Of a DNA stretch of 64,000 nt, positions 1-64,000 are shown piece after piece. The first letter of the stretch is position 1; every line of letters starts with the position of its first letter. The position numbers and the translations under genes are program-made. The stretch is taken from the NCBI GenBank assembly GCA_947496715.1, contig CANMDT010000002.1, positions 3,398-67,397 of the forward strand. The letters run 5' to 3'. This stretch comes from Myxococcales bacterium. Lineage in GTDB: Bacteria; Myxococcota_A; Bradymonadia; REDH01. The notes beneath the pieces are model-generated. The model did not search any database and was not told the origin of the DNA. It saw nothing but the letters and a program-made list of their open reading frames with translations.

Positions 1-1279
<1,279 letters not shown>

Positions 1280-1308
1280 CTGAACGCCCATCCCATCGAG
1301 AGTCCCCC

Positions 1309-2081
<773 letters not shown>

Positions 2082-2085
<4 letters not shown>

Positions 2086-3293
2086 GCGCCCCCCTCTCTC
2101 CGCTCCTTGAGGCAGCCGCAGCACGCGTGGCCGACGGCGGCAACAGGCCAGCTGCGGCCGCCGCGCTCGAACGGCTCCTGGCCACCGGCCTGCCCACCCG
2201 CCGCGACGAAGACTGGCGCTACCTCCAGCTCGCGCCGCTTGCAGCGCTGGCACCCGTCGCCGGCAGCGAGGCTCCGCTCCCCGAGCTCCCCGCTCCGCTC
2301 GACGGCGAGCTCCGGCTCGTCTTCGTCGACGGCCAGCTTGCCACAGCGCTCTCCTCGCCCGAGACCGCCTGGTCTGGCTGGAGGTCCGACCGCTCCGTGG
2401 AACCGCTCACCGCCTTCGGTGAGCTCGCCGCAGCCATCGCGCCCGCAGCCGTCGGCCTTGCGCTCCCGGCCGGCCTGCAGCTTGCCGGTCCGCTCCACCT
2501 GCTCTTCCTCCACACCCGCGCGGGCGCCACGCTCAGCGGTGCCACCTTCGCCCTCTCGCTGGGCCGCGGCACCGAGGCGACGCTCGTCGAGAGCCACCTC
2601 TCCGCCGACGGCGCAAACGGCCTCGCCACGGTCGCCCTCGACCTTACGCTCGCCGACGGCGCAGCCCTCACCCATATGAAGTTCCAGGAGCTCGGCCGCG
2701 GCCTCTCCCACCTCGCCGACACCCGCGTCACAACCAGCCGCGACGCCCGCTACAAGAGCGTCTCGCTCACGGGCGGCGCCCTGCTCTCGCGCGACACGCT
2801 CGCCGTCACCGTGAACGGCACCGGCGCCCACACCGAGCTGCAGGCCCTCTTCCTCCCCGGCGAAGGGCAGACACACGACCACCACACCGCGCTCGACCAG
2901 ACGCAGCCCGACTGCACCGCGCGCCAGGTCTACAAGAGCATCCTCCGCGGCAACGGCCACGCCATCTTCAACGGCAAGGTCTTTGTCCGGCAGGCCGCAC
3001 AGCGCACCAACGCCGACCAGTCGAGCAAGAGCCTGCTCCTCGACAAGGCCTGCCGCGTCGACGCCAAGCCCCAGCTCGAGATCTTCGCTGACGATGTCCG
3101 CTGCACCCACGGTGCCACCGTCGGCCAGCTCGACCCGGCCGAGCTCTTCTACCTCATGTCGCGGGCCATCCCGCGGAGCCGCGCCGAAGAGCTGCTGCTC
3201 CACGGCTTCGCCGTGGACGTCCTCAACGAACTCGGCCAACCCGCACTGCTCGAGCGCGGACTGGCGCTCCTCACCCGTTTCTCGGAGGCGTAG
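2082..3293 (+). CDS. sufD: Fe-S cluster assembly protein SufD
   Basis: C-terminal SufB/SufD beta-helix core motif (…[39 protein letters not shown]…). Position directly after sufC; start overlaps the sufC stop. Confidence 0.85.
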
Positions 3294-3295
3294 TC

Positions 3296-3868
3296 ATGGG
3301 CTTCTACATTCACGTTCAGGAGACACCCAACCCCAACGCGGTGAAGTTCATCTCCTTCTACACCGTGAAGTCGCACGGGAAGAGCAACTACCGGAGCGCC
3401 GAAGAGGGCGAGCATGTGCCCGTGGCACGCGAGATCTTCGCGGTCGGCGGCGTCGAGCAGATCTACCTCTTCGACAACTACATCACGGTCACCAAGCGGA
3501 GCGACCTGCCCTGGGGCGAGCTCTCCAAGAGCATCCTCGACCTGCTCCAGATGGCGCTGCCTGTGCATGACCCCGACTTCACCGACCCCGAGCCGCCGGC
3601 CTCGGAGAACCAGGTCGAGAAGACCCCCGAGATCCTCGCCATCGAGGAGATCCTCGACCGCACCGTGAAGCCCTACCTTGCGGCAGACGGCGGCGGCATC
3701 GAGGTCATCGAGCGCCAGGGCGACAAGATCTTCATCAAGTATCAGGGCGCCTGCGGCACCTGCCCCAGCTCGGTGGGCGGCACCCTCATCGCCATCCGCG
3801 ACGTACTCCGCGACGAGCTCGGCCCCGACATCGAGGTCATCGAAGTGGGCGGCGCGATGTTCGGCTAG
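3296..3868 (+). CDS. nfuA: Nfu/NifU-like Fe-S cluster scaffold/carrier protein
   Basis: N-terminal Nfu_N-like segment plus C-terminal NifU domain with a CxxC motif (…YQGACGTCPSS…). Starts 2 bp after the sufD stop, so part of the suf operon. Confidence 0.78.
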   Translation: MGFYIHVQETPNPNAVKFISFYTVKSHGKSNYRSAEEGEHVPVAREIFAVGGVEQIYLFDNYITVTKRSDLPWGELSKSILDLLQMALPVHDPDFTDPEPPASENQVEKTPEILAIEEILDRTVKPYLAADGGGIEVIERQGDKIFIKYQGACGTCPSSVGGTLIAIRDVLRDELGPDIEVIEVGGAMFG

Positions 3869-4205
3869 TGAGCTGAGCAGACCTCCAAAACGGCGAAGGG
3901 CCGGTGAGCGTGCCCGTGGTGCCGTCAGTGCTGCTGTCGACCACCTTCACGAGGCGGTTGTTCGCCGTCTCCGTGGTGGTGGCGAAGAGCGTCGCGGTGT
4001 TGGCGGTACAGGAGCCCGAGAGGCCGCGCAGGCTCCGGCCGTTGGCAACGGTGCAGGCTCGGATGTCGGCCGCGTTATCCCGCGTCATCTGCATGACCAA
4101 CCCACCCGCCCCAGCCCCCATCTGCGCCTCTGCCTCGACAGCCCGACCGGCCCTGAGTAAGCCCGCACCTGCGCCAGGTCGGCGCCCGACAGACGGAGCA
4201 GGCAG

Positions 4206-4973
4206 ATGGAACGCAAGGGTCAGATCGCATTGGTGGTAGGTGGTGCTTCGGGTCTTGGCGCGGCAACGGTCCGCCGCCTCCATGCAGCCGGCGTCCAGGT
4301 CTTCATCGGTGACCGCAACGCAGAGGTGGGCAACGCCCTCGCCGCAGAGCTCGGCGAAGGCGCCTCGTTTGTGCCGGTGGATGTGACCGATGAGGCCAGC
4401 GTGAAGGCTGCCGTCGCCACCGCCGCCGCTGCCGGCCCGCTTCGCATCGCCGTCAACACCGCCGGTGTTGGCATGGCCGCCAAGCTCCTCGGACGCGACG
4501 GCTCGCCGCACGACCTCGGCGTTTTCGAGATGGTCATGAAGATCAACCTCTTCGGCACCTTCAACGTGCTCCGTTACGCGGCCGCCGCCATGGCCACCAA
4601 CGAGCAGCTCCCGAGCGGCGAGCGGGGCGTGGTCATCAACACCGCCTCCATCGCCGGGTACGACGGCCAGATCGGCCAGATCGCCTATGCCTCCTCCAAG
4701 GCCGGCGTCATCGGCATGACGCTGCCCGCTGCCCGCGACCTCATGAAGAACAACATCCGGGTGGTCACCATCGCCCCCGGCGTCTTCGACACCCCGCTGC
4801 TCGCCATGCTCCCCGCACCCGCCCGCGAGGCGCTCGAGGCCACGGTCCCCAACCCCAGCCGGCTCGGCAAGCCCGATGAGTATGCCAAGCTGGCCTGTGC
4901 CATCATCGACAACGGCTACCTCAACGGCGAGGTCATCCGCCTCGATGGCGCGCTCCGGATGCCGCCCCGCTGA
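4206..4973 (+). CDS. Short-chain dehydrogenase/reductase (3-hydroxyacyl-CoA dehydrogenase type-2-like SDR)
   Basis: N-terminal Rossmann motif [13 protein letters not shown] motif and catalytic YASSKAG (YxxxK). 255 aa. Confidence 0.85.
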
Positions 4974-5046
4974 AGCGGGCAGGCCGCGCGGGGCAAGCGG
5001 GAGGAGCGGCAGACAGAGGGCGGGTGAGGTCCTTCGCCCATTCCTG

Positions 5047-5269
5047 CCCCAACGGGGCAGAGCATACCAGTCCAGGGCAACGCCCTGGGGATCATGCGAC
5101 GCACATTTCCGGACTCTAACGGAACGCCGCAGATCATCGCATCACCCACCCGCGCCCGAACGATTCCCCGCGCCCGAACGATGCGGCGCTTCTTCAGAGC
5201 GCATCCACAACCTCCACCCATTTCCCAGGGTTGCACCCTGGGCTGGTATGCGTTGACCCTTTGGGTCAA
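5047..5269. mobile_element. MITE-like non-coding element, copy 1
   Basis: ~220 bp element with imperfect terminal inverted repeats: left ...gcataccagtccagggcaacgccctgggg, right cccagggttgcaccctgggctggtatgc. Small GC hairpins at both extremities: ccccaacgggg and ttgaccctttgggtcaa. Internal direct repeat ccgcgcccgaacgat x2. Near-identical copies at 5568-5814 and a partial copy at 14499-14578. Confidence 0.55.
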
Positions 5270-5308
5270 ATGGGAACGCGGTGCTCCTGGCTGCTCCACC
5301 TCGGCGCC

Positions 5309-5491
5309 GGCGCCTCCTTCGTGGCGTTCGATATGACCCACGAGGCCAGCGTGAAGACCAACGTCCCTAACCCCAGCCGGCTCGGCAAGCCCGATGAGTA
5401 TGCCCAGCTCGCCTGTGCCATCATCGAGAATGGCTACCTCAACGGCGAGGTCATCCGCGCAGGCGGCGCGCTCCGGATGCCGCCCCGCTGA
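5309..5491 (+). pseudogene. Internally deleted fragment of the upstream SDR gene. Codons ~60-72 are fused to the last ~43 codons including the stop.
   Basis: DNA and translation ([16 protein letters not shown]|[44 protein letters not shown]) match SDR gene segments 4357-4405 and 4843-4973. Same deletion junction as the copy at 14617-14798. Confidence 0.7.
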
Positions 5492-5567
5492 AGCTGGCCT
5501 GTGCGCGGGGCAAGCGGAGCAGATAGTCGCGGTAGGCAGAGGGCGAGTGAGGTCCGTGACCAATCCC

Positions 5568-5814
5568 TGCCCCAACGGGGCAGAGCATACCAGCCCAGGG
5601 CAACGCCCTGGGGATCATGCCACGCAAATTTCCGCATGCTATCGGAACGCCGCAGTTCGTCGCATCACCCTCCCGCGCCCGAACGATTCCCCGCGCCCGA
5701 ACGATGCGGCGCTCCTTCAGAGCGCATCCACACCCTCCATCCCATGCCCCGCGTGCATGCCCACCATTCCCAGGGTTGCACCCTGGGCTGGTATGCGTTG
5801 ACCCTTTGGGTCAA
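5568..5814. mobile_element. MITE-like element, copy 2 (contains a ~25-bp internal insertion relative to copy 1)
   Basis: Same terminal inverted repeats and terminal hairpins as copy 1. Preceded by the same ~70-bp spacer that follows the intact SDR gene. Confidence 0.55.
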
Positions 5815-5821
5815 ACGGATC

Positions 5822-5839
5822 GCAGCCCTGCAGGGCTGC
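5822..5839 (-). terminator. Perfect 18-nt GC-rich palindrome (gcagccctgcagggctgc), candidate terminator stem ~50 nt downstream of the giant gene stop
   Basis: Perfect inverted repeat seen directly in the sequence. On the minus strand the stem is followed by GAUCCGUUUG, a weak U tract. Could act bidirectionally. Confidence 0.35.
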
Positions 5840-5887
5840 GCTACCGATGGCCCGCTTACAAGGGTCAAGGGTTCACTGCACCGCCCT

Positions 5888-8800
5888 CTACGGCACGGTC
5901 CGCGCGAGGCGAAGGCCGAGGTTGCCGTAGCGAATGGTCGGCGCGCCAGAGTATCGACCCCCGGCACGCGCGTAGCGTGAGGGGTTGGACCACGACCCAC
6001 CGCGAAACGCCCGGGCGGAGCCTGTGCTGGCGCCGAGCGGGTCGGTCACCGTGCCAGGGTAGGTCACATTGTACCAGTCGCCCGTCCACTCCCACACATT
6101 GCCAAGCATGTCGAAGAGGCCAAAGCTGTTTGCAGTTTTGCCGCCAACCGTGCGCGACCGGTTTCCGCTGTTGATGCACCACCAGTCAATGCTTTCCAGA
6201 TTGGCCTGTGCTGTCGTGCAATCGGTAGTCGCACCGCTCAGGTTCCCCAGGTAGGTGGCCGTGGTTGTGCCGCCACGCGCCGCATACTCCCACTCGCTCT
6301 CGGTGGGCAGCCTGAAGCCCGTGCAGGTGAGGCCCGCGAAGGTGGCACCCGTGCAACCGCTGTGGATGCCATCCCTCCAGCCGTTGGCCGCGTCGGTGCA
6401 ACCTGTGAGCGTGTAGCAGGAGGCGTGCCCCTCTGCGGCGGACTTGGCGTTGGCAAAGGCCAAGGCTGCGTACCAATCCAGGTACTCCACAGGGCCGCTG
6501 TCGTTGGCGTTGGTGGTGGTCTGTACCGTGCCGGTGGTGGACTGGAAGAAGGAGGGGTTGGTGCCGCTGCTCAGCGCCTTCCACTGCCCCTGCGTCACCT
6601 CTGTCTGACCCATGAAGAAGCGACGAGAGATGGTCACGCTATGCTGCGTTTCGTCCGTGTAGCGGCCCACCTCGGTGGAGGGCGAACCCATGGTGAAGGT
6701 ACCGGCGGGGATGTAGTTCATGCCGATAGGCGCGCAGCGGTCGTTGGCCGTGCCCGTCGGGCCGGTGGCGCAGTTGCCGGAGGCACACTCGGTGTTGAGC
6801 GTGCAGGAGGTGCCTACGAATGAGCCAAAGGAGCATACCCCAACATTGACCTCGTACCCGCTCGCGCAGGCCGATGCGATGCAGCTGGCGTAGACGCTCC
6901 CCGTCCAGGTCTGCGTGCCGGCCGTCGTGTTGGCGGGCAGGGTCGAGCAGCTACGCGTGTTGCTCAGGCAGGCGCCGCCCTCCACATGGTAGGTCGCAGC
7001 GCACGTCGTCGCTGTGCAGCTGCCATAGACGCTGGTGCCGCTGTTCCACGTCTCAGTCGCCACTGTTGCGTTGGCGAGCGAGCAGCTCCGGGTGTCGCTC
7101 AGGCAGGCACCGCCCTCCACATGGTAGGAGGTGGCGCAGGTCGTCGCAGTGCAGCTCCCATAGGCGCTGGTGGCGCTGTTCCAGCTCTGGGTGCCAGCCG
7201 TCGTATTGGCAGGCATCGGAGAACAGGTGCGGGTGTCGCTCAGGCAGGCGCCGCCCTCCAGATGGTAGGAGGCAGCGCAGGCCGTAGCCTCGCAGCTGCG
7301 CCAGCCGGTCGCGTTGGCCGCCTCGACGGCCGCGGTCGCGTTCGCGGGCAACGCTGCGCAGCTACGCGTGACTGTCCTAGCGAGGCGCAGGCCGAGCGTG
7401 TTGACGCGGTTGCTCGGCGCGCCGCGGCTGCGAAACGCAGCGCGTTCTTGGTTTGCGCTGTAGAGCCACGCCCCACCGCGACGCAATCGCTCGGAGCCCG
7501 TCGAGGGACCCGTCGGGTCGGTCACCGTACCAGGGTAGGTGCCATACCAGTCGCCCGTCCACTCAAAGACGTTGCCCAGCATGTCGGAGAGGGCAAAGCT
7601 GTTCACAGCTTTAAGGCCCACCGCTTGGGTACGAGATCCACTGGTCTTGCACCACCAGGCGATGCCATCCAGATAGGTCTGTGATCTCGTGCAATTGGTA
7701 ACCGTACTGCTCAGGTTCCCCAGATAGGTGGCCGTGGCGGTACCGGCCCGCGCCGCACGCTCCCACTCGCTCTCGGTGGGCAGCCGGTAGCCCGTGCAGG
7801 TGAGGCCCGAGAAGGTGGCGCCTGAGCACCCGCTGTGGATACCGTCTTTCCAGCCGTTGGCTGCGTCGGTGCAGCCCGTGAGCGCGTAGCAGGCGGTGAG
7901 GCCCTCTGCCGCGGATCGGGCGTTGGCGAAGGCGGCTGCCGCATACCAGTCCATGTACTCCGCGGGGCCGCTGTCGTTGGCGTTGGCAGTGCTCTGTGTC
8001 CTGACGAGCGTAGACTGGAAGAAGGAGGGGTTGAGGCCGCCGGAGAGCGCCTTCCACTGCCCCTGCGTCACCTCTGTTTGATTCATGAAGTAGCTGCGAG
8101 AGAGGGTCACGCTGTGCTGCGTCTCGTCGGCAACGCGGCCTCGTTCCGTCGAAGGCGAACCCATGGTGAAGGTGCCGGCGGGGATGTAGTTCATGCCGGT
8201 CGGCGCGCACCGGTCGTTGGCCGTTCCCGTCGGGCCCGTGGCGCAGAAGCCCGAGGCGCACTGGGCGCTGAGCGTGCAGGCTGCGCCGAGGCTCCCAATG
8301 CAGGCGCCAGCGACAACGTTGTAACTGCTCGCACAGGTCGTCGCCGTGCAGCTCCCATAGGCGCTGCCCGTCCAGGTCTGGGTGCCGGCCGTCGTGTTGG
8401 CGGGCATGGGAGAGCAGGTGCGGGTGTCGCTCAGGCAGGCGCCGCCCTCCACATGGTAGGAGGTGGCGCAGGTCGTCGCGGTGCAGCTTCCATAGGCGCG
8501 GGTGGCGCTGTTCCACGTTTGCGTGGCGGCCGTCGTGTTGGCAGGCATCGGAGAACAGGTGCGGGTGTTGCTCAGGCAGGCACCACCCTCGAGGTGGTAG
8601 GAGGCCGCGCAGGCCGTGACCTCGCAGGCGCCCCAGCCAGTGGAATTGGCCGCCTCGACGGCAGTGGTCGCATTCGCAGGCAACACGGCGCAGCCGCGCG
8701 TGACAGTCCTCGCGAGGCGCAAGCCGACATCGCCGGTGCGGCCGCCTGGCGCACCATCGACGCGAAACGCAGCCCGCGCGTTGCTGGCGCTGTAGAAGTA

Positions 8801-11800
8801 TGACCCGCCGCGAGCCACCCGCCGGGTGCCCGTCGTGACGCCGAGCGGGTCGGTCACCGTGCCTGGGTAGGTGCCATTCCAGTCGCCCGTCCACTCCCAG
8901 ACATTGCCCAGCATGTCGGAGAGGCCAAAGCTGTTTGCCGTCTTGCCGCCTACCGCCTGCGTGCGACTTCCGGCGTTCTTGCACCACCAGGCGATGCCAT
9001 CCAGATTGGCCTGCGCAGTGGTGCATCCTGTGACAGTTCCGCTCAGGTTGCCAAGGTAGGTGGCGGTGGTCGTTCCGCCACGCGCCGCATACTCCCACTC
9101 GCTCTCGGTGGGCAGCCGGTAGCCCCTGCAGGTGAGGCCCGCGAAGCTGGCGGCCGTGCAGCCGGTGTGGATGCCGTCCTTCCAGCCGTTTGCTGCGTCG
9201 GTGCAGCCCGTCAGCGTGTAGCAGGCGGTGAGCCCCTCTGCCGCGGACTTGGCGTTGGCAAAAGCCAAGGCTGCGTACCAATCTAGGTACTCCGCAGGGC
9301 CGAGGTTGTTGGCGTTGCTGGTGGTGCAGGCTGTGCCCGTCGTTGACTGGAAGCAGGAGGAGTTTGTGCCCCCGGAGATCGCCTTCCACTGCCCCTGCGT
9401 CACCTCAGTCTGCCCCATGAAGAAGCTTCGGGTAAGCGTCACGCTGTGCTGCGTCTCGTTGATCGCTCGGCCCACCTCGGTGGAGGGCGAACCCATCGTG
9501 AAGGTGCCGGCGGGGATGTAGTTCATGCCGGTAGGTGCGCACCGGTCGTTCTCGGTTCCCGCTGGGCCGGTGGCACAGACACCGCTGGCGCACTCGGCGT
9601 TGGCGGTGCAGGAGGTGCCGACGGATGAGCCCAAGGAGCATACACCTAAGTTGACATCGTACCCGCTCGCGCAGGCGGTCGCCGTGCAGCTTCCATAGGC
9701 GATGCCCGTCCAGGTCTGGGTGCCGGACGTGGTGTTGGCGGGCAGGGGCGAGCAGCTCCGCGTGTCGCTGAGACAGGCGCCGCCCTCCACATGGTAGGTC
9801 GCATCGCAGGCCGTGGCGTTGCAGGTTCCGTAGCTGCTCGTGACGCTGTTCCAGCTCTGCGCGCTGGCCGTTGCATTGTCGGGCAGGGGTGTGCAGCTCA
9901 GGGTGTCGCTCAGGCAGGCGCCGTCCTCGACATGGTAGGTCGCAGCGCAGGTCGTGGCGTTGCAGCTCCCATAGGCGCTGGTGCCGCTGTTCCAGGTCTG
10001 CGTGCCGGCCGTCGTGTTGGCGGGCAGGGGCGAGCAGCTCCGGGTGTCGCTCAGGCAGGCGACGCCCTCCAGATGGTAGGAGGTGGCGCAGGTCGTCACC
10101 GTGCAGCTTCCATAGGCGCTGGTGGCGCTGTTCCACGCCTGGGTGGCCAATGTGGCGTTCGGGAGCGAGCAGTTCCGGGTATCGCTCAGGCAGGCGCCCC
10201 CCTCCAGATGGTAAGAGGCCGAACAGGCCGTAGCCTCGCAGGCGCCCCAATCGGTAGCGGTGGCCGCCTCGATGGCTGCGGTCGCATTCGCCGGCAACGC
10301 GGCGCAGCCGCGCGCGACGGTCCTCGAAAGGCGAAAGCCGAGCGTGTTGAAGCGATTGACCGGCGCGCCGTTGCCCCAGGCGCGAAACGCGGCCTTCTCC
10401 CCGGTGGCGATGTACTGCCACGACCCACCGCGATACACGCGGTAAACGCCCGTCGTGGCGCCGAGCGGATCGGTCACCGTGCCAGGGTAGGTGCCGTACC
10501 AGTCGGCCGTCCATTCCCAGAGATTGCCCAGCATGTCGTAGAGGCCAAAGCTGTTTGCCGTCTTGCCGCCTACCGCCTGCGTGCGACCGCCAGCGTTGAT
10601 GCACCACCAGGCGATGCCGGCCAGATTGGCCTGTGCCGTGGTGCAATTGGTAACCGTACCACTCAGGTTCCCACCGTAGGTTGCCGTCGCCGTACCGGCC
10701 CGCGCCGCATACTCCCACTCGCTCTCCGTGGGCAGCCGGTAGCCCGTGCAGGTGAGGCCCGAGAAGGTGGCCCCCGTGCACCCGCTGTGGATACCGTCTT
10801 TCCATCCGTTGGCTACGTCGGTGCAGCCCGCGAGCGTGTAGCAGGAGGCGAGCCCCTCTGCCGCGGAGCGGGCGTTGGCAAAGGCGACTGCCGCATACCA
10901 GTCCATGTTCTCCGCGGGGCCTGCATTGTTGGCGTTGGCAGTGCTCTGTGTCGTGACGGTCGTGGACTGGAACCAGGAGGGGTTGAGGCCGCCGGAGAGT
11001 GCCTTCCACTCCCCCTGCGTGACCTCTGTAAGATTCATGAAGAAGCTGCGCGAGATGGTCACGCTATGCTGCGTCTCGTCGGCAACGCGGCCTACCTCGG
11101 TTGCGGGCGACCCCATCGTGAACGTTTCGGCCGGGATAAAGTTCATGCCGGTAGGCGCGCAGCGGTCGTTGGCCGTACCCGCAGGGCCGGTGGCACAGAA
11201 GCCGGTGGCGCACTGGGCATTGGCCGTGCAGGAGTTGCCGATGATGGGTTGCAGGCCGCAGGCACCTGCGCTCAAGATGTAGCCGCTCGCGCAGGTCGTG
11301 GCCGTGCAGGCGCCATAGGCGCTGCCCGTCCACGTCTCGGTCGCGACTGACGCATTGGCGAGCGAGCAGTCGCGGCTGTTGCTCAGGCAGGCTCCCGACT
11401 CCACGTGGTAGCCCGAGTTACAAATCCCAGGGGTGCAGCTGCCGTAGCTGCTGGTATCGCTGTTCCATGTCTCCGTGGCTGTACCGTTGGCCAGCGTGCA
11501 GACCCGTACATTGGCCACGCAGGCGGCGCTCTCGAGGTGATAGGAGGCGGCACAGGCGGTCGCCGTGCAGCTGCCGTAGCTCTCTGTGTCGCTGTCCCAG
11601 CTCCGGGTTGCTGCGGTCGCGTTGGCGAGCGTGCAACTCAGCTCGTCGGCCTCGCAGCTGTCGACCGCGATGTGGTAGCCGTCGTTGCAGCTCTCAAGGG
11701 TGCAGATGCCGTTATAGGAGTTGCCGGTCCACTGCTCGGTGCCCTCGCCGTTGGCCAACAGGCAGCTCCGCGTGTCGCTTGTGCAGAGGCCACCCTCAAG

Positions 11801-14278
11801 GTGGACGCCGGTGCCGCAGGCGCAGGCATCGCTGCAGCTGTCTTCATTGTCTGTGTTTCCATCGTCGCAGACCTCGGAGGCATCGAGGATGCCGTCGCCG
11901 CAGATGTGGGTCGCGCCCGCCGCGATGGTGCAGGTCGCGCTGCAGACAGCGCAGGAGGCCGCGCCGTAGGCGCACTCCTCGGTCACCGTGTTGCCGTCGT
12001 CGCAGCCATCCACGCCCGCCTGCTCCACGCCGTCGCCGCAGGTGGCAATTGTGCAGACAGTGGTGCAGGCGTCGGTGGCGTCCAGGTTGCCATCATCGCA
12101 GGCCTCGCCGGCCTCCACTGCGCTGTTGCCGCAACCGGCTGCCACGCATGCCCCCGCGAGCAGGCTGTAACCCGCATCACAGCCCGTCGCCGCACAGGCG
12201 GTGTAGTCGCTGCCCGTCCAGCTCTGCGTTGCCGTCGTCGCATTCGCGACGGAGCAGCTCAGCGTGTCGCTGGCGCAGGCGCCCGCCTCCACATGGTAGG
12301 TGGCATCGCAGGCAGTCGCCGTGCAGGCGCCATAGGCGCCCCCGGTCCAGCTCTCGAAGGCTGCAGTAGCGTTCGCCGCCACGCAGCTGCGGGCGTTGCT
12401 GGTGCAGACGCCGCTCTCCACATGGTAGCCTGCCCCACAGAGGCAGCTGTTGGAGCAACTGTCGTCATTGTCTGTGTTGCCGTCGTCGCAGAACTCGGCT
12501 GCATCCAGGGTGCCGTCGCCGCAGAGGTCGGTCTCGCCCGCCGCGCTAACGCAGGTCGCATTGCAAATGGTGCAGGAGGCCGCGCCATAGTTGCACTCTT
12601 CGGTCAGCACATTCCCATCGTCGCAGCCCTCTACACCCGCCTGCACCAGGCCGTCGCCGCAGGCGGCCACCGCGCAGCTGGCCGTGCAGCCATCGGTCGC
12701 CACCAGGTTGCCGTCGTCGCAGGCCTCGCCAGCCTCCACCACGCTGTTGCCGCATCCGGCCGCAACGCAGGTTCCGTTGGAGAGGGTGAATGCACCGTAA
12801 CAGGCGCTGGCCACGCAGCTGTTCCAGCTGCTGCCGTTCCAAGTCTGGTCGCCCGCGCCGCCCGTCAGCAAGCAGCTCCGCGCGTCGCTCGCGCAGGCGC
12901 CGCTCTCTACATGGTAGCCCGTATCGCAGCTGCTGGGCGCGCAACTGCTCCAGGCCGAACCGAGCCAGGTCTGGCTCCCCGCGCCGTCGGCGAGGGTACA
13001 ACTCCGCGTGTCGAGCTCGCAGGCGCCGCTCTGCGCGTGGTAGCCGGCGTTGCAGCCCGTGAGGGAGCAGCTTCCCCAGGCACCGGCATTGTAGGTGCGG
13101 CTTCCCGTACCGTTCGCCACCGCGCAGGCGCCGGTGTTCGACACGCAGTCGCCACCCTCGAGGTGATGGGTGGGAAGGCAGCCCGACGCCGTGCAGGCGC
13201 CATACTCAGCGCCGGTCCATGTCTCCGTTGCGGCGGTAGCGTCGGCAGACGAGCAGGAGCGGGTGTCGCTCGCGCAGCTGCCGCTCTCCATGTGGTAGCC
13301 GCTGTTGCAGCTCACGATGGCACATGCCGCCCAGCTGCCCGCGGCGTAGCTCTGGCTGCCGATCCCGTTGGTGATGGAGCAGGCGCGCATGTCGCTCGCG
13401 CAGGCACCACTCTCCACATGTTCGCCGCTCGGGCAGCCACCGGGTGAGCAGAGGCCGGCCGTGCAGGCCAGGTCGGCGGCGCAGTCAGCCGTGGCCGCAC
13501 AGCTCTGCCCCTGGGTGCGGCAGCCGAGCGCTTCGTCGGTGGCGCCGTCGCAGTCGTTGTCGAGGCCGTCACAGAGCTCCGTCACGTTGGCCACAACGCG
13601 ACCGGTGAAGGTAAAGTTGCTGCCCGACCGGGCAAAGACCCAGTTGCGGACGCCGGCATTGGCGGGCGCAGACGAGGCTGGGCCTAGGTCGCCATAGGCC
13701 CAGGAGCCGAGGCCGCTCGAGGCACCAGGGATCACATCTCCGTTCTGCACGCCAAACCCTGTTGAGGGGACCAGCGCCTGGATCTGGGCAAAGACCTGCG
13801 TTTGCGGTGATGTGTAGAAGGAGCGGACCGTGACCGCGCCGCAGAAGAGGGGCGAGGCCAGATAGCCTTCGCATGCAGCGTCGAGCCCCGTGGTCCCCGT
13901 CACGAGCTCGAGCGAGTTGGCAGGCCCGGAGCCGGCCACACCGTCCTGCACGATGCTGAGGGTGCAGAGCCCCTGCGCCAGCCGACGGAGTCTCGGGTCG
14001 GACGAGGCCGCGGGATCGAGCTTCGTGAGGACCATCGCGCCATTGGCGGTTACGGTGCCGCGGAACTCCGCGAGCGTCAGCAGCCCAGACAGTGGCTCGG
14101 TAGCGGCCTCTGCAGAGGCGTCGCCCTGCCCGCCGTCTGGCAGCAGGATCGCCGCGTCGGGGATGAAGAGCCCACCATCGGGCGCCGTTGGCAGCGCGGC
14201 GGTAGGAGCCTCATCCTGAGCGCAGGCGCCGAGGAGGAGAGCAAAGGGCAGGAGGCGTGCAACAGAGCGCAGCAGCAT
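5888..14278 (-). CDS. Giant secreted lipoprotein (2796 aa). Four tandem FGE-sulfatase (SUMF1 / formylglycine-generating-enzyme family) domains are each preceded by Cys-rich ~35-aa repeats. N-terminal region carries Myxococcus-type cysteine-rich repeats.
   Basis: Signal peptide with lipobox LLGAC. Four copies of the FGE-family signature (…GYRLPTESEWEYAARGG… / …NSFGLxDMLGNVWEWTxDW… / …RGGSW…GFRL…). Many 'CxxGYHxExGACxSDTRSC' repeats. CGDGxxxxGxExCDDGN myxobacterial Cys-rich repeats. CDGLDNDCDGATDE motif. Confidence 0.85.
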   Translation of the reverse strand: MLLRSVARLLPFALLLGACAQDEAPTAALPTAPDGGLFIPDAAILLPDGGQGDASAEAATEPLSGLLTLAEFRGTVTANGAMVLTKLDPAASSDPRLRRLAQGLCTLSIVQDGVAGSGPANSLELVTGTTGLDAACEGYLASPLFCGAVTVRSFYTSPQTQVFAQIQALVPSTGFGVQNGDVIPGASSGLGSWAYGDLGPASSAPANAGVRNWVFARSGSNFTFTGRVVANVTELCDGLDNDCDGATDEALGCRTQGQSCAATADCAADLACTAGLCSPGGCPSGEHVESGACASDMRACSITNGIGSQSYAAGSWAACAIVSCNSGYHMESGSCASDTRSCSSADATAATETWTGAEYGACTASGCLPTHHLEGGDCVSNTGACAVANGTGSRTYNAGAWGSCSLTGCNAGYHAQSGACELDTRSCTLADGAGSQTWLGSAWSSCAPSSCDTGYHVESGACASDARSCLLTGGAGDQTWNGSSWNSCVASACYGAFTLSNGTCVAAGCGNSVVEAGEACDDGNLVATDGCTASCAVAACGDGLVQAGVEGCDDGNVLTEECNYGAASCTICNATCVSAAGETDLCGDGTLDAAEFCDDGNTDNDDSCSNSCLCGAGYHVESGVCTSNARSCVAANATAAFESWTGGAYGACTATACDATYHVEAGACASDTLSCSVANATTATQSWTGSDYTACAATGCDAGYSLLAGACVAAGCGNSAVEAGEACDDGNLDATDACTTVCTIATCGDGVEQAGVDGCDDGNTVTEECAYGAASCAVCSATCTIAAGATHICGDGILDASEVCDDGNTDNEDSCSDACACGTGVHLEGGLCTSDTRSCLLANGEGTEQWTGNSYNGICTLESCNDGYHIAVDSCEADELSCTLANATAATRSWDSDTESYGSCTATACAASYHLESAACVANVRVCTLANGTATETWNSDTSSYGSCTPGICNSGYHVESGACLSNSRDCSLANASVATETWTGSAYGACTATTCASGYILSAGACGLQPIIGNSCTANAQCATGFCATGPAGTANDRCAPTGMNFIPAETFTMGSPATEVGRVADETQHSVTISRSFFMNLTEVTQGEWKALSGGLNPSWFQSTTVTTQSTANANNAGPAENMDWYAAVAFANARSAAEGLASCYTLAGCTDVANGWKDGIHSGCTGATFSGLTCTGYRLPTESEWEYAARAGTATATYGGNLSGTVTNCTTAQANLAGIAWWCINAGGRTQAVGGKTANSFGLYDMLGNLWEWTADWYGTYPGTVTDPLGATTGVYRVYRGGSWQYIATGEKAAFRAWGNGAPVNRFNTLGFRLSRTVARGCAALPANATAAIEAATATDWGACEATACSASYHLEGGACLSDTRNCSLPNATLATQAWNSATSAYGSCTVTTCATSYHLEGVACLSDTRSCSPLPANTTAGTQTWNSGTSAYGSCNATTCAATYHVEDGACLSDTLSCTPLPDNATASAQSWNSVTSSYGTCNATACDATYHVEGGACLSDTRSCSPLPANTTSGTQTWTGIAYGSCTATACASGYDVNLGVCSLGSSVGTSCTANAECASGVCATGPAGTENDRCAPTGMNYIPAGTFTMGSPSTEVGRAINETQHSVTLTRSFFMGQTEVTQGQWKAISGGTNSSCFQSTTGTACTTSNANNLGPAEYLDWYAALAFANAKSAAEGLTACYTLTGCTDAANGWKDGIHTGCTAASFAGLTCRGYRLPTESEWEYAARGGTTTATYLGNLSGTVTGCTTAQANLDGIAWWCKNAGSRTQAVGGKTANSFGLSDMLGNVWEWTGDWNGTYPGTVTDPLGVTTGTRRVARGGSYFYSASNARAAFRVDGAPGGRTGDVGLRLARTVTRGCAVLPANATTAVEAANSTGWGACEVTACAASYHLEGGACLSNTRTCSPMPANTTAATQTWNSATRAYGSCTATTCATSYHVEGGACLSDTRTCSPMPANTTAGTQTWTGSAYGSCTATTCASSYNVVAGACIGSLGAACTLSAQCASGFCATGPTGTANDRCAPTGMNYIPAGTFTMGSPSTERGRVADETQHSVTLSRSYFMNQTEVTQGQWKALSGGLNPSFFQSTLVRTQSTANANDSGPAEYMDWYAAAAFANARSAAEGLTACYALTGCTDAANGWKDGIHSGCSGATFSGLTCTGYRLPTESEWERAARAGTATATYLGNLSSTVTNCTRSQTYLDGIAWWCKTSGSRTQAVGLKAVNSFALSDMLGNVFEWTGDWYGTYPGTVTDPTGPSTGSERLRRGGAWLYSANQERAAFRSRGAPSNRVNTLGLRLARTVTRSCAALPANATAAVEAANATGWRSCEATACAASYHLEGGACLSDTRTCSPMPANTTAGTQSWNSATSAYGSCTATTCATSYHVEGGACLSDTRSCSLANATVATETWNSGTSVYGSCTATTCAATYHVEGGACLSNTRSCSTLPANTTAGTQTWTGSVYASCIASACASGYEVNVGVCSFGSFVGTSCTLNTECASGNCATGPTGTANDRCAPIGMNYIPAGTFTMGSPSTEVGRYTDETQHSVTISRRFFMGQTEVTQGQWKALSSGTNPSFFQSTTGTVQTTTNANDSGPVEYLDWYAALAFANAKSAAEGHASCYTLTGCTDAANGWRDGIHSGCTGATFAGLTCTGFRLPTESEWEYAARGGTTTATYLGNLSGATTDCTTAQANLESIDWWCINSGNRSRTVGGKTANSFGLFDMLGNVWEWTGDWYNVTYPGTVTDPLGASTGSARAFRGGSWSNPSRYARAGGRYSGAPTIRYGNLGLRLARTVP
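5900..11400. repeat. Four imperfect tandem DNA repeats (~1.4-1.6 kb each) inside the giant gene, one per FGE-domain module
   Basis: Alternative-frame minus-strand ORFs beginning at ~6584, ~7950, ~9389 and ~11009 give near-identical translations (MEG…QPLLLPVH.RH.T.H.QRQ…). This shows nucleotide-level periodicity. The protein has four FGE modules. Confidence 0.75.
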
Positions 14279-14284
14279 GGGAGA

Positions 14285-14495
14285 TCTTCCAGAGGCATGG
14301 TCCTAGCGCGCGAGCGAAAGCCAGATTGTAAATGAGGATTGGCTTACAAACGTAACCGAAAGGTCATACGGAATCAAAAAAGGAGCGCCGAGATAGTTTG
14401 ATCGTCCGCAGTCTCGAATCAGATAAAATCTAGAATGACTCTCGAAATGTGTGTTCGAAAATCTAACAAATGTATGTAATTTTCCATTCTATCGT
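14285..14495 (-). promoter_or_regulatory. AT-rich island (GC far below the ~70% background), presumed promoter/leader of the giant gene. Contains inverted repeat TTGTAAatgaggattggcTTACAA (14326-14349).
   Basis: Lies directly upstream of the minus-strand start at 14278. The compositional contrast is visible by eye (…gtaaatgaggattggcttacaaacgtaaccgaaaggtcatacggaatcaaaaaagg…). Confidence 0.45.
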
Positions 14496-14498
14496 GGC

Positions 14499-14578
14499 TC
14501 CTTCAGAGCGCATCCATACCCAACATCCCATTCCCAGGGTTGCACCCCGGGCTGGTAGGCGTTGACCCTTTGGGTCAA
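14499..14578. mobile_element. MITE-like element, copy 3 (right-hand ~80 bp only; left part missing at the junction with the AT-rich island)
   Basis: …cttcagagcgcatcca…cccagggttgcaccccgggctggtaggcgttgaccctttgggtcaa matches the right half and right inverted repeat of copies 1 and 2. Confidence 0.5.
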
Positions 14579-14616
14579 ACGGGACCCGGCGCTCTTCGCA
14601 GCTCAGCCTAGGCGAC

Positions 14617-14798
14617 GGCGCCTCCTTCGTGGCAGTCGATGTGACCGACGAGGCCCGCATGAAAACCACCGTCCCCAACCCCAGCCGGCTCGGCAAGCCC
14701 GATGAGTATGCCCAGCTGGCCTGTGCCATCATCGACAACGGCTACCTCAACGGCGAGGTCATCCGCCTCGATGGCGCGCTCCGGATGCCGCCGCGGTA
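14617..14798 (+). pseudogene. Second copy of the internally deleted SDR gene fragment
   Basis: [17 protein letters not shown]|[43 protein letters not shown] shows the same internal deletion junction as 5309-5491. Confidence 0.7.
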
Positions 14799-14858
14799 GG
14801 GCAACGCGTACCGCAGTTCTTGCGAACCGCCGAGTTCGACAGGTAAACTGCGGGCGCC

Positions 14859-17800
14859 ATGACGACCCCTGTACATTTTGGACCCTTTCTGGTGCGCGAG
14901 CGGATCGGTGTAGGCGGCTTCGGCGAAATCTACCGCGCGGTGCATCAGGAGGCTGGCCTCGAAGTGGCGATCAAGGTTGTGACTGCGGAAGTAGCGCGTC
15001 ATCCATCATATCTGAATGATTTTCGTAGGGAAGTTCGTGCCGTGGCCGGGCTGGACCACCCGAATATCGTTCAGGTCTTTGACTACGGCACCATCCCTTC
15101 GAAGGCCGCCGCTGCACTCCCAAGACTGGTCGCTGGTAGCCCCTATCTCGTGATGGAGCTCGCTTCGGGTTCCGTAGCCGACCTGCCGATGCCAATGGCA
15201 TGGCAGACCTGCAGGATGCTCCTCCACGACCTGCTCTCTGCGCTCGGCCATGCCCATTCGAGGGGACTGGTTCACCGAGACATCAAGCCTGGAAACACGC
15301 TACTCGTCGATGGACGCGAAGGACGCATCGTCAGGCTCTCTGACTTTGGCATCGCCCAGAACTGGGGAGTCAAGGATGGCGGCGTTGAGCTGGACGCTGC
15401 GGTAGGCACCCCGTTTTACATGGCTCCGGAGCAGTTCGCCGCGCGCTGGCGCGACTTCGGCCCCTGGACCGACCTTTATCAGGTCGGAATCTTCGCCTTC
15501 GAGATGGCCTTTGGAGTGTACCCCTTTCAAGCTGACACCTTCATGGGTTTCGGGCTGCAGCACCTTCGCGCACCGCTGCCGCGCATGCCGGTTCCCGCCG
15601 GCTACCCGGCAGGTTTTGGTGACTGGCTCCAGACGATGTGCGCGAAGGAGACCCGAAGGCGCTTCGCCTCTGCGGCAGAAGCTGGTTGGGCGCTCGCAGC
15701 ACTGGAGGACATGGGGCGGCCCGAGCCAGACGCGGAAGGCCGCGGGCGCACGGAGTTTGGCGTGTTTCGCAGGAGACGCGCAGACTTGGGTGCCTTCGAG
15801 GCGACACTGGGAGGTAGGATCGACGGCGGCGGCCAAACGCTGATGTTCGATCCGTCACTCACCGACAGCCTTGCAGATCATCCTGTCCAACAGGAACCGA
15901 CGACCCATGGGATTCCGTGGCAGCCGGCGCCGATCGAGGGGCAGACGGGAAGCGCGGGCGCCCGTCTCGGCAGCGTCGGTGCGGGACTCTTCGGGCTGCG
16001 AACCATCCCCATTGTGGGTCGAGAGGCAATTCAACAGCAGTTGTGGGCGGCGCTGCGGAAGCGACACCTCAAGCGAGAGCCTGCCGCGGCGCTGCTTGGA
16101 GGCAGCGCGGGCGTTGGCAAGAGCAGACTCGCAGCGTGGCTCACCGACTCTGCCACGGAGCTGGGATTGGCATCATCCGTGGTCATCCGGAGCGGTCCCG
16201 AAGAGGGCAGCGGCCTGCTGGGCCGGACCGTGGCCGAACGCTACCGCTGCAATGGGTTGAAGCGGCTGGAGGCACGGCTTCGTTTGGAGCAAGTGCTCGC
16301 GGAAGAGGGTGTTACGGATCGTGCAGAGGTTGAGGGTCTGGTTGCTCTCGTGAGCGAGGGCCTTGCGGGAGTCGAACCGCCAGAAAGCAGCGCACGAACC
16401 ATCAGGTTCGGTAGCCCGCTCGAACGACAGGCGGTCTTTGAACAGCTGCTGAGACGAGCCGCTGCGCGACAGCCGGTTCTGGTCTGGCTGGATGATGCCC
16501 ACTTCGGCGGAGAAGCACTCGCAGCCATGGTTTCCATTGCGCGTCAGGCACGAGACCTTCCCCTGCTCACCCTGGTCACCTTCCGCGAAGACCTGCTCGA
16601 AGACCGACCGGTTGAACGGGCGCTGCTCGAGGAGCTGGCAGCGCACTCCGCGAGCACGACCATCATCGTGCCGCCTCTGGATGAAGAGGCGCAACATGAG
16701 CTGGTCGCTCGGATGCTGGGGCTGAGTGGAGCGCTGGCGGCGAGTATCCGAATGCGTGCAGCTGGCAACCCCCTGTTCGCGGTGCAGCTTGTCGGCGATC
16801 TCATCGCGCGAGGCGAGCTTGTTGGCAGGCCAGGCGGCTTCTCGCTGCGAACCGGGATAACGCTCCGACTCCCGAACGATGTTCGTTCACTTTGGCTCGG
16901 CCGCATCGAGCAGGTCGTGTCGGAATCGGGACCCGATGTGAAGGTTGCGCTGGAGCTTGCGGCCCTGCTCGGTGTCAGTGTCGACGGTCAGGCGTTCGCA
17001 GAGCTGAGCCGGCGTGTGGGGCTGATCGACGGTTCAGCGCTTCTGGGCTCGGTCGCGGGCACCGGTCTGATCGAACAGACCTCGGTCGGTTGGCGCCTCG
17101 CGCACCCGCTCCTGCGGGACACTCTCGAGCGCGAGGCGCGGACCCGGATCGACTGGATGGACTGGAACCACGCCTGCGCGGAGGCGCTCACTACCATCTA
17201 CGATCGGGGCATGCGTGGCCTATCCGCGCGGCGGGCAGGCTACCTCGCCGAGGCCCTTGCGTGGGACGAGGCACTAGAGGCGATCACAGAGGCCGTAGCA
17301 GAGGCACTTCACGCGGGTGAGACACTACCCATCCCGGAGCTGCTCGACCGGCAATCCGAGATTTTGGACGCGCTCCGAGTGCCGAGCTGTGATCCTCGTC
17401 GGGCAGAGGCGCTGTTGACGCGGGCAGAGGCCTACCGGCTGCAGTGGAACTTCGGTGCAGCGGCAGAGTGGGCTGACCTTGCGCTGGCGGCGGCAGACCG
17501 CGCAAGCAGCCCCCGGCTGCGGGGCGAAGCCTACCTTTGTCGAATGCACATCGCACGCCAGCAGGGTGACAGCGGGCAGGCAGAGGTTCTTGCCACGGAG
17601 GCGCTGACGACCTTCCGCACCTTGGACGACGGCCGCGGCCTCGGACGCACCTATCTCGGCTTGGCCATTCTGCTCCGGACGCAGGGCCGTATCACGGAGG
17701 CCTTGGGAAACTACGAGCGCGCCCTGGCAGAGTTTGTCGAGATTGGTGACGAAGTGAGCGCGGCGCGCTGCCGGCTCGGGGTGGCCCACCTGCATCGCGG

Positions 17801-18401
17801 TCAGGGCAGGCATCGACAAGCATTGGCACTCTATGAAACTGCGCTCGAGAGGTTTGAATGCGAAGGGGTCCGGAACGAGGTGATTCAGGCGCGGGTGGGG
17901 CTCGCAGAGGTCGCCCGCTTTGAAGGTCGCCTCGAGGAGGCTCGGCAGGCCTACGAAGAAGCGCTAGGGCTTCAGCGAGCGATTGGGGATCGGAGCCTTT
18001 CGATCACCCGCTGCAACCTTGCGCTGGTCGCACTTTCGCAGCGTCAGTTTGCTGTTGCTCGCCGGCAGCTCGAACTGGCGGAGACCGAGATGATTCAGGC
18101 CGGACAGCGCGGGACACTGGTCTATGTGCAGGTCTTGCTGCTGGCCTGCATCGCCGCAGCGGGTGAAAAGGCGCTCTGGGAGCGACAGCTTGCAGCGGCA
18201 GCGAAGGCGTTGGAAGAGACCGGAACGGTGGACCTGGACCTTGCAAAGGCGCTGGAACTGGCCGGCGCATTGATGATGGAGCGAGGTCTGAAGGCACGAG
18301 CCAGAGATGGCTGGCGGCTCGCGCTAGCCCAGTTCAAGAAGCTGGAGGACGAAAAGGGCGCGGCCCGGATCGGACTGCTGCTCGTCTCGACGGAAAGCTG
18401 A
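14859..18401 (+). CDS. Ser/Thr protein kinase fused to a STAND-type P-loop ATPase and C-terminal TPR repeats
   Basis: Kinase glycine loop GVGGFGEIY, catalytic HRDIKPGN, DFG. P-loop GGSAGVGKSRL near aa ~410. Multiple TPR-like repeats at the C-terminus (…ALGNYERALAEF… / …ALALYETALERF…). Confidence 0.9.
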   Translation: MTTPVHFGPFLVRERIGVGGFGEIYRAVHQEAGLEVAIKVVTAEVARHPSYLNDFRREVRAVAGLDHPNIVQVFDYGTIPSKAAAALPRLVAGSPYLVMELASGSVADLPMPMAWQTCRMLLHDLLSALGHAHSRGLVHRDIKPGNTLLVDGREGRIVRLSDFGIAQNWGVKDGGVELDAAVGTPFYMAPEQFAARWRDFGPWTDLYQVGIFAFEMAFGVYPFQADTFMGFGLQHLRAPLPRMPVPAGYPAGFGDWLQTMCAKETRRRFASAAEAGWALAALEDMGRPEPDAEGRGRTEFGVFRRRRADLGAFEATLGGRIDGGGQTLMFDPSLTDSLADHPVQQEPTTHGIPWQPAPIEGQTGSAGARLGSVGAGLFGLRTIPIVGREAIQQQLWAALRKRHLKREPAAALLGGSAGVGKSRLAAWLTDSATELGLASSVVIRSGPEEGSGLLGRTVAERYRCNGLKRLEARLRLEQVLAEEGVTDRAEVEGLVALVSEGLAGVEPPESSARTIRFGSPLERQAVFEQLLRRAAARQPVLVWLDDAHFGGEALAAMVSIARQARDLPLLTLVTFREDLLEDRPVERALLEELAAHSASTTIIVPPLDEEAQHELVARMLGLSGALAASIRMRAAGNPLFAVQLVGDLIARGELVGRPGGFSLRTGITLRLPNDVRSLWLGRIEQVVSESGPDVKVALELAALLGVSVDGQAFAELSRRVGLIDGSALLGSVAGTGLIEQTSVGWRLAHPLLRDTLEREARTRIDWMDWNHACAEALTTIYDRGMRGLSARRAGYLAEALAWDEALEAITEAVAEALHAGETLPIPELLDRQSEILDALRVPSCDPRRAEALLTRAEAYRLQWNFGAAAEWADLALAAADRASSPRLRGEAYLCRMHIARQQGDSGQAEVLATEALTTFRTLDDGRGLGRTYLGLAILLRTQGRITEALGNYERALAEFVEIGDEVSAARCRLGVAHLHRGQGRHRQALALYETALERFECEGVRNEVIQARVGLAEVARFEGRLEEARQAYEEALGLQRAIGDRSLSITRCNLALVALSQRQFAVARRQLELAETEMIQAGQRGTLVYVQVLLLACIAAAGEKALWERQLAAAAKALEETGTVDLDLAKALELAGALMMERGLKARARDGWRLALAQFKKLEDEKGAARIGLLLVSTES

Positions 18402-18470
18402 GGAGAAAGCTTGGCCACGCAGCGAACCGGCGTGCTAGAACCCCTCCAACAGGCTCTGCAGGTGAGGACG

Positions 18471-20558
18471 ATGAAGGGAACGAAGGCAATTGTTTCAATC
18501 TTCCTTGTGGCCGCTGCGGCTGGTTGTGCGGCACCTGACGATGGCCCTGCGGAAGTGGCAGGGGGTGGGCTGGCCGCGACGTGCACGAAGCCGTTCGAAG
18601 CGACAGACACAGTCTCGCCGGAAGCGCTCACCACGAGATTGGCGACCGCCGTCGCCGGCGAGGTGATTCGGGTCACACCGGGGACGCTGCAGGGGTCGAT
18701 CGTTGTCCCCGCGGGTGTGGTCCTGCTGGGCGATGGCGTGGAGGTTGTCGCCGAGGGGGGTGCTGGGCTGCGCTTAACGGGCGGTTCGGCGACGCAGCCA
18801 ACGGTGATTCGGGGCTTCACGGTGCGCACCATCGAAGGAGCGCCACCCGTAGCAGCCGTAGTCGCAGTCGGCGGCGACGCGCTGGTGCTCAGCGATCTCA
18901 AGTTAGCATTGAGCACCGGTGCAGGTATCATCAGCGAGGGGGTTCGAGATCTTCAGATCTGCGGCACAGAGATCGCTGGTGGGCTCGACGAGGCGAACTT
19001 TGCGGCACTGAGCGACCTCCCGACTGTTGCTGCAACAGACGCAGCCATTCTGGGGTTGGTAGTGACGGCGGGCGAGCGACTCACAAAGGCCGGGGTCGAT
19101 ATCCGCGATCTGGTCATCAGGAACATCGCCGGGTTCGGTGCCGCCTTTGTCGACACGGAGGCGGCGTGGGCACAGGGCCGCGTGGAGGGATGTGCGGGGA
19201 CCGGCATCTTCCTCTCCCGCTCGACCCACGGCTGGACAGACGTCGTGGTGACCGGAGGCCGCGCCAGCAGCACGGGCAGCGCTACCTTCCAGACCGGGTG
19301 GGGGGTGGTGAATACCGAGGCCTCTCGGCTCGACACCGATGGTCTGCAAGTTGTAGGCATTCCCGGCTTCGGCGTCTTCCAATCCGGGTCGCGCAGCCAG
19401 CATCTTGGAGCTCGCATCGTTGCGAACACGATGCGGGGCGTCCTCGTGCAGGAAAGCCTCTCCAACAGTATCGACGACCCGGAACTGCTCTTTGACCAGG
19501 CAGTGATTGCAGGCAACGGCGGAGCAGGCATCCAGGTCATCGACGGCGGCGGCGTGGTCTTTCAGAATGGCATCATCGCGGAGAGCAGATCGCTGCCGAC
19601 GCTGAACGGCGGATTCGGCGATCTCGTGGGCACGATCAGCGACGGAATCCAGCTCAATAGCGTCAGCGCGACGTCGGTCGGCACGCAGCTTCGGGCGGAC
19701 CGAGCCGTCATCTACGGAAACGGCAAGGCCGGGATCAACGCGGCAGGGACGGGAACACAACTGCTCTCGGAGGGGAGCGCCGGACTGTCGGTCTGCGGTA
19801 CCACCGAGCTCGACACGGCGCGCTGGACCTGCAACCTAACTGCCGAGGAAGGCTGGGACTGCCTCCGCGAAAGAGGGCCCTCGGTTTCAGAGGGTTGGCA
19901 GTGCAGCGACACAGGTGGCGCGACGGTCTGCAGCAGCAGCGACCCGGCACAGGCGGTGGCACAGACACCCGGCTTTGCTGTGGTTAGCCCGTCGGATGGC
20001 CTGCCCTCCTTCTGCCGGTCGGCGGCAGAGTCGATCGTGGGCGAAAACGGGCTGGTCGTCTCGACTGGTGTGGCAGCGGCCGGCAGCGCGACTGGGTTTC
20101 AGAAGGCTACGCCGGGAGCCGTAGGCGTTGGTTACGACTGGCGTTGCCGCAGCGAAGCCGGAGTTCGCATCTGTACGATGCAAGAGTTGGATCGTCTCGC
20201 GGTGGACGATGCCGACAACCCATCGCTCACCCAGGGATCGGGCTGGAGCTGCTCCTACACCGAGACCGGGCGCCGGTGTCTGTGGGGAGGTTTCGGGATT
20301 GTCACAGGGGGAGATGTCGTCGGGAGCGCCGGGTTTTTGGCCAATGTAGAGCCTCGGATCATTGATCGTGACCAGCTGGTGAGATCCGGCCTGATCGCGC
20401 CACCGGGCATGGAGTTGCGGCGCGATCCGACGACCGTTCCGGCGCTCCGCGGTGGCGCCCGCTCCATCGTCGGCGAGAATGGACTTGTAAATCCGGACGG
20501 GTCACTCGGCAGCCGTGCGATCGTCGGAGAGAACGGGGTGGTGGGAGAAGACGGCTGA
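18471..20558 (+). CDS. Secreted right-handed parallel beta-helix lipoprotein, short paralog. C-terminal Cys-rich region and Gly-rich tail.
   Basis: Start at MKGTKAIVSIFLVAAAAGC (lipobox) with GGTGAGGA RBS. Beta-helix repeat signatures (…NGGAGIQVIDGGGVVFQNGIIA…). C-terminal W/C-rich segment then …IVGENGLVNPDG…IVGENGVVGEDG. Paralog of 61809-63809. Confidence 0.8.
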   Translation: MKGTKAIVSIFLVAAAAGCAAPDDGPAEVAGGGLAATCTKPFEATDTVSPEALTTRLATAVAGEVIRVTPGTLQGSIVVPAGVVLLGDGVEVVAEGGAGLRLTGGSATQPTVIRGFTVRTIEGAPPVAAVVAVGGDALVLSDLKLALSTGAGIISEGVRDLQICGTEIAGGLDEANFAALSDLPTVAATDAAILGLVVTAGERLTKAGVDIRDLVIRNIAGFGAAFVDTEAAWAQGRVEGCAGTGIFLSRSTHGWTDVVVTGGRASSTGSATFQTGWGVVNTEASRLDTDGLQVVGIPGFGVFQSGSRSQHLGARIVANTMRGVLVQESLSNSIDDPELLFDQAVIAGNGGAGIQVIDGGGVVFQNGIIAESRSLPTLNGGFGDLVGTISDGIQLNSVSATSVGTQLRADRAVIYGNGKAGINAAGTGTQLLSEGSAGLSVCGTTELDTARWTCNLTAEEGWDCLRERGPSVSEGWQCSDTGGATVCSSSDPAQAVAQTPGFAVVSPSDGLPSFCRSAAESIVGENGLVVSTGVAAAGSATGFQKATPGAVGVGYDWRCRSEAGVRICTMQELDRLAVDDADNPSLTQGSGWSCSYTETGRRCLWGGFGIVTGGDVVGSAGFLANVEPRIIDRDQLVRSGLIAPPGMELRRDPTTVPALRGGARSIVGENGLVNPDGSLGSRAIVGENGVVGEDG

Positions 20559-20565
20559 GAGCTGC

Positions 20566-23500
20566 TCAGGGCTGCGTGATGCAGAACGGGCGAGGGGAGC
20601 ACTGCTCGTCTTGGCAGTCGATCGTCCCGTCCCCGTTGTCGTCTTCTCCATTCGAGCAGTCTTCCCGCTGGCTCGCGAGCGGCTCTGCCTCACTCGGGTC
20701 TGCCGTCTGCAGTTCTGCAAGCGCTGCTTCGATGTCGGGAATCTCGAGTTCGCTCACACCGAGGTCGAGGCCGTTCTGCTCGTATCGCTCGTTGCGAAGG
20801 GCCACCGCGAGTTCGGTCCGGGAGAAATCACTCCCCATGACGTTGATGCCGATGAGATTGCCTCGAATCAGTGCATCACGAAGCTGGATCGAAAGTCCAT
20901 TGCCATAGAGCTGCAAACCGCAGCGGGGATTCTCGCGCAGACGGAGCTGCGTGCCGTCGAGCGTCGCCCCATCGCCAAGGACCAGTCCGTCGCCGTAGCG
21001 GAGCTGGCGCTGCTCGTCTTCGACAGGGAGAGTAGCGTCGATGTCCAGGTGATCGAAACGAAGGGTCGCCTGGGCTCCGCGGACATGAAGCGCCGTCGCT
21101 CGGTTCCCGCGCAGGCTAGCCCCCTGAAGCGAGATGGAGGCATCTTCAGCGCGGATGCCTGCGGCACGACCGCGCTCGTCCGCGGAGAGGAGGTTCGCGC
21201 GCGAATCGACCGGGCCGATATCCTTCACCACGAGCCGTTCCCCGGCCAACGACGAGAGAGGGTCTGCAACGATCAGTCCTGACCGATCAAACCCGCGCAC
21301 CAAGACATCTTCAAGCGAGAGACTGCTCCCTCGTTCAACCACAATCCCGTCTGCGAGCAGCTGGGTCTGCTCTTCGCGCCAGCCCCCCGTTCCGTCGACC
21401 AGCAGCCGCTCTCCGACCCCTACTGCCGGCAGGCCATCCGCTCCTTGCAGACGCCAGGCCCCGGCCGAGGAGCGGAAGACGACATCACGGAGCGTCAGGT
21501 CACTGCCCACTGTCTGCGCCGCTGAGGCCCTGTCGAAGCGGGCCGTATCCACAGTGGCCACCGCATCACCATCGAGCAGCAGCAGTGGAAGCTCAGGCAA
21601 AGAGGGCGCATTTCGGAGGAACAGACCGTCGATCGAGGCGCGCGCACCCAGGGTGAGCTGAAGCGGTGCCTCGCTCTGCAGCGAGCTCGCCGTCAGGTTG
21701 GCTCCCTCGAAGTAGAGGCGACCGAAACCTTCACCTAGAACTGCTTCGGCATCGGGTGTTGCAGCAAACAGGGCACGGCCGACAGAAACGTCGGTGAGCT
21801 GGACGGTACCGCCCATGGCAACGAGGGAGTCACGATTGTCTCCGAGGCGCGAACGTGTGAGTTCGAGGCTGCTCTCCGCATCCACAAACAGCGCCACCTC
21901 ATCGTTTCGTGTAATGAAGGCATCGTAGAGGCGGAGGTGCGACCCGGTTTCGATGCTCACTCCACGGCCAGCAGAGCTTGCTCCTGCATCAGCGGCGAGG
22001 TGGTCGACCCTCGCCCCGGTTATGGTGACCTCACTGTCGTAGAAGATCGCCGCCGGCCGAGCATTTTGGAGCAGCGTGAGTCGCTCGAAGACTGCTGAGC
22101 TTAGCGAGAGATCGAGCAGGCTCTGGGTGTTTGGTGATTCACCCGCGCCGCCCTCCGTGATGGCAATCCCCGCTCCATCGGCGTTGCTGCTCCAGAGGCT
22201 CAGGGCCGCCCCTTCGCTCCCGCTCACGACCAGATCGAAGAGGTGCAACGAAGATCTGTATGCGTAGAGTGCCACAGCCTGCTGCCCACGCAGGAGAGCG
22301 GTCTGCAGCGTGACGTCAGGGCCAGCGAATTCGCTGCCCCACGGAAGGAAGAGATGGAGTCCGTCGGCGCCACCAAGGACGGTTAGGTTCTGAGCGGTCA
22401 TGATGATCGGCAACAGCGACGGTTGCACGTAGATCGCAGCCTGCCCCGCGCCGGCCATGAGCAGGTTCTCAAAGCGAGTCACACCGCCCGAGATCTGCAA
22501 TCCAAACCACTGGCTCGCCACCACTGCAACCTCGGTCACCGGCGCTTCAAGGTCGATATCGATGACAACCCCGTAGGCGGTCTCTGCAACAAAAATCTGC
22601 GTGAGTGAAACCTGCGCCGCGAGCTCCGCTGCGTCTGCCACAACCACCGCCGTGCCGTCTGTTTGCCGGACCACCGCTCGGCGCAGGCTCGCCTCAACAC
22701 CATCAAGCGCGAGACAGGTAGATGCCGATGGATCGGTTGCGCAGCGCTCCGCCGCGAATTGGTTGAGCTCGAGCTGACCCCAGACGGCTGAAAGGGCTGC
22801 ACCTTCGACGTCTCGCACGACAAGGTCGTCGATGGTCGCACTCACATCGCTCAGCGAGAGGCCGTCAAGCCGGTAGGGACTCGGGCCAGCGCCACGCACT
22901 TCACAGCGCTCCAGCGTCAGGTTCATCGGAGCCGCAACCAGCCCGAAAACGGTGTCGTTGGCGGTTGCGGAGAAGCCCGCGTCGAAGAGCGCCAGATCGC
23001 GCAGCGCGACCTCCGTTCCCCCCATCAGGCCTACGCCTATCGACCACGGAAAGGTTGGATGAAGCGATGGGCTGTCGACCACCAACCGCGAAAGATCAAC
23101 GCGCGTCACCCTCCCGTCGGGCGCGTCGACCCACAGACCAGCATGCTCCAGGCGATCAATCAGGATACCTTCGCCCGTCACAGTTGCACCATAGCTTGCA
23201 ACCAAGCCACCTCCGGAGAGCACGCCGGACTCGAGATAGACCGGATTCAGATCCAATGTGACGCCGGAAACGCGGATGTTCGTGAGGTGCAGTCGGCCTG
23301 CATCAGTCACAGCGATACCACGCTGAAAGGCGCGCGTGACCTGCAGATCGTGGAGACGATGAACGACTCCCTCTTCGGGAGACCCACGCACAACAACACC
23401 GTTGGTGGCTGCATCGATGGCGAGGTTGGCCACAAGCGACCCGAGCGCGCCGGTCATCGAGACCGCACCAACATCGACGTAGTCTCCTTCGGGCACAAGG

Positions 23501-24423
23501 CGCGTGCCGCCCACACAGGCACCCACGAGCGCCACTCCGTCGTCGAGCTCCACAATGTCAGGATAGTCACCGAGCGCCATCGCAATGATGGCACCTGGAG
23601 GGACCTCATTGAACAGGTAGGTAGCTCGGTTGAGGCTCATGGGATCGAGCCGGCTGCCGTCGCCCGAGCCATCGGGGGAGACGAAGACGATGGGACCATC
23701 GAAGCCGGGGGCCATCGCTCGTAGGGCTTCATCCGTGGGCCAGCGCTCGGCTGCCGTCGGACAGGGTTGGCCGAGGGGGAGGCAGGCAGTGTCGCCGGGG
23801 AGGGCGATGGTCCCGGGAGGGCAGTCGCGAGGTACATCGGGAGGCTCACAGCGACGAAACGAGATTCGCTCGGCTCCGGCCACCGGCAGCCCGGAGTCGT
23901 CGAGGGTTGCGTCGATGGGCCGCCAGCCAACCGGGCAATCCCAGTCCTCGAGGTTGGGGAGACAGGTGCCAGTACCCGGCGCGAAGCCCGAATCTTCGAA
24001 AATCTGACCGCTGCTGCAATCTTCGGGTCGACTGCCCGTCGGGCGGAGATCACAATCGTCAGTGGCGCAGCTCGATGGTGGTACGGGCAGGCAGAGTCCG
24101 GTTCCAGGTTCGAAGCCCGATCCATCGTCAATCTCGCCGCTCGCGCACTCATCGGGCCTGAGCCCCTTCGGTCGCGCGGGGCAGGCCGCCGCCGCGACTC
24201 CGTCAATCCAGCAGGAGCCCTCGTCCACCTCCTCGCCGGAATCAATCTGCGAGTCGCCAAGGTCAGTATCGGCCGTCTCGGTCGGACCGGTATCAACCGT
24301 TGCCCCGGTATCAGCTTCGACGCGGTTCGATACCGGCTCATCACAGGCCGACAGCAGCAGGCCAAGGATCGTCGCGGTGAAGCGGAGTGAGGCGGAGCAG
24401 AACGCAGTTCGCTTAAACATCAT
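20566..24423 (-). CDS. Large parallel beta-helix lipoprotein (1285 aa), long paralog. Conserved Cys-rich N-terminal module. C-terminal CxxGxDDxGDGxxDC metal-binding-like motif.
   Basis: Lipobox LLLSAC. N-terminal module (…C.SG.I.D.SGF.PGTG.C.P…DWDCP.GW…RCEPP…DCP…) is shared with 43394-45973 and 46072-48846. Long run of ~45-aa beta-helix-like repeats. Ends …CSNGEDDNGDGTIDCQDEQC…. Confidence 0.8.
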   Translation of the reverse strand: MMFKRTAFCSASLRFTATILGLLLSACDEPVSNRVEADTGATVDTGPTETADTDLGDSQIDSGEEVDEGSCWIDGVAAAACPARPKGLRPDECASGEIDDGSGFEPGTGLCLPVPPSSCATDDCDLRPTGSRPEDCSSGQIFEDSGFAPGTGTCLPNLEDWDCPVGWRPIDATLDDSGLPVAGAERISFRRCEPPDVPRDCPPGTIALPGDTACLPLGQPCPTAAERWPTDEALRAMAPGFDGPIVFVSPDGSGDGSRLDPMSLNRATYLFNEVPPGAIIAMALGDYPDIVELDDGVALVGACVGGTRLVPEGDYVDVGAVSMTGALGSLVANLAIDAATNGVVVRGSPEEGVVHRLHDLQVTRAFQRGIAVTDAGRLHLTNIRVSGVTLDLNPVYLESGVLSGGGLVASYGATVTGEGILIDRLEHAGLWVDAPDGRVTRVDLSRLVVDSPSLHPTFPWSIGVGLMGGTEVALRDLALFDAGFSATANDTVFGLVAAPMNLTLERCEVRGAGPSPYRLDGLSLSDVSATIDDLVVRDVEGAALSAVWGQLELNQFAAERCATDPSASTCLALDGVEASLRRAVVRQTDGTAVVVADAAELAAQVSLTQIFVAETAYGVVIDIDLEAPVTEVAVVASQWFGLQISGGVTRFENLLMAGAGQAAIYVQPSLLPIIMTAQNLTVLGGADGLHLFLPWGSEFAGPDVTLQTALLRGQQAVALYAYRSSLHLFDLVVSGSEGAALSLWSSNADGAGIAITEGGAGESPNTQSLLDLSLSSAVFERLTLLQNARPAAIFYDSEVTITGARVDHLAADAGASSAGRGVSIETGSHLRLYDAFITRNDEVALFVDAESSLELTRSRLGDNRDSLVAMGGTVQLTDVSVGRALFAATPDAEAVLGEGFGRLYFEGANLTASSLQSEAPLQLTLGARASIDGLFLRNAPSLPELPLLLLDGDAVATVDTARFDRASAAQTVGSDLTLRDVVFRSSAGAWRLQGADGLPAVGVGERLLVDGTGGWREEQTQLLADGIVVERGSSLSLEDVLVRGFDRSGLIVADPLSSLAGERLVVKDIGPVDSRANLLSADERGRAAGIRAEDASISLQGASLRGNRATALHVRGAQATLRFDHLDIDATLPVEDEQRQLRYGDGLVLGDGATLDGTQLRLRENPRCGLQLYGNGLSIQLRDALIRGNLIGINVMGSDFSRTELAVALRNERYEQNGLDLGVSELEIPDIEAALAELQTADPSEAEPLASQREDCSNGEDDNGDGTIDCQDEQCSPRPFCITQP

Positions 24424-24586
24424 GCGGCTCGGGCTGAGATGCGGGAGGGATGCAGGAGACCACAGCCCACGCGCCGAGGCAAGCGCCCTGCTCCTATCTC
24501 TGCGCTCGGCCCCGATCCAAAGGCGAGACGGGTTTGCCCAACCTCCACCGTTGCCCCGCGACGCGCCTTCCGACTAGGCAGGGCGC

Positions 24587-25462
24587 ATGGCCGCTCCCAT
24601 TGCCCGCGATCTGCTCAAGACCACCGCCGACTTCCTGCAGTCGCGCGGCTCCCGCTCGTCGCGGCTCGATGCCGACCTGCTCCTCTGCCAGGTGCTCGGC
24701 CTCTCACGCACCCAGCTCTACATGGACCTCATGCGCCCCCTCACCACCGCAGAGGTGGATGGCTACCGGGCGCTGGTGAAGCGGCGGGCCAAGCTGGAGC
24801 CAATCGCCTACATCGCCGGCACCAAGGGGTTCTGGAAGCATGACTTCGCCGTGGACAAGCGGGTGCTCATCCCACGCCCCGAGACGGAGCGGATTGTCGA
24901 AGAGGCGGCGAAGTCGCTGGCGGCCCGCAAGGAGGAGCCGCTGCGGATCGTCGATGTGGGGACGGGTTCGGGCTGCATCGCCTGCTCGCTGGCGGCAGAG
25001 TTCCCGCAGGCCACCGTGGTGGCCATCGATGCCTCGGCCGATGCGCTGGAGGTGGCCGCAGCCAACGCGACCACGCTGGGCCTGCGCGAACGGGTGAAGC
25101 TGGTGCGGGGCGACCTGCTCGCGCCGCTGCTCGCGCGGGGCTCCAAGGTAGATCTCATTGTCTCCAACCCGCCCTACATCGGCACCGGTGAGCGGGAGCG
25201 GATGGATGAGGATGTGAAGCTGCACGAGCCCGAGCTGGCGCTCTTTGCGGGGCGCGACGGGCTCGACCTCATTCGGCGGCTGGTGGTCGAGGCGGCACAG
25301 CTGCTCGAGCCCGAGGGCTACCTCTTTGTGGAGCATGGCGATCTGCAGGGGCCGGCGACCCGCGCGCTGGCCGAAGCGGCGGGGCTCGAACAGGTGACGA
25401 CGCTCAAGGATTACAGCCACCTCGACAGGCTGCTGGTGGCCCGCAAGCCGCCCGCCGCCTGA
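24587..25462 (+). CDS. prmC: Release factor glutamine N5-methyltransferase PrmC (HemK)
   Basis: SAM motif VDVGTGSGCIA and catalytic NPPY (IVSNPPYIG). 291 aa. Confidence 0.9.
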   Translation: MAAPIARDLLKTTADFLQSRGSRSSRLDADLLLCQVLGLSRTQLYMDLMRPLTTAEVDGYRALVKRRAKLEPIAYIAGTKGFWKHDFAVDKRVLIPRPETERIVEEAAKSLAARKEEPLRIVDVGTGSGCIACSLAAEFPQATVVAIDASADALEVAAANATTLGLRERVKLVRGDLLAPLLARGSKVDLIVSNPPYIGTGERERMDEDVKLHEPELALFAGRDGLDLIRRLVVEAAQLLEPEGYLFVEHGDLQGPATRALAEAAGLEQVTTLKDYSHLDRLLVARKPPAA

Positions 25463-25500
25463 GCCAAACGCAACGACTTCAGCCCACCCCGGATGCTGCG

Positions 25501-26499
25501 ATGAGACCCCCTCGTCTTGCCCTGCTCATGCTGCTCACCACCGCCTGCGGCGCCCCCTGCAAGCCCGCGCAGGGCAGCACGGTGGTTGCAGCACCAGCAC
25601 CAGCCGCGACGACGCCCGCGCCCGAGGTTCGTGGGGAGGCGAGCGGCGACGCCGACGGCAGCGGCGATGGCAGCGGCGACGGCAGCGGAGCCTGCGGCCA
25701 CTACGCCGATCCCATCCGGCGGGGCGAGCTGCCTGCGGTGCTCGACGAGGCCTCGGGGCTTACGAGCAGCCGCTGGTCCGGCGACCGCATCTGGGCCCAC
25801 AACGACTCGGGCGACAGCGCCCGCCTCTTTGCCCTCGACCGCTCCGGCAAGCTGCTCGCCACCGTCTCGCTCGAAGGGGCCAAGTCGAAGGACTGGGAAG
25901 ACATCGCGCGCGGCCCCTGCGCCCCCGGAGAAGCGGCTCGCAGCTGCCTCTATGTGGCCGACATGGGCGACAACAAAGAGAAGCGGGATGAGGTGCGCTT
26001 CTACCGCTTCGCGGAGCCCGAGAAGCTATCTGCGGAGATGACGGTGAGCGCCTTCGAGACGATGGAGCTCCGCTACCCCGGCGGGCCGGTCAACGCAGAG
26101 GCAATGTTTGTGGATGAGCAGGCGCGGGTGGTCATCCTGAGCAAGGAGGAGGACCAGACCAGCATCTTTGTGGCCCCCTTCGCAGCCGGAGGTCCGGTGA
26201 CAGCAACCAAGGTTGGCGAGCGGAAGCTGGCTGGGGGGAACCTCTTTGTGCGGGAGCTGGTGACGGCTGCCGATTACGATGCATCGCGGCGCCGGGTGGC
26301 CTTCCGAACCTACCACCACGCCTACGAGTGGCGGCTGCCTGCAGGGGCTGGCGCAGAGGCGCTCGGCGCGCTTACACCCGAGGCGCTGCCGCTGGCGCTG
26401 GAGCCACAGGGCGAGGCCATCGCCTACCTGCCTGGCGGGCTGGTGACGACCTCGGAGACGGCCGGTTCGCCGCTCTTCTACTACGACTGCCGGCCCTAG
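25501..26499 (+). CDS. Secreted hypothetical protein (signal peptide; possible lipoprotein)
   Basis: N-terminal MRPPRLALLMLLTTACGAPC, then a low-complexity linker and a globular domain with no motif I can name confidently. Coding-like composition. Confidence 0.65.
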   Translation: MRPPRLALLMLLTTACGAPCKPAQGSTVVAAPAPAATTPAPEVRGEASGDADGSGDGSGDGSGACGHYADPIRRGELPAVLDEASGLTSSRWSGDRIWAHNDSGDSARLFALDRSGKLLATVSLEGAKSKDWEDIARGPCAPGEAARSCLYVADMGDNKEKRDEVRFYRFAEPEKLSAEMTVSAFETMELRYPGGPVNAEAMFVDEQARVVILSKEEDQTSIFVAPFAAGGPVTATKVGERKLAGGNLFVRELVTAADYDASRRRVAFRTYHHAYEWRLPAGAGAEALGALTPEALPLALEPQGEAIAYLPGGLVTTSETAGSPLFYYDCRP

Positions 26500-26508
26500 C
26501 CGTCGGGG

Positions 26509-29500
26509 CTAGTAGCCCGACTTCCAGGAGAGCAGCGCCATGGGGGTTCCGTCGACCACCTCGGCGCGGAAGCGGAGGGTGCGGCTGCGCTCGATCATGG
26601 CGAGGCAGGCGAGCGGCATGACCTCGTCGCCAAAGGCAGCGAGTCGGTCTGCAGAGGTCCCCTTCTCGCCGAGCGCGCGGGTGAGGAGCTTGACGAGGGG
26701 GCGGCCGGAGAGGGGGCCGGAGGGGCGCTCCTCCTTGGACTCGGCCTCGGGCGCGGCGCTCTCTTCGGTCTCCGTGATGGCGGATTCGTCGCCCTCGGGG
26801 AGTTCGCCGGCCTGAGCCTCGACGGCTTCGGCCGCGGGCTCTTCGCCTGTGACGAGCGTGGGTGCCGGCTTGGGCTTGCTGGCCCGGAGCAGCGGCATGC
26901 AGATGGCGTTGCGGCGGAGCTCCATCTTGGGCTGCAGCTCGTGCTTCTGCTGCACGGCGACGAGCAGCGAGATCCAGACGGCGAGGTCGGTGCGGTCGAG
27001 CTCCACCCACTCCTGCTCGAGGTAGTCAGTGGTGAGGAGGTGGTGGGGGTCTGCGAGCCGCATGCCGGCCGTTGCGGCGGTGGACTCGATGACGGGGATG
27101 ATCTCGCGGCGGAGGTCGAAGCTACCGGGCGCAAAGTCGCGCACGCGGCGGAGCATGGGCAGGGTGGCCCAGACGATGGTCGGGTCGACCTCGCGGAGGA
27201 GCGAGAGGGCGAGCGCGACACCCTTGGCGAGCTCCTTGCGGGCGCTCTTGCGGGTGCTGCGGGCCAGCTTCTCGTCAACGGTGACGGCCTCGTTGCGGCG
27301 TCCGCGCGGGGCGCGCTGTGCAGCAGCGGGAGCAGCTGCATCGGTGGTCTCTTCGGCGGGTGCGTCGGAGGCAAAGGATGGCTCGTCCGTGGAGGCTTCT
27401 GCGGTCTCGGCGGAGGCCTCGACAGAGGATTCCTCGGCGGGTGCGTCGGAGGCAAAGGATGGCTCGTCCGTGGAGGCTTCTGCGGCCTCTGCAGCGATTG
27501 CTTCGGCAGAGGCGGCGCGCTCCTCTTCGACCTCTTCGGCCGTCTGATGGGCAACAGGCGCGTTCGCAAGCGCCCGCTCGAGCGCCTCCAGACGAGCGAT
27601 GAGCGGAGCCACCTCGGCGGCCGGCTCTGCGGCATGCTGGAGTACGGCGGTGACCGCCTTCACAACGGCACGCTCAAGGGTTGCAAAGCTGCCGGCGCCG
27701 GTGATGGCCGAGGCCACCAGGCGGGTCCCGGCGCGCTTGCCCTGCGGGCCCTCGAAGTCGGCGTAGGGGAAGCTCTCGGAGGCCAGCGCAAAGGGGAGTG
27801 CTTCGAGCGCAGCGAGCAGCTCCGACTCGGCGTTCCCAGCGGTGAGCTGCTGCTCGAGGAGCGGAGCGATGGTCGCGGCCGTGCGCTCATCGGTGAGCCA
27901 GGCGAGGAAGCCGACGAAGTGGCGAGAGCCGTTGTCGAGCGACCAGCGGAGCGCCTGCGATGCGAAGCTCTCGACCGTCTTTCCGGAGGTTCCGAGCTGG
28001 GCGAGGCGCCAGCCGTCGAGCGCCTGCGCGAAGCCCTCGGGCAGGTAGCGGGCGGGGCGGTAGCGGGCGAAGGCCTGCTCGAGCGCGGCGCGGGGGGCGT
28101 CGAAGCGGTCGCCCATGCGGCCTTCGAGATCGCGGAGGGCGACGGCGGAGGTACGAAGAGCGGCGCCGCCCTGTGCGGTGGCGAGGGCAGAGGTCCAGAG
28201 AGCGAGCGCAGCGTCGCGTTCGCCGAGCGCGTGGCGCTGCATGAAGCCGACGGCGGCGGCGGGCTGGTTGCCCTCGAGGAGCAGGTTGAGCCGCTCGGAT
28301 GCGGGCCACTGTGTGTGGGCCGCGATCTGGTTCATGACGAGGTCGCGCTGGGGCTCGGAGAGGCTCTTTGCGGCGAGCTCCAGGAGCATGATGACGGCGG
28401 CCTCGGGGGCGGCGATGCACTCGCCGCGGGAGCTGTCGAAGAAGCCTGCGAAGGCGGCGCCGCAGGACCAGTTCTGGTCGCCGGCGGGCTCGAGGAGCCA
28501 GCGGACGCTGACAGCATTCTTGGCTCGGTCGATGGCGCAACGGACCCACTCAACGCGGGCGCGGGCAGCAGCCAGCGAGGTGGCTGGGGCGAGGGTGTGG
28601 CCGAGCTCGGCGAAGGCTTCGCTGCGGACCATCTGGCCTCGGGCAGGGCTGCGGCGGATGCTCTCGAGGAGGCGGGGGAGTTCGTCGACCGGCGTGCGGG
28701 CGATGAGCTGCGGGAGCCGTGCGGCGAGGGCGTCGCCATCGAGCTCGGCGAGGTTGATGACGAGGTCGTGGTAGCGCTCCGCGCCGGGCGTTCCCGGTGC
28801 TTCGGCGAGCAGGCCGTCGAGCGCGGTGGCGGTGGCGGTGCCCCAGACGGGCGAGCCCTTCACCTCGGTCTGCGCCTTGCGGGAGACCTGGCGGGCGAGC
28901 GAGCCGACCTCGATGAGCTGCTTGACGGAGAGGTCGCCGGCGCTGGGTGCGAGCCGCTCGAGGAAGTCGAGGTAGCGGGCGCTGTCGCTGGGGTCGATGG
29001 AGCGGCAGAAGGCGCGCCAGTAGAGGAAGTGGCGGAGCAGCGGCGAGCTGCCGGCGAGTTCGGGTGCGCGGAGCGGGAGCCCGATGATGGGGTTGCCGGC
29101 GGCCGCGCGTGCGACGGCGTGGTCGACGATGGCGGAGGAGAAGGCGAGCGACTCGCGGGAGATGGCCTTGGCGGCGACGGCGGCCTCGAGGCGCTGGCTG
29201 ACTGCCGCATCGGAGGCGGCGGCATCACCGGTGGCGGTGAAGAGCTCGCCGAGCTGACGCATCATGGGATGGTCGGCGTGGAGCAGCGCCTCGCAGAGGC
29301 TGGCAGCGGCCGGGTGGGCGCCGCCGGCGACGCGACCGTAGGCGCGGCAGATGCCGATGGTGGGCATGTCGGTGATGAGGTTGGCCGCGAGGTGGCGCGC
29401 ATCGGCGCGACGGTCGCGGAGCTCGGCGCCGCGGTAGCTCCAGGCGGTGAGGAGGTGCTCATAGCGGGCGAGCCAGGTGCGCGCGGCAACGGGGAAGCCC

Positions 29501-30804
29501 TTGAGCCGGGGGATCATCACCTTGAAGGCGCGGAGATGGTCGAGCTTGGGGCGGGGGAGATCGCTGGCGACCTCCGCTGCCGCGAGGGCGCGGAAGACCC
29601 GCTCGAGATCGCTCTCTTCCTGCGGGAAAAAGCCGAGCTCGCGGAGCGCCCGCTTGAAGCCGGCGCGGGTGAAGGGGAGCTCGGGGAGCGGCGCGTCGGG
29701 GTGGCCGTAGAGCTCCTGGCGACGGGAGATGTCGCGGAGGTAGCGGGCCGCCGCAAAGAGGGTCAGCGCAGGCCACTGGCCCATGCGATCGGGGCGGGGT
29801 CCGAAGAGGCCGACGAGCCAGGTGATGAGGGTGCCGAGGTGGGGACCGGTCTTGAGGGGCGACTCGGCGCGAAGGAGCGGGTGGAGGGCGTCGAGCAGGG
29901 TGCGGGTTGCGGCGCTGGTGGCGGCCCGGTCGGCGGGCGGCGTGTGCAGCAGCGCGAAGAGGGCCTGCAGGAGCGGCGCGACCTCGGGGACGAGGTTCAG
30001 GACGGTGCCGGCGAGGTGGCTGCGCTCGGCGTGGGTGGCATGCATGAGGCCGATGCCGGCGCGGTGCAGGCCGTGTCCGTTCTCAACGAGGGCGCGGCGG
30101 GCGAGCTGGTTGGGCGCGCTCTGATCGTCGGCGACCTTGGCGAGGTAGAGGAGGGTCTCGGTGATGGCGCTGGAGCCGTGCTCCTCTTCGGCAGCCTTGG
30201 AGCTGGCGACCATCATGCGGTCGTTGCCGGGCTGCAGCGTGGCCTTGAAATGGATGCTGGTGACGGGGTCGAGGAAGGGGGCAAGGAGCCCCTGGTCGAG
30301 CTCGGCGGCGGTAGCTGCGATACCGGCAGTCATGGGCAGCCAGGGCGGCCCCTCGGCGAGCGGCGACTTGACGAGGAAGGCGGCATGGAGGCCGGGCTGC
30401 ACGAAGTTGTCGGGGCCTGCGCGGAAGAAGGCGGCCGGGTCGTCCCAGAGGGCGTAGAGCGAGGCCTCGTTGAAGACGAGGTCGCGTCCGATGAGGTGGA
30501 GGCTCCCTGCGTGGCGCAGGTAGAGACCGGGCCGGAAGAGGGCGACGTCGCGGTGGGGCTGCCAGCGGAGGGGGAAGTAGCCGAGGGTCACGGGTGCGAC
30601 GAGGCAGGCACCGGGCCGGATGAGGAGGAACTCGAGGTCGGGCGGCGGCGGCTGGCGCTCTTCGCGCTGCGGGGGACGGCCGCCGTTGCGGTTGTCGCCG
30701 TTGCGGGGGCCACGCTGCTGGTTGCCCTGCTGCTGGCCGCCGGGTGCACCCTGGCGGGGGGAGTTCGAGGCGGGGCGATCGGAGCGGTCGGTGGGCTTTG
30801 CCAT
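26509..30804 (-). CDS. Large cytoplasmic orphan protein (~1432 aa) with acidic repeat region
   Basis: Long minus-strand ORF with protein-like composition. The overlapping plus-strand 1306-aa ORF is G/A/E/R-rich antisense junk. Start chosen at MAKPTDR (30804); an upstream in-frame ATG at 30924 is possible. Contains an 81-bp in-frame tandem duplication (…EASTDEPSFASDAPAEE… x2). Confidence 0.6.
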   Translation of the reverse strand: MAKPTDRSDRPASNSPRQGAPGGQQQGNQQRGPRNGDNRNGGRPPQREERQPPPPDLEFLLIRPGACLVAPVTLGYFPLRWQPHRDVALFRPGLYLRHAGSLHLIGRDLVFNEASLYALWDDPAAFFRAGPDNFVQPGLHAAFLVKSPLAEGPPWLPMTAGIAATAAELDQGLLAPFLDPVTSIHFKATLQPGNDRMMVASSKAAEEEHGSSAITETLLYLAKVADDQSAPNQLARRALVENGHGLHRAGIGLMHATHAERSHLAGTVLNLVPEVAPLLQALFALLHTPPADRAATSAATRTLLDALHPLLRAESPLKTGPHLGTLITWLVGLFGPRPDRMGQWPALTLFAAARYLRDISRRQELYGHPDAPLPELPFTRAGFKRALRELGFFPQEESDLERVFRALAAAEVASDLPRPKLDHLRAFKVMIPRLKGFPVAARTWLARYEHLLTAWSYRGAELRDRRADARHLAANLITDMPTIGICRAYGRVAGGAHPAAASLCEALLHADHPMMRQLGELFTATGDAAASDAAVSQRLEAAVAAKAISRESLAFSSAIVDHAVARAAAGNPIIGLPLRAPELAGSSPLLRHFLYWRAFCRSIDPSDSARYLDFLERLAPSAGDLSVKQLIEVGSLARQVSRKAQTEVKGSPVWGTATATALDGLLAEAPGTPGAERYHDLVINLAELDGDALAARLPQLIARTPVDELPRLLESIRRSPARGQMVRSEAFAELGHTLAPATSLAAARARVEWVRCAIDRAKNAVSVRWLLEPAGDQNWSCGAAFAGFFDSSRGECIAAPEAAVIMLLELAAKSLSEPQRDLVMNQIAAHTQWPASERLNLLLEGNQPAAAVGFMQRHALGERDAALALWTSALATAQGGAALRTSAVALRDLEGRMGDRFDAPRAALEQAFARYRPARYLPEGFAQALDGWRLAQLGTSGKTVESFASQALRWSLDNGSRHFVGFLAWLTDERTAATIAPLLEQQLTAGNAESELLAALEALPFALASESFPYADFEGPQGKRAGTRLVASAITGAGSFATLERAVVKAVTAVLQHAAEPAAEVAPLIARLEALERALANAPVAHQTAEEVEEERAASAEAIAAEAAEASTDEPSFASDAPAEESSVEASAETAEASTDEPSFASDAPAEETTDAAAPAAAQRAPRGRRNEAVTVDEKLARSTRKSARKELAKGVALALSLLREVDPTIVWATLPMLRRVRDFAPGSFDLRREIIPVIESTAATAGMRLADPHHLLTTDYLEQEWVELDRTDLAVWISLLVAVQQKHELQPKMELRRNAICMPLLRASKPKPAPTLVTGEEPAAEAVEAQAGELPEGDESAITETEESAAPEAESKEERPSGPLSGRPLVKLLTRALGEKGTSADRLAAFGDEVMPLACLAMIERSRTLRFRAEVVDGTPMALLSWKSGY
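27340..27500. repeat. 81-bp perfect-core tandem duplication inside the orphan-protein gene (27-aa acidic repeat)
   Basis: gggtgcgtcggaggcaaaggatggctcgtccgtggaggcttctgcgg occurs at 27358-27404 and 27439-27485. Confidence 0.8.
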
Positions 30805-30960
30805 GAGACTGCGTCTGCTGGTTCGGGTGTGTGCGCGCGGCACGGGAGCGGCGGTTGCTAGCACGAAGGGTGGGAGGTTGCGAGAGCGGCGGTTCTGCTT
30901 GCGGTTGGCGAGGCAAGCGATCATGCACGCAAGACTCTTTCACCCCGTGCGTCCTCCCCG

Positions 30961-31743
30961 ATGCCAGCCACCTTTTCACACCCGGCGGCCATCCTTCCGC
31001 TGCGTCGCTGGGCGCCCCGCTGGTTCGACACCGTAGGACTCGTCATCGGCAGCATGGCGCCCGATCTGGGCTACTTTTTGTTGCTCTTCGACGGTGCCTC
31101 GAAGGCCCATACGCTTGCGGGACTCTTCTTCATCACCCTGCCCTCTGCGCTGGTTCTTTGGGGGCTGCTGCAGCTGTCGTGGCCAACGCTCAGCCGGGTC
31201 TTTCCACCGGCCCACGCCGGCTTCCTGACGGAGTCGCTGCTGGCGCAGGGGCCAGTGCGTGGGCGGCAGTTTGGACGGCTCGCGCTGTCGATGCTCACGG
31301 GCGGTGCGACACACCTGGTGTGGGACTCCTTCACCCACAAGCAGGACTGGTTTGTGGCGGCCGTTCCGGCGCTCCGGACGCAGGTTCCGCTGGCCTTCGG
31401 CTTCGAAGCACCGGGCTACTATCTGCTGCAGCACGGCTGCTCGCTGCTGGGGCTGGTGGCCTTGGTGGTGGCCTATTGGCGGGCGATTGCGGCAAGCGCA
31501 TGGCGGCCTAAAGCGGGGCTCCGCGCCTGGCAGCCGCTGCTGCTGGTTGTGCTCGTGGCGGTGGTCTTTGGGAGCGTGAGCGCGGTGCCGATGGCTGCCG
31601 GTTATGAGGGGTCTCGGGCGGTGCGGGCGTTTGCCTTCCGGACCGTGATTCACAGCATGGCGCTGGCGCTGCTGTTTGCCTGGCTATGGGGCTGGAAAGT
31701 GGGTCACCGTGAGCGGCAGCGGCGGGCGGAATCAAACGGTTGA
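30961..31743 (+). CDS. DUF4184-family integral membrane protein
   Basis: N-terminus MPATFSHPAAILPL… is characteristic of the DUF4184 family as I recall it. Several hydrophobic segments. 260 aa. Confidence 0.55.
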   Translation: MPATFSHPAAILPLRRWAPRWFDTVGLVIGSMAPDLGYFLLLFDGASKAHTLAGLFFITLPSALVLWGLLQLSWPTLSRVFPPAHAGFLTESLLAQGPVRGRQFGRLALSMLTGGATHLVWDSFTHKQDWFVAAVPALRTQVPLAFGFEAPGYYLLQHGCSLLGLVALVVAYWRAIAASAWRPKAGLRAWQPLLLVVLVAVVFGSVSAVPMAAGYEGSRAVRAFAFRTVIHSMALALLFAWLWGWKVGHRERQRRAESNG

Positions 31744-32011
31744 TGGACCGGATTGCCCTGCAAAAGGCCTCGTTGAAGCGGCGTCACAGGGCATGATCTG
31801 GCGCGAGGGGAGCAGCCACAGGCCTGTGCAGCAGGAGACCTATCAGGTCTCTGGCGAGTAGGTTTCGGAGATGCTTCAAATTTCTTCACCTCGCGCGCTC
31901 GGCGTGGTAGAGGGCGACAGGTTTGCATTTAAGAAAGCTGTGCGCGTGGGCGAGTTGGTTGCTCCCGAAGTGCAGTGGTGATTGTGATTCCCCTACCCCT
32001 TTGAGGTAACC

Positions 32012-32620
32012 ATGAACCGGTCGACTGCTCGTTTCTCGTTCTCGATTCTGACCGCTGCTGTCCTCGGCATCTCCGCGCTCAGCGCCGGTTGCCAGCCCCC
32101 CGCGCCGCCCGCTGAGGCCGTAAAGGAGGAGTTCGACGCCCGCGCCTGGTACGAGAAGTACTCGAAGGAGGTCGTTGAGGGCCGCAACCTCGACAAGGCC
32201 GTTACGGACTACTGGACCGAGAATGTTGTCTATCACAACATCGACAAGACGCAGGGTGGCGCGGCGGTCAAGGCTGCCCTTACCCCCTACTACGACGCCT
32301 TCTCGGACGTGAAGATCACGATCGACGACGTCATCTACCAGGGCAACACCGTTGCGGCGCGCGTGACCTTCGAGGGCAAGCACACCGGCAAGGTTGGCGA
32401 CATCGCCCCGACCGGCGCGACGGTCAAGCAGCAGATCACCAACTGGTATGTCCTCAAGGAAGGGAAGATCAGCGACATCTGGTCGCTGGCCGACTCGGCG
32501 CAGGTCCTTTCGGCGATTGGCGCGAAGGCGGCTCCGGCCCCCGCTGCTGAGGCTTCGGGTTCGGGCGCTGTCCCGGCCCCCGCTGCTCCGGCTGCTCCCG
32601 CCGCTCCGACCGGAAAGTAA
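32012..32620 (+). CDS. Secreted NTF2/SnoaL-like (ester-cyclase-like) protein, probable lipoprotein, with Ala/Pro-rich C-terminal tail
   Basis: Signal peptide …ISALSAGC. Fold-type assignment is from size and pattern only (…WTENVVYHNID…TFEGKHTG…). Weak. Confidence 0.6.
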   Translation: MNRSTARFSFSILTAAVLGISALSAGCQPPAPPAEAVKEEFDARAWYEKYSKEVVEGRNLDKAVTDYWTENVVYHNIDKTQGGAAVKAALTPYYDAFSDVKITIDDVIYQGNTVAARVTFEGKHTGKVGDIAPTGATVKQQITNWYVLKEGKISDIWSLADSAQVLSAIGAKAAPAPAAEASGSGAVPAPAAPAAPAAPTGK

Positions 32621-32636
32621 GAACAGAACAGAGCTC

Positions 32637-33527
32637 ATGATTCGACTCCTCGACCACTTGGTGGCGGGCGGGCTCTCCGCCGCAGACGCCAAGCGGGCGT
32701 TGTCCTCCGGCAAAGTTTTCTACCGCGGTATCCCCGTGGGAGATCCTGTTCGGATGGTCGAGGGGCCGAGGGTGAAGCTCAACATGAGTGCGCCCAAGAC
32801 GCGCCCCGGCAGTGAGCCCCACATCGTCTTCTCCGATGACCACCTGGCGGTCATCATGAAGCCGTCGGGCATGCTCTCCGTGGCCGCTCCTGGTCGCCGC
32901 GGCGAGCCCGAGCTTCTCGGCTGGGCCCGTCAACGGCTCGGCGAGGTGCACCGCGTGCACCGGCTCGACGAAGACACCTCCGGGCTCATCCTGGTGGCGC
33001 GGAGCGAGCGGGTGCGATCCTTCCTCATCACGCTCGTGTCGCTGCACCGCATGGAGCGGGGTTACCTCGCCTTTGTGGCGGGCAACGTGCCCAACAAGCC
33101 GCGCAAGATCGTCTCGGTGATTGCGCGTGATCGGGGCGACGGCATCCGAGGCGCCAACGAAGAAGAGGAAGGCAAAGAGGCGGTGACCCACCTCTTGCGG
33201 TCGCAGCCCTTCGGCATGGCGAGCCTGGTCGAGCTCCGGCTCGAGACTGGGCGGCAGCACCAGATCCGAATCCACATGTCGGAGGAGGGCCACCCCGTGC
33301 TCGCCGACAAGCTCTATGGCCGGCCCATGCCGCGCGCCCCGCGGCTTGCGCTGCACGCCTTCAAGCTGGGCTTCCGCCACCCCGTGACCACAGACGACGT
33401 CCGGTTCGAGGTTCCGCTTCCTGATGATCTCGAGCGTCTCAAGTGCCAGCTCATGGCGCAGGCCGAAGAGAAGGCGGCGGAGCGTGCTGCCCGGGCCGAG
33501 CGGTTCTCCAAGCCGCCGCAGGGCTAG
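32637..33527 (+). CDS. RluA-family 23S/tRNA pseudouridine synthase
   Basis: Catalytic motif HRLDEDTSGLILVARS. Start set at MIRLLDHLV (ATG 32637). The longer ORF from 32394 overlaps the preceding gene in another frame and looks artefactual. Confidence 0.85.
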   Translation: MIRLLDHLVAGGLSAADAKRALSSGKVFYRGIPVGDPVRMVEGPRVKLNMSAPKTRPGSEPHIVFSDDHLAVIMKPSGMLSVAAPGRRGEPELLGWARQRLGEVHRVHRLDEDTSGLILVARSERVRSFLITLVSLHRMERGYLAFVAGNVPNKPRKIVSVIARDRGDGIRGANEEEEGKEAVTHLLRSQPFGMASLVELRLETGRQHQIRIHMSEEGHPVLADKLYGRPMPRAPRLALHAFKLGFRHPVTTDDVRFEVPLPDDLERLKCQLMAQAEEKAAERAARAERFSKPPQG

Positions 33528-33554
33528 GCGCGAGCCAGCGGCCTTGCGCTGTTG

Positions 33555-34931
33555 TTACTCGCCGCCCGCAAGGCCGAGCGCAGCCTCGGAGGCGAAGATG
33601 GTCTCGCCGTGCTGGCTGCGGTCGAGGCCCTCCTCTTCGTCGTCGGCCGTGACACGCATGGGGGTGATGAGGTCGACCAGCTTGAAGATGCCGTAGGAGA
33701 CCACGAAGACGTAGGTCGAGACGACGACCAGCGCGAGCAGGTGCACGAGGAAGAGCTTGGTGTTGCCTAGCAGCAGGCCATCGGCGCCAGCGCCGTTGAC
33801 GGCCTTGGTGGCGAAGACCGCGGTAGCCAACATGCCGACCATGCCGCCTACGCCGTGGCAGGGGAAGACGTCGAGGGTGTCGTCGAGCGCGGAGTTGCTG
33901 CGCCAGTGGGCGATGGCGTTGCAGGCGATGGCAGCGATGGTGCCGATGGCCATCGCGCTACCGACGGAGACGAAGCCGGCGGCGGGGGTGACCGCCACGA
34001 GGCCTACGACCGCACCGATGCAGGCGCCGAGCGCGCTGATGCGGCGGCCGCGGACAGCGTCGAAGAAGACCCAGGCGAGGGCGGCGGCGGCGGCGGCGGT
34101 GTTGGTGGTGAGAAAGGCCGAGACGGCGAGGTCGTTGGCGGCGAGCGCGCTGCCGGCGTTGAAGCCGAACCAACCGAACCAGAGCAGGCCCGTGCCGATG
34201 AGCACATAGGGGATGTTGGCGGGCGGGTGGCTCTGGCCCTTGGCGTAGTCCTTGCGCTTGCCGAGTGCGATGGCACCGGCGAGGGCGGCAACGCCAGCCG
34301 ACATGTGGACGACGGTTCCGCCGGCGAAGTCGAGCACGCCCCACTGGCGGAGGAAGCCGTTGGGGTGCCAGGTCCAGTGACAGACGGGGGCGTAGACCAG
34401 GAGCGAGAAGAGGATCATGAAGAGGAGGTAGCTGGAGAACTTGACCCGCTCTGCGAAGGAGCCGGTGACGAGCGCCGGCGTGATGATGGCGAACTTCATC
34501 TGGAAGAGGGCGAAGAGGGCGAAGGGGATCGTGGCCGCGAAGGCGGGGTTGGGGGTGCCGCCGACGCCGCGGAAGAAGGCGAAGGTGGCGGGGTTGCCGA
34601 TAAGGCCCATGCCCTCACCGCCGAGGCTGTCTCCGAAGGCGAGCGAGAAGCCGACAGCGACCCAGAGGATGGCGACGATGGCCATGGCGATGAAGCTCTG
34701 GAGCATGGTCGAGATGACATTCTTCGGGCGGACCATGCCGCCGTAGAAGAAGGAGAGTCCCGGGGTCATGAGCAGGACCATGGCGGAGGACATGAGCATC
34801 CAGGCGGTGTCGCCTGCGCTGATGGCGCTGAGGTCGGTGGCGGTGGCGCCGGGCGGGGTGATGGCGCCGGCGATGGAGAGGAGGACAAGGAGAGCGAGGG
34901 CAAAGGTCCAAGGCTTCATCGGCGACTCCAC
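33555..34931 (-). CDS. amt: Ammonium transporter Amt
   Basis: Signal peptide followed by the Amt/MEP signature (…AWMLMSSAMVLLMTPGLSFFYGGMVRPKN…). Multiple TM helices. 458 aa. Confidence 0.92.
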   Translation of the reverse strand: MESPMKPWTFALALLVLLSIAGAITPPGATATDLSAISAGDTAWMLMSSAMVLLMTPGLSFFYGGMVRPKNVISTMLQSFIAMAIVAILWVAVGFSLAFGDSLGGEGMGLIGNPATFAFFRGVGGTPNPAFAATIPFALFALFQMKFAIITPALVTGSFAERVKFSSYLLFMILFSLLVYAPVCHWTWHPNGFLRQWGVLDFAGGTVVHMSAGVAALAGAIALGKRKDYAKGQSHPPANIPYVLIGTGLLWFGWFGFNAGSALAANDLAVSAFLTTNTAAAAAALAWVFFDAVRGRRISALGACIGAVVGLVAVTPAAGFVSVGSAMAIGTIAAIACNAIAHWRSNSALDDTLDVFPCHGVGGMVGMLATAVFATKAVNGAGADGLLLGNTKLFLVHLLALVVVSTYVFVVSYGIFKLVDLITPMRVTADDEEEGLDRSQHGETIFASEAALGLAGGE

Positions 34932-35049
34932 GGCGAGAGGATCTACTCCCGCCGTTTATGACGCAACCTCGCTATCTGGTCAAACGTTTTGTGACGCAGC
35001 GCACTATTTGGATCACTTTGACGCAGACTGATGCGTCAAAGCGTAAAAA

Positions 35050-36213
35050 TCAATCTCCGTAGGCCACCGCGACCGCCGAAACGCGCCAGCCGCCCGACTG
35101 CGCCACTGCCTCGATGAAGAAGCCAAAGCTGTGCTCGCCCGCCGTCGGCATGGCCACCTCGAAGAGGCGGGGCGGGGTCACGCTGCCCGGGCACCAGTTG
35201 GCCCGGGGCGCTCGCACGCTGCTCATGGAGCCCATGGGGTTCTCGAGGCAGAAGGTGATGGGCTGGCCGAGGTCGCTGTTGGTGGTCTCGGTGCAGAGGG
35301 TGTCGCAGTCCTGGCGCCAGGGGCGGTAGACGGTCTCGTCGCCGTCGACCAGGACATGGTGGTAGCGTTTGCAGAACTCCTCGGCGGGCCCGATGCAGGT
35401 GGAGGAGGAGTCGGCCGTGCCGCCGTGGCCGGTGACCCGATACTGGACCTCGGCGCGGGTGGTGCCCTCGGGGAGGGTGAAGGGGAAGTCGAGCTGGTCG
35501 TAGGGCTCGGGGTAGGTGGCGTTGTAGAGGGGGAAGACGCCGAGCACCTTGCGGGGGGCGGGGCCGTCCTGGATTTCGAGGCGGCCGGTGACGTTCCAGC
35601 CGCCGTTGCTGCCGCTCACCTGCCCTGCGCCGTCGGCGTAGGTGGTGATGTGGGTGCGGAAGCGGTGGCTGCCGGGCAGACCGTTGGCGATGTCGGTGAC
35701 GTCGATCTCGAAGCGCAAGGGGCCGCCGAAGGGGGTGATGGCGCGAACGAGCTCGATGGCGGGGGGCGCCTCGGGGTTCTCCGGGTCATCCATGGTGACC
35801 TCGTAGTTGCGGTCGAAGGCGTCGCAGAGCGGGGGCCAGTTCTGGCCTGCGGGCGGGCGGTCGTCGAGCCAACGGGAGAAGGGGAAGCAGGTGGTTTCGA
35901 GCTCCATGACGAGGGTGACCCGCTCGAAGGGGCCGGTGCCCCAGTCGGCGGTGGCGACCACATTCTGGAAGTTGGGCTGGGAGCCGTCGCTGGTGATGCG
36001 GGCGCTGTCCCAGAGGGTGAGGGTGCGGGGGGCGACGGTGGTGTCGGCCTGCGCGGAGCCCTCGGTGTCGGCGGTGGTGTCGGCGGCCGAGCCCTCGGTG
36101 TCGACGGTGGTGTCGGCCGCGGTATCGGTTGTGCTGGCGGTTGTGTTGGTCGCTTCTTTGGTGTCGCCGCAGGCGGCGAGGAGCAGGAGGGGCAGGACGA
36201 GCAGACGACGCAT
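35050..36213 (-). CDS. Secreted lipoprotein of unknown function
   Basis: Start chosen at MRRLLVLPLLLLAACGD (lipobox LAAC). Acidic Thr/Asp linker then a ~300-aa domain. The overlapping plus-strand ORF (35131-36705) is antisense-like junk. A faint resemblance to PNGase-F-type beta-sandwich proteins is an impression only. Confidence 0.6.
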   Translation of the reverse strand: MRRLLVLPLLLLAACGDTKEATNTTASTTDTAADTTVDTEGSAADTTADTEGSAQADTTVAPRTLTLWDSARITSDGSQPNFQNVVATADWGTGPFERVTLVMELETTCFPFSRWLDDRPPAGQNWPPLCDAFDRNYEVTMDDPENPEAPPAIELVRAITPFGGPLRFEIDVTDIANGLPGSHRFRTHITTYADGAGQVSGSNGGWNVTGRLEIQDGPAPRKVLGVFPLYNATYPEPYDQLDFPFTLPEGTTRAEVQYRVTGHGGTADSSSTCIGPAEEFCKRYHHVLVDGDETVYRPWRQDCDTLCTETTNSDLGQPITFCLENPMGSMSSVRAPRANWCPGSVTPPRLFEVAMPTAGEHSFGFFIEAVAQSGGWRVSAVAVAYGD

Positions 36214-36289
36214 GAGTGGCTCCGCAGGGAGTGGGTGGGCGTGCAAAGATGGGGCGAGCGTGGCCGCATGGCAAGGCTGGCAGAGAGCG

Positions 36290-36345
36290 ATGCCATGTTT
36301 CGGGGCAGGCCAAAAGTTTGCTCCGATCGGCAGGCGCGGGCGGCG
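36290..36345 (+). promoter_or_regulatory. ~56-bp conserved motif, copy A (cagagagcgatgccatgtttcggggcaggccaaaagtttgctccgatcggcagg)
   Basis: Near-identical copy at 37397-37452 in the same orientation. Each lies ~60-100 bp upstream of a plus-strand gene start. Contains the 8-bp palindrome ccgatcgg. Confidence 0.4.
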
Positions 36346-36445
36346 CTGCGACCGTTCCGCCGCCCCGCTCCAAAAATCTGCAGGCCCATCCGCAACAACG
36401 GGCCGCAGACGCCGATAACCGACCATCACAACTTCGTGAGGTCAC

Positions 36446-37360
36446 ATGTCGCGTCCACCCTTCCCCCCGTTTCCAGCTCCACCTCCATCTCCGCCGCCGC
36501 CGCCGTCTCGCGCCGAACGCAACCCGCACGAGCGGCGGAGCGTCACCGTCACGCGTGCAGCTCTGCCGGCCGGCGCGCTGCACGAGCAGTATGTGGTGCC
36601 CCGCAACAGCCTCTTCATCGACCTCGTCGTCTGGGGCAGAGCGGCCAACTCGCCCGTTTGGGGCCCCTTCCGCCCCTTCTTTGCGGGGCGGCGGGTGGCA
36701 GTTGAGTTCTGTAGCGGCCACCTGAGCCTCGAGATGTTCAACAGCTACCTCGGCGAGGCGCAGTTCGTGCGCCCCAAGCGTACCCTGCCAGGCGAGGCCC
36801 GACTCTTCATCCTCTGCAACAGGCGGCCAAAGGCCCGACTCAAAGAACTCGCGCGCTTTGTGACCCCCGGCCCCGTCGCCGGCTCCTGGTTTCTCGACCT
36901 CGGCCCGGCCGGCCAGGTCATCATCGCGGTGGCCACCGAACTGCCCGTCCAGCCCGGCACAACCGCGCTCCGCTTCACCGCCCCAAAAACCTCGCAAGCC
37001 GAGTATTTTCAACGTTATGATGACCTCTTGAACGATCCGACATTGTCGGTCAAACTACGCAACACCATCTTGATGGAGGAACACATGTTGAGCAGCGATC
37101 GCACCGATCCAACCGTTGACAGCAAAGCCCGCCGCGAGGCCCGCAGCTTGCTGGACCAGTTCAAAACCTGGAAAGCGAAAGAGACGAAACGGTTGAAGGC
37201 GGAGAGCAAGGCCGAGGGCAAGGCCGAGGGCAAGGCCGAGGGCGTGGAGGACCTCCTCGCAGCGGCCGCAGCCTACCTGCCGCCCGAGACGATCGAGGCG
37301 CTCCGCAAGCAGCGCGATCCCGTCGCGATCGCCTTGGCGATGGCAGGGGCGGCGCGGTAG
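36446..37360 (+). CDS. Hypothetical protein (N-terminal Pro-rich stretch may not be translated; true start uncertain)
   Basis: ORF with coding-like composition in the central and C-terminal part (…LFIDLVVWGRAANSPVWGPF…). KAEG x3 repeat near the C-terminus. No recognisable domain. Confidence 0.4.
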   Translation: MSRPPFPPFPAPPPSPPPPPSRAERNPHERRSVTVTRAALPAGALHEQYVVPRNSLFIDLVVWGRAANSPVWGPFRPFFAGRRVAVEFCSGHLSLEMFNSYLGEAQFVRPKRTLPGEARLFILCNRRPKARLKELARFVTPGPVAGSWFLDLGPAGQVIIAVATELPVQPGTTALRFTAPKTSQAEYFQRYDDLLNDPTLSVKLRNTILMEEHMLSSDRTDPTVDSKARREARSLLDQFKTWKAKETKRLKAESKAEGKAEGKAEGVEDLLAAAAAYLPPETIEALRKQRDPVAIALAMAGAAR

Positions 37361-37396
37361 GTCTCAATCGCACCGCTCCCTCGTGCTCCGCCTCCC

Positions 37397-37452
37397 ACGG
37401 GGCCAGCAGAGAGCGATGCCATGTTTCGGGGCGGGCCAAAAGTTTGCGCCGA
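37397..37452 (+). promoter_or_regulatory. ~56-bp conserved motif, copy B
   Basis: cagagagcgatgccatgtttcggggcgggccaaaagtttgcgccgatcggcagg, 61 bp upstream of the AMIN/coiled-coil gene start. Confidence 0.4.
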
Positions 37453-37512
37453 TCGGCAGGATCCGTAGAAGTTGGCAGACCGATTTCTATCCCCGCACCG
37501 TTCCGCTGCCGC

Positions 37513-40500
37513 ATGCGATCCAACCTCACCCGACTGCTGCGCGCCGGTACGCTCTCCCTCACGCTGCTCGCCGGCGCCTCGCCTGCGGCCGCCGCGGAGG
37601 TGAACGACCTGACAGCGGTGGAGCTGCGGCATGCGCCGGACGAGACGGTTATCCGGGTTCGGGGCGACGAGGCGCCGACCTATTCGGTCTTTGCGCTGCG
37701 GAGCCCGCTGCGGCTCTTTGTGGACATCTCGCGGAGCACGGCGGCCGGTGCGTTGGCGCTTCCGAAGCCCGACGGCATCCGGGTTTCGGCGCTGGAGCTG
37801 GAGCGTGAGCCCGACGGGCAGCGCGACACGCAGCGTCTGGTGCTGACGCTGGGCGCGGGCGTGCTGTATGATGTGACCGGCGCGGGGAACGACCTCATCA
37901 TCAAGCTGGTGGGCGGGCCGGTCGCGGGAGGCTCAGAGCAGTCGGCGGCGGCGCGCGAGGCGGCGGAGCGTGTTCGGGCGCTGGAGCAGAAGCTCGATGG
38001 CGAGCAGCGCGAGCTCGCCGAGCGTCGGGCGGAGCTGGCCGCGCGGGAGCGCGACCTGGAGGCTGCGCTGACGGCCAGCCGCGAGAAGGAGAAGTCGGCG
38101 AGCGCGAGCGCCGGGTCGAACGCAGAGGAGCTGGCTCGTCTGGCGAAGGAGCGCGAAGCCTTGGCAGCTCGGCAGCAGGCGCTGGAGGCGGAGCGGAAAC
38201 AGACGCAAGAGCGGGCCTCGGGGCTGGCGCGCGACAACGACGAGCTGGCGCGGCTCAAGGGCGACCTAGAGAAACAGCGGGCGGAGCTGGCCGCGCGCGA
38301 CCGTGAGCTCAAGACGGCGTCTGCCGCGCTGGAGAGCCGGAACGACGAGTTGACGCGGCAGCAGGAGACGGTTCGGGCGCAGCAGGCGGAGCTGGAGCAG
38401 CAGAGGCGGGCCCAGGCTGCCGGCGACCAGAAGCGGACGGCGGAGCTCGCGCAGGAGCGCGACCGGCTGGCGGCCCAGTTGGCGGCGCGCGATGCGCAGA
38501 TTGCTGACCTGGAGGCGGCACGTTCGCGGCTCGAGGGTGAGCGGAACGCGCTGGTGGTTCGCTCGAAGCAGGATCAGGCGACAATGGCTCGTCTGGGGAC
38601 ACTGCAGAACGAGCTGGCGAACCGCGACGCGGAGCTCCGGAAGCAGGGCGAGGCGCGCGACGCGCTGGCGAAGCAGTCTGCGGAGGCGGAGCGGAGCGGC
38701 AAGCAGGCCTCTGCGAGCCTGATGGAGGAGCTGAAGCAGCGCGACGAGGCGATCGCCAAGCTGCGCGAGGAGCGTGAGTCGCTCGCGGGTGCACGGGCCG
38801 AACGGGATGCGCTGGCGGGACAGCTGACGGCGCTTCGGTCGGAGGTGGAGTCGCTGCAGGGCGAGGTGAAGCGGCGCGAGGAGCAGCTTGGTTCGATGGA
38901 CCGGGCGCGGTCGGAGGTTGCGGCGGAGCGTGAGCGGCTGGTGGCGGCGCAACAGTCGCAGACGACGCAGGACACGGCCGCGAAGCAGAGGGCCGACGAG
39001 GCGCTGGCGAAGCTGACAGCCGACCTCAAGCGGCGCGACGCGGAGATGGTGTCGCTGCGGAACGAGCAGACGGTGCTGCGCGACTCGATCGCGACGCGGG
39101 ATGCCGACCGAACTCGGCTGGCACAGCTCGAGGCGGCGCTGAACTCGGAGCGGGCGCTGCAGGCGGAGCGGCAGAAGGCCGACGAGGCTGCGAAGCAGGA
39201 GAGCGAGCGGGCGAAGACCGAGGCGGAAGAGAACCGCCGGTTGCTGGAGCAGGCGCGGCGCGATGCAGCGCAGGCACAGGCGGAGCGGCAGAAGGCCGAA
39301 GAGGCTGCAGCGGCGGCGCGGCGCGATGCGGAGCGGGCCCGGCAGGAGGCTGGCGCGGGCGTCAAGGAGCGCGACGCGCGGGTTGCCGAGGTGGAGCGGA
39401 GGCTCGGCGAACAGCAGGCGGCTGCGCTGACGGCGGAGGCCGAGCGGGCAAAGGAGCGTGAGCGTGCGGCGCAAGAGCAGGCACGGTTGACGGAGGAGGC
39501 GCGGAAGGCACGCGAGCAGGCCGATGCGGCTCTTGCAGATGCAGCGCGGCAGCGGTCTGGCGCGCTGGCAGCGAAGGAGCAGGCGGAGGCGACGCTGGCG
39601 GCGCGCCGGAGCGACGAGGCAAAGGCGAAGGCCGAGGCCGAACGGGCCCAGGCGGAGGCCGAGCGGGTGCTAGTGGAGGCCGAGACGACGCGGCGTACCG
39701 CGAAGAACTCGGCCGACGAGGCAACCAAGGTGCGCGAGGCCGGCGAGCGCGAGCGGCTTGCGACCGAGGCGACGCGCAAGGCTGCCGAGACGCTAGCGAA
39801 CGCTGCAAAGGCGCGTGATGAGGCGGAGCGTGCACAGCGTGATGCGGCCGAAGCGCTGGCGCGGCGTACCGATGCCGAGGCGACGGCGGCGCGCGAGGTA
39901 GCCGCGAGCCGCGCTGAGGTAGAGCGGCTGCGTCGCGAGCTGGAGGTGTTGCGGGCAGGACGAGCAGCGGCAGAGGCTGCGTCGGCGCAGCAGATGGCGG
40001 AGGCCAAGGCGGAGGCGGAGCGGGCCAAGGCGGAGCTCTCCGCGGCGAAGTCGGCGCAGGCCGAGGCAGAGCGCCGGGCCGCAGCGCAGGCGGAGCAGTC
40101 GAAACAGGAGGCGGCGGAGGCCAGGGCGGAGGCAGAGCGGGCCAAGCGGGAGACCGAGGCACTCCGCGCACAGCAGGCGCAGGGCAGCTCGAGCAGCCAG
40201 GCGCAGAACAGCGCTGCGAAGGCCGAGACCGAGCGGGCAAAGGCCGATGCCGACAAGGCGCGCAGAGAGGCTGCAGCGGCACAGGCGGAGCTCGAGAAGG
40301 CACGCAAAGAGGCCGAGGCGCTCCGCGCACAGCAGGCGCAGGGCAGCTCGAGCAGCCAGGCGCAGAACAGCGCAGCGCAGGCCGAGACTGAGCGGGCAAA
40401 GGCCGACGCCGAAAAGGCGCGCAGAGAGGCTGCAGCAGCGCAGGCTGAGCTCGAGAAGGCGCGCAAGGAAGCCGAGGCGCTCCGCGCACAGCAGGCTGAG

Positions 40501-41610
40501 CTCGAGAAGGCACGCAAAGCGGACGAGGCACTCCGCGCACAGCAGGCGCAGGGCAGCTCGAGCAGCCAGGCGCAGAACAGCGCTGCGAAGGCCGAGACCG
40601 AGCGGGCAAAGGCCGATGCTGACAAGGCGCGGAAGGAGGCCGCAGAGGCGCAGGCTGAGCTCGAGAAGGCACGCAAAGAGGCCGAGGCGCTTCGGGCGCA
40701 GCAGGCGCAGGGCAGCTCCAACAGCCAGGCGCAGAGCAGCGCTGCGAAGGCCGAGACCGAGCGGGCGAAGGCCGACGCAGACAAGGCGCGGAGGGAGGCT
40801 ACAGAGGCACAGGCGGAGCTCGAGAAGGCACGCAAAGAGGCCGAGGCGCTCCGCGCACAGCAGACGCAGGGAAGCTCCAACAGCCAGGCACAGAACAGCG
40901 CTGCAAAGGCCGAGACCGAGCGGGCAAAGGCCGACGCCGACAAGGCGCGCAGAGAGGCTGCAGCGGCACAGGCGGAGCTCGAGAAGGCGCGCAAAGAGAC
41001 CGAGGCGCTTCGGGCGCAGCAGGCGCAGGGCAGCTCCAACAGCCAGGCGCAGAGCAGCGCCGCGCAGGCCGAGACTGAGCGGGCAAAGGCCGACGCCGAC
41101 AAGGCGCGCAGCGAGGCTACCGCGGCACAGGCCGAGCTCGAGAAGGCACGCAAGGAGACAGAGGCGCTCCGCGCACAGCAGGCTGAGCTCGAGAAGGCAC
41201 GCAAAGAGACAGAGGCGCTCCGCGCACAGCAGGCTGAGCTCGAGAAGGCACGCAAAGCGGACGAGCAGGCGCGGGCAGCAGAGCAGCGGTTTGCACGGGA
41301 GCAAGAGGCCAGCAGGCTGGAGCAGGAGCGGGCAGCGCGCGCAGCGGAGGCGAGCAGGCTCGAGCAGCAGAAGTCCTCGAACGGTCAGATGAGCGCTAGG
41401 GAGCAGTATGAACTTGAGGTCCGGGCGCGGATCGAGGCGGAGGAGCGGGCCGGTGAGGCAGATCGCAGGGCACGCGATGTAGGCGGTGCAGCGCCCGCGG
41501 CCGGTGGCCAGCAGGCGGCGCCGCTCTACCCCACAGGCGGGCGGCGGCGGACCTGCAAGGCGGTCTCGTCGGACGGCACCGAGCGTCGGATTCCCTGTCC
41601 GCGTAACTGA
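37513..41610 (+). CDS. Secreted AMIN-domain protein with ~1200-aa coiled-coil of Ala/Glu/Arg/Lys/Gln-rich repeats
   Basis: Signal peptide MRSNLTRLLRAGTLSLTLLAGASPAAAAEV. AMIN-like N-terminal beta domain (…PLRLFVDISRST…). Then heptad-rich sequence including six 53-aa repeats (…ALRAQQAQGSSSSQAQNSAAKAETERAKADADKARREAAAAQAELEKARKEAE…). Confidence 0.8.
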   Translation: MRSNLTRLLRAGTLSLTLLAGASPAAAAEVNDLTAVELRHAPDETVIRVRGDEAPTYSVFALRSPLRLFVDISRSTAAGALALPKPDGIRVSALELEREPDGQRDTQRLVLTLGAGVLYDVTGAGNDLIIKLVGGPVAGGSEQSAAAREAAERVRALEQKLDGEQRELAERRAELAARERDLEAALTASREKEKSASASAGSNAEELARLAKEREALAARQQALEAERKQTQERASGLARDNDELARLKGDLEKQRAELAARDRELKTASAALESRNDELTRQQETVRAQQAELEQQRRAQAAGDQKRTAELAQERDRLAAQLAARDAQIADLEAARSRLEGERNALVVRSKQDQATMARLGTLQNELANRDAELRKQGEARDALAKQSAEAERSGKQASASLMEELKQRDEAIAKLREERESLAGARAERDALAGQLTALRSEVESLQGEVKRREEQLGSMDRARSEVAAERERLVAAQQSQTTQDTAAKQRADEALAKLTADLKRRDAEMVSLRNEQTVLRDSIATRDADRTRLAQLEAALNSERALQAERQKADEAAKQESERAKTEAEENRRLLEQARRDAAQAQAERQKAEEAAAAARRDAERARQEAGAGVKERDARVAEVERRLGEQQAAALTAEAERAKERERAAQEQARLTEEARKAREQADAALADAARQRSGALAAKEQAEATLAARRSDEAKAKAEAERAQAEAERVLVEAETTRRTAKNSADEATKVREAGERERLATEATRKAAETLANAAKARDEAERAQRDAAEALARRTDAEATAAREVAASRAEVERLRRELEVLRAGRAAAEAASAQQMAEAKAEAERAKAELSAAKSAQAEAERRAAAQAEQSKQEAAEARAEAERAKRETEALRAQQAQGSSSSQAQNSAAKAETERAKADADKARREAAAAQAELEKARKEAEALRAQQAQGSSSSQAQNSAAQAETERAKADAEKARREAAAAQAELEKARKEAEALRAQQAELEKARKADEALRAQQAQGSSSSQAQNSAAKAETERAKADADKARKEAAEAQAELEKARKEAEALRAQQAQGSSNSQAQSSAAKAETERAKADADKARREATEAQAELEKARKEAEALRAQQTQGSSNSQAQNSAAKAETERAKADADKARREAAAAQAELEKARKETEALRAQQAQGSSNSQAQSSAAQAETERAKADADKARSEATAAQAELEKARKETEALRAQQAELEKARKETEALRAQQAELEKARKADEQARAAEQRFAREQEASRLEQERAARAAEASRLEQQKSSNGQMSAREQYELEVRARIEAEERAGEADRRARDVGGAAPAAGGQQAAPLYPTGGRRRTCKAVSSDGTERRIPCPRN
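40140..41270. repeat. In-frame 159-bp tandem DNA repeats (~6 copies, >90% identical) within the coiled-coil gene
   Basis: ctccgcgcacagcaggcgcagggcagctcgagcagccaggcgcagaacagcgc recurs at 40162, 40321 and ~40540 onward with 159-bp period. Confidence 0.8.
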
Positions 41611-41708
41611 TGGGCAGCAGCCTGTAACCCGACTCCGTGGGAAGGGTGTCTCCCTCACACGAAACCCGCGGCGCACTCGTGCTGAACCCGCGGTAGGATG
41701 GGCGACCC

Positions 41709-42215
41709 ATGGCAGCACCCCACAACGCAGATGAGACCTTCACGCAGTTTGTCGCAGCCCATGGCGCGATGGCGCGGCGGGTTGCCTGGCGGCTGATGGG
41801 TGGCGACGGCGCGGCGGCCGACGATGTGGTGCAGAACGCCTTTGTGAAGGCGCACGCCAAGTTCCACACGGTGTTGCAGGAGGGGGCGCGCGAGGCCTGG
41901 TTCCGGCAGATCGTGGTGCGCGAGGCGCTGAACCAGCTCCGGTGGCTCGGGGTGCGGCGACGGGTCGCGCAGCTGGCGGGATTCGAGGATCGGGCGCAGC
42001 CGGCTGTGGCGCGCGACAGCGGCGCGGTGGCCCGGATCGAGGCGGCGGTGGCGGCGCTCTCGCCGCAGCAGCGGGCCATCTTTGTGCTCGTCCATCTTGA
42101 AGAACAGACCGTCGCCGAGGCTGCGGCCCAGCTCGGCATCGCGGAGGGGACGGCGAAGAGCCACCTGCACCGCGCCCTCACCTCTCTGCGAACCCAACTC
42201 GAGGATCTCCGATGA
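41709..42215 (+). CDS. ECF-family RNA polymerase sigma factor (sigma-70 regions 2 and 4)
   Basis: Region 2 …DDVVQNAFVKAHAKF… and region 4 HTH …QTVAEAAAQLGIAEGTAKSHLHRA… 168 aa. Confidence 0.85.
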   Translation: MAAPHNADETFTQFVAAHGAMARRVAWRLMGGDGAAADDVVQNAFVKAHAKFHTVLQEGAREAWFRQIVVREALNQLRWLGVRRRVAQLAGFEDRAQPAVARDSGAVARIEAAVAALSPQQRAIFVLVHLEEQTVAEAAAQLGIAEGTAKSHLHRALTSLRTQLEDLR

Positions 42216-42715
42216 AGCGAAACGAAGACGAGGCAGTGACTGCAGCGCAGCTCCGGCAGCTGCGTGATGGCTGGCAGCCGGCAGGCGAACTTCCCGCCGA
42301 CTATGCTGCGCAGGTGGTGGCGGTTTCGATGCGGCGGCGGCGGGTGCAGCGCATCTCGCTCTCGGTGCTGCTTGCGCTCGTCGCAGTGGTCCCGGTGGCC
42401 TGGCAGCTCCGTGATGCGCCCGAGGTAGTCGCGGAGGCATCGGCGCCGGAGATCGCGCCGATGGTGGTGACAGGGGAGGTTCTCGAGGGGCCAGAGGTTG
42501 TTTCGCCGGTGATCGCAGCGGTTGCTCCGCAGCCACCGGAGCCGGCCGCGCAGGAGCCTGCCCGCAGCCAGGAGCCCGACCTGGTGGCAGAGGCGGTGGT
42601 GCTGCGCCCGGAGCGGTTGCTGACGTCGCGCCGGAGCTACCGCGACTCGTTCCGCGAGCTGGGCGAAGAGTATGACGGGATCGCCGATATCTATTTTGAT
42701 GACACAGCGAGGTAA
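42212..42715 (+). CDS. Putative membrane-spanning anti-sigma factor
   Basis: Start overlaps the sigma stop (ATGA). One TM segment (ISLSVLLALVAVVPVAW) after a ~45-aa cytoplasmic N-terminus. Classic sigma/anti-sigma gene order. No sequence motif beyond topology. Confidence 0.55.
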   Translation: MKRNEDEAVTAAQLRQLRDGWQPAGELPADYAAQVVAVSMRRRRVQRISLSVLLALVAVVPVAWQLRDAPEVVAEASAPEIAPMVVTGEVLEGPEVVSPVIAAVAPQPPEPAAQEPARSQEPDLVAEAVVLRPERLLTSRRSYRDSFRELGEEYDGIADIYFDDTAR

Positions 42716-42794
42716 CCCGAAAGGGTACCGAGCGTTGTCTTCCTGTTGTTCAACGAATTCCGGGCCGATGGCCCACACTGCTCGAGGAGGAATC

Positions 42795-43397
42795 ATGCGT
42801 CACGCCACTTTCCGTACTGCTTCGCACCTGCTGCTGGGTGCCCTGCTCTTTTCGGCTGCAGGTATCTCGACGGCCGAGGCCGGCCAGCGCCGCGGGCCGC
42901 CCCCCGCTCCGATGGGGCCTCCGCCCGGCCAGGCTGAAGGTCGTGGCCAGGGTGAGATGAACCCGCGCGAAGGGCTCCGTCTGCTCAAGGAGCATGCGAA
43001 GGAGCTGGGCATCAGCGAGGCGACGCTGAACCAGATCAAGGAGCTGGCGCGGAAGGGTCGCGACAGCCGCGGCGCGCTCGACGACAGGCTCGACGATGCG
43101 CGCGACAAGATGCGCGACCTCATGCAGAGCGACAGCCCGGATCGGGCGAAGGTGATGGCAGCCATCGAGGAGGCGGGCCGCGCAGAGATTGCGCTGCGCC
43201 AGCACGATGTGGAGGTGCTGCTTCAGATCCGCGCGCTGCTGACGCCGGCGCAGCGGGAGGCGATGAAGAAGCTGATGCAGGAGGAGCGGGGCGGACGGGG
43301 CCCGCGCGAAGGCCGAGTCGATGGGCCGGGACGGGGCGAAGGGCGCGGTGATGGACCGGGACGGGGCGAAGGGCCGCGCGGAGAGGACGACAACTAG
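42795..43397 (+). CDS. Periplasmic LTXXQ-motif protein (Spy/CpxP/ZraP family)
   Basis: Start at MRHATF with GAGGAGG RBS. Signal peptide. LTXXQ motif (…IRALLTPAQREAMKKLM…). Gly/Arg-rich tail. Confidence 0.7.
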   Translation: MRHATFRTASHLLLGALLFSAAGISTAEAGQRRGPPPAPMGPPPGQAEGRGQGEMNPREGLRLLKEHAKELGISEATLNQIKELARKGRDSRGALDDRLDDARDKMRDLMQSDSPDRAKVMAAIEEAGRAEIALRQHDVEVLLQIRALLTPAQREAMKKLMQEERGGRGPREGRVDGPGRGEGRGDGPGRGEGPRGEDDN

Positions 43398-45973
43398 CGG
43401 AGGTCGAGGACCGGCTCCGGGAGCGCGAGCTGCTCGGTCGAGATGTCGGTTCCGTTGCCTTCGAACTGCTCGTCGCGGAGTGATGACCGGAGTTCGGTGA
43501 GGCCGAAGCCGGGCCCTTGAATGGCAATGCCCACGGCGTTGCCTGAGATGGTGGCGCGGTCGACGTCGAGGTAGAGGGCGTCGCCCGCGAGCTGCAGCCC
43601 GCAGAGGCTGTTGCCGGTAAGGGTGAGGTCGGCGCCGACCGCTGCACCTCCGCCCGTGAGTGCGAGGCCGGTGCCGAAGCCGCCAAGGGGTTCGGCGCGG
43701 GGCCTCGTTGCCTCGATGGCGAGCGCGGTGAAGCTGAGTCGGCTGCGGGCGTCGGTGACGAGCAGCCCGACGCCCCTGTTGCGCTGCAGCAGCGCCCGCT
43801 CGAGCCGCAAGGTGGCGCCGGTCTGGACCTCCGAGCCGCCGCCGTGGAGGCCGTTCGCGCGGGGCTGGGTGTCTGCAACGACCGCGTCGCGGAGCGTTGC
43901 GGTGGCGCGGCCGCTGACGAGCAGTCCGAGCTCGTGGTTGGCGAGCAGCGCGGCTGCATCGAGCTCTGCGGTAGCGCCCTCTGTGACGAAGAGGCCCATG
44001 CCGCCGCGGCCGTCGCCTGCCTGCGGGAGGGTTCCGCTGACGACCAACTGGCTCACGCGCGCGGTGGTGCCGGCGCCGGTTGCGTAGAGGCCGGCGAAGC
44101 GGTTGCCGCGGAGCAGGAGGCGGTCTGCGACGAAGGCGGCGCCCTCCTGGAGCCAGATGCCGAGCCCGGCGCGGCCGTCGGAGGGGTTGGAGCGGGTGGC
44201 GGTCGCGGTGAGGTCGTCGAGCTCGACGCGGCTGCTGCCGGTCGCAAAGAGGGCTGCCTCGGTGTTGCCCGACAGCAGGGTGCGGTGGAGGTCTGCGATG
44301 GCGCCCGACTCGACAGCAATGCCGTTGCCTGCGCCGTCGCTGTCGGGCTCGGTGCTGTCGACGAGGCTGTCTGCGAGGGTAAGGCGGGTGCGGAGGCCTG
44401 AGGCGAGGAGGCCTGCGCTGTGGCTGCCCGTGATGAGGGTGGAGGAGGCCTCGAGCGCGGCGCCGGCGGTGATGCTGACGCCGTAGCCGCTTTCGCCCGT
44501 GCTGAGCGCGCCGCGGGTGTTGCGCACCACCACCTTCTGCAGTGTCGCGCGGGTGCCCGCGCCGTCGACCGAGAGGGCGAGGTCGAGGTGGTCTGCGAAG
44601 GTGGCGCGGGTGAGCGTGGCGGCCGCGCCGTCGGTGAGCTGGAGGCCGCAGCCTGCTGCGCTGTCGCGAGCACGGGCACGGGTGGAGGAGACAAAGAGGT
44701 CTTCAGCGGTGAGCGTGGTGGCGGTGCCGGCCGCGGCAATGGCGACCTCGCGATTGTCGAGCAGGGCGGCCTCGCTCAATACCACGCTGGCGCCGCCGCG
44801 GAGGTCGATGGCGCGGCCGAAGAGGCCGTCGGTGAGCCGCTCGATGGTGGCTCCGACGAGGAGCCGGCTGGCGGTGATGTTGGTGCCGGCGCCGTCGAGC
44901 GAGAGGGCGATGTCGCGGTTGCCGAGCAGCGTGAGGTCCGAGGCCGTTACGGTGGCGCCATCTGTGAGCGCGATGGCCCGTCCGAAGGTGCGGGCTTCGG
45001 CAGCGCGGGTGCCCTCGATGCGGAGCTGTGCGAGCGTGACGGCCTGTGCGCCGTTGACCAGGAGGCCGACGGTTCGGGTGCCGACAATGGCGAGGGCAGT
45101 GAGGGTGTGGGGGGCATCGGCGCCAGGGGCGGTTGTCACGCCGGGCCGCTCGCCCGTGATGGAGAGGTTGGCGAGGGCGACGGGTGCGCCGGAGGCGATG
45201 TCGACGACGCCGGCGCTGTCGGAGGGTTGGTCGGTGGAGAGGGTGGTACCGGCGGCACAGGCGCCGACGAGCGCGACGCTGCGGTCGAGTCGGACGGGCG
45301 TGTTGTAGGTGCCGAGCGCGAGCGCGACGAGGCCGGTCTGGGCGGCACGGATGGCTGCCGCGCCGAGCGGACGGGGGCTCTGGCGGGTGCCGGCGCCGTC
45401 TGCTGCAGCGTCTGCGGCGGCGTAGACGATGGGGCCTGTGAAGGCCGGCGCGTGGGCTCGGAGGGTAGCCTCATCGGGCCACCGATCAGCTGCAGCGGGG
45501 CAGGCGGTTCCGAGCGGCTGGCAGGTTGCGGAACCCAGGCGGGCGAAGGTGCCGGCGGGGCAGTCGGCGGGGAGCGGAGGGGGCTCGCAGCGGTTGAACT
45601 GCGGCAGCCCTTCGGGCGGGTTTTCAGCGCCGGAGCCGTCGGTCAGGGCCGGCACCGCGGTCCACCCTGCAGGGCAGTCCCAGTCGGGGAGGTGGGGCTG
45701 GCAGGTGCCGGTGGCCGGCGCGAAGCCGGAGCCTTCAAAGATGCGGCCGCTCGGGCAGTCTTCGGGGCTGCTGCCGCGGGGCTGCGCAGGGCAGAGGCCG
45801 GAGCGGCTGGCGACCCAGCAGGTGGCGCTTCCGGAGCCTTCGCCGGAGCCGCTGCCTGTGCCGCTTCCAGCCTCGTCGACAAGGGCCTGTTCGGGGCTGT
45901 CGCAGCCTGAACAATGAAGCGCCACAATCAGCGCACAGATGGTGCTCAGCCTGCTGCGGTTTCCGCGCCTCAT
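43394..45973 (-). CDS. Parallel beta-helix lipoprotein, long paralog with the conserved Cys-rich N-terminal module
   Basis: Start at MRRGNRSRLSTICALIVALHCSGC preceded by GGAGGA. N-terminal module aligns with 20566-24423 and 46072-48846 (…CP.QPRGSSPEDCPSGRIFEGSGFAPATGTCQP.LPDWDCPAGW…RCEPP…). Then beta-helix repeats. Confidence 0.8.
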   Translation of the reverse strand: MRRGNRSRLSTICALIVALHCSGCDSPEQALVDEAGSGTGSGSGEGSGSATCWVASRSGLCPAQPRGSSPEDCPSGRIFEGSGFAPATGTCQPHLPDWDCPAGWTAVPALTDGSGAENPPEGLPQFNRCEPPPLPADCPAGTFARLGSATCQPLGTACPAAADRWPDEATLRAHAPAFTGPIVYAAADAAADGAGTRQSPRPLGAAAIRAAQTGLVALALGTYNTPVRLDRSVALVGACAAGTTLSTDQPSDSAGVVDIASGAPVALANLSITGERPGVTTAPGADAPHTLTALAIVGTRTVGLLVNGAQAVTLAQLRIEGTRAAEARTFGRAIALTDGATVTASDLTLLGNRDIALSLDGAGTNITASRLLVGATIERLTDGLFGRAIDLRGGASVVLSEAALLDNREVAIAAAGTATTLTAEDLFVSSTRARARDSAAGCGLQLTDGAAATLTRATFADHLDLALSVDGAGTRATLQKVVVRNTRGALSTGESGYGVSITAGAALEASSTLITGSHSAGLLASGLRTRLTLADSLVDSTEPDSDGAGNGIAVESGAIADLHRTLLSGNTEAALFATGSSRVELDDLTATATRSNPSDGRAGLGIWLQEGAAFVADRLLLRGNRFAGLYATGAGTTARVSQLVVSGTLPQAGDGRGGMGLFVTEGATAELDAAALLANHELGLLVSGRATATLRDAVVADTQPRANGLHGGGSEVQTGATLRLERALLQRNRGVGLLVTDARSRLSFTALAIEATRPRAEPLGGFGTGLALTGGGAAVGADLTLTGNSLCGLQLAGDALYLDVDRATISGNAVGIAIQGPGFGLTELRSSLRDEQFEGNGTDISTEQLALPEPVLDLR

Positions 45974-46071
45974 TCCGTCCTCCAGTCGGCCTCGTAGGGG
46001 TTCGTGTAGGGCGCGGTTTTGCCGCGGCGGCGGCGGCGCTGTCAAGCCTCAGGTGGCGGGGGCGTTCGACG

Positions 46072-48846
46072 TCACGGAGAGGCACCTGGGTCGCCGCCCT
46101 CGGGGACAGGCAGATCGAGGAAGAGGAGGTCTTGGGCGTTATCGACGAAGCGCTCGTTGCGGAGGGCGGCACTCAGCCGGTCTCCGACGAGGCCGGCGAC
46201 CTGGAGGTTGGCGCCCACCTGGTTGCGGGCGATGAGGGCGCCATCGATGTCGAATGAGGTCAGGTCGCTCACCGCCTGGAGACCGCAGAGGGCGTTGTCT
46301 TGGAGCGTCAGGTTGGTGGCCGTGGTCTGCGAGCCTCGGTAGAGGACGAGGCCGCTGCCGAACCTGCCATCCCGCGCTGAGGGGAGCGTGCCTTCGATGG
46401 TGATGGAGCGCAGGTCGGCCACCGTCCCCTCGGACTGGATGAGCAGGCCGTGGGCGTGATTGCTGCGGAAGAGGGTCTCGCTGAGCGAGAGTGCTGCGCC
46501 CTGCTGCGCGGTCATGCCCACGCCGTAGGCACTGTCTGCGGCTCTGGGCGCGGTCTCTTGGATGCGGAGCCGGCTGCCGGTGAAGCGGGTGCCGGCGCCA
46601 TCAGCAAAGAGGCCCAGGTCGTGGTTTCGCCAGATGAGCGCATCTGTGACCGTGAGTTGCGCGCCCTCCTGCACATTGATGCCGCGCCCGAACTGGCTGT
46701 CCGACGTGCGCGGGAGGGTGCGAGCAATCACGGCGCGGGCAAGGTCGAGCCGGGTGCCAGCGCCTGCGACGAAGAGGCCCATGTCTCTGTTGTCGGTAAC
46801 CCAGAGGTCGCTCAGGTCGGCGGTGGCGCCGCCCTGAATGGCGAGGCCGCGCCCCCCCAGCCCGTTTGCTTCGGGGGCACCCGTGCCAACGACAAGCAGG
46901 CGGTCGCCGGTGACGGTGGTCTCGGCTGCGTCTGCGACGATGCCATGCTCAAGGTTGGAGCGGATGGCGAGATCGCGGAAGGTCAGATGCGAACCAAACA
47001 GCACCGCGAGCCCCGCGCCGAGGAGTCCGTTGCTGAGCGAAGCACGGGTGGATTCGATGGTGGTCGTGTCGAGGTCGAGGGTTGCCTCCTCGGCGGCAAC
47101 GATCCCGTACTCTCGGTTTCGCAGCAGGAGCGACTGGGCGAGCGTGGCGCTGCCGCCGAACTGAACGGATACCCCGCGGCCGTAGTTGCGTGTGACGGGG
47201 CTGGCTTGCGTATCGGCAACGAGGAGCTCTGAGGCCGTGACGGAGCTGCCGTCGCCATCTACCGAGACGCCAAACTCGTGCGCGTGGAGGATCTGCGCCT
47301 TGTCGAGTTTGACGGCTGCGCCGGCCTCGATGCTCAGTCCCCATCCCATCGTGCCATCGCCGGGCCGCGGGGCCACGCGCTCGACGGCGAGCTGGTGCGC
47401 ATCGAGCTGGCTGCCGGCGCCGGCGACGCGGATGCCCCGCTCGGTGCAGTCGCGCATCAGCACCGTGTCGAGCGTGGCTATGGCTCCCAGCTCCACGCCT
47501 AGACCCCACCCTGTGGGGGGCTGAGAGGAGGAGATCGCGACGCGGTCGACCAGGATTCTGGCTCCGTCGAAGGTAGCGCCGCGACTGAAGAAGAGCGCGG
47601 AGTCATTGACGCGCCGGACCAGCGCATCGCGCAGCGTGAGGGAGGCGCCAACTTCGGCGGCAACCCCCATCGCAACACCTGAACCGGTGGCAGATGGCTG
47701 GGTATCTTCGACAAGCAGGTCTTCGATGGTGAGCTGGGTGCCAGCATCGGCGACCACGAGGGCTAGCCCCATGGAGCGACGGATGACGGCTCCCGTGATC
47801 GTGAGCTGGCTGCCGGCGTTGACCTGCAGCGCGCGGCCACGCTTTCGGTCGGAGGGGGTGGCCTGCATGTCGGTCGCGAAGAGGTCGCGGAGCTCCGCGC
47901 GGGTGCCCTCGGTGACGAAGAGACCGCGGCCCTGCAGGGTGTGGAGGCGGAGCGCGTGGAGGCTGTGGAGGGCCTCGGTGATGCCGGACAGCGGCGCGCC
48001 GATGACCATGCCCATGCGCTCGCCTTCGAGCCGGATCTGGGCGACCGTGACGGGCGCCTCCGAGCGAATCTCAACGATCGCGGTGGTCTCGCTCGTCGTG
48101 GGTGCGTGGAGCAGGGTGGCGGAGGCGCAGGCGCCGACCAGTGCGACCGCTCGGTCGAGCAGCAGTGCTGTCTCGTAACGGCCGACAGCGGCGGCGATGA
48201 TGCCGCCCTCCGCGCGGGCGACCAGCGCATCGTCGAGCAGGCAGGGCTCCGCGCGGGTGCAGGGGGCCGCTGCGAGGCCGTCGGGTGCGGCGTAGAAGAT
48301 GGGGCCCGCCAGGCCGGGTGCTTCGCTGCGAATCGTGGCCTCGTCGTGCCAGCGGTCGGCGAGCGAGGGGCAGCTGGCGCCGAAAGGAGCACATGCTGGG
48401 TGGAGCGGTGAGGCGACCTCTTCGGGGCCGCAGTCGTTGGCCACGGCGGGGGGCTCGCAGCGGTCGAAGTCGTCGATGTCGGCCGGGGCTCCGCTGCCCA
48501 TCGTGGGCACCGCAGACCAGCCTTCGGGGCAGTCCCAGTCGCGCAACGCAGGCAGGCAGACGCCGGAGGTGCCGGGGAGGTCGGGCGGGCGGGCGATGCG
48601 CCCGCTGGCGCAGTCTGCGGCGACGCTGCCGCGCGGCTCGTCGGGGCAGAGGCCGCTGCCCTCTTCGAACCAGCAGGCGGGCGATGCTGAGCCCTCTGCG
48701 CCGCTGCCCTCTGCGCCGCTGCCCTCTGCGCCAGAGCCCTGGCCGGAACCGGCGTCAGCCTGCGGCTCGCCACCGCCCTCATCGCAGCCCATCGAGAAAA
48801 ACAGTGCGAGCGAAAAGGCTGTCTGAAAAATCCTCTGACGGCCCAT
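46072..48846 (-). CDS. Parallel beta-helix lipoprotein, long paralog; tandem neighbour of 43394-45973
   Basis: Start at MGRQRIFQTAFSLALFFSMGC. Same Cys-rich module (…CPDEPRGSVAADCASGRIA…GVCLPALRDWDCPEGW…RCEPP…). Beta-helix repeats. Overlapping plus-strand ORFs are antisense-like. Confidence 0.8.
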   Translation of the reverse strand: MGRQRIFQTAFSLALFFSMGCDEGGGEPQADAGSGQGSGAEGSGAEGSGAEGSASPACWFEEGSGLCPDEPRGSVAADCASGRIARPPDLPGTSGVCLPALRDWDCPEGWSAVPTMGSGAPADIDDFDRCEPPAVANDCGPEEVASPLHPACAPFGASCPSLADRWHDEATIRSEAPGLAGPIFYAAPDGLAAAPCTRAEPCLLDDALVARAEGGIIAAAVGRYETALLLDRAVALVGACASATLLHAPTTSETTAIVEIRSEAPVTVAQIRLEGERMGMVIGAPLSGITEALHSLHALRLHTLQGRGLFVTEGTRAELRDLFATDMQATPSDRKRGRALQVNAGSQLTITGAVIRRSMGLALVVADAGTQLTIEDLLVEDTQPSATGSGVAMGVAAEVGASLTLRDALVRRVNDSALFFSRGATFDGARILVDRVAISSSQPPTGWGLGVELGAIATLDTVLMRDCTERGIRVAGAGSQLDAHQLAVERVAPRPGDGTMGWGLSIEAGAAVKLDKAQILHAHEFGVSVDGDGSSVTASELLVADTQASPVTRNYGRGVSVQFGGSATLAQSLLLRNREYGIVAAEEATLDLDTTTIESTRASLSNGLLGAGLAVLFGSHLTFRDLAIRSNLEHGIVADAAETTVTGDRLLVVGTGAPEANGLGGRGLAIQGGATADLSDLWVTDNRDMGLFVAGAGTRLDLARAVIARTLPRTSDSQFGRGINVQEGAQLTVTDALIWRNHDLGLFADGAGTRFTGSRLRIQETAPRAADSAYGVGMTAQQGAALSLSETLFRSNHAHGLLIQSEGTVADLRSITIEGTLPSARDGRFGSGLVLYRGSQTTATNLTLQDNALCGLQAVSDLTSFDIDGALIARNQVGANLQVAGLVGDRLSAALRNERFVDNAQDLLFLDLPVPEGGDPGASP

Positions 48847-49105
48847 GCGTCCCCCCTGCAGCCCGATGTCTGCTCTGGGCCACAGTGGGCTCGAGATCTC
48901 AAGCAATTTGAGGCAGCCGGAGCGATTTTGTGGCGCTTCCGACGTATCGCGTTACCATGCGCGCAAGCCGACGGCGGGGTGTCTGATGATGCAAAGCCCG
49001 CCGCAGGTCGCACAGATGGGAGGGACGATGGGTCAGCGATGTGGTGCACTGATAAACGGGCGACCTGAGCTAAAGCATGGCTCGAGCGGGGCGCTCGCGC
49101 GCCTG

Positions 49106-50224
49106 ATGGCGCGGCTTTCACTGGCCCTGATGTTTGCCAGCTCGCTCGGCGGTTGCTCTGGCGACGCACGCTCGGAGACGCCTGCGCCGGTTGCGGCCAT
49201 CGAGGCCAACGATGGCTCTGCAGCGCCCGTTGCGCCGCCGGTCGCTCCGCCCCCAACGCCCGCGCCCATCTGGACCGAGAGCGGGCCGCTGACGCCGGAG
49301 GCCAAGGAGATTCTCCGCTCCATTGTCGCCGATCCGGCGCCGCCGGCGCTCGTGCTAGGCTCCCACTACTGGGTCTCCAACGAGTCGGCCCACGATGTGT
49401 GGCGAGAGACCATCGGCAAGCTCGGCGGTGCACTCGCCGGCGTGGGCACAGACCAGCTCTACCTGCTCGCAGGCTGGCAGGAGACGTCGCTGCTCCTCGC
49501 GCTCGACTTCGATGCCGAGGTGGTGCGGGTGCATGAGCTCTACGGTATCGCCTTTGCGAAGGCCGAGACGCCGGAGGCCTTCCTCCAGCTCTGGCGGGAT
49601 GCGGCGCGGGATGCGGGGTCGTGGGACGAGCTGCTGGCCGCTGCCGATAGCGCCGAAGCGGTGCGGAAGCGGCAGCACCGCACGCTCGACGTCGCGGGGA
49701 CCATCATCTCTGCCCGGTTGGGTCAGGTGAAGCGCCGGTATGCGAAGCTCGGAATCCCCTGCTTCCTCACCGATGCGGCGCAGTATGCGAAGGTGCGGAC
49801 GCTCTGGCAGGAGGGCCGCGTGGTCGCCCTCCGAGGAGACCTCACGGCAACCTCGGCCATGCTGACGGCTGCGGCAGCGATGCGGAAGCTGGGCGTGCCC
49901 CTCCGCACCCTCTACCTCTCCAACGCGGAGAAATACTTCGACTACAGCCCGGACTTCCGCGCCAACATCATCGCCCAGCCCTTCGACGAAAAGTCGCTCA
50001 TCCTGCGCACCCGCCACTCGCCGCGGATGGGCGCCGTGGAGGGCGATGTCTATCACTACAACACCCAGACGGGCGCCAACTTCGTCGCCTGGATGAGGGA
50101 CTCGACCATCCCAACCTCCTTTGCGCTCCTCAAGCGGCGGGTAGAAGAGACGCCGCCCGGCAAGAGCCGTATCGATGCACTCCCCACAGCGCCCGCCTCT
50201 CCTGCAACACCGACCAAACCATGA
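49106..50224 (+). CDS. Hypothetical lipoprotein (first gene of a two-gene operon with the FGE lipoprotein)
   Basis: Start chosen at MARLSLALMFASSLGGC (lipobox). No recognisable catalytic motif. Stop overlaps the next start (ATGA). Confidence 0.5.
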   Translation: MARLSLALMFASSLGGCSGDARSETPAPVAAIEANDGSAAPVAPPVAPPPTPAPIWTESGPLTPEAKEILRSIVADPAPPALVLGSHYWVSNESAHDVWRETIGKLGGALAGVGTDQLYLLAGWQETSLLLALDFDAEVVRVHELYGIAFAKAETPEAFLQLWRDAARDAGSWDELLAAADSAEAVRKRQHRTLDVAGTIISARLGQVKRRYAKLGIPCFLTDAAQYAKVRTLWQEGRVVALRGDLTATSAMLTAAAAMRKLGVPLRTLYLSNAEKYFDYSPDFRANIIAQPFDEKSLILRTRHSPRMGAVEGDVYHYNTQTGANFVAWMRDSTIPTSFALLKRRVEETPPGKSRIDALPTAPASPATPTKP

Positions 50225-51300
50225 CCCAGCGCCCGCTTCGAATGACCGCACGCACCATCGTCCCTTCGTGCGCCGCCTGGGGGACGCTGCTGCTGATCAC
50301 GCTCGCGGCAGGCTGCGCGTCGAGCGTCGGAGAGACACCGCCACCCGCTGCCCAACAAGCGCCGGAGGCGCAGCCGACCGTTGCAACAGGTACAGGCTCG
50401 GGAGCCTCCGTTGCGCCACCCGCTGAGAAGCCGTTGGAGGGCCCGCCCGGCGTTGCGGCGCCCGCGGTTGTCGACTGTGGCGCTACGCCTGCAGACATGG
50501 CCTGCGTGCCAGGTGGTTGGCACCCGCGCGGCGTCGACGAAGATCGCGACGGCTGCAAACAGGCAGACGAGCCGAGGTCGGGGCCTGCCTCGATGCCCAA
50601 GGCGTTGGTCTGGAACCAGAGCTTCTGGATGGACAGGTATGAGGTGACCATCGGCGACTACGGCCAGTGCATGCGCGCGGGCAAATGCCCCAAGGCAGCT
50701 CCGCTCTATCAGGACTTCAGTGACCCCAAGCAGCCCATGACCGGCGGCAACTGGTACGACGCAGCAGCCTACTGCACATGGCGTGGCAAGCGGCTCCCGA
50801 CCGAAGCGGAGTTCGAGCTGGCGGCACGGGGACCGGAGGGTGAGAAGACGCCCTTTGGAAACGAGCTGGTGAGTTGTGAGAACGCCGTCATCAAGGACGA
50901 GCGCGGACGCAGCTGTGGCATCACGAAGCGCGGCTCTCAGCCCGAGAAGGGGAAGGTGCTTCCGGTCGGCTCACGCGCGGCGGGCCGCTACGGCATCTTC
51001 GACCTCGTCGGAAATGCGGAGGAGTGGGTCGCCGACTGGTGGAGCCCCTCGTGGGAGTCGTGTGGCGAGGCCTGTCTGGGCATCAACCCCACGGGGCCCT
51101 GCGGCGGCGGTGCGGCGCCCTGCAAGGGTCACTCGAACAAGACGGTCCGAGGAGGGTCGTGGTACTGGGGATCGGAGTGCGCAACCGGCATCCGGCGGCG
51201 GCGTCATGTGGCCTCCAACAGCCCTCCGCATCACTTTGGCTTCCGCTGCGCGGCAGACCAGGGCAGCGCGGTGCGGCTGCCGAACGGCGGGACGAACTAG
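50221..51300 (+). CDS. FGE-sulfatase (SUMF1 / formylglycine-generating-enzyme family) domain lipoprotein
   Basis: Signal/lipobox …ITLAAGCAS. Family signatures WYDAAAYCTWRGKRLPTEAEFELAARG, GIFDLVGNAEEWVADWW and RGGSWYWG…HFGFRCAAD. Confidence 0.85.
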   Translation: MTQRPLRMTARTIVPSCAAWGTLLLITLAAGCASSVGETPPPAAQQAPEAQPTVATGTGSGASVAPPAEKPLEGPPGVAAPAVVDCGATPADMACVPGGWHPRGVDEDRDGCKQADEPRSGPASMPKALVWNQSFWMDRYEVTIGDYGQCMRAGKCPKAAPLYQDFSDPKQPMTGGNWYDAAAYCTWRGKRLPTEAEFELAARGPEGEKTPFGNELVSCENAVIKDERGRSCGITKRGSQPEKGKVLPVGSRAAGRYGIFDLVGNAEEWVADWWSPSWESCGEACLGINPTGPCGGGAAPCKGHSNKTVRGGSWYWGSECATGIRRRRHVASNSPPHHFGFRCAADQGSAVRLPNGGTN

Positions 51301-51305
51301 GCCTT

Positions 51306-52805
51306 CTACGCGGCGCGGGCGCGGAGGCGCTCGAGCAGGGCGTGGCCGCCCCAGGCGCCGGCAAAAAGCAGCAGCCCGAGCATGGGCAGCAGCCGCTGCG
51401 CCAGGCCGGCCTCGGCATCGGTCGCGGCCTGGTAGAGTGAGATCACGACCACAATGAGGCTGGCTGCAAGATAGGCGATGGGAAGCCAGGGGAAGCCGAT
51501 GAGGACCAGCCCGGTGCGGGCCTGTTCGGGCCTTCGCAGGAGGCGGAAGAGGCCGATGACGGAGAGCGAGCCGAGGAGCATCATCGCCAGGCTGGTGAGC
51601 GCGACCAGGTCTTCGAAGCGGCCCGAAAGAACGAGGATGGAGGCTGCAAAGAACTGGACGACCAAGGCACGGACGGGGGTTCCGAGTTTGGGGTCGAACT
51701 TCGCCAGCCAGCGGGGCGCGAGGCCATCTGCGGCTGCGGCTGCGGCGACGCGGGCACCGGCGAGCACACAGCCGTTCAGCGAGCCGATCAGGGCGGTGGC
51801 GATGAGGGCGGCCATGAGCATCCGAGAGCCGTCGCCGAAGAGGGCGGCCGAGACGGCGGTGCCGGCCTCGGAGGTGGTGCGGAGCCCCTCGATGCCGAGC
51901 ACCGAGACGAAGCCGGCGCACATGAGGAGGTATAGGAGCGTGATGACCAGCGTGCCGACGATGAGGCTGAAGGGGATGTTGCGCTTGGGGTCCTGAATCT
52001 CGCCGCCGACATAGGCCACGGCGTTCCAGCCAGAGTAGGCAAAATAGACCGCAGAGGCGGCCTTCACATAGCCGGCCATGGAGTCGGAGCGGGTGAGGTG
52101 GGCCGGCGAAACAGGGGCAGACCAGAGGTCGCCGGAAAAGACCGCGTAGAGCGCGCCGAGGAAGAGGAAGGCGAAGGGGACGACGGTGAGGAGCACCTGC
52201 ACACGGGAGGATAGCGTGGTTCCGACTGCGTTGATGATGGTGAGCGCGCCGATGAGGCTGATGGCGCCGAGCGACCGCCAGGAGGGCGACCAGGCGAGGT
52301 GGGAAAAGATGGGTTCGGCAGAGATATTGAGGCCCGAATGGGAGGCGATCTCGGCGAACTGAAACTCAAAGAGCGGGACGGCGGTGGTGGCGATGGAGCC
52401 CACGAAGACCCCGAAAAACAGGAGCAGGCTGGCGGAGAATGAGATGGAGGGGCCGAACGACTCGCGGAGAAAGACATAGTCTCCGCCTGCGCGCGGAAAG
52501 AGGGAGCCGAGGGCCGCGTAGACGGAGCCGCCGGCGAGCGCGACAGCGCCACCGAAGAGCCAGACCGCGAAGAATCCCGTGAGGCTCCCCACATGAGAGG
52601 CCACAAGCCCCGGCATCAGGAAGATGCCGATGCCGAGCATCGAACCGACCACGATCGATAGCGCGCCCGTAGCGCCGATCACTCTGGACGAATGCTCTGT
52701 TTCAGGAGCCTGCTGCACGCTGTTCTCTTCCCCCGGACACTGCCGCGCCGCGCAACCAGATCGGGCGGCCGGAGAGCCATAATTCCACGGATCGAATTGC
52801 GCCAA
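51306..52805 (-). CDS. APC-superfamily amino acid/polyamine permease
   Basis: 12-TM-like hydrophobic profile with the APC N-terminal pattern (…VIGATGALSIVVGSMLGIGIFLMPG…). The plus-strand overlapping ORFs are junk. Confidence 0.82.
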   Translation of the reverse strand: MAQFDPWNYGSPAARSGCAARQCPGEENSVQQAPETEHSSRVIGATGALSIVVGSMLGIGIFLMPGLVASHVGSLTGFFAVWLFGGAVALAGGSVYAALGSLFPRAGGDYVFLRESFGPSISFSASLLLFFGVFVGSIATTAVPLFEFQFAEIASHSGLNISAEPIFSHLAWSPSWRSLGAISLIGALTIINAVGTTLSSRVQVLLTVVPFAFLFLGALYAVFSGDLWSAPVSPAHLTRSDSMAGYVKAASAVYFAYSGWNAVAYVGGEIQDPKRNIPFSLIVGTLVITLLYLLMCAGFVSVLGIEGLRTTSEAGTAVSAALFGDGSRMLMAALIATALIGSLNGCVLAGARVAAAAAADGLAPRWLAKFDPKLGTPVRALVVQFFAASILVLSGRFEDLVALTSLAMMLLGSLSVIGLFRLLRRPEQARTGLVLIGFPWLPIAYLAASLIVVVISLYQAATDAEAGLAQRLLPMLGLLLFAGAWGGHALLERLRARAA

Positions 52806-52829
52806 TTCTCTGTGGAGCGACCGACGGCG

Positions 52830-54089
52830 CTACGGAGCTGGTACCGGTTTCAAACCGAAGAGTTTCGAACCGACCATCGCACCCAGCGCGCGGAGCGCGG
52901 GAAAGGAGAGTGCGTCGTAATCGTAGCGGTCGTCGTTGAAGACGCCGTCGCTGTTGGCGAGCATCCCCACGGTCACATAGGCGATACGGTCGCCGATGCG
53001 GATGCGGGCGTTGTCGAGGTGGAAGCCGTAGGCCCGACCAGCCTTGTTGGTGTAGTCGATCTGGGCGCGCGCGAGGCCGAATCCGAGCAGCCCGGGCAGC
53101 ATGGGTTTGAAGCGGGCCTCGCGGCTCTCCGCAGACACGCCATCCTTGTCTGAGAGCGGCCCGCGCATGAGGCTGAGCATGAGGCTGGTGGCCTCGGCCG
53201 TGAGCGCGGGGAGGCGGGCGGTGTCGGTCTCGGGGAGTTCGTGGAAGAGCGTGGCAAGCAGCCGCTGGAGGTCGGCGAGCGTCACCCCGTTCTTCATGCC
53301 GAAGGGCATCGGAGCCTCCACCCGAAGGCCGGAGTTGGCCTCGAGGTAGCCGATGCCAATCTCTTCGCCTGGCAGGCGGATCGTGGAGGTCGGCAGCGAA
53401 GTGACAGCACGCTCCGGCAGCCAGACAACCCGCTCGCCACCACGCATCCAGGCGACGCTGGGCAGATAGGCAGCGAGCTCACGCGGGAGGTTGTAGCCGG
53501 AGAGGCGGTGGATCACGCGAATGCTCGGAAAGCCGCCGCGATGAAAGGGCTCGTTCTGCGCCAAGGGCCCGGCCAATTCGTAGAGCGCGTTGAAAGAGCC
53601 ATTCGAAGACTCGACGAGCATCGCCTCGAGGTGCTCGGCGAGGGACTGCGGCTGGTAACCCCCGACGCGGAGGGTGTGGCCGAAGGCGTCGTCGGCCCGC
53701 CTGTCGGAGAAGAGCAGCGGCGCATCGAGCGGCGGGGTTCCCGCGCCACCCTCCGACCAGTGCGAGAGCACCGCGATGGCGGGTACGATTTTGATCGCGC
53801 TCGCCGGGTAGAGATACTCGGCATCTTCGCGATAGGTCATGAGCCGGCCGCAGGGCGCCTCGTCGGAGGGCGGCAGATAGATGCGGAGCTGCAGCCGCGT
53901 GGCACTCGCCTGCGCCGCGACCGGTCCGAGCACAGCATCCTCCTCCACCCAGCGCTTGAGCAGCGCGTCGCTCCGCTCGGGGCCATCGGCGCAGGGTGAC
54001 GGCGGTGGCGCCGCTGCTGCGGGCTGTGCGCCCATCGCCAGCGCGACGGCGCATGCTGCGATCGCGCTCCATTTCCACTCTCTCGGCAT
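52830..54089 (-). CDS. Secreted serine hydrolase, class-A beta-lactamase-like fold (tentative)
   Basis: Signal peptide. S-x-x-K element in YPASAIKIV. Size and layout compatible with Beta-lactamase2-type hydrolases. Weak assignment. Confidence 0.5.
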   Translation of the reverse strand: MPREWKWSAIAACAVALAMGAQPAAAAPPPSPCADGPERSDALLKRWVEEDAVLGPVAAQASATRLQLRIYLPPSDEAPCGRLMTYREDAEYLYPASAIKIVPAIAVLSHWSEGGAGTPPLDAPLLFSDRRADDAFGHTLRVGGYQPQSLAEHLEAMLVESSNGSFNALYELAGPLAQNEPFHRGGFPSIRVIHRLSGYNLPRELAAYLPSVAWMRGGERVVWLPERAVTSLPTSTIRLPGEEIGIGYLEANSGLRVEAPMPFGMKNGVTLADLQRLLATLFHELPETDTARLPALTAEATSLMLSLMRGPLSDKDGVSAESREARFKPMLPGLLGFGLARAQIDYTNKAGRAYGFHLDNARIRIGDRIAYVTVGMLANSDGVFNDDRYDYDALSFPALRALGAMVGSKLFGLKPVPAP

Positions 54090-54265
54090 CGCACCCTCCG
54101 GCCAATCAAATCTCCGCGGCGACGAGATGCGATCTCGCGGCAGATGTCCAATCTCTCGCCGCGTGGCTTCTCATTGGCATTCGCGCGGGCGGAGGGTATT
54201 CGCTCCAGCAGCTCGGGGGGTCCTCGGCGGCGGCACCATCACAGGGAGAGTTCGTGAATCTGCGC

Positions 54266-57200
54266 ATGAATCGTTTCAGGCGGTCGGTTTTGGCGATGGC
54301 TGCGGCGCTGGCGTGGGTCGCCATCGTCGCGACGGGCTGCACCCACATCACCCAGGGGATGCGCGAGGCGATCGACGCCGACCAGTCGGAGCAGGCCATC
54401 GTGATGGGCGAAGCCTGGATCGCCGGTGCGGCGGCGGAGACGACGAGCGACGAGCGGCTCGCGGTGATGCTGCTCATCGCAGAGGCCCGCTTCCGCGAGG
54501 CGGCGAAGGCCGACACCGACGACGCCTACCGCGAGTTTCAGCTCCGCTACCGCAATGAGGGCTGGGCGAAACAGCTCCGTGATCGGGCCTACGAGGCCGA
54601 GGCGGCCGCGACCCTTCGCGACGCGGTGATGCCGAGACCAACGCCCGAAATCCTGCTCAAGTTTGCCGCCTTCTATCCGTCGACCTCGGCGGCAGGGCAG
54701 GCGCGCGTGTTGGCGGCAGCGAAGGCGCTCGATGAGGTGGCGGCCAACCCGTCGGTGGAGGCGCTGCGGGACTATCGGGCGCAGTATGCCAGCTTCCCGG
54801 GGACGGAGCGATTCGTCGCGGAGGCCGGGGTGATGGAGTTCAAGCTGGCGCTCCGCGATGCGCTCGAAAGCCGGCGTGTGGCCAACCTGCGCGCCTTCCG
54901 TGAGCGGTACCGCCCGGTCGACGGCTCTGAGGCCGATCTGGCGACGCGGAAGCTCGAGCTCGAGCTGGCCTATGACGAGGCGCTGCAGTCGCCAACGGAG
55001 ACGAGGTGGGTGCGGTTCATCGCCACCTACCGCGGCTGGCCGGGTGCAGCGCAGAAGGTGGCGGCGGCCGAGGAGGCAATCCTCGAACTGAACTTCACAG
55101 AGGCCGTGCGGGCCGGCATCGAAGCGCTCGAACGCTTCGGCGCGGCGCACCCGAGCGAGCCCTGGCCCACGCGGGTGATGACCGCCATCAACACGATCCT
55201 GCTGGTGCCCATCGGCGGCTACCTCTCCGGTCACCCGCTGAGCCACGAAGACGTGCTCGAGCTCTGGAGCTCGTTCGCCCATCGGCCCGGGCTGCCCGAG
55301 GCCTTCGCGGCAAAGCGAGAGGCCTTTGTTGCGGCGGCCAGCGAGCGGAAAGACTCCGGCGGTCTGCTCCTGCTCTACCTGCTCGCCTCGCCCTGCCCGC
55401 TCGACGCCACCGAGGCGACCGACCTCGAGACGGCGCTCTGGAACGAGGCGATGGAGGCCGACACGGTTCCGGCCTGGGAGAGCTATCTCACGCTCGCGCC
55501 GCCGCAGCCGCGCCGCGGAGAGGCAGAGGACCGCTTCATTGCGCTGCGCGACATCGCCCGCGCCAGCAAGCGGGGGATGAGTGCGCAGGTGACCCACACC
55601 GTGGTGCGGCGCGACAGCGTCGACCTCTACGTGAACGTGACCGACTGCCACCAGGAGCGGGTCTCCGGCCTGAGCAAAGAGGCCTTCCGCCTCTATGAGG
55701 GCTCGGTCGCGCGGCCCATCAGCGCCTTCCTTGGCGTGAACGACGACAGGCCCCTCGACATCATGTTCGCCATCGATCTCTCGGGCTCCATGTCGACCGA
55801 ACAGGACGCTGTCCGTAGCTCGGTGCAGCAGTTCGCAGACCAGTTTAGCTTCCGCTGGCGGAACCTCTCGCTGGGCCTCATCACCTTCAACGAGGAGCTG
55901 GTTTCCAAGCAGCGGCCGCAGCCGAGCGCTGCAACCTTTCAGAACTGGCTGAGCGGCATGACCCGCACCTCCGGCGGCAACGGCGAAGACAGCGTTGGCG
56001 CGCTGGTCGAGTCGAGCAACCTGTTTGGAGGCCGGGCGGAGCGGGTGGTGATCGTGATGACCGACGAGGCGCTGCAGGCCAACCGCACCGGGCGGGCGCT
56101 GCTCAAGCACAAGCCGGCGGCCGACCCCTGCCTGACGCTGCAACAGGCCTCGAGCTGCTTTCAGAAGGCGACCTCTGCGGGCGGCATGAGCCGCTGCGCT
56201 GCGCAGGTGGATCGCGCCGATCCGGGCCACAAGATGGAGCGTGCGGTGCAGCAGTGCATGGCGCGCGCCGGTGTGCGCCAGTGTCAGTCGGCCGTCGCGA
56301 ATGAACTGGCACAGGCCGCCCAGCAGTGCGCTGTGCCCACGCCTGCCTGGTCGCCCGTCGTCGACGAGATTTCCGAGGAGCTCAACAAGCGAGGCACCCG
56401 CGCCTTCTTCATCGTTTCGGAGGGTCCCGAGACCTTTCACCGGCTCGGCGCAGAGCTCGGCGGGAAGGCCTACGAGGTGCCCGACGACACCACCAGCGAG
56501 GCGCCCTACACGGCCGCACTCCTCGACATCGCAGACCGGCTCAGCTCACAGTATGTCATCACCTTCAAGCGGAGCTCGCCCGACCCGGTTGACCTCTCGA
56601 AGCTGAACGTCGTGGTGCACCCGGAGAGCCTGCTCCGGACGGTCGCGACGCTCGCTGCCGAGCGCACCCGCGCCCTCCATGTGGGCGGCGATCTCACCTG
56701 CCCCGCAGCCACCGCGATCGCCGGCAACGCCACCCGCTACCGCACCACCCAGTGCGGCGCGCAGTGGGAGGCGGTGGAGGAGCTTTCAGAGGCAGGCGCC
56801 AACATCGACAGCGTCGTCCTCACCGACAGCGCCGAGTTTCACCTCTCGAGCGACCACCTGCTCACCATCCGTGGCTGGCCCTCGGATACGGTTATGGCGA
56901 CGGTCGCCGACCACAACATCACCGCCATCTACGCCGATGGCGAGGGTGGCGTCTGGGCGGAGGGGAGCTTCGAGGGTGTGCAGGCCTTTGCCTCGATCGA
57001 CAGCAGTGGGGTTGTCGGAGCCCTGCTCCCGCTCGACGCCGGAGCCGCAGCGCCCATGCTCGTCCTCAACCTCCCGAAAGGGCCCGGTTCGCGGCTCTGC
57101 TACACCGCCGATGGCCTCTCGCGGCGCTGCCGCAGCCCCAAGGAGACGGCCTGGGTGACGGAGCCCGTGCAGGGGCTGGCGACCGGCGCAGGCGTCGCGC

Positions 57201-57913
57201 GGACCCGGTTTGCCGGCATGGGCAGCGGGCGGCCGCTCCAGCTGCTGACGACGGAGGAGGGCGCCCTGCTGCGGAGCATCGATGGCGGGCGGAGCTGGGC
57301 CACCACGCTCCGGCTCCCAGGCGCAGGCCATCCGATGGTGGTGCTCTCGGACGACGGCATTGTCTGCGCCAGCACCATGAGCCAGATGAGCTGCTCCGAG
57401 GATGACGGCATGAGCTGGGCAGAGGTCGGCGGGCTGGCCGGCGCCTCTGCGACCCATCCGGCGATCTACCGCGGCAAACTCTTCGCGCTGGCCGGAAGTC
57501 AGTTCCTGCGCGCCGACCGTGTGGAGGCCCGCGAGGTCCCCTCGACCAAGGCCTTCTTCGACACCGCGTCGGCGACGCCGAACAACCGGATCATGCCCTT
57601 CCTCTCGGAGATCGCAGAGCGGGCGAAGGGCGACCCTGCGCTCATGATTCGGGTCGAAGGTCACGCCGACAAACGGGGCGACGCCGACAAGAACCTGACC
57701 CTCTCCGCAGACCGCGCCGAGGGCGTCGCCGCCCTCCTCCAACGGCTCGGCGTGCCCGACGCACAGATCGAGACGGTGGCGCTCGGCGAGACCAAGCCGA
57801 TCCGCGACTCGCGGGGCAACATCCAGGACGAGCGGAGCCGGCGGGTGGAGCTCATGCTGCTCCGCTCCGCGCCCACGCAGACCTGGTTCACGAGCCAGTG
57901 CGACGACGAGTGA
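54266..57913 (+). CDS. Large lipoprotein with vWA (MIDAS) domain, BNR/sialidase-type repeats and C-terminal OmpA-like peptidoglycan-binding domain
   Basis: Start at MNRFRRSVLAMAAALAWVAIVATGC. vWA MIDAS DIMFAIDLSGSMS. BNR-like SIDGGRSWAT and SEDDGMSWAEV. OmpA-like …IRVEGHADKRGDADKNLTLSADRAEGVAALL…RRVELMLL. Confidence 0.8.
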   Translation: MNRFRRSVLAMAAALAWVAIVATGCTHITQGMREAIDADQSEQAIVMGEAWIAGAAAETTSDERLAVMLLIAEARFREAAKADTDDAYREFQLRYRNEGWAKQLRDRAYEAEAAATLRDAVMPRPTPEILLKFAAFYPSTSAAGQARVLAAAKALDEVAANPSVEALRDYRAQYASFPGTERFVAEAGVMEFKLALRDALESRRVANLRAFRERYRPVDGSEADLATRKLELELAYDEALQSPTETRWVRFIATYRGWPGAAQKVAAAEEAILELNFTEAVRAGIEALERFGAAHPSEPWPTRVMTAINTILLVPIGGYLSGHPLSHEDVLELWSSFAHRPGLPEAFAAKREAFVAAASERKDSGGLLLLYLLASPCPLDATEATDLETALWNEAMEADTVPAWESYLTLAPPQPRRGEAEDRFIALRDIARASKRGMSAQVTHTVVRRDSVDLYVNVTDCHQERVSGLSKEAFRLYEGSVARPISAFLGVNDDRPLDIMFAIDLSGSMSTEQDAVRSSVQQFADQFSFRWRNLSLGLITFNEELVSKQRPQPSAATFQNWLSGMTRTSGGNGEDSVGALVESSNLFGGRAERVVIVMTDEALQANRTGRALLKHKPAADPCLTLQQASSCFQKATSAGGMSRCAAQVDRADPGHKMERAVQQCMARAGVRQCQSAVANELAQAAQQCAVPTPAWSPVVDEISEELNKRGTRAFFIVSEGPETFHRLGAELGGKAYEVPDDTTSEAPYTAALLDIADRLSSQYVITFKRSSPDPVDLSKLNVVVHPESLLRTVATLAAERTRALHVGGDLTCPAATAIAGNATRYRTTQCGAQWEAVEELSEAGANIDSVVLTDSAEFHLSSDHLLTIRGWPSDTVMATVADHNITAIYADGEGGVWAEGSFEGVQAFASIDSSGVVGALLPLDAGAAAPMLVLNLPKGPGSRLCYTADGLSRRCRSPKETAWVTEPVQGLATGAGVARTRFAGMGSGRPLQLLTTEEGALLRSIDGGRSWATTLRLPGAGHPMVVLSDDGIVCASTMSQMSCSEDDGMSWAEVGGLAGASATHPAIYRGKLFALAGSQFLRADRVEAREVPSTKAFFDTASATPNNRIMPFLSEIAERAKGDPALMIRVEGHADKRGDADKNLTLSADRAEGVAALLQRLGVPDAQIETVALGETKPIRDSRGNIQDERSRRVELMLLRSAPTQTWFTSQCDDE

Positions 57914-58032
57914 GACGCGCCGCAGCGGGATGATGTAGCGGCATGATGTAGCGGCCGCGACACAGAGCGGATCGGGGTTGACAGCAGCCCCCTCGCGCCG
58001 CTCCGTTGCCGCCACCCTTTGCCGGAGTTCTC

Positions 58033-59397
58033 ATGCGCCAGTTTCCCCTCCTCCTCCTGCTCGCAGCCTGCAGCGCCGACACCTCCAAGACGGTCGAGGC
58101 CACAGACAGTTCGGATGAAGGGAGCTCGGATGGATCGGGCGCCACAGACGCCGGTGCAGATGCTTCGGCGGACGCCTCGGCAGACGCAGACGATGCCACA
58201 GACGGGAGCGGAAGCGGCGAGCCGGTCCTCACCGAAGAGGAGCGGCTCCGGGCCCTGCTCGACCCTGCGCCATGTGTGGTCGCGGAGCCTCTGAGCTGGA
58301 GCCCGCTGCCGCCCACCGAGGCCTTTGCTGGCGAGCGGCGCTACAGCCCGCTCTCGGCCCTCCGCGTCGACCGCGGCGTGGCGTCGCTCTTCGCTACGCC
58401 CGAGCATGAAGCGCTGCTGGCCGACCGGCGTGCCCGCAGAGCCACAGCGCTCGAGAGCTGCGGCGTCGACATCGACTGTCTGCGTACCGGGCTCTCCTGG
58501 TCGGTCGAAGAGAGCGACCGGCTTGCCGCCATCATCGCACCCGCGCAGGCCGCCGTTGCCTCGCTCCGCAACGAGGCGCTGGCGACGGGCTACCCCTTCG
58601 GCCTCGCGGTTCCGCCGGAGGAGAGCTTCCTCGACGAGCTGGTCGCGCTGCAGGTCTTTTTGCAGAACCAGGCCATCTCTCGCGCGGTGGGCGAGGCCGA
58701 TCCAGCGGCGATCGCAGCGGTGATGGCCGAGATCTCGGGCGTTGGAGCCACAGTCGATGCAGACAGCGGACTGGTCACCACGGCCCTGCTTCAGGCGGCC
58801 GGCCGCGACGAGGCCTTCCGCTACGGTCCGGATGGATCGAACGAGAACCCGGCGGCCATCGCGGCCATCGCCAGCATCGACTTTGCAGCCTACCCCTACA
58901 CCGCCATCCTGGTGCCGGGTCAGGGCCCGACCGACGACACCACTGCGCTGAACCCGGCCGGCATCAACCGGATCAACACCGCCGTCGCCCGCTGGCGCGC
59001 CGGCCTCGCGCCGCTGCTGCTCGTGTCGGGCGGCCATGTGCATCCCGACAAGACCCCCTTCTGCGAGGCCATCGAGATGCGCCGATACCTCATCGACACG
59101 CTCGGCGTCCCGGCCGCCGCCATCGTGGTCGACCCCTACGCCCGCCACACCACGACCAACCTCCGCAACGCAGCCCGTATCCTGCAGGGCGTGGGCGTGC
59201 CGATGGACCGCCCCATCCTGGTCACCTCCGACCTCCTCCAGCTCGCCGGCATCGTCTTCGGGCTCGCTCCACGCTGCGAAGAGGAGCTGGGCTTTGTGCC
59301 CTGGCAGTCGCTCGAGCGGCTCGACGCCACCGATGCCTGCGCGGTGCTCACGCCCGACTCGCAGCGGCTCGACCGGGGCGACAGCCTCGACCCCTAG
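58033..59397 (+). CDS. Lipoprotein with acidic N-terminal linker and C-terminal DUF218 (YdcF/SanA/ElyC-like) domain
   Basis: Start MRQFPLLLLLAACS. C-terminal …ILVPGQG…LLLVSGGHVHPDKTPFCEAIEMRRYLIDTLGVPAAAIVVDPYARHTTTNLRNAARIL… resembles the DUF218 family. Confidence 0.65.
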   Translation: MRQFPLLLLLAACSADTSKTVEATDSSDEGSSDGSGATDAGADASADASADADDATDGSGSGEPVLTEEERLRALLDPAPCVVAEPLSWSPLPPTEAFAGERRYSPLSALRVDRGVASLFATPEHEALLADRRARRATALESCGVDIDCLRTGLSWSVEESDRLAAIIAPAQAAVASLRNEALATGYPFGLAVPPEESFLDELVALQVFLQNQAISRAVGEADPAAIAAVMAEISGVGATVDADSGLVTTALLQAAGRDEAFRYGPDGSNENPAAIAAIASIDFAAYPYTAILVPGQGPTDDTTALNPAGINRINTAVARWRAGLAPLLLVSGGHVHPDKTPFCEAIEMRRYLIDTLGVPAAAIVVDPYARHTTTNLRNAARILQGVGVPMDRPILVTSDLLQLAGIVFGLAPRCEEELGFVPWQSLERLDATDACAVLTPDSQRLDRGDSLDP

Positions 59398-59549
59398 TCA
59401 GCGTGATGCAGCGAGCCTGCGCCGTGGCGGCCATCGAAGACCACCCGCCGAACACCCAACCGGCAGCGTAGCGGCGGCGATCTGATGAGAAGGTGGAAGG
59501 GGGCGGGCCGCTGTGCGATAGACTGGCAGCACGACCTCGGGAGAGAACC

Positions 59550-61697
59550 ATGACCACCGCTCGCTTTGCCCTCGCTGCTCTGCTCACCGCGCTCGCAGCC
59601 GGTTGCGGAGAGAGCCAACACAACACGACCGTGGCAGACGGCAGCGGCAGCGGAGATACCGCAGCAGACACGGGCGCCGGAAGCGCAGACACGGGCGACG
59701 ACACGAGCCTGGCAGACACCCTCGACGACAGCGGAAGCGGAAGCGCAGACACCGGCGCAGACACCGCGGTCGACACGGTCGATGACGACGCATGGATGGC
59801 CGACTGCCCCGAGCCGCCACAGGGCGACCAGCCGCTCGCGGGCCGCTGGAGCCTGAGCCTCTTCCACTTCAACATCCAGTATGTGGCCGGCGGCACGACA
59901 GGCTTTGCCGATATCGCCGCCAATGCGCCGGCCTCGTCGCGGCTGCTCGACATGACCGAGCAGGAGACCGAGGACCGCATCGTAACCGAGTCGATCGTGC
60001 CGCTGCTGGAGATCCTGGAGCGCCACCCCACGCTCGCGCTCACCTTCGAGCTTCAGGGCTACGCGGTCGACGTCATCCGTGAGCGCCACCCCGCCGTGCT
60101 CGACCGGATGCGCGCGCTCGTCGAATCGGGCCAGCTCGAGCTCGCCTCCATCCACTGGAGCGACCAATTCTTCCTCGCCTTCGGGCGGCGCGACATGGAG
60201 CGCTCGTGGGAGATGACGCAGGCCAGCTTCGCGGCCGCCAACCTGCCGCTTTCGCCCGTCGTCTTCACCCAGGAGGGGCAGTTCGGCCCCGGCTTTGCGG
60301 CCTGGCTGGCGGAGCGGCGCCCCGACGCCATCATGGTCATCCCGAGCAACCTCTCCCGCTTCTACGCGCAGTCCTTCGCAGACGCGCCGCTGCTCTCCTA
60401 CGGCGCGCTCACCGCCATCCTGCCACGCGGTTACGGCAGCGCGATCGTGCAGCGCGACTTCTCCTTCTTCGACGACGGCGAGCTGCTCGCGACCGCCAAC
60501 CTCAACCCCTATGTGGGCCGCGCCTTTGCCCGCAACGCAGCCTCGATTCGCACCTACGAGAACGAGCTGCGCTGCGCAGAGCGGAACGGCGCCCGCGTAG
60601 GCCGCATCGCCGACTATGTGGCGGCGGTCCGCGAGGCCGGCGTAACGCCCGTCGAACACCCGCCGCTGCTCGACGGCACCTGGCAGCCCAACTCCACCCG
60701 CGGGCCACTCCGCTGGATGGGGGGCGCGGGCGACCTCTGGAGCAAGCATGAGCGCGACCTCGAGGTACTGCGGGCCTGCATCGGCGGGCGCTACAAGGTG
60801 CTCGAGCTCGAGACGCTCCTGGGGCAGCCCGGCGGCGCCACCGAAGCGCAGACTGCTGAGGCGGCAGCTGCGCTGAACCAGGGCTGGCGCGACCTGCTCT
60901 GGGGCGAGGTCTCCGACGCACGCGGCGTCAATCCGTGGCACGGCGAGGTCAACTACGGCCTCGACCACTGCAACGCCGCAGCAAGCGGCGCCGACGCAGC
61001 CACCGCCCTCCTCGCGCGGGTCGGCTACCCCGGCGAGACTGGGCTGGAGATCGACACCGACGCCGGCACCGTCACCGTGAGCGCCGCACCGGAGCCTCCA
61101 GCGAAGTCGAGCGTCGAACCACCCTTCGCCATCGAGCTGGACGACAACGGCCGCGGTGCGAGCGCCGCCTGGAGCAGCTGGCGCGACGAGGCGGGCGACG
61201 AGCTCTTCGAACTCACCGTGGCTTGGCCCGCGCTGCCCGACGCGTTGGCCCGCTTCGACAGCTGCATCGGCGGCGACCCGACCCGCCGCTGGCGCTGCGT
61301 CCAGAGCCCGCTCCCCATGGAGCTTCGGCTGCCGCGCGCGCCCGGTTTCGTCGGCCTCCGCCCGGCGCTCTCCACCACCATCCTCCGCGCCACCGAGGCC
61401 AGCTTCGACCTCCAGCCCAACGCCAGCGCCGACGCAGCCTGGGTCCCCGTCGCCAGCGGCCTCATCGACCTGGGCAATGGCTGGTTCGCCATCAAGGAGG
61501 TCGCCACCACCCATGTCGCCGTCGGCTGGACCGCCGGTGCGCCCGCCAACAGCTGGGTCCGCCTCCGCGATGAGACTCGTCAGGCCAGCGAGGCAACCAG
61601 CTGGCGCATCTGGCTCACACAGTCCGAGGCGGCTGCCATCCGGCGCGCCGACGCCAACGAGTCGCCCCGCCTCTGGCGGGCGGTGACGGGTCGCTAA
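59550..61697 (+). CDS. Secreted lipoprotein, possibly glycoside-hydrolase-57-like / polysaccharide-processing (tentative)
   Basis: Start MTTARFALAALLTALAAGC with GGGAGAGA RBS. Asp/Thr/Gly-rich linker. N-terminal catalytic-like region (…LSLFHFNIQYVAGG…LELASIHWSDQFFLAF…) loosely GH57/NodB-like. The overlapping 1530-aa minus ORF was rejected. Confidence 0.5.
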   Translation: MTTARFALAALLTALAAGCGESQHNTTVADGSGSGDTAADTGAGSADTGDDTSLADTLDDSGSGSADTGADTAVDTVDDDAWMADCPEPPQGDQPLAGRWSLSLFHFNIQYVAGGTTGFADIAANAPASSRLLDMTEQETEDRIVTESIVPLLEILERHPTLALTFELQGYAVDVIRERHPAVLDRMRALVESGQLELASIHWSDQFFLAFGRRDMERSWEMTQASFAAANLPLSPVVFTQEGQFGPGFAAWLAERRPDAIMVIPSNLSRFYAQSFADAPLLSYGALTAILPRGYGSAIVQRDFSFFDDGELLATANLNPYVGRAFARNAASIRTYENELRCAERNGARVGRIADYVAAVREAGVTPVEHPPLLDGTWQPNSTRGPLRWMGGAGDLWSKHERDLEVLRACIGGRYKVLELETLLGQPGGATEAQTAEAAAALNQGWRDLLWGEVSDARGVNPWHGEVNYGLDHCNAAASGADAATALLARVGYPGETGLEIDTDAGTVTVSAAPEPPAKSSVEPPFAIELDDNGRGASAAWSSWRDEAGDELFELTVAWPALPDALARFDSCIGGDPTRRWRCVQSPLPMELRLPRAPGFVGLRPALSTTILRATEASFDLQPNASADAAWVPVASGLIDLGNGWFAIKEVATTHVAVGWTAGAPANSWVRLRDETRQASEATSWRIWLTQSEAAAIRRADANESPRLWRAVTGR

Positions 61698-61808
61698 CCG
61701 GGCCGTTGCTGGTTCGCGCCAAAGGTGTCGCATATTGCACAATTGATTGTCGCCATCTGTCGAATCGTCTGCTACCTGACGCGCAGTCTTCCGCTCGGAG
61801 CCCCGCCG

Positions 61809-63809
61809 ATGTCTCTCGTCGCCAGCCGTTCGATGCTCATCCGACTCTCCCTCCTCACCCTCCTCGCATCGTCGGGCTGCGTGGTTGATGCCGCCGGTTC
61901 GCTGACCAGCGAGCAGCTCGTCTCGGAGCTCTCCACGCTCCAGCCCGGCGACACCCTCACGCTCCCCGCCGGCACCTTCGCGGGCAGCTTCACCGTGCCC
62001 GCCGGCGTCACCCTGCGTGGCAACTCCACCATCCTCGTCGCAGAGGGCGGTGCAGCCCTCCTCGTTGCCGGCGGAAGCGCCACCCAGCCCACCCGCATCG
62101 AGGGGCTCACCCTCCTCACGCCGGCCGTCACCGAAAAGGCCGTAGCCGCACTCACCGCCGTCGGCGGCGAGGCCCTCGAGCTCCGCGACCTCACCGTCAT
62201 CGCACCCACGGGCGCAGGCATCATCGTCCAGGGCGTCGCCAACCTCACCGTCGAGCGGGTCACCATCGACGGACAGCTCACCGACGCCTCCTTCGCGGAG
62301 CTGGCCGCCCAGTCCACCCCCGTGAGCGCCAACGAGGTCTCCATCGCCGGCCTCATCGTCGCGGCGGGCGACGGCATCGTCCGCACCAACGCGACCGTCA
62401 CCGACCTCACCGTGCGCAACGTCGCCGGCTTCGGTGCCACCTTCATCGACAGCATCACCAACTGGACCCGCGGCCGCGTCGAGGGCTGCGCCGGAACCGG
62501 CATCTACCTCTCCCGGTCGGCCCACAGCTGGCAGGGCGTGACCGTCGCGAACGGCCGCTCCGCCTCCAACAGCGGAGCCTTCGTCACCGGCTTCGGCGTC
62601 ATCGCCACCGAGAGCAGCAGCCTCGATACGACCGACCTCGAGATCGCCTCCATCAAGGGCATCGGCCTCTTCCAGTCGGCCTCCCGGTCGCAGCACCTCG
62701 GCGCCCGCATCGTGGGCAACGACAGCCGCGGCATCTGGGTGCAGGACAGCCTCGCCACAGACAGCATCGACCCGGAGCTCCTGCTCGACCAGTCGGTCAT
62801 CATGGGCAACCGCGGCGCAGGCATCCAGGTGCTCGACGGCGGCGGCCTGGTCTTCCAGAACGGCCTCATCGCCGGCACCCGCACCGCACCCGTGTTCGGC
62901 GGACTCGGCGGCTCCGGTGTGGTCGGCGACGCCATCCAGCTCGGCGGCGCAGGCGGTATCGGCAACCAGCTCACCACGGCCGGCTCGGTCTTCCTCGGCA
63001 ACGGTCGCGCAGGCATCGCGGCAGAGAATGCCAACAGCTCGCTCGAAGCTTTGGGCAGCGACTCGCTCTTCATCTGCGGCCAGGGCGAGACGCTCCCGAA
63101 CTGGAGCTGCAGCGAGACGGCGGAGGGCGAGCAGCAGTGCATCCGCACCAGCGGTCCGCTTGTGGAAGCGGGCTGGAGCTGCGCAGACGGCGCCTCCGGA
63201 ACAACCTGCACCACCACCGAGGCGGCGCTCCTCGCGGCAACGCCGCAGCGCATCGCCAACAGCGCCACCGGTATTTCCGATTTCTGCGGCGACGCCCTCA
63301 CACAGGTGATCGATGCCAACCGGCTCGTGGCCTCCGCCGGCCTCGCCACAGCGGGCGCAACGCCGGGTTGGACGCCGCCTGTGGCCGCCGCCTACGACTG
63401 GAGCTGCACCACCAGCGCAGCCACCCGCACCTGCACCGAAAACGCCAGCGACTTCGATGGCCAGTCGCTCGACAACCCGACGGCCGTCGGTGGAACAGGC
63501 TGGAGCTGCGAGGCCACAGACGAGGGCCGGCGCTGCACCTGGAGCGGCTTCGGCGTCGCGGCGGGCGCAGAGGTGGGTGGCGTGGCCGACTTTGCGCCCA
63601 AGCTCGAGCCCCGCATCGTGAGCCGCGACAACCTGCTCCGGCAGGGTGTGATCAACAGCGTGACCTTCGATGTCGCGCCCACCCGGCTCCCCTCGCTGCT
63701 CGGCGGCGCCCGCTCGGTGGTCGGCGAAGATGGGCTGGTCGGAAACGACGGCGCGCTCGGCACCCGTGCGGTGGTCGGCGAAGATGGCGTGGTCGGCGAA
63801 GACGGATAG
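61809..63809 (+). CDS. Secreted parallel beta-helix lipoprotein, short paralog (partner of 18471-20558)
   Basis: Start MSLVASRSMLIRLSLLTLLASSGC. Long blocks of identity with 18471-20558 (…SRSQHLGARIV…DPELL.DQ.VI.GN.GAGIQVLDGGG.VFQNG.IA…). C-terminal W/C-rich segment. Tail …VVGEDGLVGNDGALGTRAVVGEDGVVGEDG*. Confidence 0.8.
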   Translation: MSLVASRSMLIRLSLLTLLASSGCVVDAAGSLTSEQLVSELSTLQPGDTLTLPAGTFAGSFTVPAGVTLRGNSTILVAEGGAALLVAGGSATQPTRIEGLTLLTPAVTEKAVAALTAVGGEALELRDLTVIAPTGAGIIVQGVANLTVERVTIDGQLTDASFAELAAQSTPVSANEVSIAGLIVAAGDGIVRTNATVTDLTVRNVAGFGATFIDSITNWTRGRVEGCAGTGIYLSRSAHSWQGVTVANGRSASNSGAFVTGFGVIATESSSLDTTDLEIASIKGIGLFQSASRSQHLGARIVGNDSRGIWVQDSLATDSIDPELLLDQSVIMGNRGAGIQVLDGGGLVFQNGLIAGTRTAPVFGGLGGSGVVGDAIQLGGAGGIGNQLTTAGSVFLGNGRAGIAAENANSSLEALGSDSLFICGQGETLPNWSCSETAEGEQQCIRTSGPLVEAGWSCADGASGTTCTTTEAALLAATPQRIANSATGISDFCGDALTQVIDANRLVASAGLATAGATPGWTPPVAAAYDWSCTTSAATRTCTENASDFDGQSLDNPTAVGGTGWSCEATDEGRRCTWSGFGVAAGAEVGGVADFAPKLEPRIVSRDNLLRQGVINSVTFDVAPTRLPSLLGGARSVVGEDGLVGNDGALGTRAVVGEDGVVGEDG

Positions 63810-63927
63810 AAGTCCTTCAAAATCATCGCTTCGTGATGCACAAGAAGGGGTGGTGTAAACCGAACAGGGATCTGCGGTGTCACAGGAATACTGCGCCACG
63901 AACGGCCCATGCACCAGGACCCTTGCC

Positions 63928-64000
63928 ATGACGAACCGCCTCACGCTGCTGCCCCTTCTCATCCTCGCCGCCTGCTCCAGCGACACCGCCGCGCGGAGCG
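63928..64000 (+). CDS. 5' end of another lipoprotein gene (runs off the window)
   Basis: MTNRLTLLPLLILAACSSD… signal peptide plus lipobox. Truncated by the window edge. Confidence 0.4.
   Translation, partial: MTNRLTLLPLLILAACSSDTAARS

Follow-up and report, generated by a model that had tools for sequence, protein, structure and literature searches.

Of the "address labels" for peptidoglycan at septa and poles, AMIN domains are the best understood. They act on peptidoglycan in the periplasm, the AMIN domain of AmiC binds septal peptidoglycan (de Souza et al., 2008; PMC2572700), and recruitment of the pilus secretin PilQ to the septum and the poles requires its AMIN domains (PMC10653833). An architecture combining an AMIN domain with a TolA-like charged helix is known since 2008, when it was catalogued as class viii, but it was never characterised (PMC2572700). 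The window analysed here, a whole stretch of 64 kb, belongs to a freshwater, predatory-type Bradymonadia (Myxococcota) bacterium and contains a gene encoding an AMIN protein of 1365 aa, whose coordinates were exact in the first-pass annotation (Table 1). The best reading of its product, to which we give a probability of about one half, is a Sec-exported, soluble periplasmic protein that would be anchored to peptidoglycan and act as a length-polymorphic, two-ended tether.

The N-terminal segment MRSNLTRLLRAGTLSLTLLAGASPAAAA resembles a Sec signal peptide, with cleavage predicted before EV. In the protein sequence, no lipobox Cys is present in the signal peptide and there is no lipid anchor. The start is conserved among the orthologues L001-L003, L018 and L020, and the AMIN domain begins 10-40 residues after the N-terminus in all relatives; in this protein it lies immediately behind the signal-peptide-like segment. 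Pfam PF11741 scores 18.2-19.2 bits against the single target sequence, below the gathering cut-off of 20.5. Despite this score, profile and model evidence indicate that the AMIN domain is genuine: 48 of 48 aligned relatives match it (best E 2.8e-14), and the profile of relatives matches AMIN1 of M. xanthus PilQ (3jc8, E=3.6e-39) and AmiC (4bin, E=1e-7). The AlphaFold2 model, built with a multiple sequence alignment, shows a pLDDT of 86.3 and a pTM of 0.78, consists nearly entirely of beta-strands and agrees with the AMIN fold, which in 4bin is a beta-sandwich of two sheets with four strands each. Foldseek ranks 3jc8 PilQ (TM 0.68) and 4bin AmiC (TM 0.66; rmsd 2.2 A across 115 aligned columns) highest, and dN/dS of the domain is 0.00-0.06 against orthologues. 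The exported protein with an AMIN head that had been proposed on first pass agrees with this start, this family profile and this predicted fold, and the fold is upheld on closer analysis.

Table 1. Features of the AMIN protein gene and its upstream region (positions in the window)
Feature	Positions	Strand	Basis or remark
Conserved element of 60 nt, immediately upstream of the gene	37401-37460	+	second copy at 36275-36334
ORF	37513-41610	+	ATG 37513, stop 41610; 1365 aa
Predicted signal peptide, residues 1-28	37513-37596	+	basic n-region, hydrophobic core, AAA/E cleavage motif
AMIN domain, residues 29-135, beta-sandwich	37597-37917	+	profile, predicted fold
Heptad coiled coil, residues 141-560	37933-39192	+	periodicity
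Charged Ala/Glu/Arg/Lys-rich helix without heptads, residues 561-881	39193-40155	+	TolA-domain-II-like composition
Tandem array, units 1-2, each of 159 bp / 53 aa	40156-40473	+	repeat analysis
Internal 51-bp / 17-aa sub-unit EALRAQQAELEKARKAD	40474-40524	+	repeat analysis
Tandem array, units 3-6, each of 159 bp / 53 aa	40525-41160	+	repeat analysis; differences mostly synonymous
Two terminal 51-bp / 17-aa sub-units (41161-41211, 41212-41262)	41161-41262	+	TRF period 51, 2.5 copies, 97% matches
Post-array helix, residues 1251-1322	41263-41478	+	conserved in orthologues
Gly/Ala/Pro-rich flexible linker, residues 1323-1343	41479-41541	+	Pro back at 1328, 1337, 1340
Cationic C-terminal Cys loop RRRTCKAVSSDGTERRIPCPRN, residues 1344-1365 and stop codon	41542-41610	+	conservation

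Behind the AMIN domain the protein shows a helical stalk of ~1190 residues, with Pro absent from residues 137-1327, in agreement with the very long helical stalk and the Ala/Glu/Arg/Lys/Gln-rich composition described on first pass. Residues 141-560 show a normalised power of 34 at period 3.5, and strongly hydrophobic residues occupy 48% of the a/d positions versus 3% elsewhere; AlphaFold2 predicts helix over residues 141-199 with pLDDT >90. This heptad coiled coil probably oligomerises the protein. Heptad periodicity is absent from residues 561-1250 (power 1.5-3.7, hydrophobic residues 5-8%). Within this part, residues 561-881 contain 8% hydrophobic and 42% charged residues, no 3.5-residue periodicity and no Pro. 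The "enormous heptad region" of the first-pass annotation therefore stands for residues 141-560 and falls for 561-1250, repeats included, and the helical region is not "built from" repeats, which give 369 of its ~1190 residues. The entire protein is under purifying selection in the frame of the ORF (dN/dS 0.05-0.19), with values of 0.00-0.10 in the AMIN domain and both non-repeat helices (0.07-0.08 in the heptad segment and 0.08-0.10 in residues 561-881) versus 0.17-0.19 in the repeats. The post-array helix shows 86-94% amino-acid identity among orthologues and a pN of 0.04-0.10, with an extra 13-aa duplication in L023. Since a helix dN/dS of ~0.08 is lower than expected of a mere spacer, the helices may carry specific interactions, which counts against a pure spacer.

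The array contains six in-frame 159-bp units, as annotated on first pass, and three 51-bp sub-units. The accompanying figure of >90% identity does not hold: unit-to-unit DNA identity ranges from 85 to 95% (mean 90.0%) and exceeds 90% in six of the 15 pairs. Neither 53 nor 17 is divisible by 7, and every unit contains a Gly/Ser/Asn/Gln-rich break, QGSSSSQAQNS. Six units are found in the window, two in L018, L020 and L021, two plus an internal 17-aa sub-unit in L023, and at least three in L001, whose contig ends within the array; all compared same-species contigs except L001 carry an identical sigma-factor protein. The allele of the window encodes 1365 aa and those of spanning metagenome contigs of the same species encode 1136 and 1119 aa, shorter by exactly 4x53+17 and exactly 4x53+2x17 residues, respectively. 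Thus alleles differ by 229-246 residues, or ~35 nm, inside one species. The two-unit alleles belong to short-read assemblies, and the longest exact repeat (96 bp) is shorter than their k of 141. From these sequences the locus does appear to be a VNTR whose repeat number varies between strains, as the first-pass annotation had anticipated: six, two and at least three units are seen in contigs of one species, in short-read assemblies. Unit types are lineage-specific, for example the hinge GNTKSESVNS, which points to array turnover.

The protein has just two Cys, 1348 and 1362, both in the C-terminal loop, which has a net charge of +5, and they would form a disulfide closing a 13-residue loop. 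The last 22 residues are 100% conserved in L018, L020, L021 and L023, with a pN of 0 at a pS of 0.22-0.27, and the fragments P0167-P0170 keep the loop with one or two substitutions apiece. The pattern C[RK]xV...[VI][PS]CP(R) also terminates the distant relatives P0009, P0015 and P0048. These three proteins and the target fit a subfamily defined by an N-terminal AMIN domain, no secretin domain, and a C-terminal C-[RK]-x-V-x(8-19)-[VI]-[PS]-C-P(-R) preceded by an Arg or acidic cluster; the Cys-loop motif is in no other ORF of the window or of loci L001-L015. In the distant relatives the AMIN head and the Cys-loop tail are both retained, joined by a helical linker in P0009 and P0015 and by a Pro-rich PEPEP linker in P0048. 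A linker type swapped between conserved ends is what one would expect of a spacer in the middle, and the tether role suggested on first pass fits this conserved second end module and its retention in relatives.

Two groups are nearest to the protein: the PilQ pilus secretins, in Bradymonadia and other Myxococcota, that contain AMIN and a long coiled coil, and the rare subfamily that lacks the secretin and has the same Cys loop. The AMIN domain is closest to AMIN1 of PilQ, the type IVa pilus secretin, from its own lineage. Locus L014 contains a Bradymonadia pilMNOPQ operon, whose PilQ shows an AMIN domain, a heptad coiled coil of ~365 aa and the N0/secretin part. The domain scan that detects secretin (PF00263), N0/STN and Secretin_N in this PilQ and in P0072 finds none of them in the target.

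PilQ secretins of Bradymonadia and other Myxococcota show coiled coils of 365-1500 residues between AMIN1 and the secretin core. No mention of this was found in the literature searched. This observation may outweigh the main finding, and it bears on the anchoring of the type IVa pilus machine in predatory bacteria.

The gene neighbourhood, compared with those of P0009 and P0015, offers no functional clue. The neighbours encode a PNGase-F-like lipoprotein, a 304-aa ORF without assignment and an ECF sigma factor, and the gene stands upstream of a trio (ECF sigma, putative anti-sigma, LTXXQ protein) that is not found next to P0009 and P0015. Neither pil nor tol-pal genes are found within the window. 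The two copies of the 60-nt element are 93% identical, and its core, GGCCAAAAGTTTGC.CCGATCGGCAGG, is invariant across L001-L003; a promoter, a regulatory element or a recombination junction are possible. The case for a sigma-54 promoter in this element is weak: three mismatches are needed and the pattern is not enriched.

In the two-ended tether, the protein would be exported by Sec into the periplasm as a soluble protein and its AMIN head would fix it to peptidoglycan, most likely at the septal or polar sites recognised by the AMIN domains of AmiC and PilQ. The first ~420 residues of the stalk would then form an oligomerising heptad coiled coil, and the next ~770 a hydrophobic-poor Ala/Glu/Arg/Lys/Gln helix of TolA-domain-II-like composition, in which each 53-aa unit would be a helix of ~42 aa and a Gly/Ser/Asn/Gln hinge. 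Beyond a short linker of Gly/Ala/Pro and a cluster of Arg, the disulfide loop would serve as a putative second binding site; its candidate partners are a component of the outer membrane or envelope and an anionic surface. Recombination in the array would lengthen or shorten the stalk between strains by steps of 53 and 17 residues. With ~0.15 nm for each residue, ~1190 helical residues would measure ~175 nm fully extended; a stalk longer than the periplasm cannot span it perpendicularly, so it would have to run along the wall or fold back. The natural allelic series, from two to six units and ~35 nm of contour length, together with two defined ends, makes the purpose of a periplasmic tether's length directly testable.

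The alternatives that survive best connect the protein with the pilus machine, and we regard both as doubtful. A partial pilQ duplication (AMIN1 and coiled coil) could have given rise to a secretin-less PilQ paralogue acting as an accessory of the type IVa pilus machine, which would share the septal/polar sites of PilQ or co-assemble with its coiled-coil collar and modulate the place or number of machines. Close orthologues aside, PilQ secretins are most of the AMIN-domain relatives found in genomes, and the coiled coil of L014 PilQ is about as long as the heptad part of the target; but the window has no pilus genes, no sequence similarity is detectable between the coiled coils beyond the AMIN domain, and PilQ has nothing that corresponds to the 770 extra helical residues or the Cys loop. 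Somewhat differently, a PilQ offshoot without secretin could form long peptidoglycan-anchored polar cables, either copolymerising with the Bradymonadia PilQ collar or as an independent polar scaffold, with a reach that gain and loss of repeat units would tune from strain to strain and the disulfide loop latching an outer-membrane partner; if true, this would be a new periplasmic structural element tied to pilus-machine placement in predatory bacteria.

An unlikely reading is a periplasmic "periskeletal" polymer, in which peptidoglycan-anchored coiled-coil filaments or a mesh would shape or stiffen the poles, comparable to the periplasmic filament of Vibrio CrvA. The strong sequence constraint on the helices and a rod too long to stand perpendicularly in the periplasm are consistent with it, but two-thirds of the stalk have no hydrophobic seam for lateral packing, a large difference in repeat number (two to six units) is tolerated, and Pfam scans reveal no known polymerisation motif and no CrvA or bactofilin homology. 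The cytoskeleton-like filament suggested on first pass draws no support from these results, nor is it refuted by them. Lower still stands a surface-exposed fibrillar adhesin or antigen, with an outward stalk like that of Gram-positive M-like proteins, the Cys loop as adhesive tip like the pilin D-region loop, and repeats providing antigenic or length variation. Repeat-number polymorphism and hinge variants among strains suit such a protein, and a terminal Cys loop of PilA is mentioned in PMC6060248; but AMIN domains work on periplasmic peptidoglycan (PMC2572700), domain scans find no module for outer-membrane translocation, no autotransporter domain and no sorting signal, and the mostly synonymous repeat differences indicate purifying and not diversifying selection. 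The "periplasmic ruler" of the first-pass annotation, which would stand perpendicularly and set how wide the envelope is, in the manner of engineered Lpp length variants, is very improbable: the protein is elongated and helical with one putative peptidoglycan-binding end, but ~175 nm compares with a periplasm of ~25-30 nm, alleles ~35 nm apart coexist in one species, and the lipid anchor is absent. An assembly artefact or non-functional ORF is hardly credible, since, even if spurious long ORFs are frequent in high-GC genomes and the array interrupts most related short-read contigs, selection acts in the frame of the gene, full-length orthologues exist in independent metagenome assemblies, the array keeps the frame and its units differ mostly by synonymous changes, and the longest exact internal repeat is 96 bp; this refutes an artefact for the gene itself, the exact copy number of six excepted.

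Among the known systems, the polar organisers FimV, HubP and TspA, which are tied to polar pilus-machine assembly, show a periplasmic peptidoglycan-binding head, as is proposed for the target, and then, like the target, a very long, acidic, repeat-containing region, but they use LysM and have both a transmembrane segment and a TPR-like domain in the cytoplasm; the target was found to have none of these. E. coli AmiC (4bin) shares the AMIN fold and has an amidase domain that the target lacks. TolA domain II is, like the stalk, a long Ala/Lys/Glu/Asp-rich, hydrophobic-poor periplasmic helix between two functional ends, a compositional likeness only, also drawn in the 2008 paper (PMC2572700). Family scans detect no TolA match or sequence homology in the target. 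TolA itself has an inner-membrane helix anchor, the globular domain III and a tol-pal cluster, and with all three missing the target was rejected as a TolA. PilQ (M. xanthus, 3jc8; Bradymonadia L014) gives the best sequence and fold match to the AMIN domain, and in Bradymonadia it also shows AMIN1 followed by a heptad coiled coil, of 365-500 aa. Unlike PilQ, the target has no N0/STN, Secretin_N, secretin or pilMNOP neighbours and has a different C-terminus; the missing secretin domains and pilMNOPQ cluster rule out that it is a PilQ secretin. The delta-proteobacterial proteins that combine AMIN with a TolA-like charged helix (class viii in de Souza et al., 2008; PMC2572700) share with it the signal peptide, the N-terminal AMIN domain and the long charged alpha-helix, and the taxon also fits, the Myxococcota being formerly delta-proteobacteria. 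From this class the target differs in its 1365 aa, a separate 420-aa heptad segment, a strain-polymorphic 53/17-aa array and a conserved C-terminal Cys loop.

The AMIN-domain gene encodes a protein that is read here as a periplasmic two-ended tether, with a probability of about one half: the AMIN head would anchor it to peptidoglycan, the heptad segment probably oligomerises it, and a conserved cationic loop with a putative disulfide would tip a long, partly hinged helical stalk. The G+C content of the window is about 70%. The ATG start was preferred over the upstream in-frame TTG because it gives the protein a typical N-terminal signal peptide and is the start in all orthologues. The predicted signal peptide, MRSNLTRLLRAGTLSLTLLAGASPAAAA followed by EV, shows no lipobox. 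The stretch has its close relatives in freshwater MAGs, and contigs L001 (from Lake Erken), L002 and L003 show 95-99% identity to the target over the first 170 residues; the source label is no finer than delta-proteobacteria for L001 and L002, and is Bradymonadia for L003. Another orthologue, P0001 (387 aa), matches at 97% identity as far as about residue 333 and continues with unrelated sequence; either the contig is chimeric or the allele is disrupted.

Coordinates of the described features, in the window unless a related locus is named
Feature	Position	Strand	Remarks
AMIN-domain protein gene (target)	37513-41610	+	1365 aa
In-frame TTG	37444
Six 159-bp units	40156-40473, 40525-41160	+	all in frame
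Three 51-bp sub-units	40474-40524, 41161-41211, 41212-41262	+	all in frame
ECF sigma factor gene	41709-42215	+	98 nt after target
Putative anti-sigma factor gene	42212-42715	+	167 aa; 4-nt overlap with sigma gene; no family match
LTXXQ/Metal_resist (CpxP/Spy-like) periplasmic protein gene	third gene of 41709-43397	+
60-nt direct repeats	36275-36334, 37401-37460		93% identical; core invariant in relatives
304-aa ORF	36446-37360	+	no family match
12-bp (KAEG) tandem repeat	37196-37243		in 304-aa ORF
PNGase-F C-terminal-domain protein gene	35050-36429	-	lipoprotein-like N-terminus
33-bp tandem repeat	36033-36119		in PNGase-F-domain gene; encodes Thr/Asp/Ala-rich linker
2796-aa protein gene	5888-14278	-	four FGE-sulfatase (formylglycine-generating-enzyme-like) domains, DUF4215/MopE-type Cys-rich repeats
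Further FGE-sulfatase protein gene	50221-51300		adjoins DUF7790 protein
Compared stretch of L001	1-3874
L018 cassette content	5534-6346		Y1 (IS200/RAYT-like) transposase
Target orthologue, L023	2-2347
P0009 locus, L016	2508-4151		547 aa
P0015 locus, L017	8001-9605		534 aa
Persicimonas pilQ, L014	9809-13306		last gene of pilMNOPQ operon
PilQ-like ORF, L010	9860-11605		7.5-Mb chromosome-level MAG

The Pfam scan of the full-length target gave no match, and AMIN appeared only when the N-terminus was scanned alone, at 18.2-19.2 bits against a gathering score of 20.5. A word-indexed search for homologues that started from the N-terminal sequence alone gave no match, and an exhaustive HMMER search found 223 relatives at E<=0.001. 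All 48 aligned relatives match AMIN, and their profile matches AMIN1 of M. xanthus PilQ (3jc8, E=3.6e-39), other PilQ AMIN domains and E. coli AmiC (4bin, 1e-7). An AlphaFold2 model without alignment, in which the beta domain was unreliable (pLDDT 50-60), was superseded by an alignment-based model with pLDDT 86 and pTM 0.78 in the AMIN region, whose top structural matches are again 3jc8 and 4bin (the latter at an rmsd of 2.2 A). The invariant Pro and Arg residues of the family are kept, and the AMIN assignment stands. In PilQ and AmiC, this domain targets septal and polar peptidoglycan (PMC10653833). NCBIfam matches to SMC and ASRP were rejected as generic coiled-coil noise, at 17-21 bits versus cut-offs of 300-729.

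Downstream of the head, residues 137-1327 contain no proline and only scattered glycines, and AlphaFold2 predicts confident helix from residue 141 on. Residues 141-560 form a true heptad coiled coil, with a 3.5 periodicity power of 34, 16% hydrophobic residues overall, and 48% at a/d positions versus 3% elsewhere. Residues 561-881 and the repeat array (882-1250) are charged helix, the latter with hinges, and show no heptad signal (power 3.7 and 1.5; 8% and 5% hydrophobic, respectively); both are about 40% charged and contain 27% Ala. The first-pass annotation was largely right in what it observed; its heptad coiled coil of more than 1000 residues needs correcting, the heptads being confined to residues 141-560. 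Neither the helical nor the C-terminal part gave a meaningful match among PDB sequences.

The 159-bp units show pairwise DNA identities of 85-95% (mean 90%), and synonymous codon differences exceed non-synonymous ones in every pair. Each 53-aa unit contains a helix of about 42 residues rich in Ala, Glu, Lys and Arg and a hinge, QGSS(S/N)SQAQ(N/S)S, and neither 53 nor 17, the unit lengths in residues, is divisible by seven. An Ala-zipper register inside each unit is suggestive, its a/d positions being ATAAAAALAALQ, which is not statistically significant at 44% Ala.

Related short-read contigs mostly end within the array or next to it. No exact match to the target protein was found on look-up, and a metagenome scan with its C-terminus found one contig only, starting inside the gene; an exact look-up of the downstream sigma factor retrieved 15 same-species contigs, several of which span the array. 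The window contains six 53-aa and three 17-aa units. The complete proteins of L018 (1136 aa) and L020 (1119 aa) contain two 53-aa units plus one 17-aa unit and two 53-aa units, respectively; the partial genes of L021 and L023, in which the array is spanned, show two 53-aa units and the order 53, 17, 53; and L001, whose contig stops in the array, has at least three 53-aa units. The gaps to the window are 229 residues (4x53+17) in L018 and 246 residues (4x53+2x17) in L020. Because the longest exact repeat of the window's array, 96 bp, is shorter than the k of 141 in related assemblies, repeat collapse is not forced in short-read assemblies. The hinge variants GNTKSESVNS and GSSNSKAQNS are common to units within a lineage and absent from the window, and some unit pairs within one genome are more alike than same-position units across genomes, which argues for array turnover. 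The proposal that repeat number varies between strains is borne out by these contig sequences, with copy numbers that are provisional, being taken from short-read assemblies. In L023 the post-array helix also contains a 13-aa duplication, RLEQERAARAAEAS, so small repeat gains also occur outside the 53/17-aa units.

The array is followed by a helix of 72 residues, then by a Gly/Ala/Pro linker and finally by RRRTCKAVSSDGTERRIPCPRN, a sequence of net charge +5 that contains the target's only two cysteines. This loop is 100% identical in four orthologues (pN=0 and pS 0.22-0.27 in three of them) and is kept in four more fragments with one or two substitutions each. The same motif ends three distant, complete, secretin-less relatives: P0009 and P0015, with helical linkers, and P0048 (512 aa), with a proline-rich linker of the PEPEP type. 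Such a pattern, with both ends conserved and the middle exchangeable and variable in length, is characteristic of a tether. The motif was rejected as a common sorting signal, as it ends none of the other ORFs of the window and of L001-L015. The P0009 and P0015 loci share a synteny of their own, each gene being preceded by that of a giant Cys-rich repeat lipoprotein and followed by that of a PF13480 (Acetyltransf_6) protein; no homologue of either neighbour was found in the window, and conserved synteny with the target was rejected. Against orthologues, dN/dS is 0.00-0.06 in the AMIN domain, 0.07-0.08 in the heptad coiled coil, 0.08-0.10 in the charged helix and 0.17-0.19 in the repeats, and the gene is judged from its substitutions to be expressed and constrained, not a GC-rich ghost ORF.

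The sigma, putative anti-sigma and LTXXQ genes after the target keep their order in all close relatives and resemble an envelope-stress module, with which co-transcription of the target is possible; scanning for terminators and promoters gave no useful information and the window shows no Rfam matches. Upstream, the two 60-nt repeats enclose a strain-variable cassette, which contains the 304-aa ORF in the window, L002, L003 and at least partly L020, and a transposase flanked by REP-like palindromes in L018, while in L001 the repeat's core adjoins unrelated DNA; the site, directly before the target gene, resembles a hot spot for recombination or insertion. A sigma-54 promoter in the 60-nt element was rejected (three mismatches needed), and the consensus with two mismatches is not enriched (70 observed vs 73 expected). 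The 304-aa ORF is a real gene given its pN/pS of 0.35-0.38 in its own frame versus more than 1 in the other two, and its indels are in frame, including a one-unit change in the KAEG repeat.

About 47 of the best 150 cluster representatives are PilQ secretins of 730-2076 aa, and the gene matched in genomes of Bradymonadia and other Myxococcota is that of PilQ itself. PilQ of these groups shows a heptad coiled coil of 365-500 aa between the first AMIN and the N0/secretin core (L005, L006, L008, L009, L012, L013, L014 and P0072). The Persicimonas PilQ (L014) contains AMIN, a coiled coil of about 365 aa, a second beta domain, STN/N0, Secretin_N and secretin; the longest representatives (2076 aa) have about 1500 aa separating AMIN and N0, and the L009 PilQ has tandem repeats of its own (EEADAKAxQDRKRAQ, four copies). 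No description of a coiled coil inside Myxococcota PilQ was found in the literature searched. In L010 a PilQ-like ORF ends after about 540 residues with an out-of-character Arg/Pro-rich tail, which suggests a frameshift in a pseudogene or an assembly error. Similarity of the target coiled coil to those of PilQ was not found, AMIN alone aligning in composition-corrected BLASTP. That the target is a PilQ accessory is a possible, rather doubtful alternative: its best profile match is a PilQ domain, and no pilus genes were found within the 64-kb window.

Extended, the stalk of the tether would measure about 175 nm (about 1190 residues at about 0.15 nm per residue). The periplasm is about 25-30 nm wide, so the stalk must run along the wall or fold back. 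A periskeletal polymer is an unlikely reading of this protein, and a surface adhesin somewhat less likely again. The periplasmic ruler proposed by the first-pass annotation is very improbable, because the stalk far exceeds the periplasm and coexisting alleles differ by about 35 nm; an artefact is scarcely credible with dN/dS low throughout (0.00-0.19). The general architecture is already catalogued and never characterised, and the target is a well-delimited new example of it. It resembles the AMIN and coiled-coil front of PilQ with a different back end, and its residues 561-1250 resemble in composition domain II of TolA, unlike a classical coiled coil.
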